64,000 bases of DNA from Chloroflexota bacterium (GCA_003551705.1 PUNJ01000190.1:5900-69899), one strand, 5' to 3'; counted from the first letter of the stretch, positions 1 to 64,000 are shown. Translations and numbers: made by a program. Notes: a model not told the origin generated them from the sequence alone.

Positions 1-72
1 TCGACCAAGCCAGAGACAAGATGCTGCAAGGCTACAACTCGGCCCTGGAAGCCATGCAGAAGCGCGGTCGTT
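1..72 (+). CDS. 3' end of an upstream CDS (partial, unknown function)
   Basis: Frame 3 reads ...DQARDKMLQGYNSALEAMQKRGR then TAG at 70-72. Protein-like composition, but too short to assign. Confidence 0.3.
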
Positions 73-175
73 AGCCCACGACCGCCCTAACCTTTCGCCT
101 GACCACTGCGTTACTTAAAATGAGGGGCACCGTGTCCCTGCAGAATCGGAGTGGGAGACTACGAGGGCGGACGGA

Positions 176-529
176 ATGGAGGCCAGCTTGATCAAGATAA
201 TCATACCTGCCGCGGCAATAATCATCGCCCTGGCTGTAACGGTCCCGCTGCTGCTGGGGGGCGATGGAGGCGGGGAGGACGGGCTTGTCCTGAAGGTAAT
301 TAACCCGGCTAACGAAAGCGTTGTTTACACCTTCGCGACCCAAGTAGCCGGCGAGACCCAACCGGACGCAGTAGTGAGCGTGAACGGGAGCCCCGTGGAA
401 GTGGAAGCTGATGGCAAGTTCTCCACCGCCATCAGTTTGGAAGAGGGGCCAAATCTAATTGAAGTTATTGCTACGGACTACGACGGAAAAGAAGCTAGCG
501 AGTTGCTGGTGGTAATCCGCATCCCCTAG
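176..529 (+). CDS. hypothetical membrane-anchored protein with an N-terminal TM helix and an Ig-like beta domain
   Basis: ATG preceded by a gagggcggacgga RBS-like stretch. N-terminal hydrophobic helix (IIIPAAAIIIALAVTVPLLL). Next gene starts 17 nt downstream with a clear RBS, suggesting co-transcription. Confidence 0.55.
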   Translation: MEASLIKIIIPAAAIIIALAVTVPLLLGGDGGGEDGLVLKVINPANESVVYTFATQVAGETQPDAVVSVNGSPVEVEADGKFSTAISLEEGPNLIEVIATDYDGKEASELLVVIRIP

Positions 530-545
530 CAAAGGAGTATTCGTT

Positions 546-1868
546 GTGAAGATAATGTGGACCATTTTACTGGCCGTTGTCCTGCTGGCGGGCCTGGTGT
601 TGGGCGGGTCTGGCGCTTCCGCCGCGGAAGAAGAAACGGAACTATGCAGGGGCATCTTCGGTACCGTGGCCGGTGTCTCCATAGACGATGAAGGTGCAGG
701 GACGATAGACCTGGAAGGCGCTTTGCCTGTGCAGGTTGAGGCTGCAACCAGGTATCACGTGCCCACCATCGTGCCACCCTGGCAGACGTGGGCGGGCCTC
801 TCCGATGACGCCCGGATCCTGGTCCAAGGCTCTGTCCGTGTGTCCATACTTTTGACCGAAGATACCAGCCAGAGGATGGCCATGAAGGTCATGATAGTGC
901 CTCAGTATCCAGTGCGCAGCCATCATGTCGGCGTAGTTATCAGCATTGATGGGGACACTATCACCATTCTCCAGCACAATGAGAAGGAAGTCACCATCTT
1001 CCTGCCTGAGGGTATGGACATGGCTCCGGGAGATGTGGTTACCATCATCGGGCAGCGGCTGGCTGGAGAGCCCCGTCCCAGGGCTGTGGCCGTTCACAAT
1101 ATCAAACAGTTGGCCCATCGTTTTCAGTCCCACCTGAACGATGCTCAAGGGGAGGCTGCGTTTGAACACGTGAGTGCCTTGCTCGACCGGGCACATAACC
1201 GGCACATGGAAATGCTCGACAGGTTGAAGGCGCGGGCCGAAATACAGGCCAACGATAGGGCTGTGGAAGCCTTGGGAAAAGCTATCCAAAATGCCCAGCG
1301 CGCTTATGACAACCTGGTACAGAGACGCACGGAGATCAGGGACCGGATAAGGGATAGTTGGGATGAGCTAAGGGGACGCTGGGCTGAGATAGCCGGCACA
1401 ATAACAGAGTTGAATATAGAATACGGCAACGTGGTCGTTGCTGTAGAGGGGGACGAGGTGACACTGGGAGTGTCCGGCGCTACAAGGGTGCTTGTCGGCA
1501 CCAGCCTGTCGGAGCTGGACGGCCTTGCCCCGGGTGATTTCATCAGCAGGGCAGTCTATGATGCTGAGACAATGGAAGCGGCCCTCATTATAGTGAGAGC
1601 TCCGGCCATGACGGCGGAATGGCAGGTAATAACAGGCGTTGTACGCGAGGTCAACCTGGAGGAGCAGACCGTGACCATCATCCGGGCTGTTGGAGATCCC
1701 GTCACCATTACCATTACCGGCGAGACGCGGACTGCCATGGGCGGGCGCATTATCACTCTGGGGCAGGTGAAGGACGGTTACTGGGTCAAACAAGCCGTCT
1801 ACGCAACAGATACCATGGAGGCTCAATCGTTACTAGTGACGGCCCCGCCGCCCAGAGGGCGCTCGTAG
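546..1868 (+). CDS. secreted protein with three DUF5666-like repeats (hypothetical)
   Basis: GTG start 8 nt after aaggag. Signal peptide MKIMWTILLAVVLLAGLVLGGSGASA. Three internal repeats of about 60 aa ending in ...DTMEA..L[IL]V.AP. Confidence 0.7.
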   Translation: MKIMWTILLAVVLLAGLVLGGSGASAAEEETELCRGIFGTVAGVSIDDEGAGTIDLEGALPVQVEAATRYHVPTIVPPWQTWAGLSDDARILVQGSVRVSILLTEDTSQRMAMKVMIVPQYPVRSHHVGVVISIDGDTITILQHNEKEVTIFLPEGMDMAPGDVVTIIGQRLAGEPRPRAVAVHNIKQLAHRFQSHLNDAQGEAAFEHVSALLDRAHNRHMEMLDRLKARAEIQANDRAVEALGKAIQNAQRAYDNLVQRRTEIRDRIRDSWDELRGRWAEIAGTITELNIEYGNVVVAVEGDEVTLGVSGATRVLVGTSLSELDGLAPGDFISRAVYDAETMEAALIIVRAPAMTAEWQVITGVVREVNLEEQTVTIIRAVGDPVTITITGETRTAMGGRIITLGQVKDGYWVKQAVYATDTMEAQSLLVTAPPPRGRS

Positions 1869-1920
1869 GTCTTTTGGCTGCCACACCAGGCAGGGGCAGG
1901 CGCAAAAGGCATGTTAAACG

Positions 1921-2496
1921 CTAATCCCCGCTCCTGGCTTGCGATATTCTCCATATCTTTCCGGCCATGTAAAGTGATGTCACCAATATGGCTGCTATTA
2001 ATACGAGGAAAGCCGGGCTCAAACTCTCCGCTCTCTCGGATGCGATCTCCACCGTGGCGTAGCCCAGGTAGGCCATTAAGGCCAGCACCAGGGACTTCAA
2101 TACCAGGAGAGACCTGGCAACAAATACCCGCAATCTCTCCGCCTGATCACCGGTGATTGCCGCCTTGCGACTCTTGGGAAGATTGATCATCGACAAGGGG
2201 TCCCTTACTGCGGCCAGAGCCACTGTTATCATGCTCAGCAACAAGTATACAAAGATTGCCAGGCCGGGGAACAGAAGCACCATGCTCTTCCCTGCCCAAT
2301 CATCAGGTTCGCCATGGACATCGAAACCGGCAGGTATCCGGTCTGGGAGGTCTCCATACGCTGACAATACCAGGTACAGGACCAGTGCCAACAAGAGTGC
2401 GGGTAACAGTTCCAGATGCACTGGGTAACATCTTGACAGCTTCTGCAACAGGGCTCGCACGGCAAGGATTTTAGCATGGCGGGCAGTCTCTCTCAA
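1921..2496 (-). CDS. DUF1648/SdpI-like integral membrane protein
   Basis: 191-aa ORF with four or more hydrophobic helices and the motif DRIPAGFDVHGEPDDWAGK typical of the DUF1648 N-terminus. Start codon uncertain. Confidence 0.6.
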   Translation of the reverse strand: MRETARHAKILAVRALLQKLSRCYPVHLELLPALLLALVLYLVLSAYGDLPDRIPAGFDVHGEPDDWAGKSMVLLFPGLAIFVYLLLSMITVALAAVRDPLSMINLPKSRKAAITGDQAERLRVFVARSLLVLKSLVLALMAYLGYATVEIASERAESLSPAFLVLIAAILVTSLYMAGKIWRISQARSGD

Positions 2497-2612
2497 GAGA
2501 CCCGCCGGGAACGGAACAGGCCAGGCAATGTCTTTGCGCCCTCAGGCGCGACTACCGGACATGGCGCAAGCCGGGGAAGGTTTTTCCGGCCCTGCGCATC
2601 ATCGTTTGACCG

Positions 2613-3236
2613 GTGTTCAGCAGACATGTACAATATGGCAGGCGACTCGTGAAGCTGATACAGAGAAAAATGGTAAACACAGCAGTACAGGTAAACGTAG
2701 GAGAAAGGGTACGGGCCCTGCGGACGGTATTGGGTATGTCCGTCCGGACATTGGCCTCCCGTTCCGGCTTTTCTCCAAGCTTTATCTCGCAGGTGGAGAA
2801 CGGGATAGTCTCACCTTCGATAGCCTCGCTGGAGCGAATCGCTGCGACATTGGGAATGACCCTGGCCGGGTTTTTCGCTACCGAACGGCCGGATGGCGGC
2901 CTTATCACACGCGCCGACAATCGCCGGGAAGTGACCAGCTCCTGGTCGCTGGCATGCATAGAGTCGCTAGCTACTTCCTGTATGTCCAGGCAATTAGAGG
3001 GGGTGCTTATTTCCGTGGCTCCTGGCGGGCGTAGCGGCAAGAAGCCGTCACATCATCCCGGCGAGGAGTTTGCCCTGGTCTTTGAGGGAGAGATCCGACT
3101 GACCCTGGGAGCGGACGTGCATCTGCTGAAGCGCGGAGACACAGCAGGATTCAGCTCAGAGGTCCCACACCTGTGGGAGAATACCGGGCCGGGAACGGCC
3201 CAAGTAGTCATTGTATCAACCCGCTTCGTACATTAG
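2613..3236 (+). CDS. XRE-family HTH transcriptional regulator with a C-terminal cupin domain
   Basis: HTH_3-like segment ERVRALRTVLGMSVRTLASRSGFSPSFISQVENG followed by a cupin-like C-terminus (EEFALVFEGEIRL). Start ambiguous: GTG at 2613 or ATG at 2670. Confidence 0.65.
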   Translation: MFSRHVQYGRRLVKLIQRKMVNTAVQVNVGERVRALRTVLGMSVRTLASRSGFSPSFISQVENGIVSPSIASLERIAATLGMTLAGFFATERPDGGLITRADNRREVTSSWSLACIESLATSCMSRQLEGVLISVAPGGRSGKKPSHHPGEEFALVFEGEIRLTLGADVHLLKRGDTAGFSSEVPHLWENTGPGTAQVVIVSTRFVH

Positions 3237-3275
3237 AAGGTTGGTTATCAACCAGATATCGACAAGGAGTTCTAT

Positions 3276-4885
3276 TGACTTCAGTTTCACCCAGCGATGT
3301 AAACAATCTGCGGTGGGAGGTTGGCAGGCGACGGACTTTTGCTATCATATCTCACCCTGATGCCGGCAAGACGACGCTTACGGAGAAGATACTGCTCTAT
3401 GCCGGGGCTGTGGACTTGGCCGGAGCTGTGCGGACCCGCGGCAGCCAGCGGCATGCCGTCTCTGACTGGATGAGCATGGAGAAGCAGCGTGGAATTTCCA
3501 TCACGGCCACTGCTCTGGAGATGGAGTACAAGGGATACCGCATCAACCTGTTGGACACCCCTGGACACCAGGACTTCAGTGAGGATACCTACCGTACGTT
3601 GATGGCTGTGGACAGCGCTGTGATGGTGCTGGACAGTGCCAAGGGTATCGAGCCTCAAACGAAAAAGCTGTTTGCCGTCTGTCGAATGCGTGGCATACCC
3701 ATCCTGACCTTTGTGAACAAGATGGACCATCCAGGACGGGACCCTCTGGAACTTCTCGACGAGATCGAGCGGGTCTTGGGCGTCAAGGCTGTGCCCATGA
3801 ACTGGCCTATAGGCGAGTCACCTTCCTTTCTGGGAGTGTACGATCTGGTCACCAGGCAGGTCTTGCGGTTCCAGCGTACCGCACACGGCCAGCACCGTGC
3901 ACCTGTCGAGGTGACCGGAATGAACGACCCCCTGCTTCGGGACCTTTTGGGAAATGATGACTACAAGAGACTGAGCGAGGAGGTCGAACTCCTGACCGGG
4001 GTGAACGGGTTATTCGACCGTGGGCATTATCTGGCCGGAGAAATGACGCCCGTGTTCTTCGGAAGCGCATTGAATAACTTCGGTGTAGAGAAGTTTTTGG
4101 AGGCGATTCTGGACTTGGCGCCCGCACCGGCATCATGCAAGGCCGAAGTGGGTACGATCCATCCGGAGAGCGAGGTGTTTTCTGGATTCGTGTTCAAGGT
4201 GCAGGCTAACATGGACCGGCGCCATCGGGACAGCATGGCTTTCTTGCGGGTGTGTTCCGGTCGCTTCCAGAAGGACATGACTGTACAGAACCCTCGCTTG
4301 GGACAGAAGGTCAGGCTCTCCCGTGCCTACCGGCTTTTTGCCAGAGAACGAGAGCCGGTCCAGGAGGCTTTCCCTGGTGATGTCATTGGAATTGTCAGTC
4401 CGGGATTCTTCTCCATAGGGGACGCCGTGACCAGTGGAGAGGAAATACCGTCCGTGAGTATACCGCGCTTTCCGCCGGAGCATTTCGGTGTTCTGGTCAA
4501 TGCCGACATCAGCAGGTACAAGCAGTTCCACAAGGGGCTTCTGCAATTGGAAGAGGAAGGGGCGATCCAGGTGTTCCATGCCGAGGACAGCTTCAGGCGA
4601 GAGCCTATAGTGGCGGCCGTGGGCGAGTTGCAGTTTGATGTTGTCCTGGGCAGGCTCGCGGAGGAGTATGGTGTCCAGGCGCGCATCGACCGGCTGCCCT
4701 TTACTTGTGCCAGATGGATCGAAACTAATGGCCCGGGAATGGAGGAACTGTCACTGTTCAGCCGTGCCACGCTGCGCTGCCGAGATCGGCGGGACCGCCT
4801 GGTGGTCTTGTTTCTATCCGGCTGGCACCTGGAATACTGCCGGAAGGAGAACCCAAATGTCGACTTTGCCGAGATCGGCCGGTGA
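3276..4885 (+). CDS. prfC: peptide chain release factor 3 (GTPase)
   Basis: TTG start 6 nt after aaggagt. G1 motif AIISHPDAGKTTLTEKILL, then DTPGHQDF and NKMD motifs. Full-length match to the RF3 architecture. Confidence 0.9.
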
Positions 4886-4903
4886 AGTATTCTTGGAGGG
4901 ACC

Positions 4904-5605
4904 ATGACGAATAGCAGCGATATCCAGGTACCGCCTTTTGTAGCCCGGTGGTACAGCCAGTTGAAGCCGCTGGCACTGAAGGAAGCGGTCCCGGACCCGA
5001 CGCTGGCCGGCGTATTTTCAATAGATGTAACAGTTGGATTCCTGTCCGAGGGCAATCTGGCTTCGGAACGGGTCGGGAGAATCGCAGGGCCGGTGAGCAG
5101 TGTGTTCACCAGGGCCTATCAGCACGGCATCCGCCACTTCGTGCTGCTCCAGGACGCCCATGACCCACAGACACCGGAGTTTGCGGCCTTTCCCCGGCAC
5201 AGCGTTCAGGGCAGTGCAGAGACAAACACCATTCCGGAACTCCGCGACCTGCCGTTTGCGGACCTCTTCAACATAATCGAGAAGAACTCTCTGCACCCCT
5301 CCCTGGGGACCGGCTTTGATAACTGGCTGGACGACAACAGGCACATACGGAAAGCGCTGGTGGTGGGGGATTGCACGGACTTGTGCGTGTATCAACTCGC
5401 CGCCTATCTGCGACTGAGAGCCAATGCCTTCAATGTACGGGATTACGAGGTTATAGTACCAGCCAACGCTGTTGAGACCTTTGACGTGACCGAGGAGAAG
5501 GCCTTGCAAACGGGAGCCCTAGTCCACCCGGCGGAGTTCTTTCATGAGGTCTTCCTGTACCACATGGCGTTGAATGGTATTCGGGTGGTCAGGGAACTAA
5601 CCTGA
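4904..5605 (+). CDS. pncA: nicotinamidase/pyrazinamidase (isochorismatase-family cysteine hydrolase)
   Basis: Isochorismatase fold with the catalytic Cys motif VVGDCTDLCV. Sits immediately upstream of nicotinate phosphoribosyltransferase. Confidence 0.75.
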   Translation: MTNSSDIQVPPFVARWYSQLKPLALKEAVPDPTLAGVFSIDVTVGFLSEGNLASERVGRIAGPVSSVFTRAYQHGIRHFVLLQDAHDPQTPEFAAFPRHSVQGSAETNTIPELRDLPFADLFNIIEKNSLHPSLGTGFDNWLDDNRHIRKALVVGDCTDLCVYQLAAYLRLRANAFNVRDYEVIVPANAVETFDVTEEKALQTGALVHPAEFFHEVFLYHMALNGIRVVRELT

Positions 5606-5712
5606 TTCTTGTGTGAACATGAGGGCGGCAGGTTGCGGACGGAGCCAATTGTTGGGAAGGGCGGTTTGGACGGGCAGCACCCCCGCCAGCAAACCGAGGA
5701 GGGACCCGGAAC

Positions 5713-7110
5713 ATGATTGTCGGGCCTGAGGACATGGGTCTTCTGACAGACCTCTATGAATTGACCATGGCCCAGAGCTACTTCCTGGAGGGGCACAATG
5801 AACAGGCCACGTTCAGTTTATTTATCCGCAAATACCCGCCTGACCGGGGCTTCTTTGTATCATGCGGGCTCGAGGATGTGCTGAAATACCTGGAAACATT
5901 CCATATCAGTCCTGACGGTATCGACTCGTTATACCGCGCCGGCATCTTCGCTGACAGTTTCCTGGACTACCTGAAAGGGCTGCGTTTTACCGGGGAAGTG
6001 CGTGCCATACCGGAGGGCCGGCTGTTCTTCGCGGATGAGCCGGTCTTGGAGGTCACCGCCCCCATGATCGAGGCGCAGATAGTTGAGACCTTCATAATCA
6101 ACCAGTTTAACTTGCAGTGCCTGATTGCCAGTAAGGCAGCTCGCTGTGTGCATGCGGCCGCCGGTCGGAGGCTGGTGGACTTCTCGGTGCGGCGCACCCA
6201 AGGTATCGATGCCGGGATGAAAGTTGCCCGAGCCAGCCATATTGCCGGCTTCGCCTCAACCAGCAACGTTCTGGCAGGGGTAACATATGGTATTCCCATG
6301 GCAGGTACCATGGCCCATTCGTACATAAGCAGCTACGAGCATGAGATAGATGCCTTCAGGGCTTTCGCTCGCAGTCTACCGGAACGCTCAATACTTCTTA
6401 TAGACACTTATGACACCATAGAGGGCGCATTCAAAGCCGTGGAGGTAGCTAGGGAGATGGACGCCGAGGGACTCAAGCTGCGCGGTGTGCGAATCGATTC
6501 CGGCGACTTGCTGGACCTGGGTATTCGGGTAAGGCGCATACTCGACGAAGCTGGCTTTGACGATGTTCAAATGGTGGGTAGCGGCGGTCTGGATGAGTTC
6601 GATATTGAGGACCTGATACGGGGTCGCGCTCCTTATGATTCCTATGGTGTAGGCACCAAGATGGGCGTCTCTTCTGACGCCCCATGGACCGACATGGCCT
6701 ACAAACTGGTCCGGTACAGCGAAAGGCCGGTCTTGAAATTGAGCGCCGGCAAGGTAACCCTGCCTGATGCCAAGCAGGTTTTTCGCTTTGCAGATTCAGG
6801 CGGGCTTCATCATGATGTCATAGCCTTGCACCAGGAATCGCTTGAAGGCGGTGACCCTCTTCTGGAAAGCGTTATGGCTGGCGGGCGTGTCCGCAACCGT
6901 TTGCCGGCACTTACCGAGGTTCGAGAGCGCTTCTTGAGCGAGTTTGCCCAGTTGCCTGACCGCTACAAGGCTATCCGGCATCCGGATACGTACCCGGTGG
7001 AAATAAGTGCAAGGCTCATGTCCTTAACGGACCAATTACGGTACCATTATGCAGGTGCGAAAGAGTATGAGCCGGCCCGCGGCCGGGATGGGGAGCTTGG
7101 CGAAAGCTGA
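5713..7110 (+). CDS. pncB: nicotinate phosphoribosyltransferase
   Basis: N-terminus LTDLYELTMAQSYF and the motifs GTMAHSYI and RIDSGDL that are characteristic of NAPRTase. Confidence 0.9.
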   Translation: MIVGPEDMGLLTDLYELTMAQSYFLEGHNEQATFSLFIRKYPPDRGFFVSCGLEDVLKYLETFHISPDGIDSLYRAGIFADSFLDYLKGLRFTGEVRAIPEGRLFFADEPVLEVTAPMIEAQIVETFIINQFNLQCLIASKAARCVHAAAGRRLVDFSVRRTQGIDAGMKVARASHIAGFASTSNVLAGVTYGIPMAGTMAHSYISSYEHEIDAFRAFARSLPERSILLIDTYDTIEGAFKAVEVAREMDAEGLKLRGVRIDSGDLLDLGIRVRRILDEAGFDDVQMVGSGGLDEFDIEDLIRGRAPYDSYGVGTKMGVSSDAPWTDMAYKLVRYSERPVLKLSAGKVTLPDAKQVFRFADSGGLHHDVIALHQESLEGGDPLLESVMAGGRVRNRLPALTEVRERFLSEFAQLPDRYKAIRHPDTYPVEISARLMSLTDQLRYHYAGAKEYEPARGRDGELGES

Positions 7111-7136
7111 GAAGGTCGACGGTAAAGGGCTCTTCC

Positions 7137-8321
7137 TCAACTCACGTCGGAATCTGACTTGTATGTACGTGCCTTCCATTCCACACCTGCCCCGGTGAAG
7201 CGACGGAAAGACCCGTAGGCCCCCGAAGCCAGCATGAAGGATATGCCCAGGGGGTGCGAAAATGAGTAGAAGCGGGAATGCCGGAAACGGCGGTCTATGA
7301 GTATTCTCATGATCAGAACGATTATCACCTGAAGCACGATGACTTTCGACCATTCATAGGGGCCCATGGGTACGGGCGTATAGTGGAAAAAGAGCATGAC
7401 GAAAGGTGCAATGAACAGGCCTGTGACGCCGGCGACCAGTATTCCTATTGACCAGGGGGCGACGGAGGTTATGGAGTAGATCCATTTTGCGAAACCCCGC
7501 CACAGGTCACCGAAGTTGTCGTACATGCGACAGGAGACCAACAGGGAGAGATCGACCATGGCGTGGCGCTTGCCATGGCGGACCATCTCGAATCCCATCC
7601 ACACATCCTCGAGTATGCGCCCGCGAACAGCTTCATGGCCTCCTATTTCTCTGTAATCACCTGCGTGCATGAACAGGAACTGTCCGATGGCCAGTCCGGG
7701 CTTCGGCTTTCGGGAACGCTGCACGAACCACAAAGGCAAGCAACTCAGGATCAGGAAGTATATGGCCGGCATGGCAACGCGCTGGGATATGGAGACAGTC
7801 TGCTGGCGCGGGAAGCCGGAGATCATGGACAGCTTCTCTTTCCTGGCATAGTCGAGGGTCGCCCTGAGCATGCGCGGTTCATGTTTGGTATCTGCATCGG
7901 TGAAAAGCAGCCACTCCCCCCTGGCAGCCGCGGCAAGCTGCTGGCAAGCAAAAGGTTTGCCGGCCCATCCAGGAGCCAGAGGTCTGCCATGCAGGAGCTG
8001 GACTCTGGGTTCTGTGGCAGCTATCCTGTCGACCACCGCTGCAGTAGCGTCGCTTGAACTGTCGTCTAGGACCAGGATCTCGTAGTTGGGATAGTCCTGC
8101 CTGCAAAGTGACTCCAGGCATTCGCCTATGACTGACGCTTCATTGCGAGCTGGAATGAGGACCGAGATGAATGGTAGGGTGCCTAAAAGGTCCGCCTTGT
8201 CCCGTCCCAACCTGTGCAGTGATCTCAGGTTGATCACCAGGTTAAGGAGAAAGAGTGTCAAGATAAAGGAAACAAGTGCCAGATAGACTTGCCACATTTC
8301 TATTTGCTGTAAGTGCCCCAA
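7137..8321 (-). CDS. family 2 glycosyltransferase, membrane-integrated
   Basis: GT2 catalytic region LIPARNE...YEILVLDDSSSD...FTDADT, flanked by N- and C-terminal TM segments. Confidence 0.8.
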   Translation of the reverse strand: MGHLQQIEMWQVYLALVSFILTLFLLNLVINLRSLHRLGRDKADLLGTLPFISVLIPARNEASVIGECLESLCRQDYPNYEILVLDDSSSDATAAVVDRIAATEPRVQLLHGRPLAPGWAGKPFACQQLAAAARGEWLLFTDADTKHEPRMLRATLDYARKEKLSMISGFPRQQTVSISQRVAMPAIYFLILSCLPLWFVQRSRKPKPGLAIGQFLFMHAGDYREIGGHEAVRGRILEDVWMGFEMVRHGKRHAMVDLSLLVSCRMYDNFGDLWRGFAKWIYSITSVAPWSIGILVAGVTGLFIAPFVMLFFHYTPVPMGPYEWSKVIVLQVIIVLIMRILIDRRFRHSRFYSFSHPLGISFMLASGAYGSFRRFTGAGVEWKARTYKSDSDVS

Positions 8322-8932
8322 GCCTGGGTCTGCAATATGTCATCGGTCTCTGTCCGGTTCTTGATGAAGAACATCCCGCATAGGGCTATAGCAGTCAAGG
8401 CATAGGCCCAGGAGAGCTCTCCCGGCCCAAAGAGAGTTGGGTTATAGACCGTGGCGAGCAGTAGTATTAGTGGAGTCATGGCGTGCCAGAATTGGTTGCT
8501 GAAATAGAATCGCCTCGTGATCAAGAGGGTCATAGAGAAGATGGCGACGCTTACAAGGAAAGGGACAGGGCACAATACCAGGAAGCCAGTCACAAAAATG
8601 GTCTGGCCGCGACCGCCATTCCATCCAAGCCAGATGCACCAAATCTGGCCTATGGAGGCAGCTACCAGGATTACGAGATAGGCCCAGAGTTGCCCCACCA
8701 GATAGTACGCAATAAGCAAGCACAGGAAAGTCTTGAGTATTTCCCCGGTCAGCGACAAAGCACCCAGTGCTCTGCCACCGTGAAGAACTACCGCGGTCGA
8801 GGTGACGTTACCTGTGCCGATCTCGCGCAGGTCACGCTTTCGAAAGACGTGCATCACAACATGGGCCGTCGGAACGCTTCCGATTAGGTAGCCTATTATG
8901 AGGATGGCTAGCAACGAGCCCATGACGGCCAT
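8300..8932 (-). CDS. plsY: glycerol-3-phosphate acyltransferase PlsY
   Basis: IGYLIGSVPTAHVVMHVF...GTGNVTSTAVVLHGG matches the PlsY signature (GSGN-GATN region). Start taken at MAVMGSLLAI. Confidence 0.85.
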   Translation of the reverse strand: MAVMGSLLAILIIGYLIGSVPTAHVVMHVFRKRDLREIGTGNVTSTAVVLHGGRALGALSLTGEILKTFLCLLIAYYLVGQLWAYLVILVAASIGQIWCIWLGWNGGRGQTIFVTGFLVLCPVPFLVSVAIFSMTLLITRRFYFSNQFWHAMTPLILLLATVYNPTLFGPGELSWAYALTAIALCGMFFIKNRTETDDILQTQAWGTYSK

Positions 8933-8961
8933 AGCATTCCCTCTTGTTAATTCCTGCCCTA

Positions 8962-8982
8962 GTACATCGCGTCGCGATGTAC
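8962..8982. promoter_or_regulatory. perfect 10-bp inverted repeat GTACATCGCG-t-CGCGATGTAC (candidate operator)
   Basis: Seen directly in the plsY/AOR divergent intergenic region, about 250 bp upstream of the AOR start. Confidence 0.5.
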
Positions 8983-9229
8983 ATTGCCATGCGAAGTAAA
9001 TATTAATGACAAACCCAGGGCTTGTCAATAGTCCTTTCTGCATTAGGGACCAACTGCGCGTCCGTCTTGACTGGTTCCGGAGCAAGCAGTCGGTCTTTGC
9101 TCGAGTGTGTCCCCAGTGGGAGTGTTAGGCAGCATGGCCTCCAACAGACTACAAAACCGTGGCCAGGATGTGTATGATAGGCCGGTAGGTTGCTCCAAAA
9201 CGGGGATTTTCACCGATACAGGAGGGCAC

Positions 9230-11158
9230 ATGGAATCTTCAGGTTATGCTGGCAAGCTTCTCATTATGGATTTGACCACAGGCACGTCACGCACCGTCCC
9301 GACCTCTGAGTATACCGACCTCTTTCTCGGAGGGCGGGGCATCGCCCAGAAATTGTATTGGGATGAAGCATCGCCGGATAGCGGCGCTCTTGACCCGGGC
9401 AACGCCGTGATCTTTGCCACGGGGCCACTAGCCGGGGTGCCCGTAATCGGGGGGGGGAGATGGTTTGTCTGCGGCAAGTCGCCAATCACTCTCCCTGAAC
9501 GTTTCTCTTACTGCAATCTGGGTGGGGACTGGGGAATACGTCTGAAATCTGCAGGGTACGATGCCGTCGTGGTCAAGGGAAAAGCAGCCAGGCCCGTATA
9601 CCTTCGCATTAGCGAGGACGCCGTGGAAATAGTCGATGCTTCGCATCTGTGGGGAAACGGTACCATCAGTACCCGCCGGACTCTGGAAGTCGATGGGGGC
9701 GGAAACACGAGCGTGGTGACCATCGGCCAGGCCGGGGAGAACCTGGCCACCATGGCTTGCCTCATGGCCAGCGAGGATGCGGCCGGTGGAGGGGGCATGG
9801 GCGCCGTCATGGGCTCCAAGAACCTCAAGGCTATAGCGGTCAGGTCGGATAGAAGGAGGACCCAAGCAGCCAGGCCGCAGGAACTCAAGGAGCTTACACG
9901 GGAATTTCGTAGCATCTTGACCCTGTCGCCAACTGCAACTGCGGGCGGTATCGATCTGCGAATAACCGGGCCGGGTACAACCAAGTCTCCCTGCTGGTCA
10001 TGCATAGGCGATTGCCTCAGACGCAGCTATCAGGCCCAGGACGGGAGCAGGGGCAAGTTCATGTGCCAGGCGGGCACTTTCTACCAGCCGGCGGCGGAAG
10101 CGGTCTACGGACCGGGTTATGAAATGCCTTACTTTGCCAACAAGCTGTGCGACGACTACGGACTTGATACCATGGCCGTGAGCCTGATAATGCTCTGGTT
10201 AATGAGATGTGCCAGGGCCGGGATCCTTACCGACGAGTCCGGCATCCCCCTTTCCCGGCTGGGTACCGCCGAATACATCGAAAACCTGGTGAAGAAGATC
10301 GCCCTGCGCGATGGTGTCGGGGATGTCCTTGCCGGCGGCGTTGAGAAAGCCGCCGAGCAGCTTGGGCCCGAAGCGGTTACCAAACTTCTTCCCTCCTTGT
10401 GCAAAGCCGGTCTTCCCAACGGCGTGGATTCCAGGCTTTACCTCAACACGGCCCTGATGGTGGCCATGGAACCCAAGCCGCCACTGGGACATACCCACGA
10501 GATAACGCGCGTTGTCCTGAGATGGATCGACTGGAGGCGGGGAGTCTCCGACAGCTATGTTTCGCCCGAGGTGTTTCGCAGGGTTGCCGATCGTTTCTGG
10601 GGAGGCGAAGAGGCTGCCGATTTCTGCGATCCCCGAGTGGTACCGTCTATGACCAGGATTGTTCAGGACCGGCAATATTCCCACGATTGCCTGGTCATTT
10701 GCGGTTTTCTCTGGCCCGTGACTGATTCCCGGTACACTTCCGATCACCTGGGCGATCCCTCTCTGGAGAGCAAACTGGTCTCAGCGATAACGGGGAGGAA
10801 CGTGAATGAGCAAGGACTTCATGAGATCGGGGAACGGGCCGTCAACCTGCACCGCGCCATTCTCATCAGGGAAGGCCACCGGGGTGTGCAGGACGACCGG
10901 CTACCAGATACATGGCACTCCATGCCGCTTAAGGCTGATATGACAAACCCTGAGCTGCTGGTGCCTGGCAGGGATGGTGAGGCTGCTTCCCGGCAGGGCA
11001 AGGTGGTGGAGAAGGAGGAGTTTGCGGCAATGAGGCGTGCTTATTACCGGTTGCGAGGATGGAATGAAGACAATGGGTTGCCTACACGGCAGAAGATGGT
11101 CGATCTGGGGCTGGGCGATGTGGCGGAAGACCTGGCAAAGAGCTGCCTGCTGGGATAA
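9230..11158 (+). CDS. aldehyde:ferredoxin oxidoreductase family protein (tungsten/molybdopterin, 4Fe-4S)
   Basis: ATG 3 nt after ggaggg. AOR N-domain GKLLIMDLTTG...GGRGIAQKLYWDE...GYDAVVVKGKAARPVYLRI and GSKNLKAIAV. Full-length at about 640 aa. Confidence 0.9.
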   Translation: MESSGYAGKLLIMDLTTGTSRTVPTSEYTDLFLGGRGIAQKLYWDEASPDSGALDPGNAVIFATGPLAGVPVIGGGRWFVCGKSPITLPERFSYCNLGGDWGIRLKSAGYDAVVVKGKAARPVYLRISEDAVEIVDASHLWGNGTISTRRTLEVDGGGNTSVVTIGQAGENLATMACLMASEDAAGGGGMGAVMGSKNLKAIAVRSDRRRTQAARPQELKELTREFRSILTLSPTATAGGIDLRITGPGTTKSPCWSCIGDCLRRSYQAQDGSRGKFMCQAGTFYQPAAEAVYGPGYEMPYFANKLCDDYGLDTMAVSLIMLWLMRCARAGILTDESGIPLSRLGTAEYIENLVKKIALRDGVGDVLAGGVEKAAEQLGPEAVTKLLPSLCKAGLPNGVDSRLYLNTALMVAMEPKPPLGHTHEITRVVLRWIDWRRGVSDSYVSPEVFRRVADRFWGGEEAADFCDPRVVPSMTRIVQDRQYSHDCLVICGFLWPVTDSRYTSDHLGDPSLESKLVSAITGRNVNEQGLHEIGERAVNLHRAILIREGHRGVQDDRLPDTWHSMPLKADMTNPELLVPGRDGEAASRQGKVVEKEEFAAMRRAYYRLRGWNEDNGLPTRQKMVDLGLGDVAEDLAKSCLLG

Positions 11159-11249
11159 CCGGGCCGGTGTTCTTCATACAGAGAACACAGAGCTGGCCGC
11201 TTACACGCAGCCATAGTCAGGGAAGACGGTAAAAGGGTAGACTTGCCGG

Positions 11250-12062
11250 TTAGATGGGCCCGCTTTCCCGTTCCCCGGGCGTCTCTGGGTACCAGGAGAC
11301 GCCGTTGATATGGCTGCCACCATCGGCGTACAGGGTATTCCCGGTGACGTAGCAGGAGTCCTCGGAGGCCAGGAACAAGGCCACACCGCCGATGTCCTTT
11401 TCCGGATCTCCCATGCGGCCCATGGGGTTCTGTTTGAGCAGGGCGGCGGCGTTTTCCGGGCTGCTTCGGGCGAAGACCTCGTAGGCCGGGGTGACCGCCG
11501 CCGGGCAGATGACATTGGCCAGGATATCGTACCTGGCCCATTCACGGGCCACAGTGCGGGTAAGCGATCGCAGTCCCTCTTTCACGGTGTTATACTCTGC
11601 TGTGAACATGTGCGCATTCACCCCGTTCAGGGAGCACATGCTGATGATCCTGCCACCTCCGCTACGTCGCATATGCGGGAAAACCGCCTGCATGGCCCAG
11701 AAAGCTCCCATGACACCAATGCGGTAGGCCTTCTCCATCTGGGAATCCGTTTTCTTCTCCACCGGCTGGAATCCGCCTCCGCCCCAGGCGTTGTTCACCA
11801 GGATATCCACCTTGCCGTATTTGTCGGTAGCGAAGGCCACGGTTGCCAGTATGCTTTCCTTGTTTGAAACATCCGTCTGGACGAAATAGGCCCCGGCTGC
11901 AAAATCGGCGGCTATCTCCGCCGCGGTCCTTTCGCCAATCTGCGGCGCGATGTCGGCAATGATCGTCGCTGCTCCTTCCGAAGCAAAGCGGCGGGCAATT
12001 CCCTTGCCAACGCCCTGTGCGGCCCCGGTAATGATGGCGACCTTGTTATCGAGTCGGCCCAT
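11250..12062 (-). CDS. SDR-family oxidoreductase
   Basis: TGAAQGVGKG Rossmann motif. YxxxK catalytic region is present. Confidence 0.85.
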   Translation of the reverse strand: MGRLDNKVAIITGAAQGVGKGIARRFASEGAATIIADIAPQIGERTAAEIAADFAAGAYFVQTDVSNKESILATVAFATDKYGKVDILVNNAWGGGGFQPVEKKTDSQMEKAYRIGVMGAFWAMQAVFPHMRRSGGGRIISMCSLNGVNAHMFTAEYNTVKEGLRSLTRTVAREWARYDILANVICPAAVTPAYEVFARSSPENAAALLKQNPMGRMGDPEKDIGGVALFLASEDSCYVTGNTLYADGGSHINGVSWYPETPGERESGPI

Positions 12063-12623
12063 TCGATTCCTCCTGCGAAATCATTCAGGTGATCAGAACG
12101 GTTGGTCTCTCCATGGATTGTACACAGCGGAAATGCCGGAAACAAGTCGCTGCCCAAGTGGGTCCCAAGCCGGGCCCGGATAGGGTCCGCCCCTGACCGC
12201 CATACGAGTTCCTGCGCTCCGGCCCTTGGGCGGATGGAGACCAAAGTAGAAGCAGGTTTGGTCACTTAAGATAACTAGATCGACGAGGCTTACAAGTGAT
12301 ATTAGGCTAAATGACTATAGCTTGATGTCCGTTAGGACCCATCTTTACGAAAACGCAAACTATGCTTAACTTAAGTATCTTTGGAATAACCATATCGAAA
12401 TTGAGGATTCGTGGTCCGGCCGGCGTGTCGGCCTTCACCGGCTTAACTAAAATGACACAAAGAATTCCTCTCTTGCAGGGAAAGCCTGGTAATATGATAG
12501 AGTGGATAAATGTACGGGAGTTCCGCCTATGATGCAGTTGTCATACCTGAGTAAGAACGGCAGGCGTCTCCCGAAACGAGGGAATGCATGAATGGTGGGT
12601 GGAATAAGTGTGATACAATAATA

Positions 12624-12695
12624 TGGAGCTGGTGGGACTCGAACCCACGACCTTCTGACTGCCAGTCAGACGCTCTCCCTCTGAGCCACAGCCCC
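12624..12695 (-). tRNA. tRNA-Ala(GGC): tRNA-Ala (anticodon GGC)
   Basis: Reverse complement folds as a 72-nt cloverleaf: GGGGCUG acceptor stem with the G3:U70 Ala identity pair, anticodon loop CUGGCAG, and T-arm GUGGGUUCGAGUCCCAC. CCA is not encoded. Confidence 0.9.
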
Positions 12696-13032
12696 AGACC
12701 AATGTCTAATTTACCAGAAAAACATGCACTACACAAGCGGATTTGGCCGTCGTACAGACGGAGATATTATCGACACGGAAGCTATTGGCCCAAGGGGTTA
12801 CACCGGCGCGACTGCCCCCGTAACTTTTTGTTCATGTTGAAACAAACACGTTTACTTTTCTGTAACACCGGGGCGCTAGTCTGGGACGTAGAGATTGCCT
12901 GGCTACGCATGCGTTTTTGTGACTAAAATTATTTGCAAACGATGGACATTCACCGTATATTGGAGCGAGGCTAATTGGCTGTCTTCCCTGAGAATGGGTT
13001 CTGTGGTAAAATACAACTAAAGAAGGTTAGTT

Positions 13033-15501
13033 ATGGCAAGTAGATTTGAGAAGTTTTCGGAAAGAGCACGACGTGCTCTGACTTATGCGCAGGAAGAAGC
13101 GCAGAGGTTTAATCATAACTATATTGGTACCGAGCATATTCTGCTTGGCCTTGTTCGCGAAGGGGAAGGAGTTGCCGGTAAGGTATTGACGAATCTGGGC
13201 GTGGACCTGAACAAGGTACGCGCCGCGGTGGAGTTTATCATCGGGCGCGGCGGCAAGACAAGCCCGGGTGAAGTTGGACTCACTCCTCGGGCGAAGAAGG
13301 TCATCGAATTAGCCGTTGATGAGGCGAGACGTTTCAACCATAATTATGTGGGTACCGAGCACTTGCTCCTGGGCTTACTTCGTGAAGGAGAGGGCGTAGC
13401 CGGGGGCGTACTCGAAAGTCTGGGCATAAATCTCGAGCGAGCTCGAGCCGAGGTTACCCGTATTCTGAACCAGGGCGCGGCCCAGCCTCAGTCCGGGCAA
13501 CGTGCTTCCAGCCGGACTCCTACCTTGGACCAGTTGGGACTGGACCTGACTGCGATGGCGAGAAGCGCCAAGCTGGACCCGGTAATCGGGCGGCATAAAG
13601 AGATCCAGCGGGTCATCCAGATACTGTCCAGGCGCACCAAGAACAATCCCGTTCTGATTGGCGAGCCGGGAGTAGGTAAGACCGCTATAGTCGAGGGACT
13701 TGCTCACCGGATCGTAAGCGGCGAAATCCCGCATACTTTGCAGGGCAAAAGGGTTGTATCCCTTGATATGGGATCGCTGGTTGCTGGCACAAAGTATCGT
13801 GGCGAGTTTGAAGAAAGATTGAAGAAGATAATCGAGGAACTGAAGGGCGCGGGCAACTGCATCCTGTTCGTCGATGAAATGCATACGATTGTGGGTGCCG
13901 GTGCTGCAGAGGGCGCGGTCGACGCGTCGAACATCCTCAAGCCTTCGCTGGCCAGAGGTGAGTTGCAGTGCGTCGGGGCTACCACTCTGGACGACTACAG
14001 AAAGCATGTGGAGAAGGATGCTGCACTGGAGCGGCGTTTCCAGCCCGTCACAGTTGACGAACCATCGGTCGAGCAGACCGTAGAGATACTCCAGGGCATC
14101 AAATCCCGCTATGAGGACCATCATCAGTTGGTCATCACCGAGGAGTCTCTGAGATCGGCGGCCAACCTGGCGGCGCGGTATATTCCTGACAGGTTCTTGC
14201 CGGACAAGGCCATTGACCTGGTGGACGAGGCAGCCTCAAGGGTCCGGCTTAGGGGCGGGACCGTCCCGATCGGCCTGAAGGAGACCAAGAGGGCCTTGGA
14301 AAGCGTCAGGCAGGACAAGGAGGCGGCCATCAGCTCACAGCAATATGAATATGCTGTGGAGTTGCGTGATCGGGAGATGCATCTGACCGAGAAGATAAAG
14401 GAACTTGAAGAGAACTGGCAGGCCGAGCTTACCAAGGAGACGCCGGTGGTGACGGAAGAGGACATCACCGAGGTGGTCAGCATGTGGACTGGAATTCCGA
14501 TCTCCAAGCTGGCTGCGGATGAGGCTACCAGGCTGCTCGAAATGGAGAGCACCCTGCACGGTCGCATTATCGCCCAGGATGAGGCCATTGTGGCTATTTC
14601 CAAGGCTGTGAGGCGGGCGCGCACCGGACTTAAGGATCCCAGGAAGCCTATCGGCAGCTTCATCTTTCTGGGCCCTACAGGCGTCGGTAAGACTGAGTTG
14701 GTCCGGGCTCTGGCCGAGTTCATGTTCGGCAGCGAAGATGCCCTGCTCAGACTCGATATGTCTGAGTTCATGGAGCGGCATGCTGTCGCCAGGCTGGTAG
14801 GCGCTCCTCCCGGCTACGTCGGTTATGACGAGGGCGGCCAGTTGACGGAGGCAGTAAGGCGCAAGTCCTATACCGCCATCCTGCTGGACGAGATCGAGAA
14901 GGCGCATCCGGATGTGTTCAACATCCTGCTCCAGATCTTCGATGATGGGCACCTGACCGATGCCAAGGGTCGCAAAGTCGACTTCCGAAATAGCATCATA
15001 GTGATGACGAGCAATATCGGGGCTGAGCTTATCAAGAAGGACGCCGTAATCGGTTTTGTGAGCCGTACTGATGAGACCAAGGCCAAACAGCAGTCCTACG
15101 AACGGATGAAGGAGAAGCTGCTCGAAGAGTTGAAGAAGACCTTCCGTCCTGAGTTCCTTAACCGGCTTGACGGCGTAGTCGTCTTCCATCACCTCGGTAA
15201 AGAGCACATCCGCCAGATCGTGGAATTGATGCTTCGGCCGGTCCGTTCCCAGCTTATCGAGAGGGGCTTGGGCCTGGCCGTTTCTGAAGAAGCCAAGGAT
15301 CTCCTGGCAGAGAAAGGCTACGATGAGGCGTTCGGTGCAAGGCCGCTGAGGAGGGCTATCCAGACCATGGTCGAAGACCAGCTGTCTGAGATGTTGTTGC
15401 GAGGCGAATTTGAGCCGGGCGATACCATCTACCTGGACCGGGAGGGCGATGAGATTGTCCCCCGCTCCATGAATGCTGTGGAGTCTACTCAAGCCACCTA
15501 G
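13033..15501 (+). CDS. clpC: ATP-dependent Clp protease ATP-binding subunit ClpC
   Basis: Two Clp_N repeats and two AAA+ modules ([16 protein letters not shown]). Classic clpC-radA synteny. Confidence 0.95.
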
Positions 15502-15523
15502 CGGCTGAAAGAGGAACAACAAA

Positions 15524-15552
15524 GGGGAGCCCGAAAAGAGGCTCCCCTTTTT
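15524..15552 (+). terminator. intrinsic terminator downstream of clpC
   Basis: GGGGAGCC-loop-GGCUCCCC followed by UUUUU. Confidence 0.8.
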
Positions 15553-15563
15553 GGCAGGCTTGA

Positions 15564-16940
15564 TTGAGTAAGAATTCCAGGATAGCTTACACCTGCCGTG
15601 AATGCGGCAAGCACAGCCCCAAGTGGCTGGGGCATTGCCCTGATTGCCAATCGTGGAACACCTTCGAAGAGACCAAGCCCAGTACCAAGCGCGGCGGTCC
15701 GCCAGTCCTGCTCAATCCCGCCTTGGAACTTTCCATGGTCGAAACCGAGGACAAGCCCAGGCTGGCGTTCAGGCTGCACGAGTTGAACAGAGTATTAGGG
15801 GGCGGCATGGTGCCGGGATCTCTTGTCCTGATTAGCGGGGACCCGGGTATCGGCAAATCGACATTGCTCCTGCAGGCCTCGTCGGGTATCGCCGGCAAGG
15901 GAAGCAAGGTTGTCTACGTGTCTGGCGAGGAATCACCCTATCAGACGAAGCTACGCGGCGACCGCTTGGGCCTCAAAGGCCATGACCTTTATCTGGTGAC
16001 GGAGACCAATATGGATGCCATCTTGCAACACTTGCAGGACTTGTCTCCGGCTCTGGCCGTCATCGATTCCATACAGACCGTCTATCTGCCGGAATCGCCT
16101 GGGGCTCCCGGCAGCGTATCCCAGGTGAGGGAGTGCACGGTCAGCCTGATGCAATGGGCCAAATCGGCCTCCATACCGGTACTGATTGCCGGCCATGTCA
16201 CCAAGGATGGGTCCATAGCCGGCCCCAAAGTACTGGAGCACATCGTGGACGTGGTCCTGTATATGGAGGGTGAGTCTCTGAGTACCTATCGCCTGCTGCG
16301 AGGTATGAAGAACCGCTTTGGCTCTACTAACGAGATCGGCATCTTCGAGATGCGCGGTGACGGCCTGGTGGAGGTCGAGAACCCGTCCCTAGTCTTTCTA
16401 TCGCAGCGTTCCCAACCGTCCACAGGTTCTGTAGTGTCCGCCACCCTGGAAGGTACGCGGCCCCTGCTAGTAGAGGTGCAGGCATTGACGTCCACGACGA
16501 ACTTCGGCCTTCCCAGGCGCACGGCAAGCGGCATCGACCTTAACCGCCTGCTCCTCATCATTGCAGTCCTTAACAAGCGTGCCGGCCTCTCTCTGGCCAA
16601 CCAGGATGTCATCATCAACGTAGTGGGCGGGCTGCGAGTAAACGAGCCTGCCATGGACCTGGCCATTGCCCTGTCCATAGCTTCCAGTTTTTCCGACAGG
16701 TACGTGGAACCGGACCTGATCGCGCTGGGAGAGATAGGGCTGAATGGTGAAGTCCGGCCTGTCCCCCAGATGGAACGCAGGCTGGCCGAAGCTGCCAGGC
16801 AGGGCTTCAGGCGCTGCGTCGCGCCCGCAAATTCAGCAAGCGATGTCAGGGCACCGAGTGGCATGGAGGTTACGGGCGTGACCAGCCTCAGGGAGGCGTT
16901 GAGTGGGGCACTGCGCGGCCGGCAACAGTCAAAACATTGA
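15564..16940 (+). CDS. radA: DNA repair protein RadA/Sms
   Basis: N-terminal zinc finger CRECGKHSPKWLGHCPDC, RecA-like Walker A GDPGIGKST, and a Lon-like C-terminal domain. TTG start abuts the clpC terminator T-run, so the start is uncertain. Confidence 0.9.
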   Translation: MSKNSRIAYTCRECGKHSPKWLGHCPDCQSWNTFEETKPSTKRGGPPVLLNPALELSMVETEDKPRLAFRLHELNRVLGGGMVPGSLVLISGDPGIGKSTLLLQASSGIAGKGSKVVYVSGEESPYQTKLRGDRLGLKGHDLYLVTETNMDAILQHLQDLSPALAVIDSIQTVYLPESPGAPGSVSQVRECTVSLMQWAKSASIPVLIAGHVTKDGSIAGPKVLEHIVDVVLYMEGESLSTYRLLRGMKNRFGSTNEIGIFEMRGDGLVEVENPSLVFLSQRSQPSTGSVVSATLEGTRPLLVEVQALTSTTNFGLPRRTASGIDLNRLLLIIAVLNKRAGLSLANQDVIINVVGGLRVNEPAMDLAIALSIASSFSDRYVEPDLIALGEIGLNGEVRPVPQMERRLAEAARQGFRRCVAPANSASDVRAPSGMEVTGVTSLREALSGALRGRQQSKH

Positions 16941-17013
16941 GTCCATGGGACCGATATGGGTGCCGGTTCACGCCTTGTGACCAAACCGGCTGCATGCTAA
17001 AATCCGGTGAACC

Positions 17014-17949
17014 ATGCGCATAGTCTTTATGGGTACCCCCCGATTTGCCGTGCCTTCTCTGGAATCCCTGGTTGAGGCTGGCCACGAAATCGTGTGCGTA
17101 TTTACACGGCCTGACAGACCAGCCGGCCGGGGGCGCTCAGTTTTGGCCTCTCCCGTAAAGGAAAAGGCCCTGCAATATGGCCTGGCCGTCCACCAGCCCC
17201 GGTCCCTGCGCTCGCTCGAAGAATGGGAGCGGCTGAAGGCCCTGTCCCCTGAGGCCGTTATTGTAGCGGCCTATGGGCTGATACTACCCGAGCAGATACT
17301 GGCCGTCCCGTCGCTTGGATGCCTCAATGTTCATCCTTCCCTCCTGCCCCGGCACCGCGGGGCTTCCCCGGTAGCCAGCGCTATCCTGTCTGGAGATGAA
17401 GTCACCGGCGTCACCATAATGCTCCTGGACAAGGGTATGGATACGGGCCCCATGCTTGCTCAGGTCAAGGTCCCCATCGCTGAGAATGACACAACCGGTA
17501 CACTAACCACGGAACTGTCCAGGATAGGCGCACAGTTGCTCATCCCTACCTTGCTTCTCTGGTCGGAGGAGAGACTGACTCCTGAGATCCAGAACGAAAG
17601 CAAGGCCACCTATTCCCAACCAATAAGTAAGGATAGCGGACGGATCGACTGGACTCTGCCAGCCGGGGATCTGTGGCGCCGGGTGAGGGCTTACAACCCG
17701 TGGCCGGGTTCATTTACGACGTGGCAGGGCAGGTCTCTCAAAATCATCGAGGCTACCCCGGTACGAGGGCAGGGCCCTGCCGGCAAGGTGGTACCGCTGG
17801 GGCCCGGCGGACCGGCGCCTGTGGCTGTTTGTGCTGGCGAAGACATGTTGGGCATAATGCAACTGCAACTGGAGGGGAAACGCATTATGGCCGCCGGAGA
17901 CTTCCTGCGCGGCCAGCGCGATTTCATCGGGTCCTTGTTGCCTTCGTAA
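17014..17949 (+). CDS. fmt: methionyl-tRNA formyltransferase
   Basis: MRIVFMGTPRFAVPSL...HPSLLPRHRGASP, which is the Fmt signature. Confidence 0.9.
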   Translation: MRIVFMGTPRFAVPSLESLVEAGHEIVCVFTRPDRPAGRGRSVLASPVKEKALQYGLAVHQPRSLRSLEEWERLKALSPEAVIVAAYGLILPEQILAVPSLGCLNVHPSLLPRHRGASPVASAILSGDEVTGVTIMLLDKGMDTGPMLAQVKVPIAENDTTGTLTTELSRIGAQLLIPTLLLWSEERLTPEIQNESKATYSQPISKDSGRIDWTLPAGDLWRRVRAYNPWPGSFTTWQGRSLKIIEATPVRGQGPAGKVVPLGPGGPAPVAVCAGEDMLGIMQLQLEGKRIMAAGDFLRGQRDFIGSLLPS

Positions 17950-17975
17950 CGGGCACGATCCGGGCGGGTGTGTGA

Positions 17976-18794
17976 CTAGGCCGGTAGTCCGAAGGCGCTC
18001 CTTATCCGAACCCAGTCGTCTTCCGAGGGCAGGACATAGTTGGCGGTCCTGGCGGGAATCGGCAGCCCTGTCCCCTTCTTGATATCCACTGCCATCTCGG
18101 CCATCTTGGCAGCGACCATTACGCAGTCCAAGACAGGCACGGTCTGCCCGTTAACGGTCAGCTTGTTGAACCCGGCCATGCTGCAGAAAAGACTGGTCCC
18201 GGCGCATCCCAGTATGATGACATCGGCCCCGTCGGCCACGCATTCCCGGGCCACCTCGGTTACCGAGTCCACACACAGTTGGGGATTGCCAAGCCACTTG
18301 GGGAAACAGTCGACGAAGGGTTCCTTTTCGAAGCGGATGCCGTTTGGTATGAGCCGGTCCTGCAGGCCGTGCTGCTGGACCTGCTCGGATATCTGGCCGG
18401 GTTGTCCGGGCATGCTGGCACCGATGATGGCAAACCTTCTGCCGAGCTGGCAGGCGAAGTGCATAGTGGCTTCGGCGGGGCCGAACAAGGGCATTCTGAC
18501 CACTGACCTGGCTTCCTTGATGCCGGGGTCGCCGAAGCAGTGGACGGTGCCGGCATCGAAACCTTCCTTGTCAGCCTCGATAAAGGCTTCAACGATCTCA
18601 CGTTTATCCAGCATGGCGAAGTACGGGTTATCGAAGTCCAGGACATTGTCACCCTTGAGTCCCTGTTTGATGGGCTTCAGCATGACCTCGGTACCAGGTT
18701 GCAGGACCTTGTCGAAGCTGTTTTTCACGGCGGAGAACCAGGGATCGATGAACTCATTGGGCATTTCGGTGATATGGACCAGGCACAACTTCAT
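17976..18794 (-). CDS. Asp/Glu/hydantoin racemase family protein
   Basis: Two-Cys racemase-like fold (FGDPG...; ILGCAGTS). ATG follows aagggagg. Confidence 0.7.
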   Translation of the reverse strand: MKLCLVHITEMPNEFIDPWFSAVKNSFDKVLQPGTEVMLKPIKQGLKGDNVLDFDNPYFAMLDKREIVEAFIEADKEGFDAGTVHCFGDPGIKEARSVVRMPLFGPAEATMHFACQLGRRFAIIGASMPGQPGQISEQVQQHGLQDRLIPNGIRFEKEPFVDCFPKWLGNPQLCVDSVTEVARECVADGADVIILGCAGTSLFCSMAGFNKLTVNGQTVPVLDCVMVAAKMAEMAVDIKKGTGLPIPARTANYVLPSEDDWVRIRSAFGLPA

Positions 18795-19447
18795 GATCGG
18801 CCTCCCTTTTGTAGAATATGAGCCGGTATAACATGCGATGCGTGGCAGTGTCAAGGATGAGCGAGAGATGGTAACTGCTTGAATAAAGGTTCAACAATAT
18901 GGCTGGACAAATCTCTGGTCATTTGCGGATATTTTCCCGGGTAGCGCTGGTCAATCCGGCGAAATGATGCCTTATAGCCCTGGACAGAGCAGTGCCAGCT
19001 CAGGGCAGCGCCTGCTGTCAGCTTGGGGTGACCGGTATCTCCCAAGCCGGATAGGGAAGGTCCTACTGTCCGGTCGACAATTCGCGATGCCCCGGCCTTG
19101 CCCTGGGTTGGCATGCGTATCAGTGGCTGGTTTTCCCGTCCCTGCACTTTCGCCGGTCAACAAGCCAAATATTGACCCAGTAGACCGTCGAAAAGAACAA
19201 CCAGACGGCCCCGTAACCTATCAGGAAGTCCATATGGCTCCTTTTCAGTGCGTCGGCGCGATACTAACACGATTATGTTGTCATGCGGGTTAAAATTGGT
19301 TAAGAAAGAGTCTCGGAATGGTCTCATCCTTCTTTGCTGGTCTGTGGGAACTCCAATACTCCCAACGCGGTATTGCTCTGGATCAAGAACCGCTGTGTAC
19401 ACTTGGGGCAAATCCTGGCGAATTGGAACAGGAAAGGAAGGTGGACC

Positions 19448-19657
19448 ATGCTTCCCAATGGTTTGTATGACCTGATGATGCAAATGGTCGTGGAGAACAA
19501 GAGCCTTTGGCAGATCAAGAACAACTACATGAAGGATGCGGAGGGTTGTGCCGAATGCATTGACTTCTGGCGCAGAATGGTTGATGACAAGGAGGCCCAC
19601 ATAAGAGAGTTGGAGTCCTTGATCAAGGCGCATCTAACCCAAAAGGTAAGCGTCTGA
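19448..19657 (+). CDS. small hypothetical protein (69 aa)
   Basis: ATG 6 nt after aggaagg. Lies in a locally lower-GC pocket. No recognisable family. Confidence 0.4.
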   Translation: MLPNGLYDLMMQMVVENKSLWQIKNNYMKDAEGCAECIDFWRRMVDDKEAHIRELESLIKAHLTQKVSV

Positions 19658-19836
19658 GAATTACACCACACAGGGCAGCAAGTGGGCTTGAGAACAGTAG
19701 CGCGAAGAGTTTCCTGCTTGATCCCTTTTTTGGGGTTGGTGACCTTCGACAGGTTTCTCATGCGCAGGGTTTCTCGGGTGGCGGCCGCTATGGACGTTTC
19801 AAGATTCTCCTGGCAACCGGGAAACTGCTTAGTCTT

Positions 19837-20898
19837 CTAGGAGGCGAAGCATCTCCAGTACGGGGAGAGTCTGTCTTTCACGCCCTTCACGGTCTCCTTC
19901 ACTTCTGCAACGGCGGAATCCCTCCTGTGTCCAGAGGGAATCGAGTAGGGTTCTTCAACATCCATTTCCATACCGGTCAGGCCACAAATTGAAGACAACC
20001 ATCCTCGGGGAAACAGGATGGCCCGGGGATCGTAACCGGAACCCTCAAAGGCTATGAGCTTCCCCTCGCACAGTTCCTCCGCTGCCTGCCCGACTCTTTT
20101 GCCAATGGCGTAAATGCCCTTCAAGGTCAAGCCCATGTGCGTGATCTGGTCGCTGAAATGTGTGTCGCTCCCGCCCACCATCAGCAACACTTGTGGACTA
20201 AACTCTTGAGCCAGCGGAGCAAAAATGCTGTCAAGCACATACTGGTAAGCAGAATCGCTGGTCCCGGGGGGTACAGGGACGTTCACGGAGTAACCCAGGC
20301 CTTTTGCCAGACCTATGGGGTTAGTGTAATCTGGTCCCGGATACAGGGTACGCGGATCTTGGTGTATGGATATGAACAAGACCCTGGGATCACCGGCAAA
20401 TATGGCGTAGATTCCATCCCCGGCATGAGCATCTGCGTCCAGTACCATAATTCGTTCCAGCCCGTGGTTTTGCATGAGGTTTTCAGCACATATTCCGACG
20501 TCGCTGAAGATTCCGAAACCCTTCTCATGATCCCTGCCGGCGTGTTGCACACCTCCGCCGATGACGATAGCTTTGTTGATGGTCCCCGACTGGACCAGGT
20601 CTCCGGCCAATTTGCCTGCCCCTGCCAGCAAGCGTGCGGCCCTTACCACTCCGTGCGAGAGAGGCGTATCATGTGGGTCCCGGGACTGGCAGGTCTCTAT
20701 GCGTGTGATGTATTCTTCGGAGTGGACAAGCTTGAGATCATCGTCGGTGGCATAACCGGGCTCAATGACCTGGAAATCCGGATGGCGGCCTAGCTTCTCC
20801 CGGAACAGGTCCATGAAACGCTCATATCTTTCGCCGGTAAGGACATGACCCAGGTCATACTCTCGCAATCGCTGGCTGTAGAGTATCGCCGTCCGCAT
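19837..20898 (-). CDS. histone deacetylase/acetoin-utilization (AcuC-like) family amidohydrolase
   Basis: Arginase/deacetylase fold with the DADAHAGDG metal-site region and a SGGGF-like segment. Confidence 0.75.
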   Translation of the reverse strand: MRTAILYSQRLREYDLGHVLTGERYERFMDLFREKLGRHPDFQVIEPGYATDDDLKLVHSEEYITRIETCQSRDPHDTPLSHGVVRAARLLAGAGKLAGDLVQSGTINKAIVIGGGVQHAGRDHEKGFGIFSDVGICAENLMQNHGLERIMVLDADAHAGDGIYAIFAGDPRVLFISIHQDPRTLYPGPDYTNPIGLAKGLGYSVNVPVPPGTSDSAYQYVLDSIFAPLAQEFSPQVLLMVGGSDTHFSDQITHMGLTLKGIYAIGKRVGQAAEELCEGKLIAFEGSGYDPRAILFPRGWLSSICGLTGMEMDVEEPYSIPSGHRRDSAVAEVKETVKGVKDRLSPYWRCFAS

Positions 20899-20957
20899 CA
20901 CGCATTTCCTCGGGAAGTGGGACCCCGGATGGGCCAAGACTCCCCTCGCTGACCGGT

Positions 20958-23900
20958 TTATGGTTTGGTTCGGACGCCGGCCGGCGACGGGCGAAGCTCG
21001 AATTCGAGGCTATCACCCGGACGCAATTCACGTATCTGATCCCGAAACCCCACCTGTACCGGAGTGACGAGTCCTCCGCGCCTCGTGGCTGACAGGGATA
21101 AGGAGTCTTGTGTTATCTTCACTTCGATCCATTGTTGGTGGTAACGCACGTACAGAGAGAGACTCTTCAGCTCTTCCGGCAAGTAAGGGTCAAACCAGAG
21201 TACGCCGCTACGGGTAACGATTCCCGTGTAACATCTCTGGATGACATCAACCGAACCTGCCATGGCCCCGAGATGTATGCCCTCCGGGGTGGTACCTCCC
21301 TGAACATCTGAAACGTCGCTCTCCAGCGCATCCTTGAAGAGGAGCCAGGAAAGCTCGCGCTGGGACCGAGACAGCACCCAGGAATGGACTACCCGGCTGA
21401 GGGTTGAACCATGCGAAGTCCGTTTCAAATAGTATTCAATGTTCGTATGGATCATTCCCGTATCGAAATCGTAACCGAGGCGGTAGAACAGTTCTATCAG
21501 TTCTCCAGGAGAAAAGAGATAGAAGAGCATTAGGAGATCCGCCTGCTTGGAGACCTTGTAGCGATTTGGCGTGTCCTCCTCCGCCTCCAGAATGCGGTCC
21601 AGGCGCTCTATTCTACCGTACTTGTCCCGGTAACCTTCCCAGTCGAATTCTTCGAGGTTTTCGTAGCCTTCGAATTGACTGACGATATTCCCATCATGAA
21701 AAGGTACCAGCATCTTCCGGCTGATATCATCCCACTTCTCGATCTCCTCCATGCGCAGGTTCAGATTGTCGTGCAAGGACTGCTTGCGGTCTTCAGGCAG
21801 CAGATCTAGTATGTCCAAGGCCCGGCATAAAACCCACACAGCCATGACATTTGTATAGGCGTTGTTATTAATGCCTGGTTCTTCCTTGCCTGGATATCCG
21901 TCATGGTACTCGTCAGGTCCCATGACGCCGTGTATTTCATAGCGGTCCCTGGCCCTGTCATAATGGGCTATGCTGGCCCAGAACCTGGCGATCTCGATGA
22001 TCATTTCCGCACCATAGAAAGACAGGTAATCGATATCGTTCGTGACCTGGTAGTAGTTCCAAATATTGTAGGCTATGACACTATTGATGTGCCGTTGCAG
22101 ATATGTATGGTCCGGCAACCAGCGGCCTGACATGGGGTTTAGGTGCAGTACCTGGCTTTCTTCCCTGCCGTCGCTGCCGCTCTGCCAGGGATACATGGCA
22201 CCGGCATAGCCTGCCTCACTGGCCGCCCTGCGTGCCTCGTTCAGGCGGCGGTAACGATATTGAAGCAGGGACCTGGTTATATCGGGAATGCTGAAATTGA
22301 GGAAGGGCAGGATGAAGACCTCGTCCCAGAATATGTGTCCCCGGTAGGCCTCGCCATGAAGGCCGCGTGCAGGAACACCCGCATCCAGGTCGATGGTGTG
22401 CACGGACACCGTTTGCAACAGGTGGAATACATGCAGATTCAGGATGAGTGAAGATCGCTCGTTGTCCTCCAGGGTGAGGCCGCAGCGGTGCCATAAATGG
22501 TCCCAGCCCAGTACATGTTGTTCCAGCAGTTTATCGAACGCGGGTGCTCGCTGCGTTGCATTCAGGGCCGCCAGGCCGCTCTCTGAAATGGCCAGGTCCC
22601 TTGAGGTAAATAGCGCCACCATCTTTTCAACAGTGACCGGCTGCTTTTCCTGCAGGTGCAGGGTGAATTCCTGGCTGATGTAGCGCGGTTCTTGTACGAC
22701 TTGGAACTGTACCTGGACCGGCGCGCCGTTTTGCATGACCCTGGTGCGTGCCGCTTCTGATATGCGGATTTTCGACTGGTTGGTCTCGACTTGCAACAGA
22801 ATGGAATCTTCACCCTCCGGTCTGCTATAGACTGGCGAAAGATGATCGCTGTCCAACTGGCGGTACCGGGCAACCCCCGTGTTTGCTACGCGCCCGTCCA
22901 AGGCGGAGCATATATCGACGGAGCCTGACCAGTCTTCAGGGACTATCGTCGTCTCCAGGCATGCCAGGTGAGGGTTGCGGATGCTCACTATCCGGCGTTG
23001 TACTATCCGTGTATGCCGTTGTAACTTATCTTTGAAACGGATGGCACGGGTGAGTATCCCCTTGTGCAGGTTCAGTTCCTGACGGTATTCCAGTATTTCG
23101 ATCTCATGCAGGTTGAACCACTCACACCCCTCGAGTCGGAACAGGAAAGAAAGCCAGTTAGGTGCGTTGACCAGGCTCTCGTTCTCTATGGTGCGCCCCG
23201 CGATATGGGTGGCCAGCCTGTTGTAACACCCGGCTACGTAGGTGCCCGGGTAATTTTGTTCTCCTGCCTGGGCTTCCGGAGCAGCCCCTCTGGTAGCGAA
23301 GTGGCCGTTGCCAAGCGTGCAAAGGGCTTCTCGCAGCTTTTCCTGGTTGGGATCATAGTCTTCGTATGTCAGGGACCAGATGCCTATGGTTGTCTTGCCC
23401 TCAGCCAGGCCGGCCAGGTAATCCAGGAATGCCAGGACCTCTTCAGGGCTTTCGAGCACGTAACGGGCCGCAGAGGGCCGCGAGTCAGTACCTACGACCA
23501 CGCCGACGCCGCGTCTACGGACGGCCTTGAAAGCATCCTCATCTGTGATGTCGTCGCCAACAAATAGGGGGGCAATGTCTGCTCCATCCAGGAACAGTGT
23601 ATTGAGTAGTCCCAGCAATGCCTTTCCCTTGTCCCAGTCTACGTTTGGAATAATCTCTAATATCTTCTTGCCGCCTCTGTAGCGAAGCTGGGGCTCTCCT
23701 TCTACAACGCTCTGGACCGCTCCTTCAAGCTCTTCAATAGCGCTATCCTCTTTCACCTGGCGGAAATGCAAGGCGATGGCGTACCGCTTTCGCTCCAGCC
23801 TGGCACCCGGAATGCCGTCAATAACAGGTTTGAGTTGTGCCTCAGCCCAGTCCAGGGCAGGGAGGAAACGGTGACCCATCTCGGCGAAATGCTGTGCCCC

Positions 23901-24980
23901 CGGTCCTGAGACATCGAAACCGTGACTGCCGGCATATATAACGTTGTCGAGCCCTATCTTGCTCTTGACATCGTTGAGATCGCGCCCGCTCAGGATGGCC
24001 ACTGTCCCTCGGTCAGCCAGGCGGCGTAACACCGATTTCATCCTGCTGGGCAGGAGTGCCTGGTCGGGGTCTTCCACTATCGGCGTCAAAGTCCCGTCAT
24101 AGTCCAGGAAGAGTGCAAATGTGCCCTTCCATACCTGCTGAAAAATGTCCTCTTTGCTATTCCAGGCAGAGGGAAGGTCCGTCATATTGCGCACTGGTAC
24201 CTCCACGTCCGAACGTTCAAAAGTGATTTCAGCAAGGTCTCGCACCACCAGATTGGCTCCCCACTCCGCCAGGCCTTTACCGTTCCGCGACCTGTCGACG
24301 CCGATTACATAGCGGAAACCGCCTTTGCGTCCCGCTTCCACCCCGGCGATGGCATCTTCGACGATGGCCGCCCGGGCAGGGGCTATCCCTAGCAGGCGGG
24401 CAGCCTCGATGAAGATGTCGGGTTCCGGCTTGCCCCGGAGACCGAACTTGGCCATGTCCTCACCGTCTATCTTGACCTCGAAAAGTTCTCTGACTCCTGC
24501 AGCCTTTAGTATTCGCTCTGCATTGCGACTGGAGGAGATGACTGCCACGCGCAGTCCTCTGGATTTGAGTTCCTCTATTAGTCTGATAGTAGACTCGTAA
24601 GCACGGGCCCCGATTTTTTCCAATGCTTCGAGAAAGTACCGGTTCTTGCGGTTGCCCAGGCCGTAGGCGGTCTCTGCTTCTGGGCCGTCACTGATATCGC
24701 CCTGAGGAATCTTTATGCCTCGCGAGGCAAGAAAGGCCCGTACACCGTCCTGGCGCGGTTTGCCATCCACGTAGCGCTGGTAGTCGTACTCCTCGTCAAA
24801 GGGCAGGAAGGCTTCGCCCAAGCGGCGCGCCCGTTCTTCCAGGCATTCGTCAAACAACTTTTTCCAGGCTGTGGCATGGACATGCGCCGTATCTGTCACC
24901 ACGCCATCCATGTCAAATATCACGCCATCAATCTCTTCCAGGTTCACCAGATTGTACTGTCCACGAATGTTCGATTTCAT
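20958..24980 (-). CDS. tri-domain trehalose-metabolism protein: beta-phosphoglucomutase-like HAD, trehalose-6-phosphate phosphatase and a GH65 phosphorylase (OtsB1-like)
   Basis: ATG after aaggaga. N-terminal HAD-IA region (FDMDGVVTDT...GKPEPDIF...VEDAIAGVEAG). Middle HAD-IIB T6PP region (LFLDYDGTLTPIV...SGRDL...VGDDITDEDAF). C-terminal GH65 region (GLHGEAYRGHIFWDEVFILPF...YPWQSGSDGREESQ). Confidence 0.85.
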   Translation of the reverse strand: MKSNIRGQYNLVNLEEIDGVIFDMDGVVTDTAHVHATAWKKLFDECLEERARRLGEAFLPFDEEYDYQRYVDGKPRQDGVRAFLASRGIKIPQGDISDGPEAETAYGLGNRKNRYFLEALEKIGARAYESTIRLIEELKSRGLRVAVISSSRNAERILKAAGVRELFEVKIDGEDMAKFGLRGKPEPDIFIEAARLLGIAPARAAIVEDAIAGVEAGRKGGFRYVIGVDRSRNGKGLAEWGANLVVRDLAEITFERSDVEVPVRNMTDLPSAWNSKEDIFQQVWKGTFALFLDYDGTLTPIVEDPDQALLPSRMKSVLRRLADRGTVAILSGRDLNDVKSKIGLDNVIYAGSHGFDVSGPGAQHFAEMGHRFLPALDWAEAQLKPVIDGIPGARLERKRYAIALHFRQVKEDSAIEELEGAVQSVVEGEPQLRYRGGKKILEIIPNVDWDKGKALLGLLNTLFLDGADIAPLFVGDDITDEDAFKAVRRRGVGVVVGTDSRPSAARYVLESPEEVLAFLDYLAGLAEGKTTIGIWSLTYEDYDPNQEKLREALCTLGNGHFATRGAAPEAQAGEQNYPGTYVAGCYNRLATHIAGRTIENESLVNAPNWLSFLFRLEGCEWFNLHEIEILEYRQELNLHKGILTRAIRFKDKLQRHTRIVQRRIVSIRNPHLACLETTIVPEDWSGSVDICSALDGRVANTGVARYRQLDSDHLSPVYSRPEGEDSILLQVETNQSKIRISEAARTRVMQNGAPVQVQFQVVQEPRYISQEFTLHLQEKQPVTVEKMVALFTSRDLAISESGLAALNATQRAPAFDKLLEQHVLGWDHLWHRCGLTLEDNERSSLILNLHVFHLLQTVSVHTIDLDAGVPARGLHGEAYRGHIFWDEVFILPFLNFSIPDITRSLLQYRYRRLNEARRAASEAGYAGAMYPWQSGSDGREESQVLHLNPMSGRWLPDHTYLQRHINSVIAYNIWNYYQVTNDIDYLSFYGAEMIIEIARFWASIAHYDRARDRYEIHGVMGPDEYHDGYPGKEEPGINNNAYTNVMAVWVLCRALDILDLLPEDRKQSLHDNLNLRMEEIEKWDDISRKMLVPFHDGNIVSQFEGYENLEEFDWEGYRDKYGRIERLDRILEAEEDTPNRYKVSKQADLLMLFYLFSPGELIELFYRLGYDFDTGMIHTNIEYYLKRTSHGSTLSRVVHSWVLSRSQRELSWLLFKDALESDVSDVQGGTTPEGIHLGAMAGSVDVIQRCYTGIVTRSGVLWFDPYLPEELKSLSLYVRYHQQWIEVKITQDSLSLSATRRGGLVTPVQVGFRDQIRELRPGDSLEFELRPSPAGVRTKP

Positions 24981-25159
24981 ATTGTTCTCCTTAAGCCGGC
25001 ACTGCACACGCTCGGGCATGCAGGGGGATACCCTGTCTCTGTTGAAATATAACCGCGCTTGAAATAACGGAGAATACCTAATAAGAGGTATTAAGACCCT
25101 TGCGGAATCCGGGCGACTGGATTTGGAAGAGGGCTTTGACTTCGATGGGTTCAGAGGTT

Positions 25160-25915
25160 TCAGGTCACCAACCAGCCGCCGTCCACGATGATTGCATTTC
25201 CACTTATGTAGGAGGCCTCCTCAGAAGCCAGAAAGGCGGCTACACGGGCAACCTCTTCCGGCTGTCCGAACCTGCCCGCTGGGACCCTTGCCAGTACCCG
25301 GTCTATCTGTTCGGGTGCTTTGGCCTCTGCAGCCATGGCCGTATCTATTACTCCGGGACAAATGGCTGTTACATTTACGCCATGGGGTGTTAGTTCCAGA
25401 GCCAGGGCGGAAGTCAGACCTATAACACCCGCTTTGGACGCCGTATAGTGGGCGATATGGGGATAAGCCATGCCACAACCTCCCATGGAGATGGAACCGA
25501 TGTTGATTATGCGTCCCCATTTGTTCGGGACCATCTCTCTGGCAGCAGCCTGGGCGCACAGGAATTGCCCTTTGAGGTTAACGCCCAAAGTCAGGTCCCA
25601 GTCTTCCTCCGACAATTTCAAGAGTGGTCTGCGGCCGAGGATGCCGGCGTTGTTGACGAGTATGTCCAGTTTCCCAAAGGTATCCACTGCCTGTCGGACC
25701 ATGTTCTCTATCTCCTGCCGGGACCTGACATCGCATCTGATAGCCAAGCCCTTGCCGCCTGCGTCCTCGATGGCCTTTACAACTTGCCGGCACTCATCTA
25801 TTTCAAGGTCGCTGACTACGACAAGCGATCCTGATTGGGCAAAGACCTTGGCGATGGCCTCGCCTATACCACGGGCTGCCCCGGTGATTATGGCGACGCG
25901 ATTCTCCAACTGCAT
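25160..25915 (-). CDS. SDR-family oxidoreductase (FabG-like)
   Basis: TGAARGIGEA motif plus NNAG and YxxxK. Confidence 0.85.
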   Translation of the reverse strand: MQLENRVAIITGAARGIGEAIAKVFAQSGSLVVVSDLEIDECRQVVKAIEDAGGKGLAIRCDVRSRQEIENMVRQAVDTFGKLDILVNNAGILGRRPLLKLSEEDWDLTLGVNLKGQFLCAQAAAREMVPNKWGRIINIGSISMGGCGMAYPHIAHYTASKAGVIGLTSALALELTPHGVNVTAICPGVIDTAMAAEAKAPEQIDRVLARVPAGRFGQPEEVARVAAFLASEEASYISGNAIIVDGGWLVT

Positions 25916-25946
25916 GAAACTCCCTTCCCCGGTAACAAGTGACCAG

Positions 25947-27476
25947 CTAAGCTTGGGGCAGGTCCTTGACCGCCGGCGCGTGAATCACTTCACCCTCATG
26001 ACTGAACCGGGTGCCATGACAGGGGCAGTCCCAGCTACGTTCGGCGTCGTTCCAGGCCACAATGCATCCCATATGGGTGCACTTGGGGCTCAAGGTATAT
26101 GTCCTGCCCTCCATATCCTTGTAGACGGCGATTTTCTTGCCGTCCCTGCCAGCCAATTTGCCCTCGCCCGGCTTGATCTTGGTCACGTCTTCGTCCGGTT
26201 TCGCCAGCCTTCCGCTAACCAAGTCTTTCAGTACTGTGGTATTATGGCTGACCAGTTCTCTGGCCACGGCCGAGTCTAATTTGAAGCGATTGGGATCGAA
26301 TACAGGAGCCCGGTCCTCTGGCTTGCCCTGAATGAGGTTTGACAGAATCTGGGCGGCTACCACACTCGTGGTCATACCCCACTGGGCAAATCCGGTGGCT
26401 ACCATGATGCGCTTGCTGAATGGTGTGGCCTTGCCGATATACGGGACCTTGTCTATGGTCACGTTATCCTGAGTTGACCAGCGATAGTCCAGGACGGGTT
26501 GATGGAAAATACGGTTTACAGCTGCCGCCAAGTCCTCGTAACAGGAGACCGTGCTGGCTGCATGCCCGGGCTTATGCTCCACCCCACTGACTATGACAAT
26601 ATCGCCGGCGTCTGTGGGTTGTGAGCGGAAGGCCAGACTTAGTTTGTCCACTCCCGCAAACATTCCTCCGGGGTAGATTTCCTTGGTCCTGATGGCGTAG
26701 ACGTATGAGCGGACCTGGTTGAGCCGGGCGAAATAAAGGCCCGACTTGTCGAAGAAGGGATAGTTAGTGGCCACGACCACATCCCTGGCTTTGATTTTGC
26801 CCTGGTTGGTCAGGACTACGCAGGGTTCACCGTCTTCGATATCGAGTGCTCTCGTTTCCTCAAATACGTAGCTGCCGTTGTCTGGTATGGTGGCTGCTAT
26901 GGCCCTGAGGAACTTGAGCGGATGGAACTGCGCCTGGTTATCGAGGCGTACCGCTCCCTTCACTTCCAAGGGAAGAGGTATGCTGTCAACGAAAGTGGCG
27001 GGCAGGCCCAGGGTCCGGGCGGCGTTGGTCTCCTTCTCAATCTTGTGCAGATGCTCTTGGGTCTCAGCAAAACTATGGAAAGGTTGCCTGGAGAAATCGC
27101 AGTCTATTTGCAGCCTGTCGACCAATGCGGCTACCTCCTCTATGGCCGCTTGATTTGCCTCTGCATACTGCCTGGCCCTTTCGCGGCCGAACACGGCGAT
27201 CAAGTGATCGTAGATCAAGCCGTGGAGGGCCGTAATCTTAGCCGTAGTATGGCCGGTTACGCCCTCCAAGATTCTGCGTGATTCCAGCAAGGCCACCTTT
27301 AACCCGGCCTCCTTCAGATAGTAGGCGCTCATTATGCCCGCAACTCCCCCTCCTATCACAGCCACGTCGACTCTGGCATCCTTGATAAGCGATGGTTCAT
27401 ATGTCCGAGGGGCCGTCGCGATCCAGAAGGACTCCGGCCTACCCGGCATTCCCTCAGTTCTATTCTCGGCCGTCAT
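25947..27476 (-). CDS. FAD-dependent oxidoreductase fused to a C-terminal Rieske [2Fe-2S] domain
   Basis: DAO-type dinucleotide fold VAVIGGGVAGIMSA. C-terminal Rieske motifs CTHMGC...CPCHGTRF. Confidence 0.8.
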   Translation of the reverse strand: MTAENRTEGMPGRPESFWIATAPRTYEPSLIKDARVDVAVIGGGVAGIMSAYYLKEAGLKVALLESRRILEGVTGHTTAKITALHGLIYDHLIAVFGRERARQYAEANQAAIEEVAALVDRLQIDCDFSRQPFHSFAETQEHLHKIEKETNAARTLGLPATFVDSIPLPLEVKGAVRLDNQAQFHPLKFLRAIAATIPDNGSYVFEETRALDIEDGEPCVVLTNQGKIKARDVVVATNYPFFDKSGLYFARLNQVRSYVYAIRTKEIYPGGMFAGVDKLSLAFRSQPTDAGDIVIVSGVEHKPGHAASTVSCYEDLAAAVNRIFHQPVLDYRWSTQDNVTIDKVPYIGKATPFSKRIMVATGFAQWGMTTSVVAAQILSNLIQGKPEDRAPVFDPNRFKLDSAVARELVSHNTTVLKDLVSGRLAKPDEDVTKIKPGEGKLAGRDGKKIAVYKDMEGRTYTLSPKCTHMGCIVAWNDAERSWDCPCHGTRFSHEGEVIHAPAVKDLPQA

Positions 27477-27652
27477 ACTCTGCCTCCCATGACAACGCCC
27501 GTATTGGGTTCATTATGGTGATCGTTATGCATCTAGTCCGGCTTCATCCCCTTCCCTGGTATAGTTCCTTTCCGGTTGGTCAGAAGGTTGCGTGACGGGT
27601 GACTGCTCTGTGTAACCGCCAAGCCTGTAATCGCTTTGCCTGATAGCCGACA

Positions 27653-28099
27653 TTAGATGATCGTGCTGGCAACCTGTTTCTTCTGCTGCTGGAACTGCTT
27701 CATGATGGAGTCCAGTTGGTCCTCCGACAAGAACTCCCTGGCATCGTCGAAAATGGTGCTCTCTTCTTCCTCGACATGGTGCTGGACCAGGTCGGTCAGT
27801 ACCACAAGTTTGGCGGCCCAGTGTTCGTCCTGAAGGGACATGGAGTCCATTTCGTTCAATATCAACTCTGCTGCATGATGCTCCTCTGTTGCCTCAAGGG
27901 CATCTTGCCTGCAGGAACTGTGCTGCATCAAGGCTGGGTAGAACACAGCCTCTTCTGCTTTCATATGCGGTTTCAATTCCTGTTTCAGCTTCATGAAGAG
28001 TTCCTGCCTCTGAGGAGAGGTGGGCGAAGTCTCCTCCAGTTGCTCTAAAATGCCTTCCAATTGCTCGTGTTCTGATTCAAGGAGCTCAAACAAGTCCAT
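27653..28099 (-). CDS. hemerythrin-like (HHE cation-binding) domain protein
   Basis: Repeated H/E ligand motifs (EHEQLE, HMKAEE, HHAAE, HHVEEEE) in a four-helix composition. Confidence 0.7.
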   Translation of the reverse strand: MDLFELLESEHEQLEGILEQLEETSPTSPQRQELFMKLKQELKPHMKAEEAVFYPALMQHSSCRQDALEATEEHHAAELILNEMDSMSLQDEHWAAKLVVLTDLVQHHVEEEESTIFDDAREFLSEDQLDSIMKQFQQQKKQVASTII

Positions 28100-28610
28100 T
28101 TCTTTCCTCCTGTTAAGTCTTCATAGTCATTCCTAGAGGACTGGACAGCATGGTTCTGATTTTCAGGCAAGGCCGTTATCGGGTAGAGCCCGCTTGTTCC
28201 CTCATACACTGGAACCAGACCGTCCGGGCACCTCCTACTCCGTCATGCCCCGTTTCGTGCTCTATCCCGGGGTGTGCTGGCGGGCAGAAGGATATGATGG
28301 TTGACCCGTCCTCTTTAATCCAATTATAGTGCCGGCAGGCCCTATATGGGGGAGGTGCAGCCCTTTCTTTGTGAGAAATTTATGGAAGGTCTCCAATTAG
28401 CATGGAGGGGTAGTCGACTGTTTGCGCCAAGGGGCTCTTGCTGGTGGCCCGGGACAAGATATGGCCGGGACTTGGGGACCCTCGCTCCCCGCCTCCTCTC
28501 AACTTTCGACCCTTATTGGCGGGCCGGCGGCGAGCGTGCTACAAGTACGACATTCGCAGACGAGTACTTGTTGCACTTCAGTTTCATCGATGGTCGCTAT
28601 CGACATTCTG

Positions 28611-28639
28611 TTGACATCGTGCTTATTTGCCCATACAAT
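28611..28639 (+). promoter_or_regulatory. near-consensus sigma70 promoter (TTGACA-17 nt-TACAAT)
   Basis: Exact hexamers with a 17-nt spacer, about 285 nt upstream of the acyl-CoA ligase start. Confidence 0.6.
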
Positions 28640-28924
28640 AGCCCAAAATGCTTGCCTCACTCGGACAAGGAAAAGGACCGGAAGATACTCGCCATCTCGA
28701 CGCACTGTGCCTAGCGACATCCATGAAGTATGCTCGGGTAGCATGGGGTGTGGTTACGGGACAGAGGCGGAGCGTGGAAGGCGGTGGTAGTAACGTAGTC
28801 GATATACCGGTGCGGATTTTCATAAGTAGGGACCAAACTCAAGAACAGGTATTGAGATATTCAATTGCTGGGTGAGAGGGGCCCAGGTCCGTGGCAGAAA
28901 TATTAGTTGTTTGTAGGTGAGAAT

Positions 28925-30835
28925 ATGGTTACAAGAACGCCGGCAACAAACGATCAGACCATACCGAAGATGCTAAAGCAGAATGTCGAGCAATACGGCG
29001 AAAAGGTATGGATGCGGAAGAAGGAATTTGGTTTCTGGCGACCTTATACTTGGAACGAATGCTATCAGAGGATCAAGCATTTCGCCCTGGGTCTTAAGTC
29101 CCTCGGCTTCCAGCGCGGGGACGGCCTGGCTATTCAGGGTGACAACAATCCTCACTGGTTCTGGGCCGAGTTAGCCGCTCAATCCCTGGGTGGCGTAGTG
29201 TCCGGCGTCCACTCCGGGTGTTCACCCGAAGAAGTCAAGTATATCGTCAATCACTGCGATGCCACGTTCCTGGTTGTCCAGGACCAGGAACAGGTGGACA
29301 AGGTAATGGCGATAGTTGACGATATGCCCAACATCAAGAAGATAATCTACTGGAAGAAGAAGGGTATGCGGCATTACGATCTCCCCAACCTTATGGACTT
29401 CGAGGATGTGGAGAAACTCGGCCGGGAATATGAGAAGACCCATCCCGGAGTTTATGAGGAAGAGGTGGCCAAAGGGAAAGGTTCAGACCTGGCCCTGATC
29501 CAGTACACTTCGGGGACCACTGGGTTGCCCAAAGGCGCATTATTCGACTATACCAATCTTTGCTCTTCCAATGACATCTTCTTCAAGGTGAACCCGCTGG
29601 ACGAAACAGATGAATGGCTTTCGTTTGTTTTGCCTGGATGGATGGCGGAGCAGGGTATAGGTTTGCTGGGCAGCATGAATCGCGGTATGCGCATGAATTT
29701 CCCGGAGAAGATGGAAACCATCCTGGAGAATGTCAGGGAGATTGGCGCCAGTGCCATTTTCTATCCTGCCAACATGTGGGATTTCACGGTCTCGACTATC
29801 CAGAACCGGCTTACTGAGACCACCTTTTTGAAGCGAATGCTTTACAGTCTCTGGCTTCCAGTCGGATACAAGATTGCCGATGTGAAGTGCAGTGGAGAAA
29901 CTCCGAACCTTTTCTGGCGGGCATTGTACGCAATGGGTGATGCGATAGTCTTCCGCCCGCTCAGGGACAAGCTGGGTTTAGCCAAATTGAAGTTTGCCTT
30001 CACCGGTGGCTCAACGCTGGGCCCGGAGACTTTCAGAATGCTTCTTGCAATAGGACTGGACGTCCGGCAGGTATATGGAGCCAGCGAGACCGGTGTATCC
30101 CAGCATACCAAGGGCGACATCAAGGTGGACTCTGTGGGCAGGCTTAATGCCGATACCACCGTCAGGATTCTTGAGGATGGCCACATCCTGGCCAGTGCGC
30201 CTTCGGGATCGCTCGGGTACCATAAGAACCCTGAGGCTACCAAGGAGAAATTCCAGGGTGGCTGGTACTGGACCGGTGATGCCGGGGCCATGGATGATGA
30301 GGGGCATATTTACTACCTGGACCGTCTGGAATACATGGTCACCTTGGCCAATGGTACCAAGTATGCCCCACAGTTTATCGAAAGCCGCCTCAGGTTCAGC
30401 CCGTATATCAGAATGCTGTTTGTTGTAGGCGACGAGACCAGGGACTACGTCGTGGCGGTCATCAACATGGACTACGATAACGTCGGGCACTGGGCTGAGA
30501 GGAGACGGATCACGTATACTACCTTCGCTGACCTGTCGCAGAAGCCGGAGGTAAACCAGCTAATCGGCGACGAAATCCGGAAACTCAATGCCAAGCTTCC
30601 TGAAGGCCAACGGGTGAAGAAATTTGTTCTGATCCCTAAGGAATTTGACCCGGACGAGTCGGAGTTGACCCGAACGATGAAGATCAAGAGGGAGTTCCTG
30701 GAGGAGCGTTACAAGAACGTTGTTGAAGCCCTCTACGGCGAAGTTGAGCGAGCAGAAATGGAAGTCCCTGTCGTCTATCGCGATGGACAGCAGGGTTTCA
30801 TAAAGGCCCAGATTACGATAAACGAGCTAGAGTGA
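28925..30835 (+). CDS. AMP-dependent synthetase/ligase (long-chain or aromatic acid-CoA ligase)
   Basis: AMP-binding box IQYTSGTTGLPKGA and the C-terminal ANL fold. ATG after aggtgag. Confidence 0.85.
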   Translation: MVTRTPATNDQTIPKMLKQNVEQYGEKVWMRKKEFGFWRPYTWNECYQRIKHFALGLKSLGFQRGDGLAIQGDNNPHWFWAELAAQSLGGVVSGVHSGCSPEEVKYIVNHCDATFLVVQDQEQVDKVMAIVDDMPNIKKIIYWKKKGMRHYDLPNLMDFEDVEKLGREYEKTHPGVYEEEVAKGKGSDLALIQYTSGTTGLPKGALFDYTNLCSSNDIFFKVNPLDETDEWLSFVLPGWMAEQGIGLLGSMNRGMRMNFPEKMETILENVREIGASAIFYPANMWDFTVSTIQNRLTETTFLKRMLYSLWLPVGYKIADVKCSGETPNLFWRALYAMGDAIVFRPLRDKLGLAKLKFAFTGGSTLGPETFRMLLAIGLDVRQVYGASETGVSQHTKGDIKVDSVGRLNADTTVRILEDGHILASAPSGSLGYHKNPEATKEKFQGGWYWTGDAGAMDDEGHIYYLDRLEYMVTLANGTKYAPQFIESRLRFSPYIRMLFVVGDETRDYVVAVINMDYDNVGHWAERRRITYTTFADLSQKPEVNQLIGDEIRKLNAKLPEGQRVKKFVLIPKEFDPDESELTRTMKIKREFLEERYKNVVEALYGEVERAEMEVPVVYRDGQQGFIKAQITINELE

Positions 30836-30847
30836 GGGATTTGAGCT

Positions 30848-31717
30848 ATGACTGATCTTGCCGATATCCTAATTCAAGGCTTCCTGGTAGGCGGGTTATA
30901 CGCGCTGCTTGCTCTGGGGTTTGTGATGGTGGTGAAATCATCGCAGATCCTTAACCTGGCCTACGGCTACCAGATTCTAATAACTGCCTATATTCTGTTC
31001 TGGCTGCTCGATGGCCTGGGGCTTCCTCTCGGAGTAGCGGTGCCAGTCATCTTCCTTGTTGGCGCATTTATGGGCTTCACTATAGAAAGATTGGCCATCC
31101 GTCCACTCTTGGGCCAGCCCTTCCTGGCTATCTTGATGACAACGCTCATGCTCGGTACGCTGATTAAGGGCATAGCCGTGATGATTTGGGCAGGCGCATC
31201 CTACTCTTTCCCGTTTACACCTGGTGGAATGCTGAACATAGGCGGCATCCAGATCCTGCCTTCTGTACTTTACGCCTTCGTCACCGCTCTGGTTATCTTC
31301 GGTCTCATGTATGTCCTCTTTCAGAAGACCAAGGTCGGTCTCGCCATGCGCGTTGTGGCTGCTGACAATACTGTGGCCCAGAGCCTCGGGATCACCGTTA
31401 AGAAGATATTCAGCGTGTCCTGGGTAGTTAGTGGTGTCATTGCCAGTGTGTGTGCCATGCTGGCCGGAATGGTGCAGATGGTTACCCCGGAGTTGGGTGA
31501 CATTGCACTTATGAAGGGGCTGCCGGTCCTCCTGCTAGGAGGGATGACTTCCCTGCCTGGTGCATTGGTTGGCGGCCTCATTATCGGAGTGGTCGAAGGG
31601 CTTGGTGGCTACTGGGGTGGTGAGATTCGAGAGGTCATTCCGTGGATGATTATGCTATTGATTCTGATTGTCCGGCCCTGGGGTCTGCTTGGGGAACGGC
31701 GTATAGAAAGGATTTAG
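30848..31717 (+). CDS. branched-chain amino acid ABC transporter permease (LivH-type)
   Basis: Multi-TM permease of the BPD_transp_2 family. Confidence 0.85.
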   Translation: MTDLADILIQGFLVGGLYALLALGFVMVVKSSQILNLAYGYQILITAYILFWLLDGLGLPLGVAVPVIFLVGAFMGFTIERLAIRPLLGQPFLAILMTTLMLGTLIKGIAVMIWAGASYSFPFTPGGMLNIGGIQILPSVLYAFVTALVIFGLMYVLFQKTKVGLAMRVVAADNTVAQSLGITVKKIFSVSWVVSGVIASVCAMLAGMVQMVTPELGDIALMKGLPVLLLGGMTSLPGALVGGLIIGVVEGLGGYWGGEIREVIPWMIMLLILIVRPWGLLGERRIERI

Positions 31718-31720
31718 CAG

Positions 31721-32770
31721 ATGGGACTTCCTTGCGGTACTTTCAATACACGCCCTGAAGAGGATATGGCTATATTTAGGACTAGGGCCCAGTGGATAAT
31801 GCTCTTCCTGGGCATCGCCTTCGCAGCCGTTATTGTCCTTGCTATGCCCATGGACTGGGTGGTGTGGACCATCTTGCTTGGGATCTATGTGATAGCAGTA
31901 CTGGGCTTGCATATCCTGACAGGGCTTTGCGGCCAGTTCTCGATGGGGCATGCGGCCTTTATGGCCGTAGGGGCCTATGCAGCTGCGTACCTGGGCGGTG
32001 TCCTGGGCTGGCCGGCATGGGGCACCTTCCTGATAGCTGGCCTGGCAGCGGCCGCGGTGGGAATGATATTTGGTCTGCCCGCGCTCAGAATCAAAGGGTT
32101 CTACCTGGTTATGACTACCATAGCGGCCCAGTTTGTAATAATCTGGTACTTTAGGGAAGCGGGCTGGTCTGGTGGGGTGTACGGACTATCCGTGCCGAGT
32201 CTCGCCATTGGGGGCCAGGCACTGAGCTACATTCAATTTTGGTGGCTGACTCTTGCTATCATCGTGCCCATGCTTTATCTGGCCAAGAATATACAGCGAA
32301 CATCGTGGGGCAGGAAGTTCGTTGCGGTTCGGGACAATGACCTGGCTGCTGAGGTTATGGGCATCAACCTATTCCGCACCAAAATCGTAGCCTTCTTCAT
32401 TGGCTGCTTTTTCGCGGGAATCGGAGGCTGGCTGTGGGCGCACTTCATGGGACATATCACTCCGCTCCAATTCGATTTCCATCTCTCGCTGGTGTTTTTG
32501 AGCATAATCATTGTGGGCGGGGTGGGCAGTACGGCTGGGGTGGTCCTCGGCGCCGTGGTTTTGAGGCTTGTGGAGAAGCTGGTTGACAATGTATCCAGCG
32601 CTTTGCAAGGTGCCTTCCCGGACGTTTTCGGTGTGCAGGTCTTTCCGGCCCTGTCCCTGATATTCTTTGCGGCCGTGGTGCTGTTTTTCATTCGCTGGGA
32701 GCCGAGAGGACTGTATCACAAGTTGCAGAGGTTCAAGACCTACTATCGCTTGCATCCTTTCTCTTACTAA
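31721..32770 (+). CDS. branched-chain amino acid ABC transporter permease (LivM-type)
   Basis: Multi-TM permease. Start lies 4 nt after the LivH stop. Confidence 0.85.
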   Translation: MGLPCGTFNTRPEEDMAIFRTRAQWIMLFLGIAFAAVIVLAMPMDWVVWTILLGIYVIAVLGLHILTGLCGQFSMGHAAFMAVGAYAAAYLGGVLGWPAWGTFLIAGLAAAAVGMIFGLPALRIKGFYLVMTTIAAQFVIIWYFREAGWSGGVYGLSVPSLAIGGQALSYIQFWWLTLAIIVPMLYLAKNIQRTSWGRKFVAVRDNDLAAEVMGINLFRTKIVAFFIGCFFAGIGGWLWAHFMGHITPLQFDFHLSLVFLSIIIVGGVGSTAGVVLGAVVLRLVEKLVDNVSSALQGAFPDVFGVQVFPALSLIFFAAVVLFFIRWEPRGLYHKLQRFKTYYRLHPFSY

Positions 32771-32935
32771 CCCCGGAGTTTGCGGTCAAAGAGGCACTGG
32801 CACAAGCCAGTGCCTCTTTGTGTATGCCGGGCTTGTGCCGTCAGGGATCGGGACTGTTTCACAGGATTTTGCTTTAATAGAGTCTACGGGCTCCGTTATG
32901 CTGGCAAACGTACAAAGTGTTAGAATAGACGCGAC

Positions 32936-33679
32936 ATGCCCCAAATAGTCCTTCTTTTGCTCTGGATCGTCGGCATCTCCAGCTTTACTTTCTTCGGTGC
33001 CTTCTACGCCAGAAGATATGCCAAGGCCGATGCCCTAATCGCCCTCTACGTCGTATTCATAGCTGTGAGCCAGATCATGGCCGCGAAGATAGCTGAGTAC
33101 GATCTGGGATTCATTGTCGTAACTGCGCCCGCAGCAGTATTGGTCTATTCGGTAACCTATCTGTTCACCGACATAGTAAACGAGAGGTTTGGCCGCAAGG
33201 AAGTCCACAGGATGATTCTTGTGGCTTTCGTAACGCAGCTCGCCATGGTCCTCTTTATCTGGCTGGGGACTCATCTCGAGCCGGCACCGTTCTGGGGCGG
33301 GCAAGAGTCCTGGGAGAGCCTGTTGGGTGTGGTACCCCGGATAACACTGGCCTCATGGATAGCCTTTCTTATCTCCGCCAACCTGGATGCCTGGGTCTTT
33401 GATGTCTTTAAGAGGATCACCCGGGGCAGGCACTTGTGGATGCGCAACGCAGTCAGTTCCATACCGGCATTGGGCTTGGACACAGTCCTGTTTGTGTCCA
33501 TAGCCTTCGCGGGCATGCTCCCGCTTGGCTCGCTGATGATAGGCCAGATCTTCACCAAATGGCTCGTGGGTCTGGTCAACATACCTTTCATGTACTTCAA
33601 TCGATGGGTCATATATGCAGGCAAGCCGATATCGAGGGCTTGGCAGCACGTGGACGGGGAGACCGGCCGGTTGGAGTAA
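32936..33679 (+). CDS. queuosine-precursor transporter (VUT/YhhQ, DUF165)
   Basis: Six-TM protein with conserved YLFTDIVNERFG and DAWVF segments of the YhhQ family. Confidence 0.75.
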   Translation: MPQIVLLLLWIVGISSFTFFGAFYARRYAKADALIALYVVFIAVSQIMAAKIAEYDLGFIVVTAPAAVLVYSVTYLFTDIVNERFGRKEVHRMILVAFVTQLAMVLFIWLGTHLEPAPFWGGQESWESLLGVVPRITLASWIAFLISANLDAWVFDVFKRITRGRHLWMRNAVSSIPALGLDTVLFVSIAFAGMLPLGSLMIGQIFTKWLVGLVNIPFMYFNRWVIYAGKPISRAWQHVDGETGRLE

Positions 33680-33779
33680 TGGTGTTCTCAGGGTCAGGCA
33701 AGGTCAATTGACAAAGTTTGCCGTCAGTCAGTATCCTTGAACCGCTACATCCTTTGGCAAGAAGATAGGAGGTCTATCT

Positions 33780-34580
33780 GTGGATTATAAAGATATCATT
33801 GTTGAGAAGAAGGGCCACATTGCTACACTGATCCTCAACCGCCCGGACAAAATGAATGCCATGTCACTCGAAACGAGGGAAGAGATAACGGCGGCATTGA
33901 ATGATATCAACCAGGATGACGATATGCGGGTCATGATCATTACCGGGTCCGGTGATAAAGCGTTCTGCGCCGGGGTGGATGTCAGCGTCATGTCTTCACG
34001 GATTAGCGGCCAGCAACAAGACCTTCCGACGCGGGGCGCGTTGACCCAGCGGATGGGCTTTCAGGTACCAATTTTCAGGCAGATCCGTGTGCCCACGATC
34101 GCTGCAATCAACGGCGTTACGGCCGGCATGGGCATGTCTTTTATATGTGCCTGCGATATACGGATAGCTGCCGAAAACGCCCGCTTCACGTGTGCCTGGG
34201 TCAAGCGAGGGCTGGTCCCCGACGGGGCTGCCACCTTCCTGGTCCCACAGGTAGTTGGGCTGGAAAAGGCCTTGGAGCTGTTCTATACCGGGGACGTCAT
34301 TGATGCTCAGGAAGCCCTGCGGATCCGATTGGTGGGCAGGGTAGTTCCGCAGGCGGAGCTTATGACCGCGACCAGGGAACTGGCTGAGAAGATCGCTGGC
34401 AATCCGCCTATCCCCGTGGAGCTGGCCAAGTATGGGGTCTACAAGGGACTGGAACTGGACATCGAAAGCGCACTTGATTATGAGAACTTTGCCATCAAGG
34501 TCTGCACTGGTACCGAGGACTACAAGGAAGGCGTGATGGCCTTTATGGAGAAGAGAAAACCGGAGTTCAAGGGGCGTTAG
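33780..34580 (+). CDS. enoyl-CoA hydratase/isomerase (crotonase family)
   Basis: ILNRPDKMNAM...FCAGVDV oxyanion-hole motifs. Confidence 0.85.
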   Translation: MDYKDIIVEKKGHIATLILNRPDKMNAMSLETREEITAALNDINQDDDMRVMIITGSGDKAFCAGVDVSVMSSRISGQQQDLPTRGALTQRMGFQVPIFRQIRVPTIAAINGVTAGMGMSFICACDIRIAAENARFTCAWVKRGLVPDGAATFLVPQVVGLEKALELFYTGDVIDAQEALRIRLVGRVVPQAELMTATRELAEKIAGNPPIPVELAKYGVYKGLELDIESALDYENFAIKVCTGTEDYKEGVMAFMEKRKPEFKGR

Positions 34581-34640
34581 TAAACAAATTTTGCCTGCGA
34601 AAACAGCGGCTGTCCCGGCAGGCTGGGGCGGCCGCTGATG

Positions 34641-36503
34641 TCATATCCAAGCGTGCGAGGCTTGGTCAAAGTTAAAACCCTGGTCGTTGAAGAGACTCAA
34701 ACAGGCGGCGACCACGTCGGCATCATACAGGGTGCCCTGGTTCTGCACCACCTCATCGAGGGCGCTATCGATACCCAATGCCGACCTGTAGGGACGGTGT
34801 GAAGACATCGCCTCTACTACATCGGCCACGCTCAGGATCATGGCTTCCTGCATGATCCTGTCCCGGCACAGGCCGGCGGGATACCCGGTACCCCCCATTC
34901 TCTCGTGGTGTTGGAGAATTATGTCCGCCACAGGCCAGGGGAATTCGATGTTCTTTACAATGTCGTGGCCCACTTGGGGATGAGTCTTGATTATGTTGAA
35001 TTCATAGTCGCTTATCCTGCCGGGCTTGCTCAGGATTTCAGCGGGCACGTATATCTTGCCGATGTCGTGCAGGAGCCCGGCAACCCGGATGCCCTCAATC
35101 GCATCCTCGGGGAGACCCATGGTGCGGGCTATTGCCGTGGCGAGCTGTGCCACGCGGCGCTGGTGGCCGGCGGTATAAGGGTCACGCTTCTCGGCTACCG
35201 ACGCCAAGACCTCAACGGTCTCATCGAGTATGCGCTGCAGCTTCTTGATGCTCTTCTCAAGCTCCTCCTCGGCCTTCTTTCTGTCGGTGATGTCCATGTA
35301 ATTGCCCAGGGTAGCTCTTTGTCCCTGGTAGGGTATGGACACCACGGTCTCCAGTACCCAGCGTGGTTCGCCGTGCTTGTTGATCATCCGGTATTCGTAA
35401 GGAAGGACCCTTTGCCCCTTTAGCATGCGAATTGCGTTTTCTCGCACAGACGCCCGGTCTTCGACAGTGGCGAATTGGAGGGACTGCATGCCCAGCAATT
35501 CCCTTTCGCTATACCCAGTAGATTTGCGGAATTGGGGGTTGGCGAATTTGAATCTGCCGTCTTGGACTATGTAGATGCCCACTGGGGAGCTATCAGCCAG
35601 CGTCTTAAAAAGGTCCTCGGCTCGCTTTCTTTCGGAGATATCCCTGGTAACCCCGAGATATCCGACCAGTTTTCCGCTGGCGTCGCGCAGATAGCTGATC
35701 TTATTCTCGGTCCAGATGGTGGAACCGTCTTTGCATGTTAATTCCATTTCCAGAGTGACGGTCGTATACCTGTCCTGTAGGCCGAGTCTCTCAGCCTCTT
35801 GTTCATCGGCCAGAGTCCGCAGAGCGAGCTCCGCCGAGGCAGGCGTGACATTTTGATCCAGATTATGAGATTTCGCCTCCTCAACACTGTAGCCCCGTAA
35901 GCGCTCGATAGAGGGGCTTATATACGTGTATCGCATCTGGGTGTCCATGGTCCAGATGACATCGGAGACATTCTCAGCGAGCAAGCGATAGCCCCTCTCG
36001 CTATCCCTGAGGGCATCCTCTGCCTGTTTACGCAGGCTGATGTCGCGCACCAGGGCCAGCAAGCCCACCACCGAGCCTGCCTGGTCATGCAGCAGGACCG
36101 ATGCAGATTCTACCCACACCGTTGATCCGTCGTTGCGTATCAACTCCAGGTCCATGAGGCGAGGCTCGGACTGTCCGTTTCCCGCCCCGTCAGCCTCCAA
36201 TTCCTCTTGGAAGGCTTTCAGGGCCAGGTCCATGGATCTGTTGGTCAACACAGATCCCAGTGTTTGCGCCATGGCCACCGTATGGGTATAACCGAGAAGG
36301 CGGGTGATGGAGGGACTTAGAAAAGTAGGGCGCAGATCGAGGTCCGTCGTCACGATAACGTCGCTGACATTCTCCGCCAGAAGACGGTAACGCGACTCGC
36401 TTTCGTGCAATAACTGGACCATCTTCTGGTTCTCGGCCTCCACGGCTGCCAGCCTGGCCCTCAATTGGTCCATGGTTGTCAATTCTCTTTGCATGCTATT
36501 CAC
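34641..36503 (-). CDS. PAS-domain sensor with a C-terminal HD-GYP c-di-GMP phosphodiesterase domain
   Basis: Three PAS/PAC-like segments, then HD-GYP motifs (HQRRVA...LLHDIGK...HHERMGGTGYP). Confidence 0.85.
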   Translation of the reverse strand: MNSMQRELTTMDQLRARLAAVEAENQKMVQLLHESESRYRLLAENVSDVIVTTDLDLRPTFLSPSITRLLGYTHTVAMAQTLGSVLTNRSMDLALKAFQEELEADGAGNGQSEPRLMDLELIRNDGSTVWVESASVLLHDQAGSVVGLLALVRDISLRKQAEDALRDSERGYRLLAENVSDVIWTMDTQMRYTYISPSIERLRGYSVEEAKSHNLDQNVTPASAELALRTLADEQEAERLGLQDRYTTVTLEMELTCKDGSTIWTENKISYLRDASGKLVGYLGVTRDISERKRAEDLFKTLADSSPVGIYIVQDGRFKFANPQFRKSTGYSERELLGMQSLQFATVEDRASVRENAIRMLKGQRVLPYEYRMINKHGEPRWVLETVVSIPYQGQRATLGNYMDITDRKKAEEELEKSIKKLQRILDETVEVLASVAEKRDPYTAGHQRRVAQLATAIARTMGLPEDAIEGIRVAGLLHDIGKIYVPAEILSKPGRISDYEFNIIKTHPQVGHDIVKNIEFPWPVADIILQHHERMGGTGYPAGLCRDRIMQEAMILSVADVVEAMSSHRPYRSALGIDSALDEVVQNQGTLYDADVVAACLSLFNDQGFNFDQASHAWI

Positions 36504-36525
36504 CCAGTCTATCCTGCCTCATCCT

Positions 36526-37830
36526 TCACAATCTTTCTTGTCCTGGGAGGACACGGTAGCCATTACCTCCTTCGTCCTTGACATGGTACATGGCCATGTC
36601 GGCATTCATCAGGAGCGTTTCGGCATCCCGACCATGTTCTGGAAAAAGCGCAACCCCGATGCTGGCTGTCAACTTCAGTTCATGGGAATCTATAATAAAA
36701 GGTCTTTCGAAGGCTCCCTGGATTCTCTTGGCGACCGTGAGTACCGCTTCCGGCGTTATCTCGGCCAGCAGGAGGAGAAACTCGTCGCCGCCAAACCTCC
36801 CAACGAGATCGTTCTCTCGCAGGATGCTCTTCAACCTGATGGCCACGCATTTGAGCACCTGATCGCCCATCTTGTGCCCAAGCGTGTCATTGATGGCCTT
36901 CAGCCGGTCAAGATCGATCAATAGCAATGCTATTGTCCGATGGTAGTAATGTGCCAGCTCAAGCGCCCTGTTCAGGTATTCAGTAAAGAGCAACCGGTTG
37001 GGCAGTCCGGTAAGCGGGTCGTGATAGGCAAGGCGTCTTATCGCCTCTTCAATCCGCGATTCCCGATCGATGTTGTGAAGCCATTGCTGGACTTCCATCC
37101 CAGGTTCGTAAGGGGACAAGGGGGGTTCCTGAAAATAGAAGTTACGGTGTAGTCTGTTCTTCCGGACCAGAAAGGGATGAGTGGTGACTATGGCCCGAAC
37201 GATCTCAGGGGTTAGCTCTTGGCGGTCGTACTGGCACAAAGTTATACAGGGATACTGTGTCACGATATGCTTGTTGAGTCTTTCTTCGTGGTCTGCGGCC
37301 TTCCCGAAACCGGGATGCCGGCACAAAGTCGAACTCATTTGTGTCGAAATACGGATCGCCGGGTAGCCCTCTGCCAAGGCGTTCTTGCTCTCCTTCTCGA
37401 GCAAAGCCACGATATCATCGGAACTGAGCGTGCCCTTGCAGGCTGCCTCGACACCGCATAGGGCGGAGAGCTGACCTCGATTTTCGGCAGCCGGCACGTC
37501 TATGCCGTCCTCGTACAGGTATCGGCGAAGGCGATAAGCCGAATCGAGGTCGCCTATGTTTATGCACTTTTCTCCCCTTCTAATGCCGCCGGCAATAAAG
37601 GCAACAATATTTCTACGCCACTCCTGTTGGGATTCACAGATGGCCCCGATATGATCGTGAGAATAGAGATTACGTAACGCCTCCAAGAGGTCAATGGGCC
37701 TGCAGAGACGTTCGATCAATTGCATCTGGGAAGCCTGTTCTGCGGCGAGAGCCTCGAGCTGTGCCAGGCGTTCCCGCAGAGCCAGTACCTCCTCTGCAAG
37801 CTTCTCCCTTGACCTGCTGTTATCTAACAT
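36526..37830 (-). CDS. MEDS-domain diguanylate cyclase (GGDEF)
   Basis: N-terminal MEDS-like sensory region and a C-terminal GGDEF domain (YHDPLTGLPNR...RFGGDEFLLL). Confidence 0.85.
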   Translation of the reverse strand: MLDNSRSREKLAEEVLALRERLAQLEALAAEQASQMQLIERLCRPIDLLEALRNLYSHDHIGAICESQQEWRRNIVAFIAGGIRRGEKCINIGDLDSAYRLRRYLYEDGIDVPAAENRGQLSALCGVEAACKGTLSSDDIVALLEKESKNALAEGYPAIRISTQMSSTLCRHPGFGKAADHEERLNKHIVTQYPCITLCQYDRQELTPEIVRAIVTTHPFLVRKNRLHRNFYFQEPPLSPYEPGMEVQQWLHNIDRESRIEEAIRRLAYHDPLTGLPNRLLFTEYLNRALELAHYYHRTIALLLIDLDRLKAINDTLGHKMGDQVLKCVAIRLKSILRENDLVGRFGGDEFLLLLAEITPEAVLTVAKRIQGAFERPFIIDSHELKLTASIGVALFPEHGRDAETLLMNADMAMYHVKDEGGNGYRVLPGQERL

Positions 37831-37972
37831 GTCATTCTTTAAAGGCTGGCACTGCCAGGGGCCGAAAACTCCCTGTCGCCATCCGGCTCATTATATCACC
37901 AGATGTGAACTTGCCGAAACGTGTCAAGTTTATCGGAAGCGATCCGGTGCTAAGCAGGAGGTTAGCACTGTC

Positions 37973-39004
37973 ATGAGAGAAGACCTTGTCCACATGATAA
38001 CTGGGGAACCACGAAGTGTAGAGTGGGTCAACTACCGGGGATTTCCATTGACGGACCGCACATTCTCTGATGGTGAGCGATGTCCCACTTTCATGCTGGC
38101 GAACCTGCGCTCGGAAGTTGATATTGACCACAATCTGAACAAGATAGAACGGATTGTGCAGATCGCTCACGAAAAGGAAGTGGACATTCTGGTATTGCCG
38201 GAACTATGCGTTTCCGGCTATGTCTGGGACCATGTGGAGGCGAACGAGGTACATGAGCATCTCAGGCTGGCCAATAATCGCCGGTCCACCGTGAAGAGAG
38301 TGCTGGATGGCATTAACAGGGGGCTGGTAGAGTCAGGGCCGGGGCTCAGAATGGTGATTTTCGGCAATTGCCGGACCTATCCAGAGTCGATAGTCCCTTT
38401 CGATTCGGCTTTCGTCATGGCTTCGGGTTGGGACTATAACGACGTCTTTTACGACAAGATATACCTGACACCGCTGGAGAAGAACTATTTTGGCAGAGGC
38501 AGCGATAGAAGGCTGGTGATACAGACAAAGTGGGGACGCATAGGAGTTATCATCTGCTATGACCTGTGTTTTGTCGACATGGGGAAGAAGTACGCATTCA
38601 TGGATGAGGTGGACATCATAATCACGCTGGCCGCGTGGCGAACGGAAGCCGTGAGGGAGTATCCGCTGTTCAATATCAAATTGAACAACTACTATGAGTT
38701 CATCTGGAACCTGATGCACTCAGCACTGGCGGCCCACAATCAGGTATGGAGCATGGGGGTCAACTGTGTAGGTTCTTTTGAGAAGACCGGGGGTATCTTC
38801 TGCGGAGATAGCGGTATCTGGAGCCCTTCCGGTATTGCGCTGGCACAAGCTTCCGGAAGCATGGAGGAACTGCTGATCATCCGTAACCTTGAGATTGGCG
38901 GGCACATGAGACACCAGGCTAAGGAAGACGTCGACTATCGGATCGACTTTGATGAAGTGTACCGGCAGATACGGGACATACCTCCGCGGGAGGTTCAACT
39001 ATAG
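37973..39004 (+). CDS. carbon-nitrogen hydrolase (nitrilase superfamily)
   Basis: ATG 7 nt after aggagg. E-K-C triad context (LPELCVSGY; IICYDLCF). Confidence 0.8.
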   Translation: MREDLVHMITGEPRSVEWVNYRGFPLTDRTFSDGERCPTFMLANLRSEVDIDHNLNKIERIVQIAHEKEVDILVLPELCVSGYVWDHVEANEVHEHLRLANNRRSTVKRVLDGINRGLVESGPGLRMVIFGNCRTYPESIVPFDSAFVMASGWDYNDVFYDKIYLTPLEKNYFGRGSDRRLVIQTKWGRIGVIICYDLCFVDMGKKYAFMDEVDIIITLAAWRTEAVREYPLFNIKLNNYYEFIWNLMHSALAAHNQVWSMGVNCVGSFEKTGGIFCGDSGIWSPSGIALAQASGSMEELLIIRNLEIGGHMRHQAKEDVDYRIDFDEVYRQIRDIPPREVQL

Positions 39005-39213
39005 ACCCGATTTCCGGTTTGGCGTATCCGGTTAAGACTGGAAAGGTAATGGGGACAGGGGCGGCGATGGCCTCGTCTTGCCAGGCAGGGGCCTTGCTTG
39101 ACTGTAACCAATTAGGCGTAGTAAACTAACTATCGATGTCGGCAGACACAATCTGATAGGGGATCAAGGGGCAGGGGTGCCTCTTTTATTATGTTTGAAG
39201 AGGAGGGTTGCTT

Positions 39214-41277
39214 ATGGACCTTATGTACATAGCACTCATTGCCGGAGTTTTGGCTCTGGCGGTATCTGCTTACTTCGTTCGTTATGTCATGAGCCAGAGC
39301 GAAGGCACGGAACGTATGAAGGAGATATCCCTGGCAATCAAAGAGGGAGCAACGGCCTTCTTGCGCCGGGAGTACCAGATTCTGGCCGTCTTCGTCATAG
39401 TTGTGACGATCATTCTGTCGGTGGTGCCGGATCTTGGCTGGAGAGTCGGGTTGGCCTTCATCTTCGGGTCTATCTGCTCGGCAGCGGCCGGGTTGGCCGG
39501 AATGAACGTTGCCATCCGGGCCAACGGGAGGACAGCGGCTGCTGCTAATGACAGTCTCAACCAGGGTCTGAGGGTATCGTTCCGTGCTGGAGCCGTCATG
39601 GGGTTCACGGTGGTCGGGATAGGAATCCTCGGCCTGGCAGTACTCTACTTCATATTCCATCAGCATGCCGACTTCCTGCAGATCATGCCTGCCTTTGGCT
39701 TCGGTGCCTCGGCTGTGGCCCTGTTCAGCAGGGTGGGCGGCGGCATCTTCACCAAGGCGGCGGATACAGGGGCGGACCTTGTAGGCAAGGTTGAGCAGTC
39801 CATTCCCGAGGACGATCCACGGAACGCTGCCGTCATTGCCGACTTTGTCGGGGACAATGTGGGCGACGTCGCCGGCATGGGCGCCGACCTGTTCGAGTCC
39901 TATGTCCAGGCCATAATCGCCACGATGGCCCTGTCCATCGTAGCCATACCTCTGCTTGTGGCGGACCAGGTTACTGCCTGGCAGTTGCCCATGCTGGTAG
40001 CCGCAGGCGGTATAGTGGCCTCGATCATCGGCGCCATGGCGGTCAGGGTCGGAGAAACTCCTCACATGGAAGCCCTGCTTGGAGCACTCCGGAGAGGCAC
40101 CTTTGTGGCAGCCATATTGACCGGTGTGTTTTCGTTTGCCATTATCTGGGTCTTGGCCGAAGACCTGAACGCCTACTGGGCAGTGCTTGCAGGCCTGGTC
40201 GCCGGTGTTCTGATAGGCGAAAGTACCAACTACTTCACCTCCTTTGCCTATAAGCCGACCAAGGACATATCGGAAGCATCTCTTTCCGGAACAGGGGCCA
40301 ATATAATCGGCGGCTTTGCCAACGGACTCATCAGCATTCTGCCGCCCTTCCTCTTCGTTGTGGCGGCGCTTCTGGTGGCCAACCATTTTGCCAGCTTCTA
40401 TGGGGTGGCCATCGCCGGCATCGGCATGTTGTCCACCCTCGGTATAACGCTGGCCACGGATGCTTATGGTCCTGTAGCGGACAACGCCGGCGGCATAGTG
40501 GAGATGTCCGATCTGCCCAAGCATATCAGAGAGCGAACAGACGCTCTCGACTCGCTGGGTAACACCACTGCGGCCACCGGCAAAGGCTTTGCTATTGGTT
40601 CCGCCGCTCTCACTTCCCTGGCACTCTTGCTCTCTTATGCGGTAGCCACGGGGATCGTGCAAGTCAATGCAGAAGGCGTTCAATTCGATCCGGGCTTTGT
40701 AGAACAATTGAGCCTATTGAACGCCCCCATGGTGGCGGCTTTGTTCCTGGGCGTGATGCTGCCCGGCGTGTTCTCCTCGCTCACCTTGACATCCGTGGGT
40801 AAGACTTCGGGGCTCATTGTGAATGAGGTGCGCCGCCAGTTTAAGGAGATTCCGGGTATCATGGAGGGCACGGGCAAGCCCGAATATGGCAAGTGCGTGG
40901 ATATTTGCACCAAGGCCGCCCTCAGACAGATGATCCTGCCCGCCTTCATTGCCATCCTGGCTCCGGTACTGATCGGCTTCGTTCTTGGCCGCTTTGCCCT
41001 GGCCGGCTTCCTGATGGGCGCCATTGCCGGCGGCTTCCTTCTGGCTGTGACCATGGCCAATGCCGGTGGTTCCTGGGACAATGCAAAGAAGTACATTGAG
41101 ATGGGCAATTTCGGCGGCAAGGGTTCGGATTCCCACAAGGCTGCGGTTGTAGGCGATACCGTCGGTGACCCCATGAAGGACACCTCGGGTCCATCGCTGA
41201 ACATCATGCTCAAGCTTATGGCTGTCATATCACTGGTGCTGGCCCCGGTGATCATGAACTGGGACGGCATCATATAG
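39214..41277 (+). CDS. hppA: membrane-bound proton-translocating pyrophosphatase
   Basis: About 16 TM helices, with motifs GGIFTKAADTGADLVGKVE and DNVGDVAGMGADLFESY. ATG follows gaggagg. Confidence 0.95.
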   Translation: MDLMYIALIAGVLALAVSAYFVRYVMSQSEGTERMKEISLAIKEGATAFLRREYQILAVFVIVVTIILSVVPDLGWRVGLAFIFGSICSAAAGLAGMNVAIRANGRTAAAANDSLNQGLRVSFRAGAVMGFTVVGIGILGLAVLYFIFHQHADFLQIMPAFGFGASAVALFSRVGGGIFTKAADTGADLVGKVEQSIPEDDPRNAAVIADFVGDNVGDVAGMGADLFESYVQAIIATMALSIVAIPLLVADQVTAWQLPMLVAAGGIVASIIGAMAVRVGETPHMEALLGALRRGTFVAAILTGVFSFAIIWVLAEDLNAYWAVLAGLVAGVLIGESTNYFTSFAYKPTKDISEASLSGTGANIIGGFANGLISILPPFLFVVAALLVANHFASFYGVAIAGIGMLSTLGITLATDAYGPVADNAGGIVEMSDLPKHIRERTDALDSLGNTTAATGKGFAIGSAALTSLALLLSYAVATGIVQVNAEGVQFDPGFVEQLSLLNAPMVAALFLGVMLPGVFSSLTLTSVGKTSGLIVNEVRRQFKEIPGIMEGTGKPEYGKCVDICTKAALRQMILPAFIAILAPVLIGFVLGRFALAGFLMGAIAGGFLLAVTMANAGGSWDNAKKYIEMGNFGGKGSDSHKAAVVGDTVGDPMKDTSGPSLNIMLKLMAVISLVLAPVIMNWDGII

Positions 41278-41297
41278 TCGCCTTGGGTTAATCTAAA

Positions 41298-41326
41298 GGC
41301 ACGGGGCGCTGCCCCGTGCCTTTTTC
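41298..41326 (+). terminator. intrinsic terminator after hppA
   Basis: GGCACGGGGC-gcu-GCCCCGUGCC followed by UUUUU, 20 nt after the stop codon. Confidence 0.85.
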
Positions 41327-41404
41327 CTACAGCAGTGCCAGATGCGACCTCTACACACGCCGGACTGCTGCCTGCTCGTGTTCAGGGTTGAAGCCCAAAT
41401 CGTC

Positions 41405-41560
41405 ACTGCTGCCTCGCTCTACGCCACCCTACGGTTTCCGCCCCACTGGCCCCCCACACGCGGCGCCGCAGTTGGAGACCGTAGGGTGGCGTAGAGGAGC
41501 GACGCTGCTTGGCCTGATGCGTCCCTTAAGGACGTCGACCGGCTCATTGTTAGTGGATTC
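41405..41560. repeat. intergenic long-hairpin repeat element, copy 1 (19-bp perfect arms CTCTACGCCACCCTACGGT / ACCGTAGGGTGGCGTAGAG)
   Basis: Arms at 41417-41435 and 41478-41496 with a 42-nt loop. A related copy lies at about 52340-52500. Confidence 0.6.
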
Positions 41561-41680
41561 TTGAGACCCTGAGCTACGAAACCCGCCATCTGCGCTCCTC
41601 GAGTGACGCGATGCCCATGCCCGGAGAGACGCGCATCGGCGAGGCGAGCAGGAGAAGGGACTAAGGGGCGGGCCTAAGAC

Positions 41681-42364
41681 CTAGTACAGTCCCAGCACGA
41701 AGGGATTGCGTTTCCGTTCGAATCCTATGGTGGTCTCACCCATGTGTCCGCAATAGACCTTGGTATCGTCCGGCAAGACCATAAGTTTGCTGTGAATGCT
41801 GCGCATTATGGTCTCATAATCGCCGCCGGGGAAATCGGTGCGCCCTATGCTCAGGTTGAAGAGTGTATCTCCCACGAAGGCAACTCCATGGCCTACCACG
41901 CTTATGCCGCCGAGACTATGGCCTGGTGTGTGCAGTACCTGGAATCGCAGCTCACCTACTTCCAGCGAGTCGCCTTCTTTAAGCAGCCGGTCGGGTTGCG
42001 GGGTGGCTGGTGCAGACCCTCCCATCAGTGAGGCGAGCATCTGGTTGGAAGCCCGGATCATATCCGTGGAGCCCTCTGCCTCGTGGACAGCGAACTCCGC
42101 CCCGGTAAGCTCCTTCAATTTGGCTACCCCGCCAATGTGGTCGGCGTGTGTATGGGTAGCAACGATGAGCTTGATGGTGCACCCGAGGCCATCGGCTGTC
42201 TTCTGTACTCTTGCTGATTCTGCCCCGGGGTCAACAACCATTGCTGCGTTGGTCTTTTCGCACCCGACTATGTAACAGTTGGAAAAATATGGCCCTACTT
42301 CAAGACGTTTCACAATCATAATGACACTATTTTTCCCTATCTGGTCGTTGTGTGTCAAGGGCAA
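41681..42364 (-). CDS. MBL-fold metallo-hydrolase (glyoxalase II-like)
   Basis: THTHADHIGG motif and beta-lactamase fold. Start codon uncertain. Confidence 0.8.
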   Translation of the reverse strand: MPLTHNDQIGKNSVIMIVKRLEVGPYFSNCYIVGCEKTNAAMVVDPGAESARVQKTADGLGCTIKLIVATHTHADHIGGVAKLKELTGAEFAVHEAEGSTDMIRASNQMLASLMGGSAPATPQPDRLLKEGDSLEVGELRFQVLHTPGHSLGGISVVGHGVAFVGDTLFNLSIGRTDFPGGDYETIMRSIHSKLMVLPDDTKVYCGHMGETTIGFERKRNPFVLGLY

Positions 42365-42514
42365 AGCCTTCGGCTAGCGCCAAGCGATCCAAGAAACTGC
42401 CCGAAAAAAGTATCAAGCAGGAACATAGCAGGAAACTAAGATCTCTCGTTTTTGACAGTGCGTATCAAAGCTGATAATTTCTATGCATCGGGTCTTTCAG
42501 GAGGAATATCATCT

Positions 42515-43846
42515 GTGACGGAAACTGCTAGAGTTGATATGGAAACGATCGTCTCGCTGTCTAAGCGGCGTGGATTTGTCTTTCAGTCGAGTGACATCTA
42601 TGGCGGGCTGAGCAGTTGTTGGGACTACGGCCCGCTGGGTGTTGAATTGAAGAGGAATATACGCGAGGCCTGGTGGAAAGCCATGGTCCACGAAAGGGAT
42701 GACATAGTTGGACTTGATTCCAGCATACTTATGCACCCCCAGGTATGGGTGGCGAGTGGCCACGTTGGCGAATTTGCCGATCCGCTGGTTGACTGCAAAG
42801 TCTGCCGGCAGAGATTTCGCGCAGATGATCTGGCAGGTGACAGGTGCCCCTCGTGTGCGGGGGAATTGACCGAACCCCGCATGTTCAACCTCATGTTCAA
42901 AACCTTCATGGGGCCGGTGGAAGAAGAGGCAGCCGTGGTCTATCTTCGACCAGAGACAGCACAGGGCATATTCGTGAATTTCCAGAATGTGCTCAATACC
43001 ACCCGGAAGAAGCTGCCTTTTGGTATTGCCCAAACAGGCAAGTCCTTTCGGAATGAGATTACGACCGGCAACTTCGTATTCAGAAGCCGTGAATTCGAGC
43101 AGATGGAAATGGAGTTCTTTGTGAAACCAGGCAGCGACGAAGAGTGGTTTGAATACTGGGTGCGTCAGCGGTTCGAATGGTACGTGAACCTGGGCATCAA
43201 GCGGGAACACCTTCGCCTGCGCCCGCATGCCCAGGATGAATTGGCCCATTATGCCAAAGGCTGTTACGATATCGAATATCTATTCCCCATGGGTTGGTGT
43301 GAACTGGAGGGCATAGCCAATAGGGGCGATTTTGACCTGGTCCAGCACGTCAAACACAGTGGCAAGGAATTGAGCTACTTTGATGATGAAACCCAGCAGC
43401 GCTTCATGCCCTACATAATTGAACCCTCAGCGGGTGTAGACCGCTCTTTCCTGGCGTTTTTGCTCGATGCTTATGAGGAGGAGGCCCTCGAGAAGGAGAA
43501 ACGGGTTGTCTTGCGGTTCCACCCTGCCCTGGCACCGGTCAAGGTTGCGGTGTTGCCTCTGAGCCGTAATGAGAAGCTGGTCCCGGTGGCGAAGAAGGTG
43601 CACTCGCTTATCAGGGGTGGTTTCGTAACCCAGTATGATGACTCACAGAGCATCGGCAGGCGTTATCGACGCCAGGATGAAGCTGGCACTCCTTTCTGTG
43701 TTACCATTGACTTCCAGACTCTGGATGACCATGAGGTCACAATCAGGGACAGGGATTCATTGAAACAGGTGCGGCTTCCCATTGGTATGCTACCGGCATT
43801 TCTGGAGGCCAAACTTGGTGGGGAATCATTCGAGATTTTGCCGTAG
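42515..43846 (+). CDS. glyQS: glycine--tRNA ligase (dimeric class II)
   Basis: [23 protein letters not shown]...WDYGPLG N-terminus, class II motifs and an anticodon-binding C-terminus. Start is GTG at 42515 or ATG at 42539. Confidence 0.9.
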
Positions 43847-43875
43847 GGTGCCCACGCTTGGGTGGGCGCTGGCGG

Positions 43876-46815
43876 CTAGCCGTCCCCCTGCGGGGCTTTG
43901 GAGGGCCTGCGTCGTGCCCGGTTATCCCCTGGGCCGGCAATAGGGATCGAGAAGACGAAGGTGCTGCCTTCACCCTTCCGGCTTCTCACCCAAATGCGTC
44001 CACCGTGAAGCTCAATGAGTCGCTTGCTTAGTGCAAGTCCTGTACCCAGCCCCCCCGAACGCCGGTCGCCCATTTCCAATTGCTGGTAGGGGTCGAAAAG
44101 CCTGGCTCGCATAGGCCGGGGTATGCCTGTTCCCGTATCGGATATGCGCACCACTATATCGCTTTCCGTCTCCGATGCTTGGACTGTGATCTTGCCGCCA
44201 TCGGGGGTGTACTTGCAGGCATTGTTGAGCAAGTTAAGGACGATCTGCCTCAAACGATATTGGTCTGCCTGCACTCTTGGCAGGTCGATGGGCAAGACGA
44301 ACACCAGTGATTGGCCCCGGCTGGCAAAGACCGGGTCCATGTCTTTTGAGACCTCTTCGAGGACTTCCAGAATGTCCACGGGTTCGCAGACCAGTTCCAG
44401 CAAGCCGATTTCTCCCCGGGCCAAGTCAACGAGTTCATCGGTCCTGCTGTTTAGTCGCAAGGCACCCCTGTAGATGTTGCGGGCCAGTTCCTGGCTGGTC
44501 CCTTCCGGGAGATTGGCCAATAGGGCACTACTGGCAGCCAGCACGGGAGTAAGGGGTGTCTTGAGTTCATGTACGAGGGCTCGCAGGAAGTCGGCCCGTT
44601 TCTGCATTTCCTCCTCAAGCTCGTGGCGTAAACGCCTCTCCTTCCTGTAAAGGTCCTGGAGCTTGTGCTGGGACCTCTCCCAGTCCGTTATATCACGCAG
44701 GGACATGAAGCCGGCCGTTTTGCCTTCGAACTCGGTGCTTATGCCTATGGCGCTCACCCAAAGCTCTTTACCTCCTTTGGTCTGTGTGCGAAACCGGGTT
44801 ACTCCACTTGATGCGTCCTCGAATATCTGTCTGATAACAAGTTCCAGGGTTTCTTGGTCTTCCGGTACGACCAAGGAAAGCGGGTCCATTCCCACAAGTT
44901 CCCGGGGCGAGGTAAACCCATGCATCCTGGCCATGGCCTGGTTCGCCAGAACTATCGATCTGGTGCTCTTCTCTATGACCACTTTACCGTCCAATGTGTT
45001 TTCGAACATTGCACGGTATCTGGACTCGCTGGCACGCAGTGCTTGTTCAGCGCTCTTGCGTTCGGTAATATCCTCCAACTGGAGCAAGTAGCCGGTCAGG
45101 TTATCCTCCGTCTCGCCCTTCAAAGGAGTGATGGTCACTGAGATGTGATACATGTCTTCCCTGAGGGTCTGGTAGTTGCTTCGCACCTTGCTGGTAGCCA
45201 GGTCAAAGGGCCCTTCATAAGCGACGGGCTCGCCCTTGCGGAGTTTCTTCTTGACACTGACGCTAATACTGGGATCGCCAAAAACGGAGTAATTCCTTGG
45301 AGCGTAATTGACCGGGAAGGCGAATAACTGCCTGAATGCCCTGTTCATGCTTGTCAGGTAGCCGTCCTTGTCCATCAAAGCTATGCCTGTAGGGGACTTT
45401 TCGTAGATGGTACGGAAGCGCTCCTCGCTCTTAACAAGCTCAGCTTCAACGCGGCGCCGCTCACTTACATCCCGGGCCATGGTTATGAAACCGTTTGGTC
45501 CCCCGCTGGCATTATTTAGTTGGCTGATCCTGGCTTCCAGACATACGGTGCCGCCGTCCTTGCACCTGGCTACAACATCGTTTATCCAAGTCGAAACGCC
45601 GGGTAAGGCTGTATACTGGTCAAACTGCTTTTGGGCCAGCTCAAAGGAGTCCGGCAGGACCAGGGCAGCCAGGTTCATACCCATGACCTCTTCCGGCGAA
45701 AAGCCGGTAACCAGCTTGATAGACGGGCTGGCATAGGTCAGGTACAAGTCCTGGTCCATGATGCAGATGACATCGGTGATGTTCTCGGCGAGCAGGCGAT
45801 ACCTTGCTTCACTCGCCTCGAGAGCGGCCCGTTCTTGCTTGATGCCGGTGACGTCGTGAATCAGCACCTGCCTGGCTCGCATACCCATGTAGGTCGCTGG
45901 GCCGGCTACCAACTCAATATCGAGCACCTTTCCCTCGAGAGTCAAGAAACGCATTTCTTGCCTCTGAACGTTGAGTAGCAACTGGTCTGGGAGACGGGTT
46001 TCAACTAGCGGCCTGTCTTCAGCAGGCACGAAGTCAAGCACAGACCTGCCTATGACATCCTCGCGTTGCCTGGCCTCCGCCAAACGTATTCCGGCAGTAT
46101 TTGCATAGCGGACCTTGCCTTCGCTGTAGATAAAGACCGGATCGGGAGAGAGTTCCAACCACTGGTAGTAGAGGTCCTCGCGCTCCTCCAGGGCTTTCTC
46201 GGTATCATCCAGGTCTTTGGGGGCTACACGCCCCGACTGGCCCTCCGCCTTGAACAAGGCGGACTGATAGTACTGGACAATGTCTACCACGTCATGTGCT
46301 GCCAGATAGTCCGTCCGGTAGCAACAAATGGACAGAATATGGCAGGTATCGAGACTGGCGTCGGCCTCTTTCCGGTTGGCTAGAATGTCTTTCCAATGCA
46401 GTCCTACGATGCCGGAGGGATCACCGGCAAGGCGGACGCCCCGGAAGCCCCTCCCCTGGCAACTGTGACAGGTTTTGACTAGTTCCCGCATTGGACGTTT
46501 CGGGTCCGGCCTTCCTCCGGTCATATACCAGTCATCGGTAGTGAGGATGGACATCTGCCCGCTGGCCAAATACCGCTCCAGTTGGTTTGTGGCCTCGCTC
46601 AGCGCCTCCCTGGCTTCCGCTTTGTCCAAGAAGGCGGGGATTATCCACCTGCATAATTCATCTTCTTCCAAGCCGGTGATGAAGTAGGGTACGAGAATGG
46701 CCAGAAGATCGGCCTTTGTACGGTAGAAGAGACAATAGTGCCCGGCCTTTTGGACATCACCCAAATGGTCGATTCCCGTCCTGCGCCCGGAAGCCATGAA
46801 GAGGTTATGTTTCAT
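43876..46815 (-). CDS. MEDS-domain multi-PAS sensor histidine kinase
   Basis: N-terminal MEDS-like region (GHYCLFY...), several PAS/PAC domains, HisKA (LVHELKTPLTPV) and HATPase_c (DTGTGIP...GGLGTGLALS). Confidence 0.85.
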   Translation of the reverse strand: MKHNLFMASGRRTGIDHLGDVQKAGHYCLFYRTKADLLAILVPYFITGLEEDELCRWIIPAFLDKAEAREALSEATNQLERYLASGQMSILTTDDWYMTGGRPDPKRPMRELVKTCHSCQGRGFRGVRLAGDPSGIVGLHWKDILANRKEADASLDTCHILSICCYRTDYLAAHDVVDIVQYYQSALFKAEGQSGRVAPKDLDDTEKALEEREDLYYQWLELSPDPVFIYSEGKVRYANTAGIRLAEARQREDVIGRSVLDFVPAEDRPLVETRLPDQLLLNVQRQEMRFLTLEGKVLDIELVAGPATYMGMRARQVLIHDVTGIKQERAALEASEARYRLLAENITDVICIMDQDLYLTYASPSIKLVTGFSPEEVMGMNLAALVLPDSFELAQKQFDQYTALPGVSTWINDVVARCKDGGTVCLEARISQLNNASGGPNGFITMARDVSERRRVEAELVKSEERFRTIYEKSPTGIALMDKDGYLTSMNRAFRQLFAFPVNYAPRNYSVFGDPSISVSVKKKLRKGEPVAYEGPFDLATSKVRSNYQTLREDMYHISVTITPLKGETEDNLTGYLLQLEDITERKSAEQALRASESRYRAMFENTLDGKVVIEKSTRSIVLANQAMARMHGFTSPRELVGMDPLSLVVPEDQETLELVIRQIFEDASSGVTRFRTQTKGGKELWVSAIGISTEFEGKTAGFMSLRDITDWERSQHKLQDLYRKERRLRHELEEEMQKRADFLRALVHELKTPLTPVLAASSALLANLPEGTSQELARNIYRGALRLNSRTDELVDLARGEIGLLELVCEPVDILEVLEEVSKDMDPVFASRGQSLVFVLPIDLPRVQADQYRLRQIVLNLLNNACKYTPDGGKITVQASETESDIVVRISDTGTGIPRPMRARLFDPYQQLEMGDRRSGGLGTGLALSKRLIELHGGRIWVRSRKGEGSTFVFSIPIAGPGDNRARRRPSKAPQGDG

Positions 46816-47105
46816 TACCCGCTGGCTGGCGGTGATACCTTGAGTAGCAAGGAGTCCCGCCTGAATTCCTATTGTTTTTACTCGATGGCCATAATATTGT
46901 CAACGTTACATAAGTGGCTTTGTCAATACCGGCTCCCAAAGAAATGTGGCCCTGGGACTCACCGGCCAGGCACGTTCCAAGAGGAATATTCCCCTTTGTA
47001 ACCAGGCGAAAGCCGATAAGGTTAAGAACGTTTCGAAAGTCTCAGTTTGATTAAAGTTTGCCAGGACCGCTTAACACTTCTGCCGGGGCGGCCAAATAGT
47101 ACGGG

Positions 47106-48155
47106 TCAGGTGTTGAACCACGTGGAATGGCTTTCGTAGACAGTATACCCCTGACAGATGGTGTGCACCGAAATACGTGTATATTTGTCCGCTGGTGAGG
47201 TGAGAACGATGGTCAAATTGATGGCGTAACCCTGCTCCAAGTCAAATTCCTCGGTCTGCCCGGCATTCAGAAGCTGTCCGTCTCCTGCATCGAAGCCAGC
47301 TAGGACGTTGACCTTCTCCGCCTTTGCCGTACCCATGTTTGATACGTCGATGTTGATCGTGTATTCAGAACCGCGACTGGTAGCCTCCCAGGTGTGATGA
47401 AGGATGGGTTTTGGCTTAATCTCATAGATGGTCGCTGTCTCGTCCTTGTATTGATCAGGAATTTCGCCTATTTGCCACCCCTTGCCTGTTGTCTCGAGGT
47501 ATAGATAACAGCGCCCGTTATGGTCATAGCAGGCGCCATTCATGCCCGGTTCTCGGAGTATGCCCACTGCCATATGTTCGGGTAATCTGATAAGGACTGC
47601 GTCATGACCCATGGCTTGCAGGATGGCAGCCATAAGGATTGAGGAATCCTCGCAATCGCCCCCCACGTCTACCAGGGTCTCCACGGGATAGCGAGGATAT
47701 TCATCGTAACCCGTAGTCAGGGCGTCAGAGGCATACGGCAGGCTCTGGACAAAAGCTATGACGAATCTCAGTAATTCGAGCCTTGACAGACCCTCTGGAC
47801 CAGTTGTGCGTCGTAGTTTGCCGGCGAGATCCTCGATCAAGCTATCGTCCATCGGGTCTGTAACGTAAACGGAGTAGTTCTCGGTCGGCGCCCGTTCCCT
47901 GCTTGAATAGTAATCGTAAAGGGCGGCCGGGATGTGAAGCCTCATTGACCATGTCTGGTCGGCATATTCCCATTCAAAATCCCGGACCAGAACCTGGCAG
48001 TCTGGGGAAAGGTCGTCATATATTCTTGTTGGGTCAGAAGAGAACGTTCTTACGGGTTCCGTCACGGCGCAGCTTGTGAAACACAGCGCCAGTAGGATGA
48101 CCAGGATGGATATTTCCCGCAGCATACCCATGTTTCGATCGTACCAGATGTTCAC
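47106..48155 (-). CDS. transglutaminase-like domain lipoprotein (hypothetical)
   Basis: Signal peptide with a Cys (LLALCFTSC). Transglutaminase-like Cys/His/Asp core GGDCEDSSILMAAILQAMGHDAV. Confidence 0.65.
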   Translation of the reverse strand: MNIWYDRNMGMLREISILVILLALCFTSCAVTEPVRTFSSDPTRIYDDLSPDCQVLVRDFEWEYADQTWSMRLHIPAALYDYYSSRERAPTENYSVYVTDPMDDSLIEDLAGKLRRTTGPEGLSRLELLRFVIAFVQSLPYASDALTTGYDEYPRYPVETLVDVGGDCEDSSILMAAILQAMGHDAVLIRLPEHMAVGILREPGMNGACYDHNGRCYLYLETTGKGWQIGEIPDQYKDETATIYEIKPKPILHHTWEATSRGSEYTINIDVSNMGTAKAEKVNVLAGFDAGDGQLLNAGQTEEFDLEQGYAINLTIVLTSPADKYTRISVHTICQGYTVYESHSTWFNT

Positions 48156-48333
48156 ATCAGGTACAACAGACCTCCTGAAAGAGTAACGCTTAAGAAGAAT
48201 AACGTTTCATTTGCCGCTAAGGTTAGGCCCAAGGCCGGCAAGATGGTGCTGAACCGGGTAGCAGGATGCGCAGTGTGAGCTTGACCTCCATAAGGAGCGG
48301 ACTGGGTGGTGGCGTGTCGGCCTGGCGAATGGG

Positions 48334-50511
48334 CTAGTAAGCGATCTTCCTGGTCGGCCATTTTCGGGCCAGTGTCACCTTGGCTGTGCAGCCCTTGGGT
48401 ACGGAAACGACGGTACGGCCGTTGCGCTTCTGGTAGAATACATCGATGGTGGCCTGTCCCAGCCTCAGGCCGCGTACCTCGACCTCTCGGAGCCAGTGGG
48501 GAAGTTGTGGGGCAACGATTACTAATTCATTGTTCATGGCGTTGGGTACCAGCCCCAGGACTGCTTGCAGAAGCATGGGAATGGAACCTGCAGCCCAAGC
48601 CTGCGGACGGCAAGCTACCGGATAACGTACAGGCTTGTTATGGAGGGACCTGGGTGTGCCGCAGAACAACTCCGGTAACCTGTAGTAATCGAAGGTGCGT
48701 GCAGAGTCGTAGATGGCCGTGGCCAGCTCATTGAGTTCCGGGATCAGGCCATAACGTTTGAAGCCCATACCGATGATGGCGTTGTCATGCGGCCAAACAC
48801 TGCCGAGGTGATAGCCCATGGGGTTGTAGCGTATCGAAGCTGAGCTGAGCGTCCTTATTCCCCAACCCGAGAACATGTCTGGAGCAAACAGCCTTTCCGC
48901 CACCATGATTGCTTTGTCTCCGTCTGCTATCCCGGTCCACAGGCAGTGGCCTGGATTAGAGGTGATGCTGCCCGCCGGGGACTTATCGCCGGCCAGAGCT
49001 AGGGCGTAGAAGTTCTCTTCAGCCATCCAGAAATCAGTGTTGAACCGGCCCTTGAGGCATTTCGCATCATGGTTCAGTCGCCGGGCGGCCGCGGTGTGGC
49101 CCAGCAGATATAAGAGCCATGCCATGCCCCTTTTTGCAGCGTACACGTATGCCTGTATTTCTACCAGGGCTATGGGCGGTTTGACCATGGTGCCGTCGGC
49201 ATTGACTATACCGTCATTGGAGTCCTTCCATCCCTGGTTCAGGATGCCCTTGGGAGATCGGCGGGAATACTCGACATAGCCGCAACGGTCAAGGTCCCCG
49301 TATTGGGTGATCCACTGGAACGCGGTCATGATACTGGGCTCGAGTTCCCGTATCAGGTCGAGATCGGCTGTCCAGCCGACGTACTGAGTAGCCACCATGA
49401 TGAAAAGCAGGGTGGAATCAACAGACCCATAATAAGGAGTCATGGGTATCTCTCCCATGGAGGCCATTTCTCCCATCCTGAGCTCGTGGAGTATCTTCCC
49501 AGGTTCCTCATCACGCCAGTCATCGTACTTCTGTCCCTGCCAGCTAGCCAGGATACGCAGTGTCGTCCGGGCCAGGTCGGGATTCATTGCCAGCATCTGC
49601 AGGGAGGTTATGAGACTGTCCCGTCCGAACAGGGCTTGAAACCACGGTGTCCCGGCTGCTATGAAACTGCCGCTGTGGTCTGAAGTGACCAGCATTCGGA
49701 CGTCTTTGAGGGCCCGGTCGAGCATGGCATTGAAGAATTCATTGTCAGTGAAGATGCTGGTGCACCTATCGAGCCAGTCCCGGTATGACCTTTGGAGATA
49801 TTCAAATTCGGCAAAGAAATGTTCTTCTTGCGGGACCTGGCCGGGGATAACTCTGAGGGTGAAGGTCAGACTCTCCCTATGCCTGAGCTTGATATAGAAC
49901 AAGGCCCCGCTGTTCCATACCTTGGCGGGTTGTGGGGAGAACGTTATGGTGGTGGTACGGTGCACCCCGTCCAATCCCTGCCTGCCGTAGGCTACCCCGG
50001 AGGGGGAGACCCTGGGCGAATCAAGTTGCCCGCGGCGCAGTCTGCGCTCGCCTCTCACTTCAAATATATCGGCAAAGTCAGCATTAAGGTGAAAGCGAAG
50101 GCCTATTTCGATGGGAAAAATATTGAAGTTGGTGACCTGGACAATCTCCAGGAAGGAACCCTTTATGATGCGCTGGCGGATAATCTCCACGCTGTCTTTT
50201 GGCAGATCACGACCTTGCCGGTCCGACATATGCGGATTGGTCAGTTGGTGCTCTGAACCGAAGCCCATCTCTGCCGAGGAAAGAAGGACCATCGGCTTCA
50301 CACCGTCCAGTGACAGGTCGAACACGGAGAGATATCTGGTATCGTCCTTGTACAATCCGTAGCCTGCCATACTGCCGGCAGGCATGTTGCCCTCTTGGTC
50401 TGTCATCAGGAAGAGCTTGTCTTCTTTGATGACGAGGGCGTCGCGAATATCGTCGAGCCCGATGGGCTCGCCATGTGGAATAAGGCGTTCCGTATCTGAC
50501 AATGCACTCAC
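48334..50511 (-). CDS. amylo-alpha-1,6-glucosidase (glycogen debranching enzyme-like, GDE_N + GDE_C)
   Basis: Length of 725 aa. Conserved GDE C-domain segments (WFQALFGRDSLI...; NQGWKDS; GYHLGSVWPHD). Confidence 0.8.
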   Translation of the reverse strand: MSALSDTERLIPHGEPIGLDDIRDALVIKEDKLFLMTDQEGNMPAGSMAGYGLYKDDTRYLSVFDLSLDGVKPMVLLSSAEMGFGSEHQLTNPHMSDRQGRDLPKDSVEIIRQRIIKGSFLEIVQVTNFNIFPIEIGLRFHLNADFADIFEVRGERRLRRGQLDSPRVSPSGVAYGRQGLDGVHRTTTITFSPQPAKVWNSGALFYIKLRHRESLTFTLRVIPGQVPQEEHFFAEFEYLQRSYRDWLDRCTSIFTDNEFFNAMLDRALKDVRMLVTSDHSGSFIAAGTPWFQALFGRDSLITSLQMLAMNPDLARTTLRILASWQGQKYDDWRDEEPGKILHELRMGEMASMGEIPMTPYYGSVDSTLLFIMVATQYVGWTADLDLIRELEPSIMTAFQWITQYGDLDRCGYVEYSRRSPKGILNQGWKDSNDGIVNADGTMVKPPIALVEIQAYVYAAKRGMAWLLYLLGHTAAARRLNHDAKCLKGRFNTDFWMAEENFYALALAGDKSPAGSITSNPGHCLWTGIADGDKAIMVAERLFAPDMFSGWGIRTLSSASIRYNPMGYHLGSVWPHDNAIIGMGFKRYGLIPELNELATAIYDSARTFDYYRLPELFCGTPRSLHNKPVRYPVACRPQAWAAGSIPMLLQAVLGLVPNAMNNELVIVAPQLPHWLREVEVRGLRLGQATIDVFYQKRNGRTVVSVPKGCTAKVTLARKWPTRKIAY

Positions 50512-50642
50512 GGCTGAACCTCGTTAGTCTAACATGAAATCGGAAGCCACAATCAAGTTAAAAGAGCCCTGGAACGTCTCTAAGATTGACCTCCTTGCGG
50601 GGGCGGAGCGCTCACCCATTCTTTTGATGTCTCTCGCTGGTG

Positions 50643-51779
50643 TCATATCAGGATTTCGTTGCCTCGGCCAGTAGCATGACCAGGCGGCGTCTTGTCCCAG
50701 TCCCTAAACTCCGGTTGGATGGCCGCCCTGGCAGGCCGGCTTACAACTCTTTCCCTGCCTGATAACTGCATGACGCGCTTGTAGGCTCCAAGGTATCCAT
50801 CGGTCATTCGTGAGATGTTGAAGTTCTTCGCAACATGCTCCCGGCAGAGGCCCGGATGAATAAGGTGCACGTTCTCTATGGCTTTCTCCATTTCAGCCAT
50901 TTCGCTGACCACGAATCCCGTTTCGCCGTGTTTCACTACCTCCGGTGCCGAGCCCCTATTGAAGACGACGACCGGAGTGCCACATGCCATGGCCTCGAGA
51001 AAGAAAAGACCGAAGGGTTCATCCCAGGTAATGGGGGCAACCAGGCAGTGGGCTGCTGGCAGCAACTCCCGCTTGGCCTTGTTATCAGCCTCTCCGATGT
51101 ATTGTATGAGGCGGTTATCTACCTGGGGCTTGACCTGTGCCTCGAAGTAGTCGTGGTCAATCGCATCCACGTTGCCCGCTATTATCAACGGACGTCCCAG
51201 CTTTCTGGCCAGGGCGCAAGCCAGATGGGGCCCCTTCTCTGGACTCAAACGGGCGAGGAACAGCATATGCTCCCGGCGCGGTCCGTCATTGAAGGGGTAA
51301 GAATCGACGTCTATGGAGTTATAGATCACGCCAGCAAAATTTCTCTTGGGGGCTAGCAGCCTCTTTGCCGATTCACTTATGGTGTTATACCAGCCCTCAT
51401 ATTGCCGGAACATCAATGCCCAGTCGCCCTCCAGTGCACCATGAAGGGTTGTAAGCATAGGGGTGCGGACGAACCCGGCCAGGGACATGCCTTCGAGTAG
51501 TGTGTGATTATGTATTATGTCAAAATCGGCGGCCCTCAGCAGGCAGGCCCTCGCATTCAACATGTTCAAGACGTTCTTGTTCCTATCAGAGCCGCGCAGA
51601 AAGCGGTCACAAACAGGCACCAGCGTGGCTCGAGTTATTGAATCGCCGCTGGCGAAAAGGGTTACAGCATGACCCCGCCGTACCAATTCCTCGGTCAGCA
51701 GGCTTACGACCAACTCGGTGCCCCCATAAGCTGTAGGCGGGACTCTCATCTCCAGGGGCGAAAGCATGGCAATATGCAT
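50643..51779 (-). CDS. family 4 (GT-B) glycosyltransferase
   Basis: N-terminus MHIAMLSP...YGGTE and the C-terminal EPFGL..EAMACGTPVV motif. Confidence 0.8.
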   Translation of the reverse strand: MHIAMLSPLEMRVPPTAYGGTELVVSLLTEELVRRGHAVTLFASGDSITRATLVPVCDRFLRGSDRNKNVLNMLNARACLLRAADFDIIHNHTLLEGMSLAGFVRTPMLTTLHGALEGDWALMFRQYEGWYNTISESAKRLLAPKRNFAGVIYNSIDVDSYPFNDGPRREHMLFLARLSPEKGPHLACALARKLGRPLIIAGNVDAIDHDYFEAQVKPQVDNRLIQYIGEADNKAKRELLPAAHCLVAPITWDEPFGLFFLEAMACGTPVVVFNRGSAPEVVKHGETGFVVSEMAEMEKAIENVHLIHPGLCREHVAKNFNISRMTDGYLGAYKRVMQLSGRERVVSRPARAAIQPEFRDWDKTPPGHATGRGNEILI

Positions 51780-52339
51780 GTTCCTCTCCTTTCTAGGTCA
51801 GGCCCAGTTTCCGGCTTCGGTATTCCCCGGCAGAAGTATCCGAGTAATGAATGGAACCGGTATACCTGATTGTCAAAAGAACACACTGATATATAGCCTT
51901 AGCGTCCGGATGCAAGAAACATGAACCCGCTGTCCTGCATGCTTGGTTACGTGCTGCGGGCGCAAAGTGACAGTGCCGTCTTACCTTGCCAGCCTGTTAT
52001 GCATACTTTCGCGACGGCTGTTCTCTTCTAAGTATAGAGCTAACGGCTGCAGTTAGATTGATAGGCGGGTCAAGATTATGTAACCATTTGGCACATGGGC
52101 ATGGATGGTGGATACCGAGTCAAGCGCGCTGTATTTGTCCCAGAGTCCCAGCCTTCGCTATTGCTGCTCCACGCCAACCCCCCTTTGTCCGTCAAGTGCT
52201 TGCGACTGGATCGGTCTTGACTGCGTTTACCGTGTGTGGGCCGTCTCCTATGGCAAGCGCAGATGGTGGGTTTCGTCGCTCCGGGCCATCACAGTCCACG
52301 ATGACTGATACCGTGATGTCCTTCGCTACCCGCTAAATG

Positions 52340-52500
52340 CGGACCGCGCCGCTCCTCTACGCCACCCTACTGCCGTCTCACCCCGTCACATGCAACAGCG
52401 CCAGGACGCTCACGCAGGGTGGTGTTGAGCAAGGCGCTAGCGGCTTAGGTATGAACCTGGCGGGGGTAGGGCTGCAGGTCGACGGCGCTTAGAGTGTACA
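52340..52500. repeat. intergenic long-hairpin repeat element, copy 2 (diverged arms CTCTACGCCACCCTAC / GCAGGGTGGTGTTGAG)
   Basis: Shares about 70% identity with copy 1, including the GTCGACGGCGC and GCGCTAGCGGCTTAGG segments. Confidence 0.5.
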
Positions 52501-52562
52501 GTGCCGAGCGGAACCCACCATTTATCACGTTCATGGCGGTGCGGCAGCGGGGGCGGGTTCAC

Positions 52563-53456
52563 CTATTCCAGTTGATCGAGCAGACCATCGAATACTTCGC
52601 TGGCCCAGTCCATGTCCAAGTTGCCGCCCCATCTGTGATGGACCTCCATTTGGTCCGTACCCCTGCCGGTTACAAGGACGGTGGTATAGTATTTGGTGTC
52701 TATTTCGAAGACGGCAGCCAAACCCTTTTGTTCCAGGTAGTTGACCTGGCGGAAATGGATGCGGTCGGCGTATTCTGCTTCAAGCCGCTCCCAGGTATCC
52801 CAATCAAAGGGACAGGTGTCACATCCGTCCCAGAAGATTATCAGCTCGGGTTTGCCGTCTTCAGGATCGGGCAGCAACTGGCCTCCGGCGCCGGTAGCGA
52901 AGGGGGCGGAGATGACCACGACCAGACATAAGGCCAGGGCGGCAAGCACAGTCTTCATCCCAGCCCTGGTATCCTTGACGTTGCGTCCGAAAAGGAAGCC
53001 TATCCCGGCGATTTCCGCCTTGTGCCTCTGCCAGATAAGCAACGCCGCTGTGCCAAGCATGGCTACATCTACCGCGATGGCCTGGGCATGGGTAAGGGCC
53101 AGCAAATCGCCAAAGCAGCCGCAGAGTTCCACATTGGGGCGGTAAAGGCTGTAGATGCCGCCTATGATGAAGCTGACAGCCATCAAGATGCTCAATCCGG
53201 CAGCCAGCCTGGTGAAGACGCCCAGCACCAAAGCGGCACCGACTACAAACTCGACCCACGGGAGGGCATGGCCGTAGACCTCGGCCAGTCCTACGGGCAG
53301 CAGGTCATATCTGACCACCGTATCTACGAACAGCGCCTGGTTCTGCAGCTTGGTTATTGCGGAAATGAGGAAGACTGTACCCAGGGCCAGTCTGAATACG
53401 GTCACCAACCAGGTATTTTCTGCCAGGCGCTTAAAGTGCTGCACACAGCCCTCCAT
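52563..53456 (-). CDS. MauE/DoxX-family membrane protein fused to a thioredoxin-like (TlpA-like) domain
   Basis: MauE CGCFG motif within TM helices. C-terminal thioredoxin-fold region with a CxxC motif (WDGCDTCPF). Confidence 0.75.
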   Translation of the reverse strand: MEGCVQHFKRLAENTWLVTVFRLALGTVFLISAITKLQNQALFVDTVVRYDLLPVGLAEVYGHALPWVEFVVGAALVLGVFTRLAAGLSILMAVSFIIGGIYSLYRPNVELCGCFGDLLALTHAQAIAVDVAMLGTAALLIWQRHKAEIAGIGFLFGRNVKDTRAGMKTVLAALALCLVVVISAPFATGAGGQLLPDPEDGKPELIIFWDGCDTCPFDWDTWERLEAEYADRIHFRQVNYLEQKGLAAVFEIDTKYYTTVLVTGRGTDQMEVHHRWGGNLDMDWASEVFDGLLDQLE

Positions 53457-53578
53457 TTCAGGCGGTTATGCCACACTCTTTTTACAGTCTATGGCGACCA
53501 GATGTCAATTGTTAGGGGGCTTCAGATCACGGTACTGCGGGCAACGTAACAAACCAGCTTTGCCGGATGCAGTCCCTG

Positions 53579-53986
53579 CTAGACAGGTCTCAGTTCCGCC
53601 TTCAGCAGTCTGGTGACTCGCTTTCTGATCTCGTCCCTGATCTCCCTTACTTCATGTATCGGCTTGCCCTTGGGGTCCTCCAGGTCCCATTCCAGCGCGT
53701 CGGTGAAACTCGCTGGACAGACCCCCTCGCCGCAGCCCATGCTTATGATCATGGCCGCCTCCTGCAGCATATCGGCATGGAGCATCTTGGGCGAATTACG
53801 GCTCAAGTCCAGACCTATTTCGAGCATTGCCTCAAGCACCGTAGCATCAATGGTAACCGCCGGATCGGTGCCGGCCGAGACCGCCTCCGCCTTGCCGTCG
53901 GCCATCTGGTTGAAAAAGGCCTCAGCCATCTGGCTGCGGCCGGAATTGTGTAGACAAACGAAAAGCACCTTCTTCATGTCCTGCAT
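53579..53986 (-). CDS. arsC: arsenate reductase (thioredoxin-coupled, LMW-PTP family)
   Basis: P-loop VLFVCLHNSGRSQMAEA (CX5R) and the downstream Cys pair (ISMGCGEGVC). Confidence 0.85.
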   Translation of the reverse strand: MQDMKKVLFVCLHNSGRSQMAEAFFNQMADGKAEAVSAGTDPAVTIDATVLEAMLEIGLDLSRNSPKMLHADMLQEAAMIISMGCGEGVCPASFTDALEWDLEDPKGKPIHEVREIRDEIRKRVTRLLKAELRPV

Positions 53987-54120
53987 CCTCACTTACCTTC
54001 TGAGACCATCCTCTGTTTTATGGGCGCAACCGGACGGCATATCCGTATCTCGCCGGTGCGGGATGCCGGAACCGGCGTCCGTGCTCCGTGTTCCCAAGAG
54101 CGGTCTTGTCCCTGAGCGTG

Positions 54121-54564
54121 TTACTGCTGCAGCGCGTCTCCGGCAGGCGGACCGGAATCCCTGTGGTCCGGAAGTCGCAATTCCAGTGCCCGGCTCCACT
54201 TGCACGTTCCCCCTCCATGGTCATGTTGAGGCTGCCCGGATGAGGCATCCGGCATCCCGGAGCAGCCGCACCCTTTCTGGGCTGGCCCGTCGGTTGCCCG
54301 ACCAGCCTCCGCCTCACCGGCTTGCCCGCCCTGTCGTATGGCGGCTATTACCTGTTCATGGCCGGGAATCCCCCGCTGCTCTGCATTATCGGCCACCACG
54401 CGATCATCAACCCTGACCTCGAAGATGCCACCGCTGCCCTCTTTCAATTGGGCTCTTATGCCCAATTCCTTCTCGATTTTCGCCGCCAGACCGGCGGCGT
54501 GGGGCAGGAAGTTTCACTCCCGGCAGTAGGTGATCTGAATGGTCTGTTGACTCTTGCTGGTCAT
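54121..54564 (-). CDS. SelW/Rdx-family selenoprotein; in-frame TGA (Sec) at 54526-54524 in a CxxU motif; C-terminal boundary uncertain
   Basis: Minus strand reads ggaaaggagtcgaATG, then MTSKSQQTIQITYCRE-TGA-NFLPHAAGLAAKIEKELGIRAQLKEGSGGIFEVRVDDRVVADNAEQRGIPGHEQVIAAIRQ... This matches the Rdx pattern [IxIxYCxxU...GSGGxFEV...]. A 7-bp GC hairpin lies 14 nt after the UGA. The track splits this gene into ORFs 54514..54696 and 54121..54465. Confidence 0.55.
54481..54499 (-). promoter_or_regulatory. SECIS-like hairpin (CGCCGCC-GGUCU-GGCGGCG) downstream of the in-frame UGA
   Basis: Perfect 7-bp GC stem whose apical loop contains GU. It starts 14 nt 3' of the UGA on the coding strand. Confidence 0.45.
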
Positions 54565-54595
54565 TCGACTCCTTTCCGGTCCTTGCCCGGCCGGG

Positions 54596-54853
54596 CTACT
54601 GTTGCTCGGCCCTGGCTTGTGCATTGATGATGAACTGGGTGACCTCTGCTTTGGAAGGTACGCGGCCAAAGCAGACAACCTCCTCATCGAGGACAAGTCC
54701 AGGGGTGGTGAGGACAGGGTATTCCATGATCTTCTTCATGTCCTTTACCGGCTCAATGGTTGCCTCTATCCCCAACTCCTGTACCACTTGACGGACCGTC
54801 TGCTCCAGTTGATGGCACTTGGCGCAGCCGGTGCCCAAAACCTTGATCCTCAT
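54596..54853 (-). CDS. thioredoxin-fold redox-active disulfide protein (Thioredoxin_3 / TM0983-like)
   Basis: MRIKVLGTGCAKCHQLE CxxC N-terminus typical of the small thioredoxin-like proteins found next to arsenical permeases. ATG follows aaaggagatcacc. Confidence 0.8.
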   Translation of the reverse strand: MRIKVLGTGCAKCHQLEQTVRQVVQELGIEATIEPVKDMKKIMEYPVLTTPGLVLDEEVVCFGRVPSKAEVTQFIINAQARAEQQ

Positions 54854-54880
54854 GGTGATCTCCTTTCACAAATTTAGCAC

Positions 54881-55918
54881 TTAACCCGGAATAAGACCAA
54901 AGATGTATCCGGTTACGGTTGCCATGATGACAACCAGGCAAATGTAGGCGAGGGTTTTCCGGGTACCCATGATGCTGCGAATCACCAGCATGTTGGGTAG
55001 AGACAGGGCCGGACCCGCCAGCAGCAGGGCCAGCGCCGGACCCTTGCCCATGCCCAAGTCCATGAAGGCCCGGACTATGGGTACCTCCGTGAGGGTGGCA
55101 AAATACATGAGTGAGCCCATCACCGAGGCCAGGGCGTTGCCGGAGAGGGTGTTGCCGCCGACGTAGTTCGAGACTACGTCCTCGGGCAAGGCCACCCGCA
55201 GCATGCCCGCGGCGAAGACGCCCACCAGAAGCCAGGGTACGATTAGCCGGGCAAAGTGGAGGGTCTCCCGCATCCACTGGGCGATATCCCCCCGGCTGAA
55301 CCAGCGCCAGAGGACCAGGGCCAGGATGGCCAGCAGGGCTGCGGTGCCGGCCCATATCTGGGCCGCCGTAACCAGCAGAATGGCCACCAGGACGGCGAAG
55401 AAGACGGCCTGGTGCAGCACGGATTTGGCATCGGGGTCGTTCTGTAGCATGGCGAAAGCCCCGGCGTCCCGCCCTGCCTCGTCGCGCCGGTAGATAAAGG
55501 CCATGACCAGGCCGATGCCGGCGGCGAAGGCTACCGCGGCGATGGCCCGGGCCGCCCCCAGGTCGTAACCCAGGAGCCTGGCCGAGAAGACCACGGCCAG
55601 CACGTTTATGGCGGGTCCGGAGAACAGGAAGGCGACGGCCGGGCCGATGCCGGCGCCTCTCTTGTAGATGCCCCCGAAGAGTGGCAGCACGGTGCACGAG
55701 CAGACGGCGAGAATGGTCCCGGAGACGGAGGCCACGCTGTAGGACAGGAACTTGTTCGCCCTGGGACCGAAGTACTTCAGCACTGCCGTTTGTGAAATGA
55801 ACACGGCTATGGCTCCGGCGATGAAGAAGGCGGGCACGAGGCAGGTCAAAACGTGTGCCGACAGGTATTCGAGTAAACCGTCGACCCCGCCTTGGAGCAG
55901 GTCTACGAAGTAGTCCAT
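54881..55918 (-). CDS. DUF318/COG0701 permease (ArsP-like putative organoarsenical efflux permease)
   Basis: Eight or more TM helices with the conserved CSC motif (ILAVCSCTVLP). Located in the ars operon. ATG follows aggaagtaagga. Confidence 0.8.
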   Translation of the reverse strand: MDYFVDLLQGGVDGLLEYLSAHVLTCLVPAFFIAGAIAVFISQTAVLKYFGPRANKFLSYSVASVSGTILAVCSCTVLPLFGGIYKRGAGIGPAVAFLFSGPAINVLAVVFSARLLGYDLGAARAIAAVAFAAGIGLVMAFIYRRDEAGRDAGAFAMLQNDPDAKSVLHQAVFFAVLVAILLVTAAQIWAGTAALLAILALVLWRWFSRGDIAQWMRETLHFARLIVPWLLVGVFAAGMLRVALPEDVVSNYVGGNTLSGNALASVMGSLMYFATLTEVPIVRAFMDLGMGKGPALALLLAGPALSLPNMLVIRSIMGTRKTLAYICLVVIMATVTGYIFGLIPG

Positions 55919-56304
55919 TTACCGGTTGTCCTTACTTCCTTCCATTTGCTTTCAGGCTCTGGATTCCGTCTTCCCAGACTGTGTACAATAACCTGGTTTA
56001 CCACGCCACCCCGACTCACACCCCGACTCAGTACGCCACCCCGGCGAAAGTCGCAGACTCGCTTGCGGAGAGCCGGGGTCCAGGGAGCACCGCCTTCGAT
56101 GGCGTTCGTCTCCTGGATACCGGCCTTCGCCGGTATGGTAGCACGAAGATACGCATAGCCTCTTCGTCAATGCCTTTCCAGGGGTACAATCTTGCTCCTG
56201 CTTTCCTACATTGCGACACAGCCTGTCCGCCGGGATGGCCGGCGAAGAAGGCTGTATTGTTGCTGTAAGCCCCATTCTTGAACTGGTGCTCATCATTCCA
56301 GACC

Positions 56305-56661
56305 TCACACCGGCGGCTTCCGGGCACAGCCGGTGCCGACCCTGGCGGCTGTCTTGAGGCGTTCCAGGTCCAAGGCTGCTGTGGGGTTACCCGCCAGTCC
56401 TTGCTTGACGGCAGCCATGAGGAGGGCGTATTGCTCCGGACCGTCCTCGTCGATGGAATAGAGGGACCACAGTCCCTCCTTCCTGAGTTTGAGGAAGCCG
56501 GCGTCGTACAGGGCCATGAGGTTTCGCGATGCCCTGGTCTGGGAGATATCAAGGGCCTGCATGATCTCGCAGACACAGCATTCACGCTCGAGCAGGACGT
56601 TCAGCATTCTGAGCCGGGTCTCGTCGGACAGGGCCTTGAAGGACTTTATTAGGTCTCTCAT
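56305..56661 (-). CDS. arsR: ArsR/SmtB-family metalloregulator
   Basis: wHTH with an As(III)-binding ECCVCEI motif (ELCVCDL type). Confidence 0.85.
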   Translation of the reverse strand: MRDLIKSFKALSDETRLRMLNVLLERECCVCEIMQALDISQTRASRNLMALYDAGFLKLRKEGLWSLYSIDEDGPEQYALLMAAVKQGLAGNPTAALDLERLKTAARVGTGCARKPPV

Positions 56662-57036
56662 GGGGCTCCTTGTAAGCTTATATGCGCAACTATGCATCTA
56701 TAATAGCAGAGAAAATCCATGACGGTCAAGATATGGGGGGATCCAATGAACGCCTCGGTCTACACCACCGTGCCTGAGCGCTTGGCCCAGGCCGCCGTAT
56801 TCCTTGGCTGGCAAAGATCAAAAATATGCGGGGAGGGTGGCCAACTGGCGATCCCAGAAATGTGACGTCTGCGTAGGGACCCAGGTCCCCCTCATCTACA
56901 TTGAACACCATCACCAGAATCGAGTGTACCCTATAGGTGCGGCAAAGCGAGGCAGCGAATGTAGACGGGTGTTGCTTGCCGGGGTGCCGAGCGACACCCA
57001 CCAATGAAGAGGTCTGATGATGGTCCCAAACAAGAC

Positions 57037-57903
57037 CTACTCAATCAGGGAGCGCAGCATGTTCATGTCAAGGCATTCACGGACCACGGCGGCCAGCCTG
57101 TTGTATTCCCGGTCCTTGTCGCTCGAAAGCGGTCCCTTCCTCTCCACCAGCCCGGATTGAAGATCATCGAGGGGCTCATGCCGGAAAGGCTCCTCGTCCC
57201 GGAAAACCGAGTCTTCCTGGGCTATGTCGAGGCCATGAATGAAGGGTACTACGCCGAGGACGGGCCGCCGGGTACGTTCTTCCAGGTAGTCCAGGGCGGG
57301 TTTCAGCAAGGCGACATCACCCCGGAACTTGTTGATGATGAAACCCCTGACCCTTTCCTGCTCATGGGGTTCCAGGAGGGCCATAGTGCCCACCAGCGAA
57401 GCAAAAACCCCTCCCCGGTCGATATCCCCCACCAGCAAGACGGGCGAATGCGCCAGGGCAGCCACCCGCATGTTGACTATCTCCCTGTCCCTCAGGTTTA
57501 TCTCTGCGGGGCTGCCGGCTCCTTCGATGATGACCAGGTCATAGGCGGCACGCAGGCGGGCCAGGGCCGCGCCCACAGTGTGGAGGAGATAGGGTGTGTG
57601 CTCGCCATAGTCTCCAGTCTCGGACATCCGGTCGGGCCTGCCCATCACCACCATTTGCGACCCTTTTTCCGGTCCGGGTTTGATCAGTACCGGGTTCATG
57701 TCCACCGACGCCTCTATACCTGCCGCCTCGGCCTGGACGGACTGGGCGCGACCTATCTCCAGACCGTCACGCGTTACGAAGGAGTTGGGGGTCATGTTCT
57801 GGGACTTGAAGGGGGCCACGCGCAGTCCCTCCTGGTGGAAGATACGGCAGAGAGCGGTGACCAGGATGCTCTTGCCCACGGAGGAGGCTGTGCCCTGTAT
57901 CAT
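57037..57903 (-). CDS. cobyric acid synthase CobQ homolog lacking the glutamine amidotransferase domain (truncated or variant)
   Basis: N-terminus LMIQGTASSVGKSILVTALCRIFHQEGLRVAPFKSQNM...GIEASVDMNPVLIKP is CobQ-like. The protein is only about 289 aa and has no GATase-1 segment. 340 bp of non-coding sequence lie downstream. Confidence 0.7.
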   Translation of the reverse strand: MIQGTASSVGKSILVTALCRIFHQEGLRVAPFKSQNMTPNSFVTRDGLEIGRAQSVQAEAAGIEASVDMNPVLIKPGPEKGSQMVVMGRPDRMSETGDYGEHTPYLLHTVGAALARLRAAYDLVIIEGAGSPAEINLRDREIVNMRVAALAHSPVLLVGDIDRGGVFASLVGTMALLEPHEQERVRGFIINKFRGDVALLKPALDYLEERTRRPVLGVVPFIHGLDIAQEDSVFRDEEPFRHEPLDDLQSGLVERKGPLSSDKDREYNRLAAVVRECLDMNMLRSLIE

Positions 57904-58067
57904 CAGCGTCCTGGCGCTCACGGTATGGCCTTCCACCCGTGCCGCAGTCGGATACAGGGCTTGCAAGCGTCGTTCGGGGTTGGGCGTCTGTAAGGCATTA
58001 CTCCCGGACCCGCCCCTTTGCGGTTAGTCCCGGATCTCGTGTCCTGACCGGATGCAAGGCTGGGCCC

Positions 58068-58619
58068 TCAGTTCTCTATGCCGCAGCGTGCCTGGACGCC
58101 CTGGTCGAAGTAGTGTTTGACTTCAAGCATCTCTGTGACAAGGTCAGCGGCGGCTATGATCTCAGGCGGAGCATAACGGCCGGTCAAGACCATCTCTACC
58201 CCGTCGGGCTTCATCCTGATGGTGTCCAGAATATCCTCGACGCTTATCAGATTGAACCAGACGGCGGTGATTATCTCATCGAGAACAACGATGTCGTACT
58301 GCCCGGAGGCCATTGCCTCCCTGGCCCGTTCCAGACCCGCCTGGGCCTGGCTGACGTCAACCGGATTGGGAGGCTTGTTTACATGGACCCAGCTATCCCG
58401 CCCGTATTGCTCGATGGTCATATAGGGTGCCACCATCCTGGCCGCTTCAAGTTCACCATAGACCTGGCCTTTCATGAATTGCCCTATATAGGTCTTCAGC
58501 CCGCGCCCCATGGCCCGGAAAGCCAGGCCCAGTGCGGCTGTGGTCTTTCCCTTACAATTTCCCGTATAGACTTGCACGAAACCCTTGCCCAGGGGGCTCT
58601 TCTTCTCTTCAGTCATCAT
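58068..58619 (-). CDS. cobO: cob(I)yrinic acid a,c-diamide adenosyltransferase (CobO/BtuR type)
   Basis: YTGNGKGKTTAALG P-loop and the conserved DEI..A motif. Confidence 0.85.
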   Translation of the reverse strand: MMTEEKKSPLGKGFVQVYTGNCKGKTTAALGLAFRAMGRGLKTYIGQFMKGQVYGELEAARMVAPYMTIEQYGRDSWVHVNKPPNPVDVSQAQAGLERAREAMASGQYDIVVLDEIITAVWFNLISVEDILDTIRMKPDGVEMVLTGRYAPPEIIAAADLVTEMLEVKHYFDQGVQARCGIEN

Positions 58620-58642
58620 GCTCCTTTCGAGTCATTGGGCTG

Positions 58643-59476
58643 TCAAGTGATGAATTTGAGAGGTGCCTGCGGCGATTGGTTTCTCTCCTTGACATGACCA
58701 TTCCCGGTGACAAGTATTGCCGGCAGGTCATTCAGGGGATGAGGGCAGATGCAGATGTCCGCACCGTAGACATCTTTGACATTCTCCACCGTGATGACCT
58801 CACGCGGAGTACCGGAGGCATGAATGCGGCCTCGATTGATCATAATCATAGTTTGACAGTATTGGGCGGCCAGATTCAAGTCGTGTACTACCACCAGGGC
58901 GCTCATGCCGTTCCGGCTGCACAAGCCGCTGATCAGGTCGAGGGTCTCGATCTGATGGTTGATATCCAGATGGGCAGTGGGCTCGTCCAGCAGGATTACC
59001 TTGGGTTGCTGGGCCAGGGCGCGGGCGATGGTCAGCCGCTGTCGCTCCCCGCCGGAAAGCTCCCCTACGCGCCTGTTTGCCAGGTCCAGCGTGGACGTGG
59101 CCTCCATGGCATGCATGGTTATGCCGGCATCCCTGGCGCTTTCGTATCCCAGGAAACCGAGGTGGGGCGTGCGGCCCATGAGTACCACTTCGAAGGCGGT
59201 GAAGGCTTCCGGCAATACAGGATTCTGGGGAACCACAGCTACCAACCGTGCCAGTTCCGTCCGGCCCAGCCGGGTGATATCCCGGCCGTCAATGCTGATG
59301 CGGCCTTCCCTGGGCGGCAGGACCCGAGTAACACCCTTGATCAGGGTTGACTTGCCGCACCCGTTGGGGCCCACGATGCCCAGGACCTCGCCGGGCCTGG
59401 TCTGCAGACTTACCCTGTCCAGAACAAGGTGTTGCCCGTAGCCGAGACTTACGCCGTGCAATTCAAGAGTACTCAT
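58643..59476 (-). CDS. ABC transporter ATP-binding protein (BtuD/FepC-like; cobalamin or iron-chelate import)
   Basis: Walker A GPNGCGKST, ABC signature LSGGERQR, Walker B ILLDEP. Confidence 0.85.
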   Translation of the reverse strand: MSTLELHGVSLGYGQHLVLDRVSLQTRPGEVLGIVGPNGCGKSTLIKGVTRVLPPREGRISIDGRDITRLGRTELARLVAVVPQNPVLPEAFTAFEVVLMGRTPHLGFLGYESARDAGITMHAMEATSTLDLANRRVGELSGGERQRLTIARALAQQPKVILLDEPTAHLDINHQIETLDLISGLCSRNGMSALVVVHDLNLAAQYCQTMIMINRGRIHASGTPREVITVENVKDVYGADICICPHPLNDLPAILVTGNGHVKERNQSPQAPLKFIT

Positions 59477-59491
59477 GCCTTCAAGTCCTTT

Positions 59492-60583
59492 CTAGAATAT
59501 CGCCCTTTTTCGCTGTCTTAGCAAATACAGGAAGAAGGGGGCCCCCAGGAAGGCGGTGATTATGCCCAGCGGCACCTCATTGGGGGCCATCACCGTCCGG
59601 GCCATGATGTCCGCCAGAACCAGGAAGATGGCCCCGGCCGCGGTGGCCAGGGGCAGAAGAAAGCGATAATCTGGGCCCCAGACCAGCCGAACCGCGTGGG
59701 GAATGATTATGCCCACAAAACCTATCACTCCGCCGAAGGCCACTGCGGTGGCCGTAATAAGCGTGGCCAGCAACAGGAGAATACGCTTGGTCTGTTCCAC
59801 GTTGACACCCAGTTGCTGGGCCTGCTCCTCGTCCAGTTGCATGATGTTCAGGCGCTGCCCGTAGAGCCAGATGAGGGCTACGCCTATCGTGACCAGCGGC
59901 AGGGCCACGCGCACCTGGGTCCAGGTGGGTGACGAGAATCCTCCCAGCAGCCAGGCAAAGACCCCGTGGATGGTGCTGCCGGAGGTAAGGGTCAGGTAGG
60001 AAGTGATGGCTGAAAGGAAGGCACCGAGGGCAACCCCGGCCAGGATCAGGGTGGCCATGGGCAGGGTGCGGCCTACTCGACCCACGAAGTAGACGAAGAA
60101 GGCGGCGCCGATCCCGCCGGCGAAGGCCAGCAGGGAGACGAGGGAGAATCCCCAGCTCCCCCACCCCAACCTCAAGGTGAACCCAATCACGGCGCCCAGG
60201 GCGGCGCCCTGGGCCACACCGATCAGATAGGGGTCGGCCAGGGGATTACGGAAGAGTCCCTGATAGGTGGCGCCGGCCACGGCCAGGGCTGCTCCGGCCA
60301 GGCCGGCCAGCAGGGCCCGCGGCATGCGGATGTCCAGTATCACGGTTTCCACCGGTCCTGACCAGGTGATGGGGAAGGAGACGAAGGGTAACTTGTTCAG
60401 GATGATCTTGGCGGTGACGGAAAAAGGAATATCGGTGCTGCCGATATTGACGGCCAGGAGCACGGCCGGGAAGACCAGGGCCGCCAGGATGGCCAGGGCG
60501 ATGATCCTGCCCCGGCGTTGGAAGAGGCGGGCTGCGGATATCTCCGCAGCCCGCGGTTGTTGCTCAGCCGTGCCTTCAAGCAT
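59492..60583 (-). CDS. FecCD-family ABC permease (BtuC-like)
   Basis: About nine TM helices of the FecCD family. Confidence 0.85.
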   Translation of the reverse strand: MLEGTAEQQPRAAEISAARLFQRRGRIIALAILAALVFPAVLLAVNIGSTDIPFSVTAKIILNKLPFVSFPITWSGPVETVILDIRMPRALLAGLAGAALAVAGATYQGLFRNPLADPYLIGVAQGAALGAVIGFTLRLGWGSWGFSLVSLLAFAGGIGAAFFVYFVGRVGRTLPMATLILAGVALGAFLSAITSYLTLTSGSTIHGVFAWLLGGFSSPTWTQVRVALPLVTIGVALIWLYGQRLNIMQLDEEQAQQLGVNVEQTKRILLLLATLITATAVAFGGVIGFVGIIIPHAVRLVWGPDYRFLLPLATAAGAIFLVLADIMARTVMAPNEVPLGIITAFLGAPFFLYLLRQRKRAIF

Positions 60584-60594
60584 GGGTTAGTCCA

Positions 60595-61620
60595 TTAGTC
60601 GAAAAGGTCCGGATGCAGAATGCGGGCGAACTCCTCCAGAGCGTCGACCAGCCGGGGGCCGCCCCTGGAGGCCAGATCGGAATCGATCTCGAAGGTACGC
60701 TCATTCAGGTAGGCCTGGGTCTCTTTGAAATGGGAATCAGCCGAGGTTACCCATTCGTAGGCAACGCTTGTCTGGGTGATATCGTAGGTGAAGATCGTGA
60801 TGACGTCGGGATCGGCGGCTACGGCTGCCTCCGTATCAACCTGAGGGTGTCCGGGCAGATCGCCAAAAACATTTATACCGCCGGCCATGGTGATGGCGGC
60901 ATCTATGTAGGTGCCCTGTCCGGCGGTGAATATGGGATCGTGCCAGCTCATGTTGAGTACCTTCGGGCGCTCATCTGCAGGTATGGTTGCTACGATTGTC
61001 TGCACCTGGGCTATCCTGTCCCGCAGCCCGTCCACAAGCTCAGCAGCCTGGGCGTCGCAGCCGGCTATCTTGCTGATGGCCAGGATGTCGGTCATGACGT
61101 CATCAAAGGTCAACGGTTTCGTTTTGAACACACGGACACCATGGTCTCGGAGCCAGTCCACCTTGTCATCCGTGGTCAGATCAGCGACCAGGACCACGTC
61201 CACATCGGCGGCCACGATCATCTCCCAGCTTGGCTCAGGGTAACCACCGAAGCTGTCTACTTCGAAGACCGCTGCCGGGTAGTTGCAGAAATCGGTGCGG
61301 CCCACCAGGTTGTCCCCGGCCCCAATAGCGTAGAGGATTTCGGTGATGCTGGGCGCCAGGCTGATGATGGTGTCTACAGGCGCGGCGAATTCGTGCACCT
61401 TGCCGGTGGCGTCGGTCAGCGAGAACGTGTCATTGGTGTCGCCATTGCCGGCACCGTTTGTATCGTCTGAGCATGCGGCTCCGGCAGTGACCGCCAGCAG
61501 GGCCAGAAGGACCAGTCCGGAAATGAAGAACCGGCGGCAACGGCCGAACCTGCCACTTTGTCGCCTAGCGTGGCCAGGTATGCCTGAGCCAGCCACAGCA
61601 GGTTGTTTCTTGAGTATCAT
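60595..61620 (-). CDS. ABC substrate-binding lipoprotein, periplasmic-binding-protein type (BtuF-like)
   Basis: Signal peptide/lipobox (LLAVTAGAAC) and a PBP fold (ISLAPSITEILYAIGAGDNLVGRTDFCNYP). Confidence 0.8.
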   Translation of the reverse strand: MILKKQPAVAGSGIPGHARRQSGRFGRCRRFFISGLVLLALLAVTAGAACSDDTNGAGNGDTNDTFSLTDATGKVHEFAAPVDTIISLAPSITEILYAIGAGDNLVGRTDFCNYPAAVFEVDSFGGYPEPSWEMIVAADVDVVLVADLTTDDKVDWLRDHGVRVFKTKPLTFDDVMTDILAISKIAGCDAQAAELVDGLRDRIAQVQTIVATIPADERPKVLNMSWHDPIFTAGQGTYIDAAITMAGGINVFGDLPGHPQVDTEAAVAADPDVITIFTYDITQTSVAYEWVTSADSHFKETQAYLNERTFEIDSDLASRGGPRLVDALEEFARILHPDLFD

Positions 61621-62113
61621 GCTTCTTCCCTCCAATAAGCTTCAGGCCAATCTTGCGAATGGCCTGTTTGGCCTTTAGTGCCTTTAGAAGCAACCCGGCG
61701 CCGGTACGCTAAAGTACACTTGTTTTTATACAACTGAAGTTGATTTTAGCAGCAAGCCACGGGTGTGTCAAGATTGCGCGATCGGCGTCCACGTTGGGCC
61801 GGTAACAGGGCTTGACAAGGAAGCACCTACCGCCTGGGCCTCCCTGATTACGGTACCCGGGGACATCTCGACAGGATGGTGGACACTATAGGAAGCAAGG
61901 GGGGACAGAGCAAGAATCAATCAAACGAGTCCCGCACAACACGGTCCCAGAAGTACCTGGTAGGCGGCGCATCGCGCATTGTCTACAGCAGCACTCTGGA
62001 CGTAGTCGTGGATGGCAAGACCGCGCATCGCGAGTATCCCTCGGTCCCTAACAAGCTTTTGTGGCTTCCGATTTGAGGCGAAGGTCCGGGGTCGCGGCGA
62101 TGGTCGCAGTCCC

Positions 62114-63448
62114 CTAGCGGCCGGCTTCCCCAGTCCCTGTTGCCGCCTGCTCTCCGGCGACATACCCGGTGGAGAAGGCCGCCTGCAGGTTGTAGCCCCC
62201 GGTATCGGCGTCCAAGTTCATGACTTCGCCGCAGAAGAACAGTCCTCTCACCAGGCGCGACTCCATGGTGTAAGGGTCGATTTCGTCTAGGGCGACGCCG
62301 CCGGCGGTCACCGTTGCCGAGGCCAGGGGCAGGGGTCCGGCTATGTCCAGGCGCAGGCATTTCAATGTTTGGACCGTGATCTCGCGCTCACCGGCGCTTA
62401 TCTGGTTCGCAGGCTTTCCGGGAGGTATGCCGGTGAGTTCCAGAAAGGGTTCGATTATTTTCGGCGGCAGCATTTCCTTGATTATGGTCCGGTAGGTGCG
62501 CCTGCCGTGGGCCTCCAGGACCTGCCTGGTCCGGATATCGATCTCTTCATGACTGGATGCCGGCTCCATATCCATGGCCACGCTGACCGGCCCCTCCTTA
62601 AGGGCATCCACGATGCCCAGGCTGAGCAGCAGGATCAGGGGTCCGCTGACACCGAAATGGGTGAAGACCATGTCGCCGATGCGGCTCTCTATGACACCTG
62701 CCGGCGGCTTGCCTGGGCCCAGTCCCCTACCCCATTGTCCCCGCAGCCTGGTATTGGGGTCGATGTGAGCGGCCGGACCTCTGAAGGATGTCATGCGAAC
62801 TCCGCTCAGGCTCAGCCCCTGCAGACTGCGGGCCAGGTCTTCTTGTCTGACCTTGAGGGGGACCAGGGCGGGGCGAAGCTCGACTATGCTATGGCCAAGG
62901 CCGGCTGCCATGCGGTAGCCGTCTCCGGTCGATCCTGTGCCCGGATAGGAAGCTCCCCCAGTAGCCAGGATGACGGCCCCGGCTGGGAACACCCCGTCTC
63001 CCGTGCAGACACCCTTGACGGCCCCACCGGCGGCTTCGATGCTGGTGACCTTGCTGCCGTTCAACAGCTTCACCCGGCCAGGGCCGGCATAGCGCTGCAG
63101 GGCGGCCAGGACATCCCGGGCATCGCCCGAGGCCGGGAATATGCGCCCGTCAGGCTCCTGGCTGGTCCTTACACCATACTTGGCCAGCAGCGCCAGCAGT
63201 TCGGGCCGGAAGAAACGGTTGAAGGCCCGGTAGAGGAATCTGCCATTGGGACCGTACATGGCGATGAAGTCATCCAGTTCCCGGGCGTTGGTGAGGTTGC
63301 ACCTGGCTCGGCCGCTGATCAGGAGCTTTCTACCGGGTTGCTCCATCTTCTCCAGGAGCAGGACCTCGGCCCCCATCTCGGCCGCCCGGCTGGCGGCCAT
63401 CAGCCCCCCGGCGCCAGCCCCAACGACTACTACCCTGCGCTCACTCAT
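62114..63448 (-). CDS. HI0933/BaiN-family FAD-dependent flavoprotein (aminoacetone oxidase-like)
   Basis: VVVVGAGAGGLMAA FAD fold and the HI0933-like GGASYPGTGSTGDG segment. Confidence 0.8.
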   Translation of the reverse strand: MSERRVVVVGAGAGGLMAASRAAEMGAEVLLLEKMEQPGRKLLISGRARCNLTNARELDDFIAMYGPNGRFLYRAFNRFFRPELLALLAKYGVRTSQEPDGRIFPASGDARDVLAALQRYAGPGRVKLLNGSKVTSIEAAGGAVKGVCTGDGVFPAGAVILATGGASYPGTGSTGDGYRMAAGLGHSIVELRPALVPLKVRQEDLARSLQGLSLSGVRMTSFRGPAAHIDPNTRLRGQWGRGLGPGKPPAGVIESRIGDMVFTHFGVSGPLILLLSLGIVDALKEGPVSVAMDMEPASSHEEIDIRTRQVLEAHGRRTYRTIIKEMLPPKIIEPFLELTGIPPGKPANQISAGEREITVQTLKCLRLDIAGPLPLASATVTAGGVALDEIDPYTMESRLVRGLFFCGEVMNLDADTGGYNLQAAFSTGYVAGEQAATGTGEAGR

Positions 63449-63508
63449 CTCTACTCTGGTCATCCATGTCCAGGCTTGTCCAGGGCTGCCGCACCGACTG
63501 GCTGCGAC

Positions 63509-64000
63509 TCATCCGGCCTTCTCGCTATCTGGGGTGGAGACGAATGGGTGGCCCTCCCGGTCGAAATCGGGCAGGTATTCGGTTACGGAGTCGAGGTCCT
63601 GGATGAAACCGTTCTCCATTCCCAGAGCGGACGCCAGTTCGAGAACTTCGTTGTACTCGGCGGCAGATATGGTCCGGGACAACAGCGGGACGCTACCCGC
63701 CCGGTGCTGCGGGGAGTACTGGGCCATGATGCTTATGGCCGTCTCCGGGCCTATCACGCGCGCAAGCCATTGCAGGGATTGTTCACTGCCCGCCAGTGCG
63801 TTGGGCAGGATAAGATGGCGTACCAGAAGTCCCCTCACGGCTATCTCATCTCCGTCCAGTGCCAGGTGTCCCACCTGCCTGTACATCTCCTTGATGGCCG
63901 CCCGGCAGTACGGGACGTAATCGGAGACCTGGGAGAACTTCTTGGCCCAGCGATCAGAGGCGTACCTGATATCGGCCAGGTATATGTCTATGATGCCGTC
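63509..64000 (-). CDS. radical SAM protein, PflA-like (COG1180; AmmeMemoRadiSam-type), 3' portion only
   Basis: C-terminal region ...IDIYLADIRYASDRWAKKFS...AIKEMYRQVGHLALDGDEIAVRGLLVRHLILPN... is typical of COG1180 activases. The CDS continues beyond the window end. Confidence 0.65.
   Translation of the reverse strand, partial: DGIIDIYLADIRYASDRWAKKFSQVSDYVPYCRAAIKEMYRQVGHLALDGDEIAVRGLLVRHLILPNALAGSEQSLQWLARVIGPETAISIMAQYSPQHRAGSVPLLSRTISAAEYNEVLELASALGMENGFIQDLDSVTEYLPDFDREGHPFVSTPDSEKAG

What the first reader, a model, noticed from the sequence alone, without database searches (positions are those of the whole stretch)
54121..54564. Missed selenoprotein: SelW/Rdx-family gene with in-frame UGA and SECIS-like hairpin inside the ars operon
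The ORF track shows two unrelated short ORFs at 54514..54696 and 54121..54465. Reading the minus strand through the TGA at 54526-54524 gives one continuous Rdx/SelW-like protein: MTSKSQQTIQITYC-RE-U-NFLPHAAGLAAKIEKELGIRAQLKEGSGGIFEVRV... The stop codon falls exactly at the second redox position of the family's CxxC/CxxU motif. There is a good RBS (ggaaaggag) upstream of the ATG. A perfect 7-bp GC hairpin (CGCCGCC-GGUCU-GGCGGCG) starts 14 nt after the UGA, and bacterial SECIS elements sit in that position. The gene is sandwiched between a thioredoxin-like CxxC protein and arsC, and ArsC of this type is thioredoxin-coupled. This suggests a dedicated selenol/thiol reducing relay for arsenate detoxification, which I am not aware of being described. 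The 60-aa low-complexity C-terminal tail (GGQAGEAEAG...HDHGGG...) is suspicious and could hide a frameshift or a different true stop.
Basis: partly seen in the sequence, partly recalled or inferred. Interest (0 to 1): 0.8.

Follow-up and report, generated by a model that had tools for sequence, protein, structure and literature searches.

The report
Uncalled SelW-like selenoprotein in ars operon
A small gene that gene finders split at a UGA codon is a genuine member of the known bacterial SelW-like selenoprotein family, and it sits, as several of its relatives do, inside an arsenic-resistance operon, which gives a testable clue to a protein family whose bacterial function is unknown.

Summary
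Read through, the minus-strand ORF 54564-54121 encodes 147 residues. Residues 8-78 match the whole Pfam Rdx model (E 1.7e-12), and the TGA falls on the second redox position of CxxC/CxxU.

Of the 80 best relatives in other genomes, 52 have TGA, 28 have TGC or TGT, and none has TAA or TAG at that codon. The protein is conserved on both sides of it.

The hairpin 14 nt downstream (loop GGUCU, -14 kcal/mol) is kept in the UGA genes (85% paired, with compensatory changes). It is not kept in the Cys genes (57%). It therefore behaves as a bacterial SECIS.

The gene lies in arsR-arsP-arsE-like thioredoxin-selW-arsC. Ten relatives forming one clade, from three phyla, also sit beside arsenic genes (ArsR, ArsP, ACR3, ArsM, ArsF/G).

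SelW-like selenoproteins have been known since 2004-2005, so this is a new member of a known kind. I found no description of the arsenic link.

Two things stay open. The Sec machinery could not be checked, because none of it is in the window. The 69-residue tail does not look coding.

The parts
54121..54564 (-). SelW-like (Rdx-family) selenoprotein gene: 147 codons including Sec17, plus the stop TAA at 54123-54121
   Evidence: Translation. Pfam Rdx E 1.7e-12 and NCBIfam TIGR02174 36.3 bits against a cut-off of 34.2. The gene was not called in the independent Logan contig L001.
54514..54516 (-). In-frame TGA read as selenocysteine (residue 17, motif C14-R-E-U17)
   Evidence: Aligns with the second Cys of CxxC in homologs and in PDB 3DEX and 2FA8. 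The same column holds 52 TGA, 23 TGC and 5 TGT in 80 relatives.
54481..54499 (-). SECIS-like hairpin: 7-bp stem (54499-54493 with 54487-54481) and loop GGUCU (54492-54488), starting 14 nt after the UGA
   Evidence: -14.0 kcal/mol. Conserved in register in 53 UGA genes (85.4% paired, 3 of 7 pairs with compensatory changes). Not conserved in 28 Cys genes (56.6%).
54569..54577 (-). Shine-Dalgarno-like GGAAAGGAG, 4 nt before the ATG
   Evidence: Read directly from the sequence.
54331..54543 (-). Rdx domain (residues 8-78)
   Evidence: Pfam PF10262 matches profile positions 1-74 of 74. Codon usage is coding-like, +0.59 per codon.
54124..54330 (-). C-terminal tail (residues 79-147), low complexity, containing GCGCSG and HDHGGGTC. 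It is translated by default, and its function is doubtful.
   Evidence: No Pfam hit and no relatives. Codon-usage score is -0.09 per codon against 0.46 +/- 0.16 for true frames. The sequence is identical in a second assembly.
54596..54853 (-). Thioredoxin-like CxxC protein (GCAKC) of the MTH895/ArsE family, immediately upstream
   Evidence: Pfam Thioredoxin_3 E 1.1e-26. NCBIfam TIGR00412 107.4 bits against a cut-off of 62.
54881..55918 (-). ArsP-type permease
   Evidence: Pfam ArsP_1 E 6.4e-78.
56305..56697 (-). ArsR/SmtB metalloregulator, first gene of the operon
   Evidence: Pfam HTH_5 and NCBIfam NF033788 78.5 bits against a cut-off of 55. A promoter-like site lies at 56729-56700.
53579..53986 (-). 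LMWP-type arsenate reductase ArsC, immediately downstream
   Evidence: Pfam LMWPc E 2.1e-20. The best NCBIfam hits are arsenate reductases, all below their equivalog cut-offs.
52563..53456 (-). MauE/DoxX membrane domain fused to a CxxC thioredoxin-like domain, last gene of the cluster
   Evidence: Pfam MauE E 4e-23 and DoxX. The CxxC motif WDGCDTCP is visible in the translation.

Best explanation
This is a real, unannotated gene for a SelW-like (Rdx-family, thioredoxin-fold) selenoprotein.

How it is made: the UGA at 54516-54514 is decoded as selenocysteine. The hairpin 14 nt downstream (loop GGUCU) acts as the bacterial SECIS that recruits SelB carrying Sec-tRNA(Sec). The result is a 147-residue protein with the active pair Cys14-x-x-Sec17.

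Where it sits: it is co-transcribed from the arsR promoter within arsR-arsP-(ArsE-like thioredoxin)-selW-arsC. It groups with SelW-like genes that recurrently sit in arsenic-resistance islands of Dehalococcoidia, Zixibacteria and Dethiobacter.

What it most likely does (inferred): it is an As(III)-induced selenol/thiol exchanger serving the arsenic island as a whole. It reacts with trivalent arsenicals or arsenic-thiol adducts and passes them, or reducing equivalents, to the island's thiol-dependent proteins (ArsP/ACR3/ArsM, ArsC, ArsE/F). It is not a partner of ArsC alone.

Shown here: family membership, the UGA/Cys column, the conserved hairpin and the conserved arsenic context.

Inferred: actual Sec insertion in this organism, co-transcription, and the biochemical role.

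My confidence is about 0.85 for the identity and about 0.4 for the role directed at trivalent arsenic.
For: Identity:
- Pfam Rdx covers the full model, E 1.7e-12.
- TIGR02174 CXXU_selWTH scores above its cut-off.
- PDB 3DEX matches at E 1.2e-10, with U aligned to the second Cys of CTQC.

Sec decoding:
- At the same column, 80 relatives have 52 TGA, 28 TGC/TGT and no TAA/TAG.
- The protein is conserved on both sides of the TGA.
- Database fragments start just after the TGA, or show W where TGA was read with code 4.
- The hairpin is 85.4% paired in UGA genes, against 23-62% in shifted registers and 56.6% in Cys genes, with compensatory changes at 3 of 7 pairs.
- The loop carries the conserved G expected of bacterial SECIS elements (PMC1088965).
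- TGA is an ordinary stop for 11 of 35 other genes in the window, so the code is not reassigned.

Context:
- ArsR, ArsP, an ArsE-family thioredoxin and ArsC flank the gene.
- A promoter-like site precedes arsR, and no terminator-like site occurs before the end of arsC.
- The synteny is the same in L038 and L039.
- Ten relatives forming one clade lie next to ArsR, ArsP, ACR3, ArsM or ArsF/G.
- L002 also has ACR3 downstream.

Extra Cys motifs in this group fit As(III) binding: CGC loops, CCC linkers, a fusion to DUF2703, and GCGC in the tail here.
Against: - No tRNA-Sec, selA, selB or selD lies in the 64 kb window. The rest of the genome is not available, so Sec decoding in this organism is unproven.
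- The hairpin overlaps the conserved peptide A-x-x-L-A-A, so part of its conservation is protein-driven.
- The window's protein sits on a long branch outside the ars-linked clade in an unbootstrapped tree. It also lacks that clade's CGC loop.
- The tail has non-coding-like codon usage.
- No experiment ties any bacterial SelW-like protein to arsenic, and the functional statement rests on gene neighbourhood alone.
Confidence: 0.75

Rival explanations
1. The SelW-like protein is a dedicated link in a reducing relay (thioredoxin-like protein to SelW-like protein to ArsC). It re-reduces the disulfide formed in the LMWP-type arsenate reductase after each turnover.
For: The gene lies directly between a CxxC thioredoxin-like gene and arsC in the window, and in L038 and L039. 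ArsC has a P-loop Cys plus a C-x4-C pair, as thiol-relay LMWP reductases do (sequence). Rdx proteins carry their CxxC/U motif at the thioredoxin redox position.
Against: Eight of the ten ars-linked relatives have no ArsC within the DNA retrieved. They sit with ArsM, ACR3, ArsF/G or a DUF2703 fusion instead. The ArsC matches no NCBIfam equivalog above its cut-off, so its reductant class is undetermined. Extra Cys-rich loops and linkers are not needed for a simple relay.
Confidence: 0.25
2. The TGA is a true stop. The locus is then a decayed or non-functional remnant, giving a 16-residue peptide plus an untranslated or separately started fragment. One way this could arise is a host that has lost the Sec machinery.
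For: Gene callers found no gene here. No Sec machinery is present in the window. The long tail with non-coding codon usage could be a sign of decay.
Against: The N-terminal 16 residues (IQITYCRE), the RBS and the ATG are intact and family-typical. The hairpin is a perfect 7-bp stem with the conserved G-U loop. Two independent assemblies carry the same intact sequence. 52 relatives have the same TGA.
Confidence: 0.07
3. The 69-residue tail is a functionless run-on, translated only because the ancestral stop was lost. The working protein is the ~80-residue Rdx domain alone. The opposite reading is that the tail (GCGCSG...HDHGGGTC) is an arsenic- or metal-binding extension.
For: Codon usage of the tail resembles intergenic DNA (-0.09 per codon). 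It has no Pfam hit and no relatives. The relatives with the same synteny end after about 100 residues.
Against: Tails of variable length that carry CC, CxC or CCC motifs recur in the ars-linked relatives and in metagenome hits. Examples are L009, L019, P0046 and P0017. Low-complexity Gly/Ala/Pro-rich segments score poorly on codon-usage tests whether or not they are functional.
Confidence: 0.5
4. The protein is a general-purpose antioxidant or thiol oxidoreductase, and its position in the ars operon is incidental.
For: Most SelW-like genes retrieved (the Rokubacteria/Methylomirabilota and Myxococcota groups, and all Cys forms) have none of the arsenic neighbours tested. The family is abundant in seawater communities with no stated arsenic link (PMC2398784).
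Against: Ten relatives in three phyla, plus L002, have arsenic genes as immediate neighbours in different arrangements. Chance placement is unlikely to give that.
Confidence: 0.1

Closest known systems
Bacterial SelW-like selenoproteins (Pfam PF10262 Rdx; NCBIfam TIGR02174 CXXU_selWTH). [quoted passage not shown]
   Same: Full-length Rdx domain. CxxU motif with Sec at the second position. UGA followed by a small-loop hairpin with a G. Small single-domain protein. Sec forms are more common than Cys forms among close relatives.
   Different: It carries a 69-residue low-complexity tail. It is embedded in an ArsR-controlled operon. It scores below the cut-off of the only equivalog model (NF041051, 58.2 against 88).
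Solved Cys-containing bacterial Rdx proteins: SAV_2001 (PDB 3DEX), Atu0228 (2FA8), and the 'selenoprotein W-related' structures 2OKA, 2OJL, 2OBK and 2P0G
   Same: Alignable over residues 1-77 (E 1.2e-10 to 3DEX). The redox motif is in the same place.
   Different: Those proteins have CTQC with Cys, no UGA, and no arsenic context that I know of. Their function is also unknown.
ArsD, the thioredoxin-fold As(III) metallochaperone of ars operons (from my own knowledge)
   Same: A small thioredoxin-fold protein encoded in an ars operon. It has clustered Cys (here Cys and Sec) that could bind As(III) and hand it to a transporter. This is a functional analogy only.
   Different: There is no sequence relationship: the Pfam scan found only Rdx. 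ArsD partners the ArsA ATPase, which is absent here. ArsD has no Sec.
Thioredoxin and thioredoxin-reductase genes carried in ars islands to feed LMWP-type ArsC, and the ArsE/ArsF/ArsG organoarsenical system (NCBIfam TIGR00412, NF040494, NF040495; Chen, Zhang and Rosen 2019, cited in PMC9144182)
   Same: Small thiol-redox proteins co-encoded with arsenic enzymes. The window's upstream neighbour is an ArsE-family thioredoxin-like protein. Relatives of the SelW-like gene sit next to ArsF- and ArsG-family genes.
   Different: The SelW-like protein belongs to a different family and uses Sec. No ArsF or ArsG homolog was detected in the window, where a MauE/DoxX-thioredoxin fusion sits instead.
SAO (Sec-assisted organometallic) operon proteins SaoE and SaoT (PMC13188914)
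   Same: A PF03773-type permease paired with a small thioredoxin-like protein, selenoproteins in a metal or metalloid context. The window's ArsP has a sub-threshold hit to SaoE (110 against 325 bits) and its thioredoxin-like protein has a faint hit to SaoT.
   Different: All scores are far below the cut-offs. The thioredoxin-like protein here has Cys, not Sec. SelW-like is not a listed SAO component.

Membership tests
Rdx / SelW-like family (PF10262, TIGR02174) | Significant full-length match to the family profile | tested here: met
   Pfam Rdx scores 47.8 bits against a cut-off of 22.6, with residues 8-78 covering profile positions 1-74 of 74. TIGR02174 scores 36.3 against 34.2.
Rdx / SelW-like family (PF10262, TIGR02174) | CxxC/CxxU motif near the N-terminus, with Sec at the second position | tested here: met
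   In C14-R-E-U17, U aligns with the second Cys (or with W/TGA) of homologs and with CTQC of 3DEX and 2FA8.
Rdx / SelW-like family (PF10262, TIGR02174) | Thioredoxin-like fold | not tested
   The prediction tools refuse sequences carrying U-to-C or a stop. The fold is inferred only from sequence homology to solved structures.
NF041051 SelTWH_Campy (equivalog) | Score above the curated cut-off | tested here: not met
   58.2 bits against a cut-off of 88. This is the best-scoring model, but the protein is not a member.
Bacterial selenoprotein gene | In-frame UGA at a position held by Cys in homologs, with conservation on both sides | tested here: met
   The column holds 52 TGA, 23 TGC, 5 TGT and no TAA/TAG in 80 loci. 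The N-terminal I-x-I-x-Y-C and the C-terminal domain are both conserved.
Bacterial selenoprotein gene | SECIS stem-loop just downstream of the UGA, with a small apical loop containing G | tested here: met
   7-bp stem, loop GGUCU, starting 14 nt after the UGA. It is conserved with covariation in UGA genes only. The feature is as described in PMC1088965. No Rfam family matched.
Bacterial selenoprotein gene | Sec machinery (selA, selB, selD, tRNA-Sec) in the same genome | not testable with these tools
   None is present in the 64 kb window. The only other copy of the locus is an 8.6 kb Logan contig, and the source genome was not identified.
Bacterial selenoprotein gene | Selenium actually incorporated | not testable with these tools
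   This needs 75Se labelling or mass spectrometry.
ars (arsenic resistance) operon | ArsR-family regulator with arsenic transport or transformation genes on one strand | tested here: met
   ArsR (NF033788 above its cut-off), ArsP_1 permease and LMWPc ArsC lie on the minus strand, with a promoter-like site before arsR. ArsR and ArsP are 72% identical to those of a Dehalococcoidales locus that also encodes ACR3.
ars (arsenic resistance) operon | ArsC assignable to the thioredoxin-coupled class | tested here: inconclusive
   The best NCBIfam hits are TIGR02689 (glutaredoxin type, 84.5 against 157.6) and TIGR02691 (thioredoxin type, 69.2 against 174.3). Both are below their cut-offs.
ArsD metallochaperone (considered for function only) | Sequence membership in the ArsD family | tested here: not met
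   The Pfam scan of the joined protein returned only Rdx and one weak unrelated hit.

The most novel reading that the evidence does not exclude
A clade of Sec-containing Rdx-fold proteins, including this one, is a dedicated accessory of arsenic-resistance islands. It would use a Cys-x-x-Sec site, supplemented by nearby CGC or CC motifs or tails, to capture trivalent arsenicals through As-Se/As-S bonds. It would then hand them to ArsP, ACR3 or ArsM, or resolve arsenic-thiol adducts. This would be the first functional assignment for bacterial SelW-like proteins and a selenium-based counterpart of the ArsD chaperone.
Probability: 0.3. Interest if true: 0.7.

Novelty: new member of a known kind. 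Interest (0 to 1): 0.45.

Why it matters
SelW-like proteins are among the most abundant bacterial selenoproteins in metagenomes, yet the reviews still list their function as unknown (PMC1088965, PMC13188914).

Here a SelW-like gene sits in an ArsR-controlled operon, and the same association recurs in at least three phyla. That gives a concrete, testable context: arsenite or organoarsenical stress.

It also illustrates a practical point. Such genes are systematically missed or truncated by gene callers, or are translated with W at the Sec codon. Arsenic islands may therefore be under-annotated for selenium-dependent components.

If the arsenic link were confirmed, it would connect bacterial selenium use to arsenic detoxification at the level of a single protein.

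Tried and rejected
- The word-indexed protein search with the joined 147-residue protein found nothing at E <= 1e-3.
- The scan of viral contigs found no relative.
- The first, diverse alignment was too variable for the locus search. A narrower one worked.
- Rfam gave no match at gathering threshold over the window, nor at E <= 1 over 53500-56800.
- A crude scan of the window for other ORFs interrupted by TGA gave no convincing second selenoprotein gene.
- Pfam scans of about 36 window genes found no selA, selB or selD.
- Attempts to identify the source organism failed. The exact-protein look-up of ClpB found nothing. No paper mentions SRR490150.
- The tail plus intergenic region has no unusual RNA stability (z = -0.8) and no terminator-like site. 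I therefore dropped the idea of a structured RNA element there.
- I rejected a frameshift or assembly error in the tail, because an independent assembly is identical across the gene.
- I rejected a reassigned UGA, because TGA ends 11 of 35 other genes.
- ORF-based neighbour analysis of the high-GC Rokubacteria and Myxococcota loci was too noisy to interpret.
- The ArsEFG paper could not be read.
- Literature searches for any SelW-ars link returned nothing.

Full report
**1. What is in the sequence**

On the minus strand an ATG at 54564-54562 is preceded by GGAAAGGAG (54577-54569). It opens a frame that runs to TAA at 54123-54121 with a single internal stop. That stop is TGA at 54516-54514.

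An independently assembled contig from a public run (Logan SRR490150, L001) covers window 46454-55039. It has 11 mismatches, none inside this gene, and no gene was called there between the thioredoxin-like gene and arsC. The gene really is 'missed', and its sequence, tail included, is not an assembly artefact.

**2. Family membership**

I scanned the joined protein with the TGA written as Cys.
- It matches Pfam Rdx (PF10262) at E 1.7e-12, with residues 8-78 covering the whole 74-position model.
- It passes the curated cut-off of NCBIfam TIGR02174 'SelT/SelW/SelH family' (36.3 against 34.2 bits).
- It stays below the cut-off of the Campylobacter equivalog NF041051 (58.2 against 88).

Against solved structures the best match is SAV_2001 (3DEX, E 1.2e-10), followed by Atu0228 (2FA8). 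In both alignments residue 17 falls on the second Cys of Y-C-T-Q-C. The TGA therefore sits exactly at the CxxC/CxxU redox position.

**3. Is the UGA read as Sec?**

An exhaustive HMMER search with the 63 residues after the UGA gave 46 hits. They fall into three kinds:
- 55-60-residue fragments that begin a few residues after the Sec column;
- full-length proteins with C-x-x-W;
- a few proteins with C-x-x-C or C-x-x-S.

For one C-x-x-W protein I fetched the DNA. The 'W' is a TGA that a gene caller read with another genetic code.

A scan of species-representative genomes found 518 relatives, and the best 80 loci were kept. At the Sec column 52 have TGA, 23 TGC, 5 TGT and none TAA or TAG. The peptide is conserved both before the codon (I-x-I-x-Y-C-x-x) and after it. 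In the window itself TGA terminates 11 of 35 Pfam-supported genes, so UGA is not reassigned genome-wide.

**4. The hairpin**

The hairpin CGCCGCC-GGUCU-GGCGGCG (54499-54481) starts 14 nt after the UGA and is worth -14.0 kcal/mol on its own.
- In a gap-free alignment of the 53 UGA-containing genes, the same seven pairs (nt 18-24 with 30-36, counted from the U) are formed in 85.4% of cells. Shifted registers give 23-62%. Three pairs show changes on both sides, for example U-A to G-C at pair 22-32 in seven distinct sequences. The loop keeps (A/G)GU(C/U)U.
- In the 28 Cys-containing genes the same register pairs in only 56.6% of cells, no better than a shifted register.

One caveat applies. The stem overlaps the conserved peptide A-x-x-L-A-A, so part of the conservation is protein-driven. 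The contrast with the Cys genes argues that not all of it is.

**5. What could not be shown**

The window holds one tRNA (Ala) and no tRNA-Sec. Pfam scans of about 36 window genes found no SelA, SelB or SelD. I could not identify the source genome. Sec decoding in this particular organism therefore rests on the intact gene, the hairpin and the comparative pattern. It does not rest on the machinery.

**6. Context in the window**

All genes below are on the minus strand.
- ArsR/SmtB regulator, 56697-56305.
- ArsP_1 permease, 55918-54881.
- Thioredoxin_3 protein of the MTH895/ArsE family, with GCAKC, 54853-54596.
- The SelW-like gene.
- LMWP-type ArsC, 53986-53579.
- A MauE/DoxX-thioredoxin fusion, 53456-52563.

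A promoter-like site (10 of 12 matches, with an extended TG) lies just upstream of arsR. The only terminator-like sites on this strand are one inside the start of arsC and a weak one just after its end. The 31-nt gap to the upstream gene fits co-transcription, which is inferred and not shown.

**7. Context in relatives**

tblastn with the window's proteins and with neighbours of relatives shows ten loci beside arsenic genes. Curated profile scans confirm the names: ACR3 456 bits, arsenite methyltransferase 343, ArsG family 282, ArsF family 84, all above their cut-offs.

| Loci | Organisms | Arrangement |
|---|---|---|
| L038, L039 | Dehalococcoidia | ArsR-ArsP-ArsE-like Trx-(lipoprotein)-SelW-ArsC-ArsF-ArsG-ACR3. 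L039 has the full set, with ArsR and ArsP 72% identical to the window's; L038 starts at ArsP (71%), with no ArsR in the DNA retrieved |
| L031, L034, L008 | Dehalococcoidales/Chloroflexota | L031/L034: ArsP-Trx-SelW-ArsF-ArsG-ACR3; L008: SelW-ArsF-ArsG-ACR3 (no ArsP or Trx) |
| L003, L006, L009 | Zixibacteria and an unclassified MAG | ArsR-SelW-DsbD-like-ArsM (no DsbD-like hit in L006) |
| L019, L023 | Dethiobacter and a Bacillota MAG | SelW fused through a CCC-rich linker to DUF2703. In L019 an ACR3-like transporter (below the ACR3 cut-off) and ArsR-ArsP-Trx lie nearby; L023 is a 2.8 kb contig that shows only the fusion |

An eleventh, short contig (L002) has TCA (Ser) at the Sec column and ACR3 downstream.

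None of the other 70 loci has these neighbours. Those 70 are the Rokubacteria/Methylomirabilota, the Myxococcota and all the Cys forms.

In an unbootstrapped neighbour-joining tree the ten ars-linked genes form one clade. The window's protein sits on a long branch beside that clade and the Rokubacteria clade, and its nearest sequences by distance are L003, L009 and L006.

**8. Function**

The arsenic link is real and recurrent, but ArsC is adjacent only in the window and in L038 and L039. The common denominator across the arrangements is proteins that handle trivalent arsenicals (ACR3, ArsP, ArsM, ArsG) together with small thiol-redox proteins (ArsE-like, ArsF, DsbD-like).

Several members also carry extra cysteine clusters:
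- a CGC or CxC loop just before the conserved Pro;
- CCC-rich linkers;
- Cys-bearing tails.

The window's tail has GCGCSG and HDHGGGTC. Three-coordinate S/Se sites are typical for As(III) (my own knowledge).

I therefore favour a role serving the whole island: a selenol/thiol exchanger acting on trivalent arsenicals or arsenic-thiol adducts. I put this at about 0.4. Both are inferences from gene neighbourhood only.

**9. The tail**

Residues 79-147 have no Pfam hit and no detectable relatives. Their codon-usage score is -0.09 per codon. That compares with 0.46 +/- 0.16 for true coding windows of the same length, and it is close to the adjacent intergenic DNA. The Rdx domain scores +0.59.

The region has no unusual RNA stability (z = -0.8). 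There is no in-frame stop before 54123 and no indel difference between the two assemblies. The tail will therefore be translated if Sec is inserted. Whether it is functional or a recent run-on is open, and I put it at about even.

**10. Comparison with what is known**

SelW-like proteins with CxxU are an established prokaryotic selenoprotein family.
- They were the most abundant family in the Sargasso Sea and GOS data sets (PMC1088965, PMC2398784).
- They are listed as 'predicted with high confidence' in a 2026 review, with function unknown (PMC13188914).
- They are noted for having few Cys homologs in Sec-using organisms (PMC1794560).

The gene is therefore a new member of a known kind, and missing it is a routine annotation failure.

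Three full-text searches for a link between SelW-like proteins and arsenic resistance returned nothing relevant. The 2026 review does note that many recently found selenoproteins are implicated in metal or metalloid resistance. The arsenic-linked clade, its fusions and its Cys-rich extensions may thus be an undescribed variant.

**11. Verdict**

- Observation: confirmed.
- Interpretation as a missed selenoprotein in an ars operon: supported.
- ArsC-specific mechanism: only weakly supported.
- Interest: moderate. The find is ordinary as a selenoprotein, but it offers a testable functional context for a family with no known bacterial function.

Noticed in passing
window 55919-56304: A 386-nt spacer separates the arsR stop from the arsP start. 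The syntenic Dehalococcoidales locus L039 has only about 55 nt there. The spacer has no convincing ORF and no Rfam match. What it contains is unexplained.
   Followed up: partly
window 52563-53456 (-): The last gene of the cluster fuses a MauE/DoxX membrane domain to a thioredoxin-like domain with WDGCDTCP. Relatives carry ArsF (a thioredoxin-like lipoprotein) plus ArsG (DsbD_2) at the equivalent place. This may be a different solution to the same membrane thiol-transfer task.
   Followed up: partly
P0002, P0004, P0005, P0009, P0011, P0014, P0030, P0039, P0044; L083:258-494: Many database 'proteins' of this family show Trp at the Sec position. For P0009 the codon is TGA. These are selenoprotein genes translated with a UGA=Trp code by gene callers on short contigs, which is an annotation artefact.
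   Followed up: partly
L019:6001-6876 and L023; L009:6001-6993: In the Dethiobacter-like MAGs the SelW-like domain is fused through a linker rich in CCC motifs to a DUF2703 / 'DF family (seleno)protein' domain. In L009 it continues into a 312-residue extension with GSGCCCPGG...CCKPP and a hydrophobic segment.
   Followed up: partly
L031, L034, L038, L039, L019, L006, L009 (loop before the conserved Pro of the Rdx domain): Several ars-linked relatives carry an extra Cys, or a CGC/CSC motif (for example GGQCGCLP), that the window's protein and the non-ars clades lack. It could be a third ligand for As(III).
   Followed up: no
L002:499-762: This SelW-like gene of the ars-linked type has TCA (Ser) instead of TGA at the Sec column, one base away from TGA. 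ACR3 lies downstream. It could be a real CxxS variant or a sequencing difference.
   Followed up: partly
window 54227-54270: A nested inverted repeat lies inside the tail-coding region: TGAGGCTGC/GCAGCCGCA around CCGGATG/CATCCGG. The wider region is not unusually stable.
   Followed up: partly
L004, L007, L010-L016, L018, L020-L022, L024-L030, L032, L033, L035-L037, L040, L043, L046, L050: About 30 Rokubacteria/Methylomirabilota species representatives each carry a near-uniform SelW-like gene (YC[GS]E-U-NYLPQASSL), always with TGA. None has the arsenic neighbours. This fits the reported very large selenoproteomes of that phylum (PMC13188914).
   Followed up: no
window 36526-37830 (-) and 43876-46815 (-): Two signalling proteins share an N-terminal MEDS sensory domain. 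One carries GGDEF, and the other carries PAS domains and a histidine kinase.
   Followed up: no
window 20958-25019 (-): A 1353-residue fusion combines a HAD hydrolase, a trehalose phosphatase and a complete GH65 glycoside phosphorylase/hydrolase.
   Followed up: no
window 546-1868 (+) and 47106-48155 (-): Two long ORFs (440 and 349 residues) have no Pfam match at the thresholds used.
   Followed up: no
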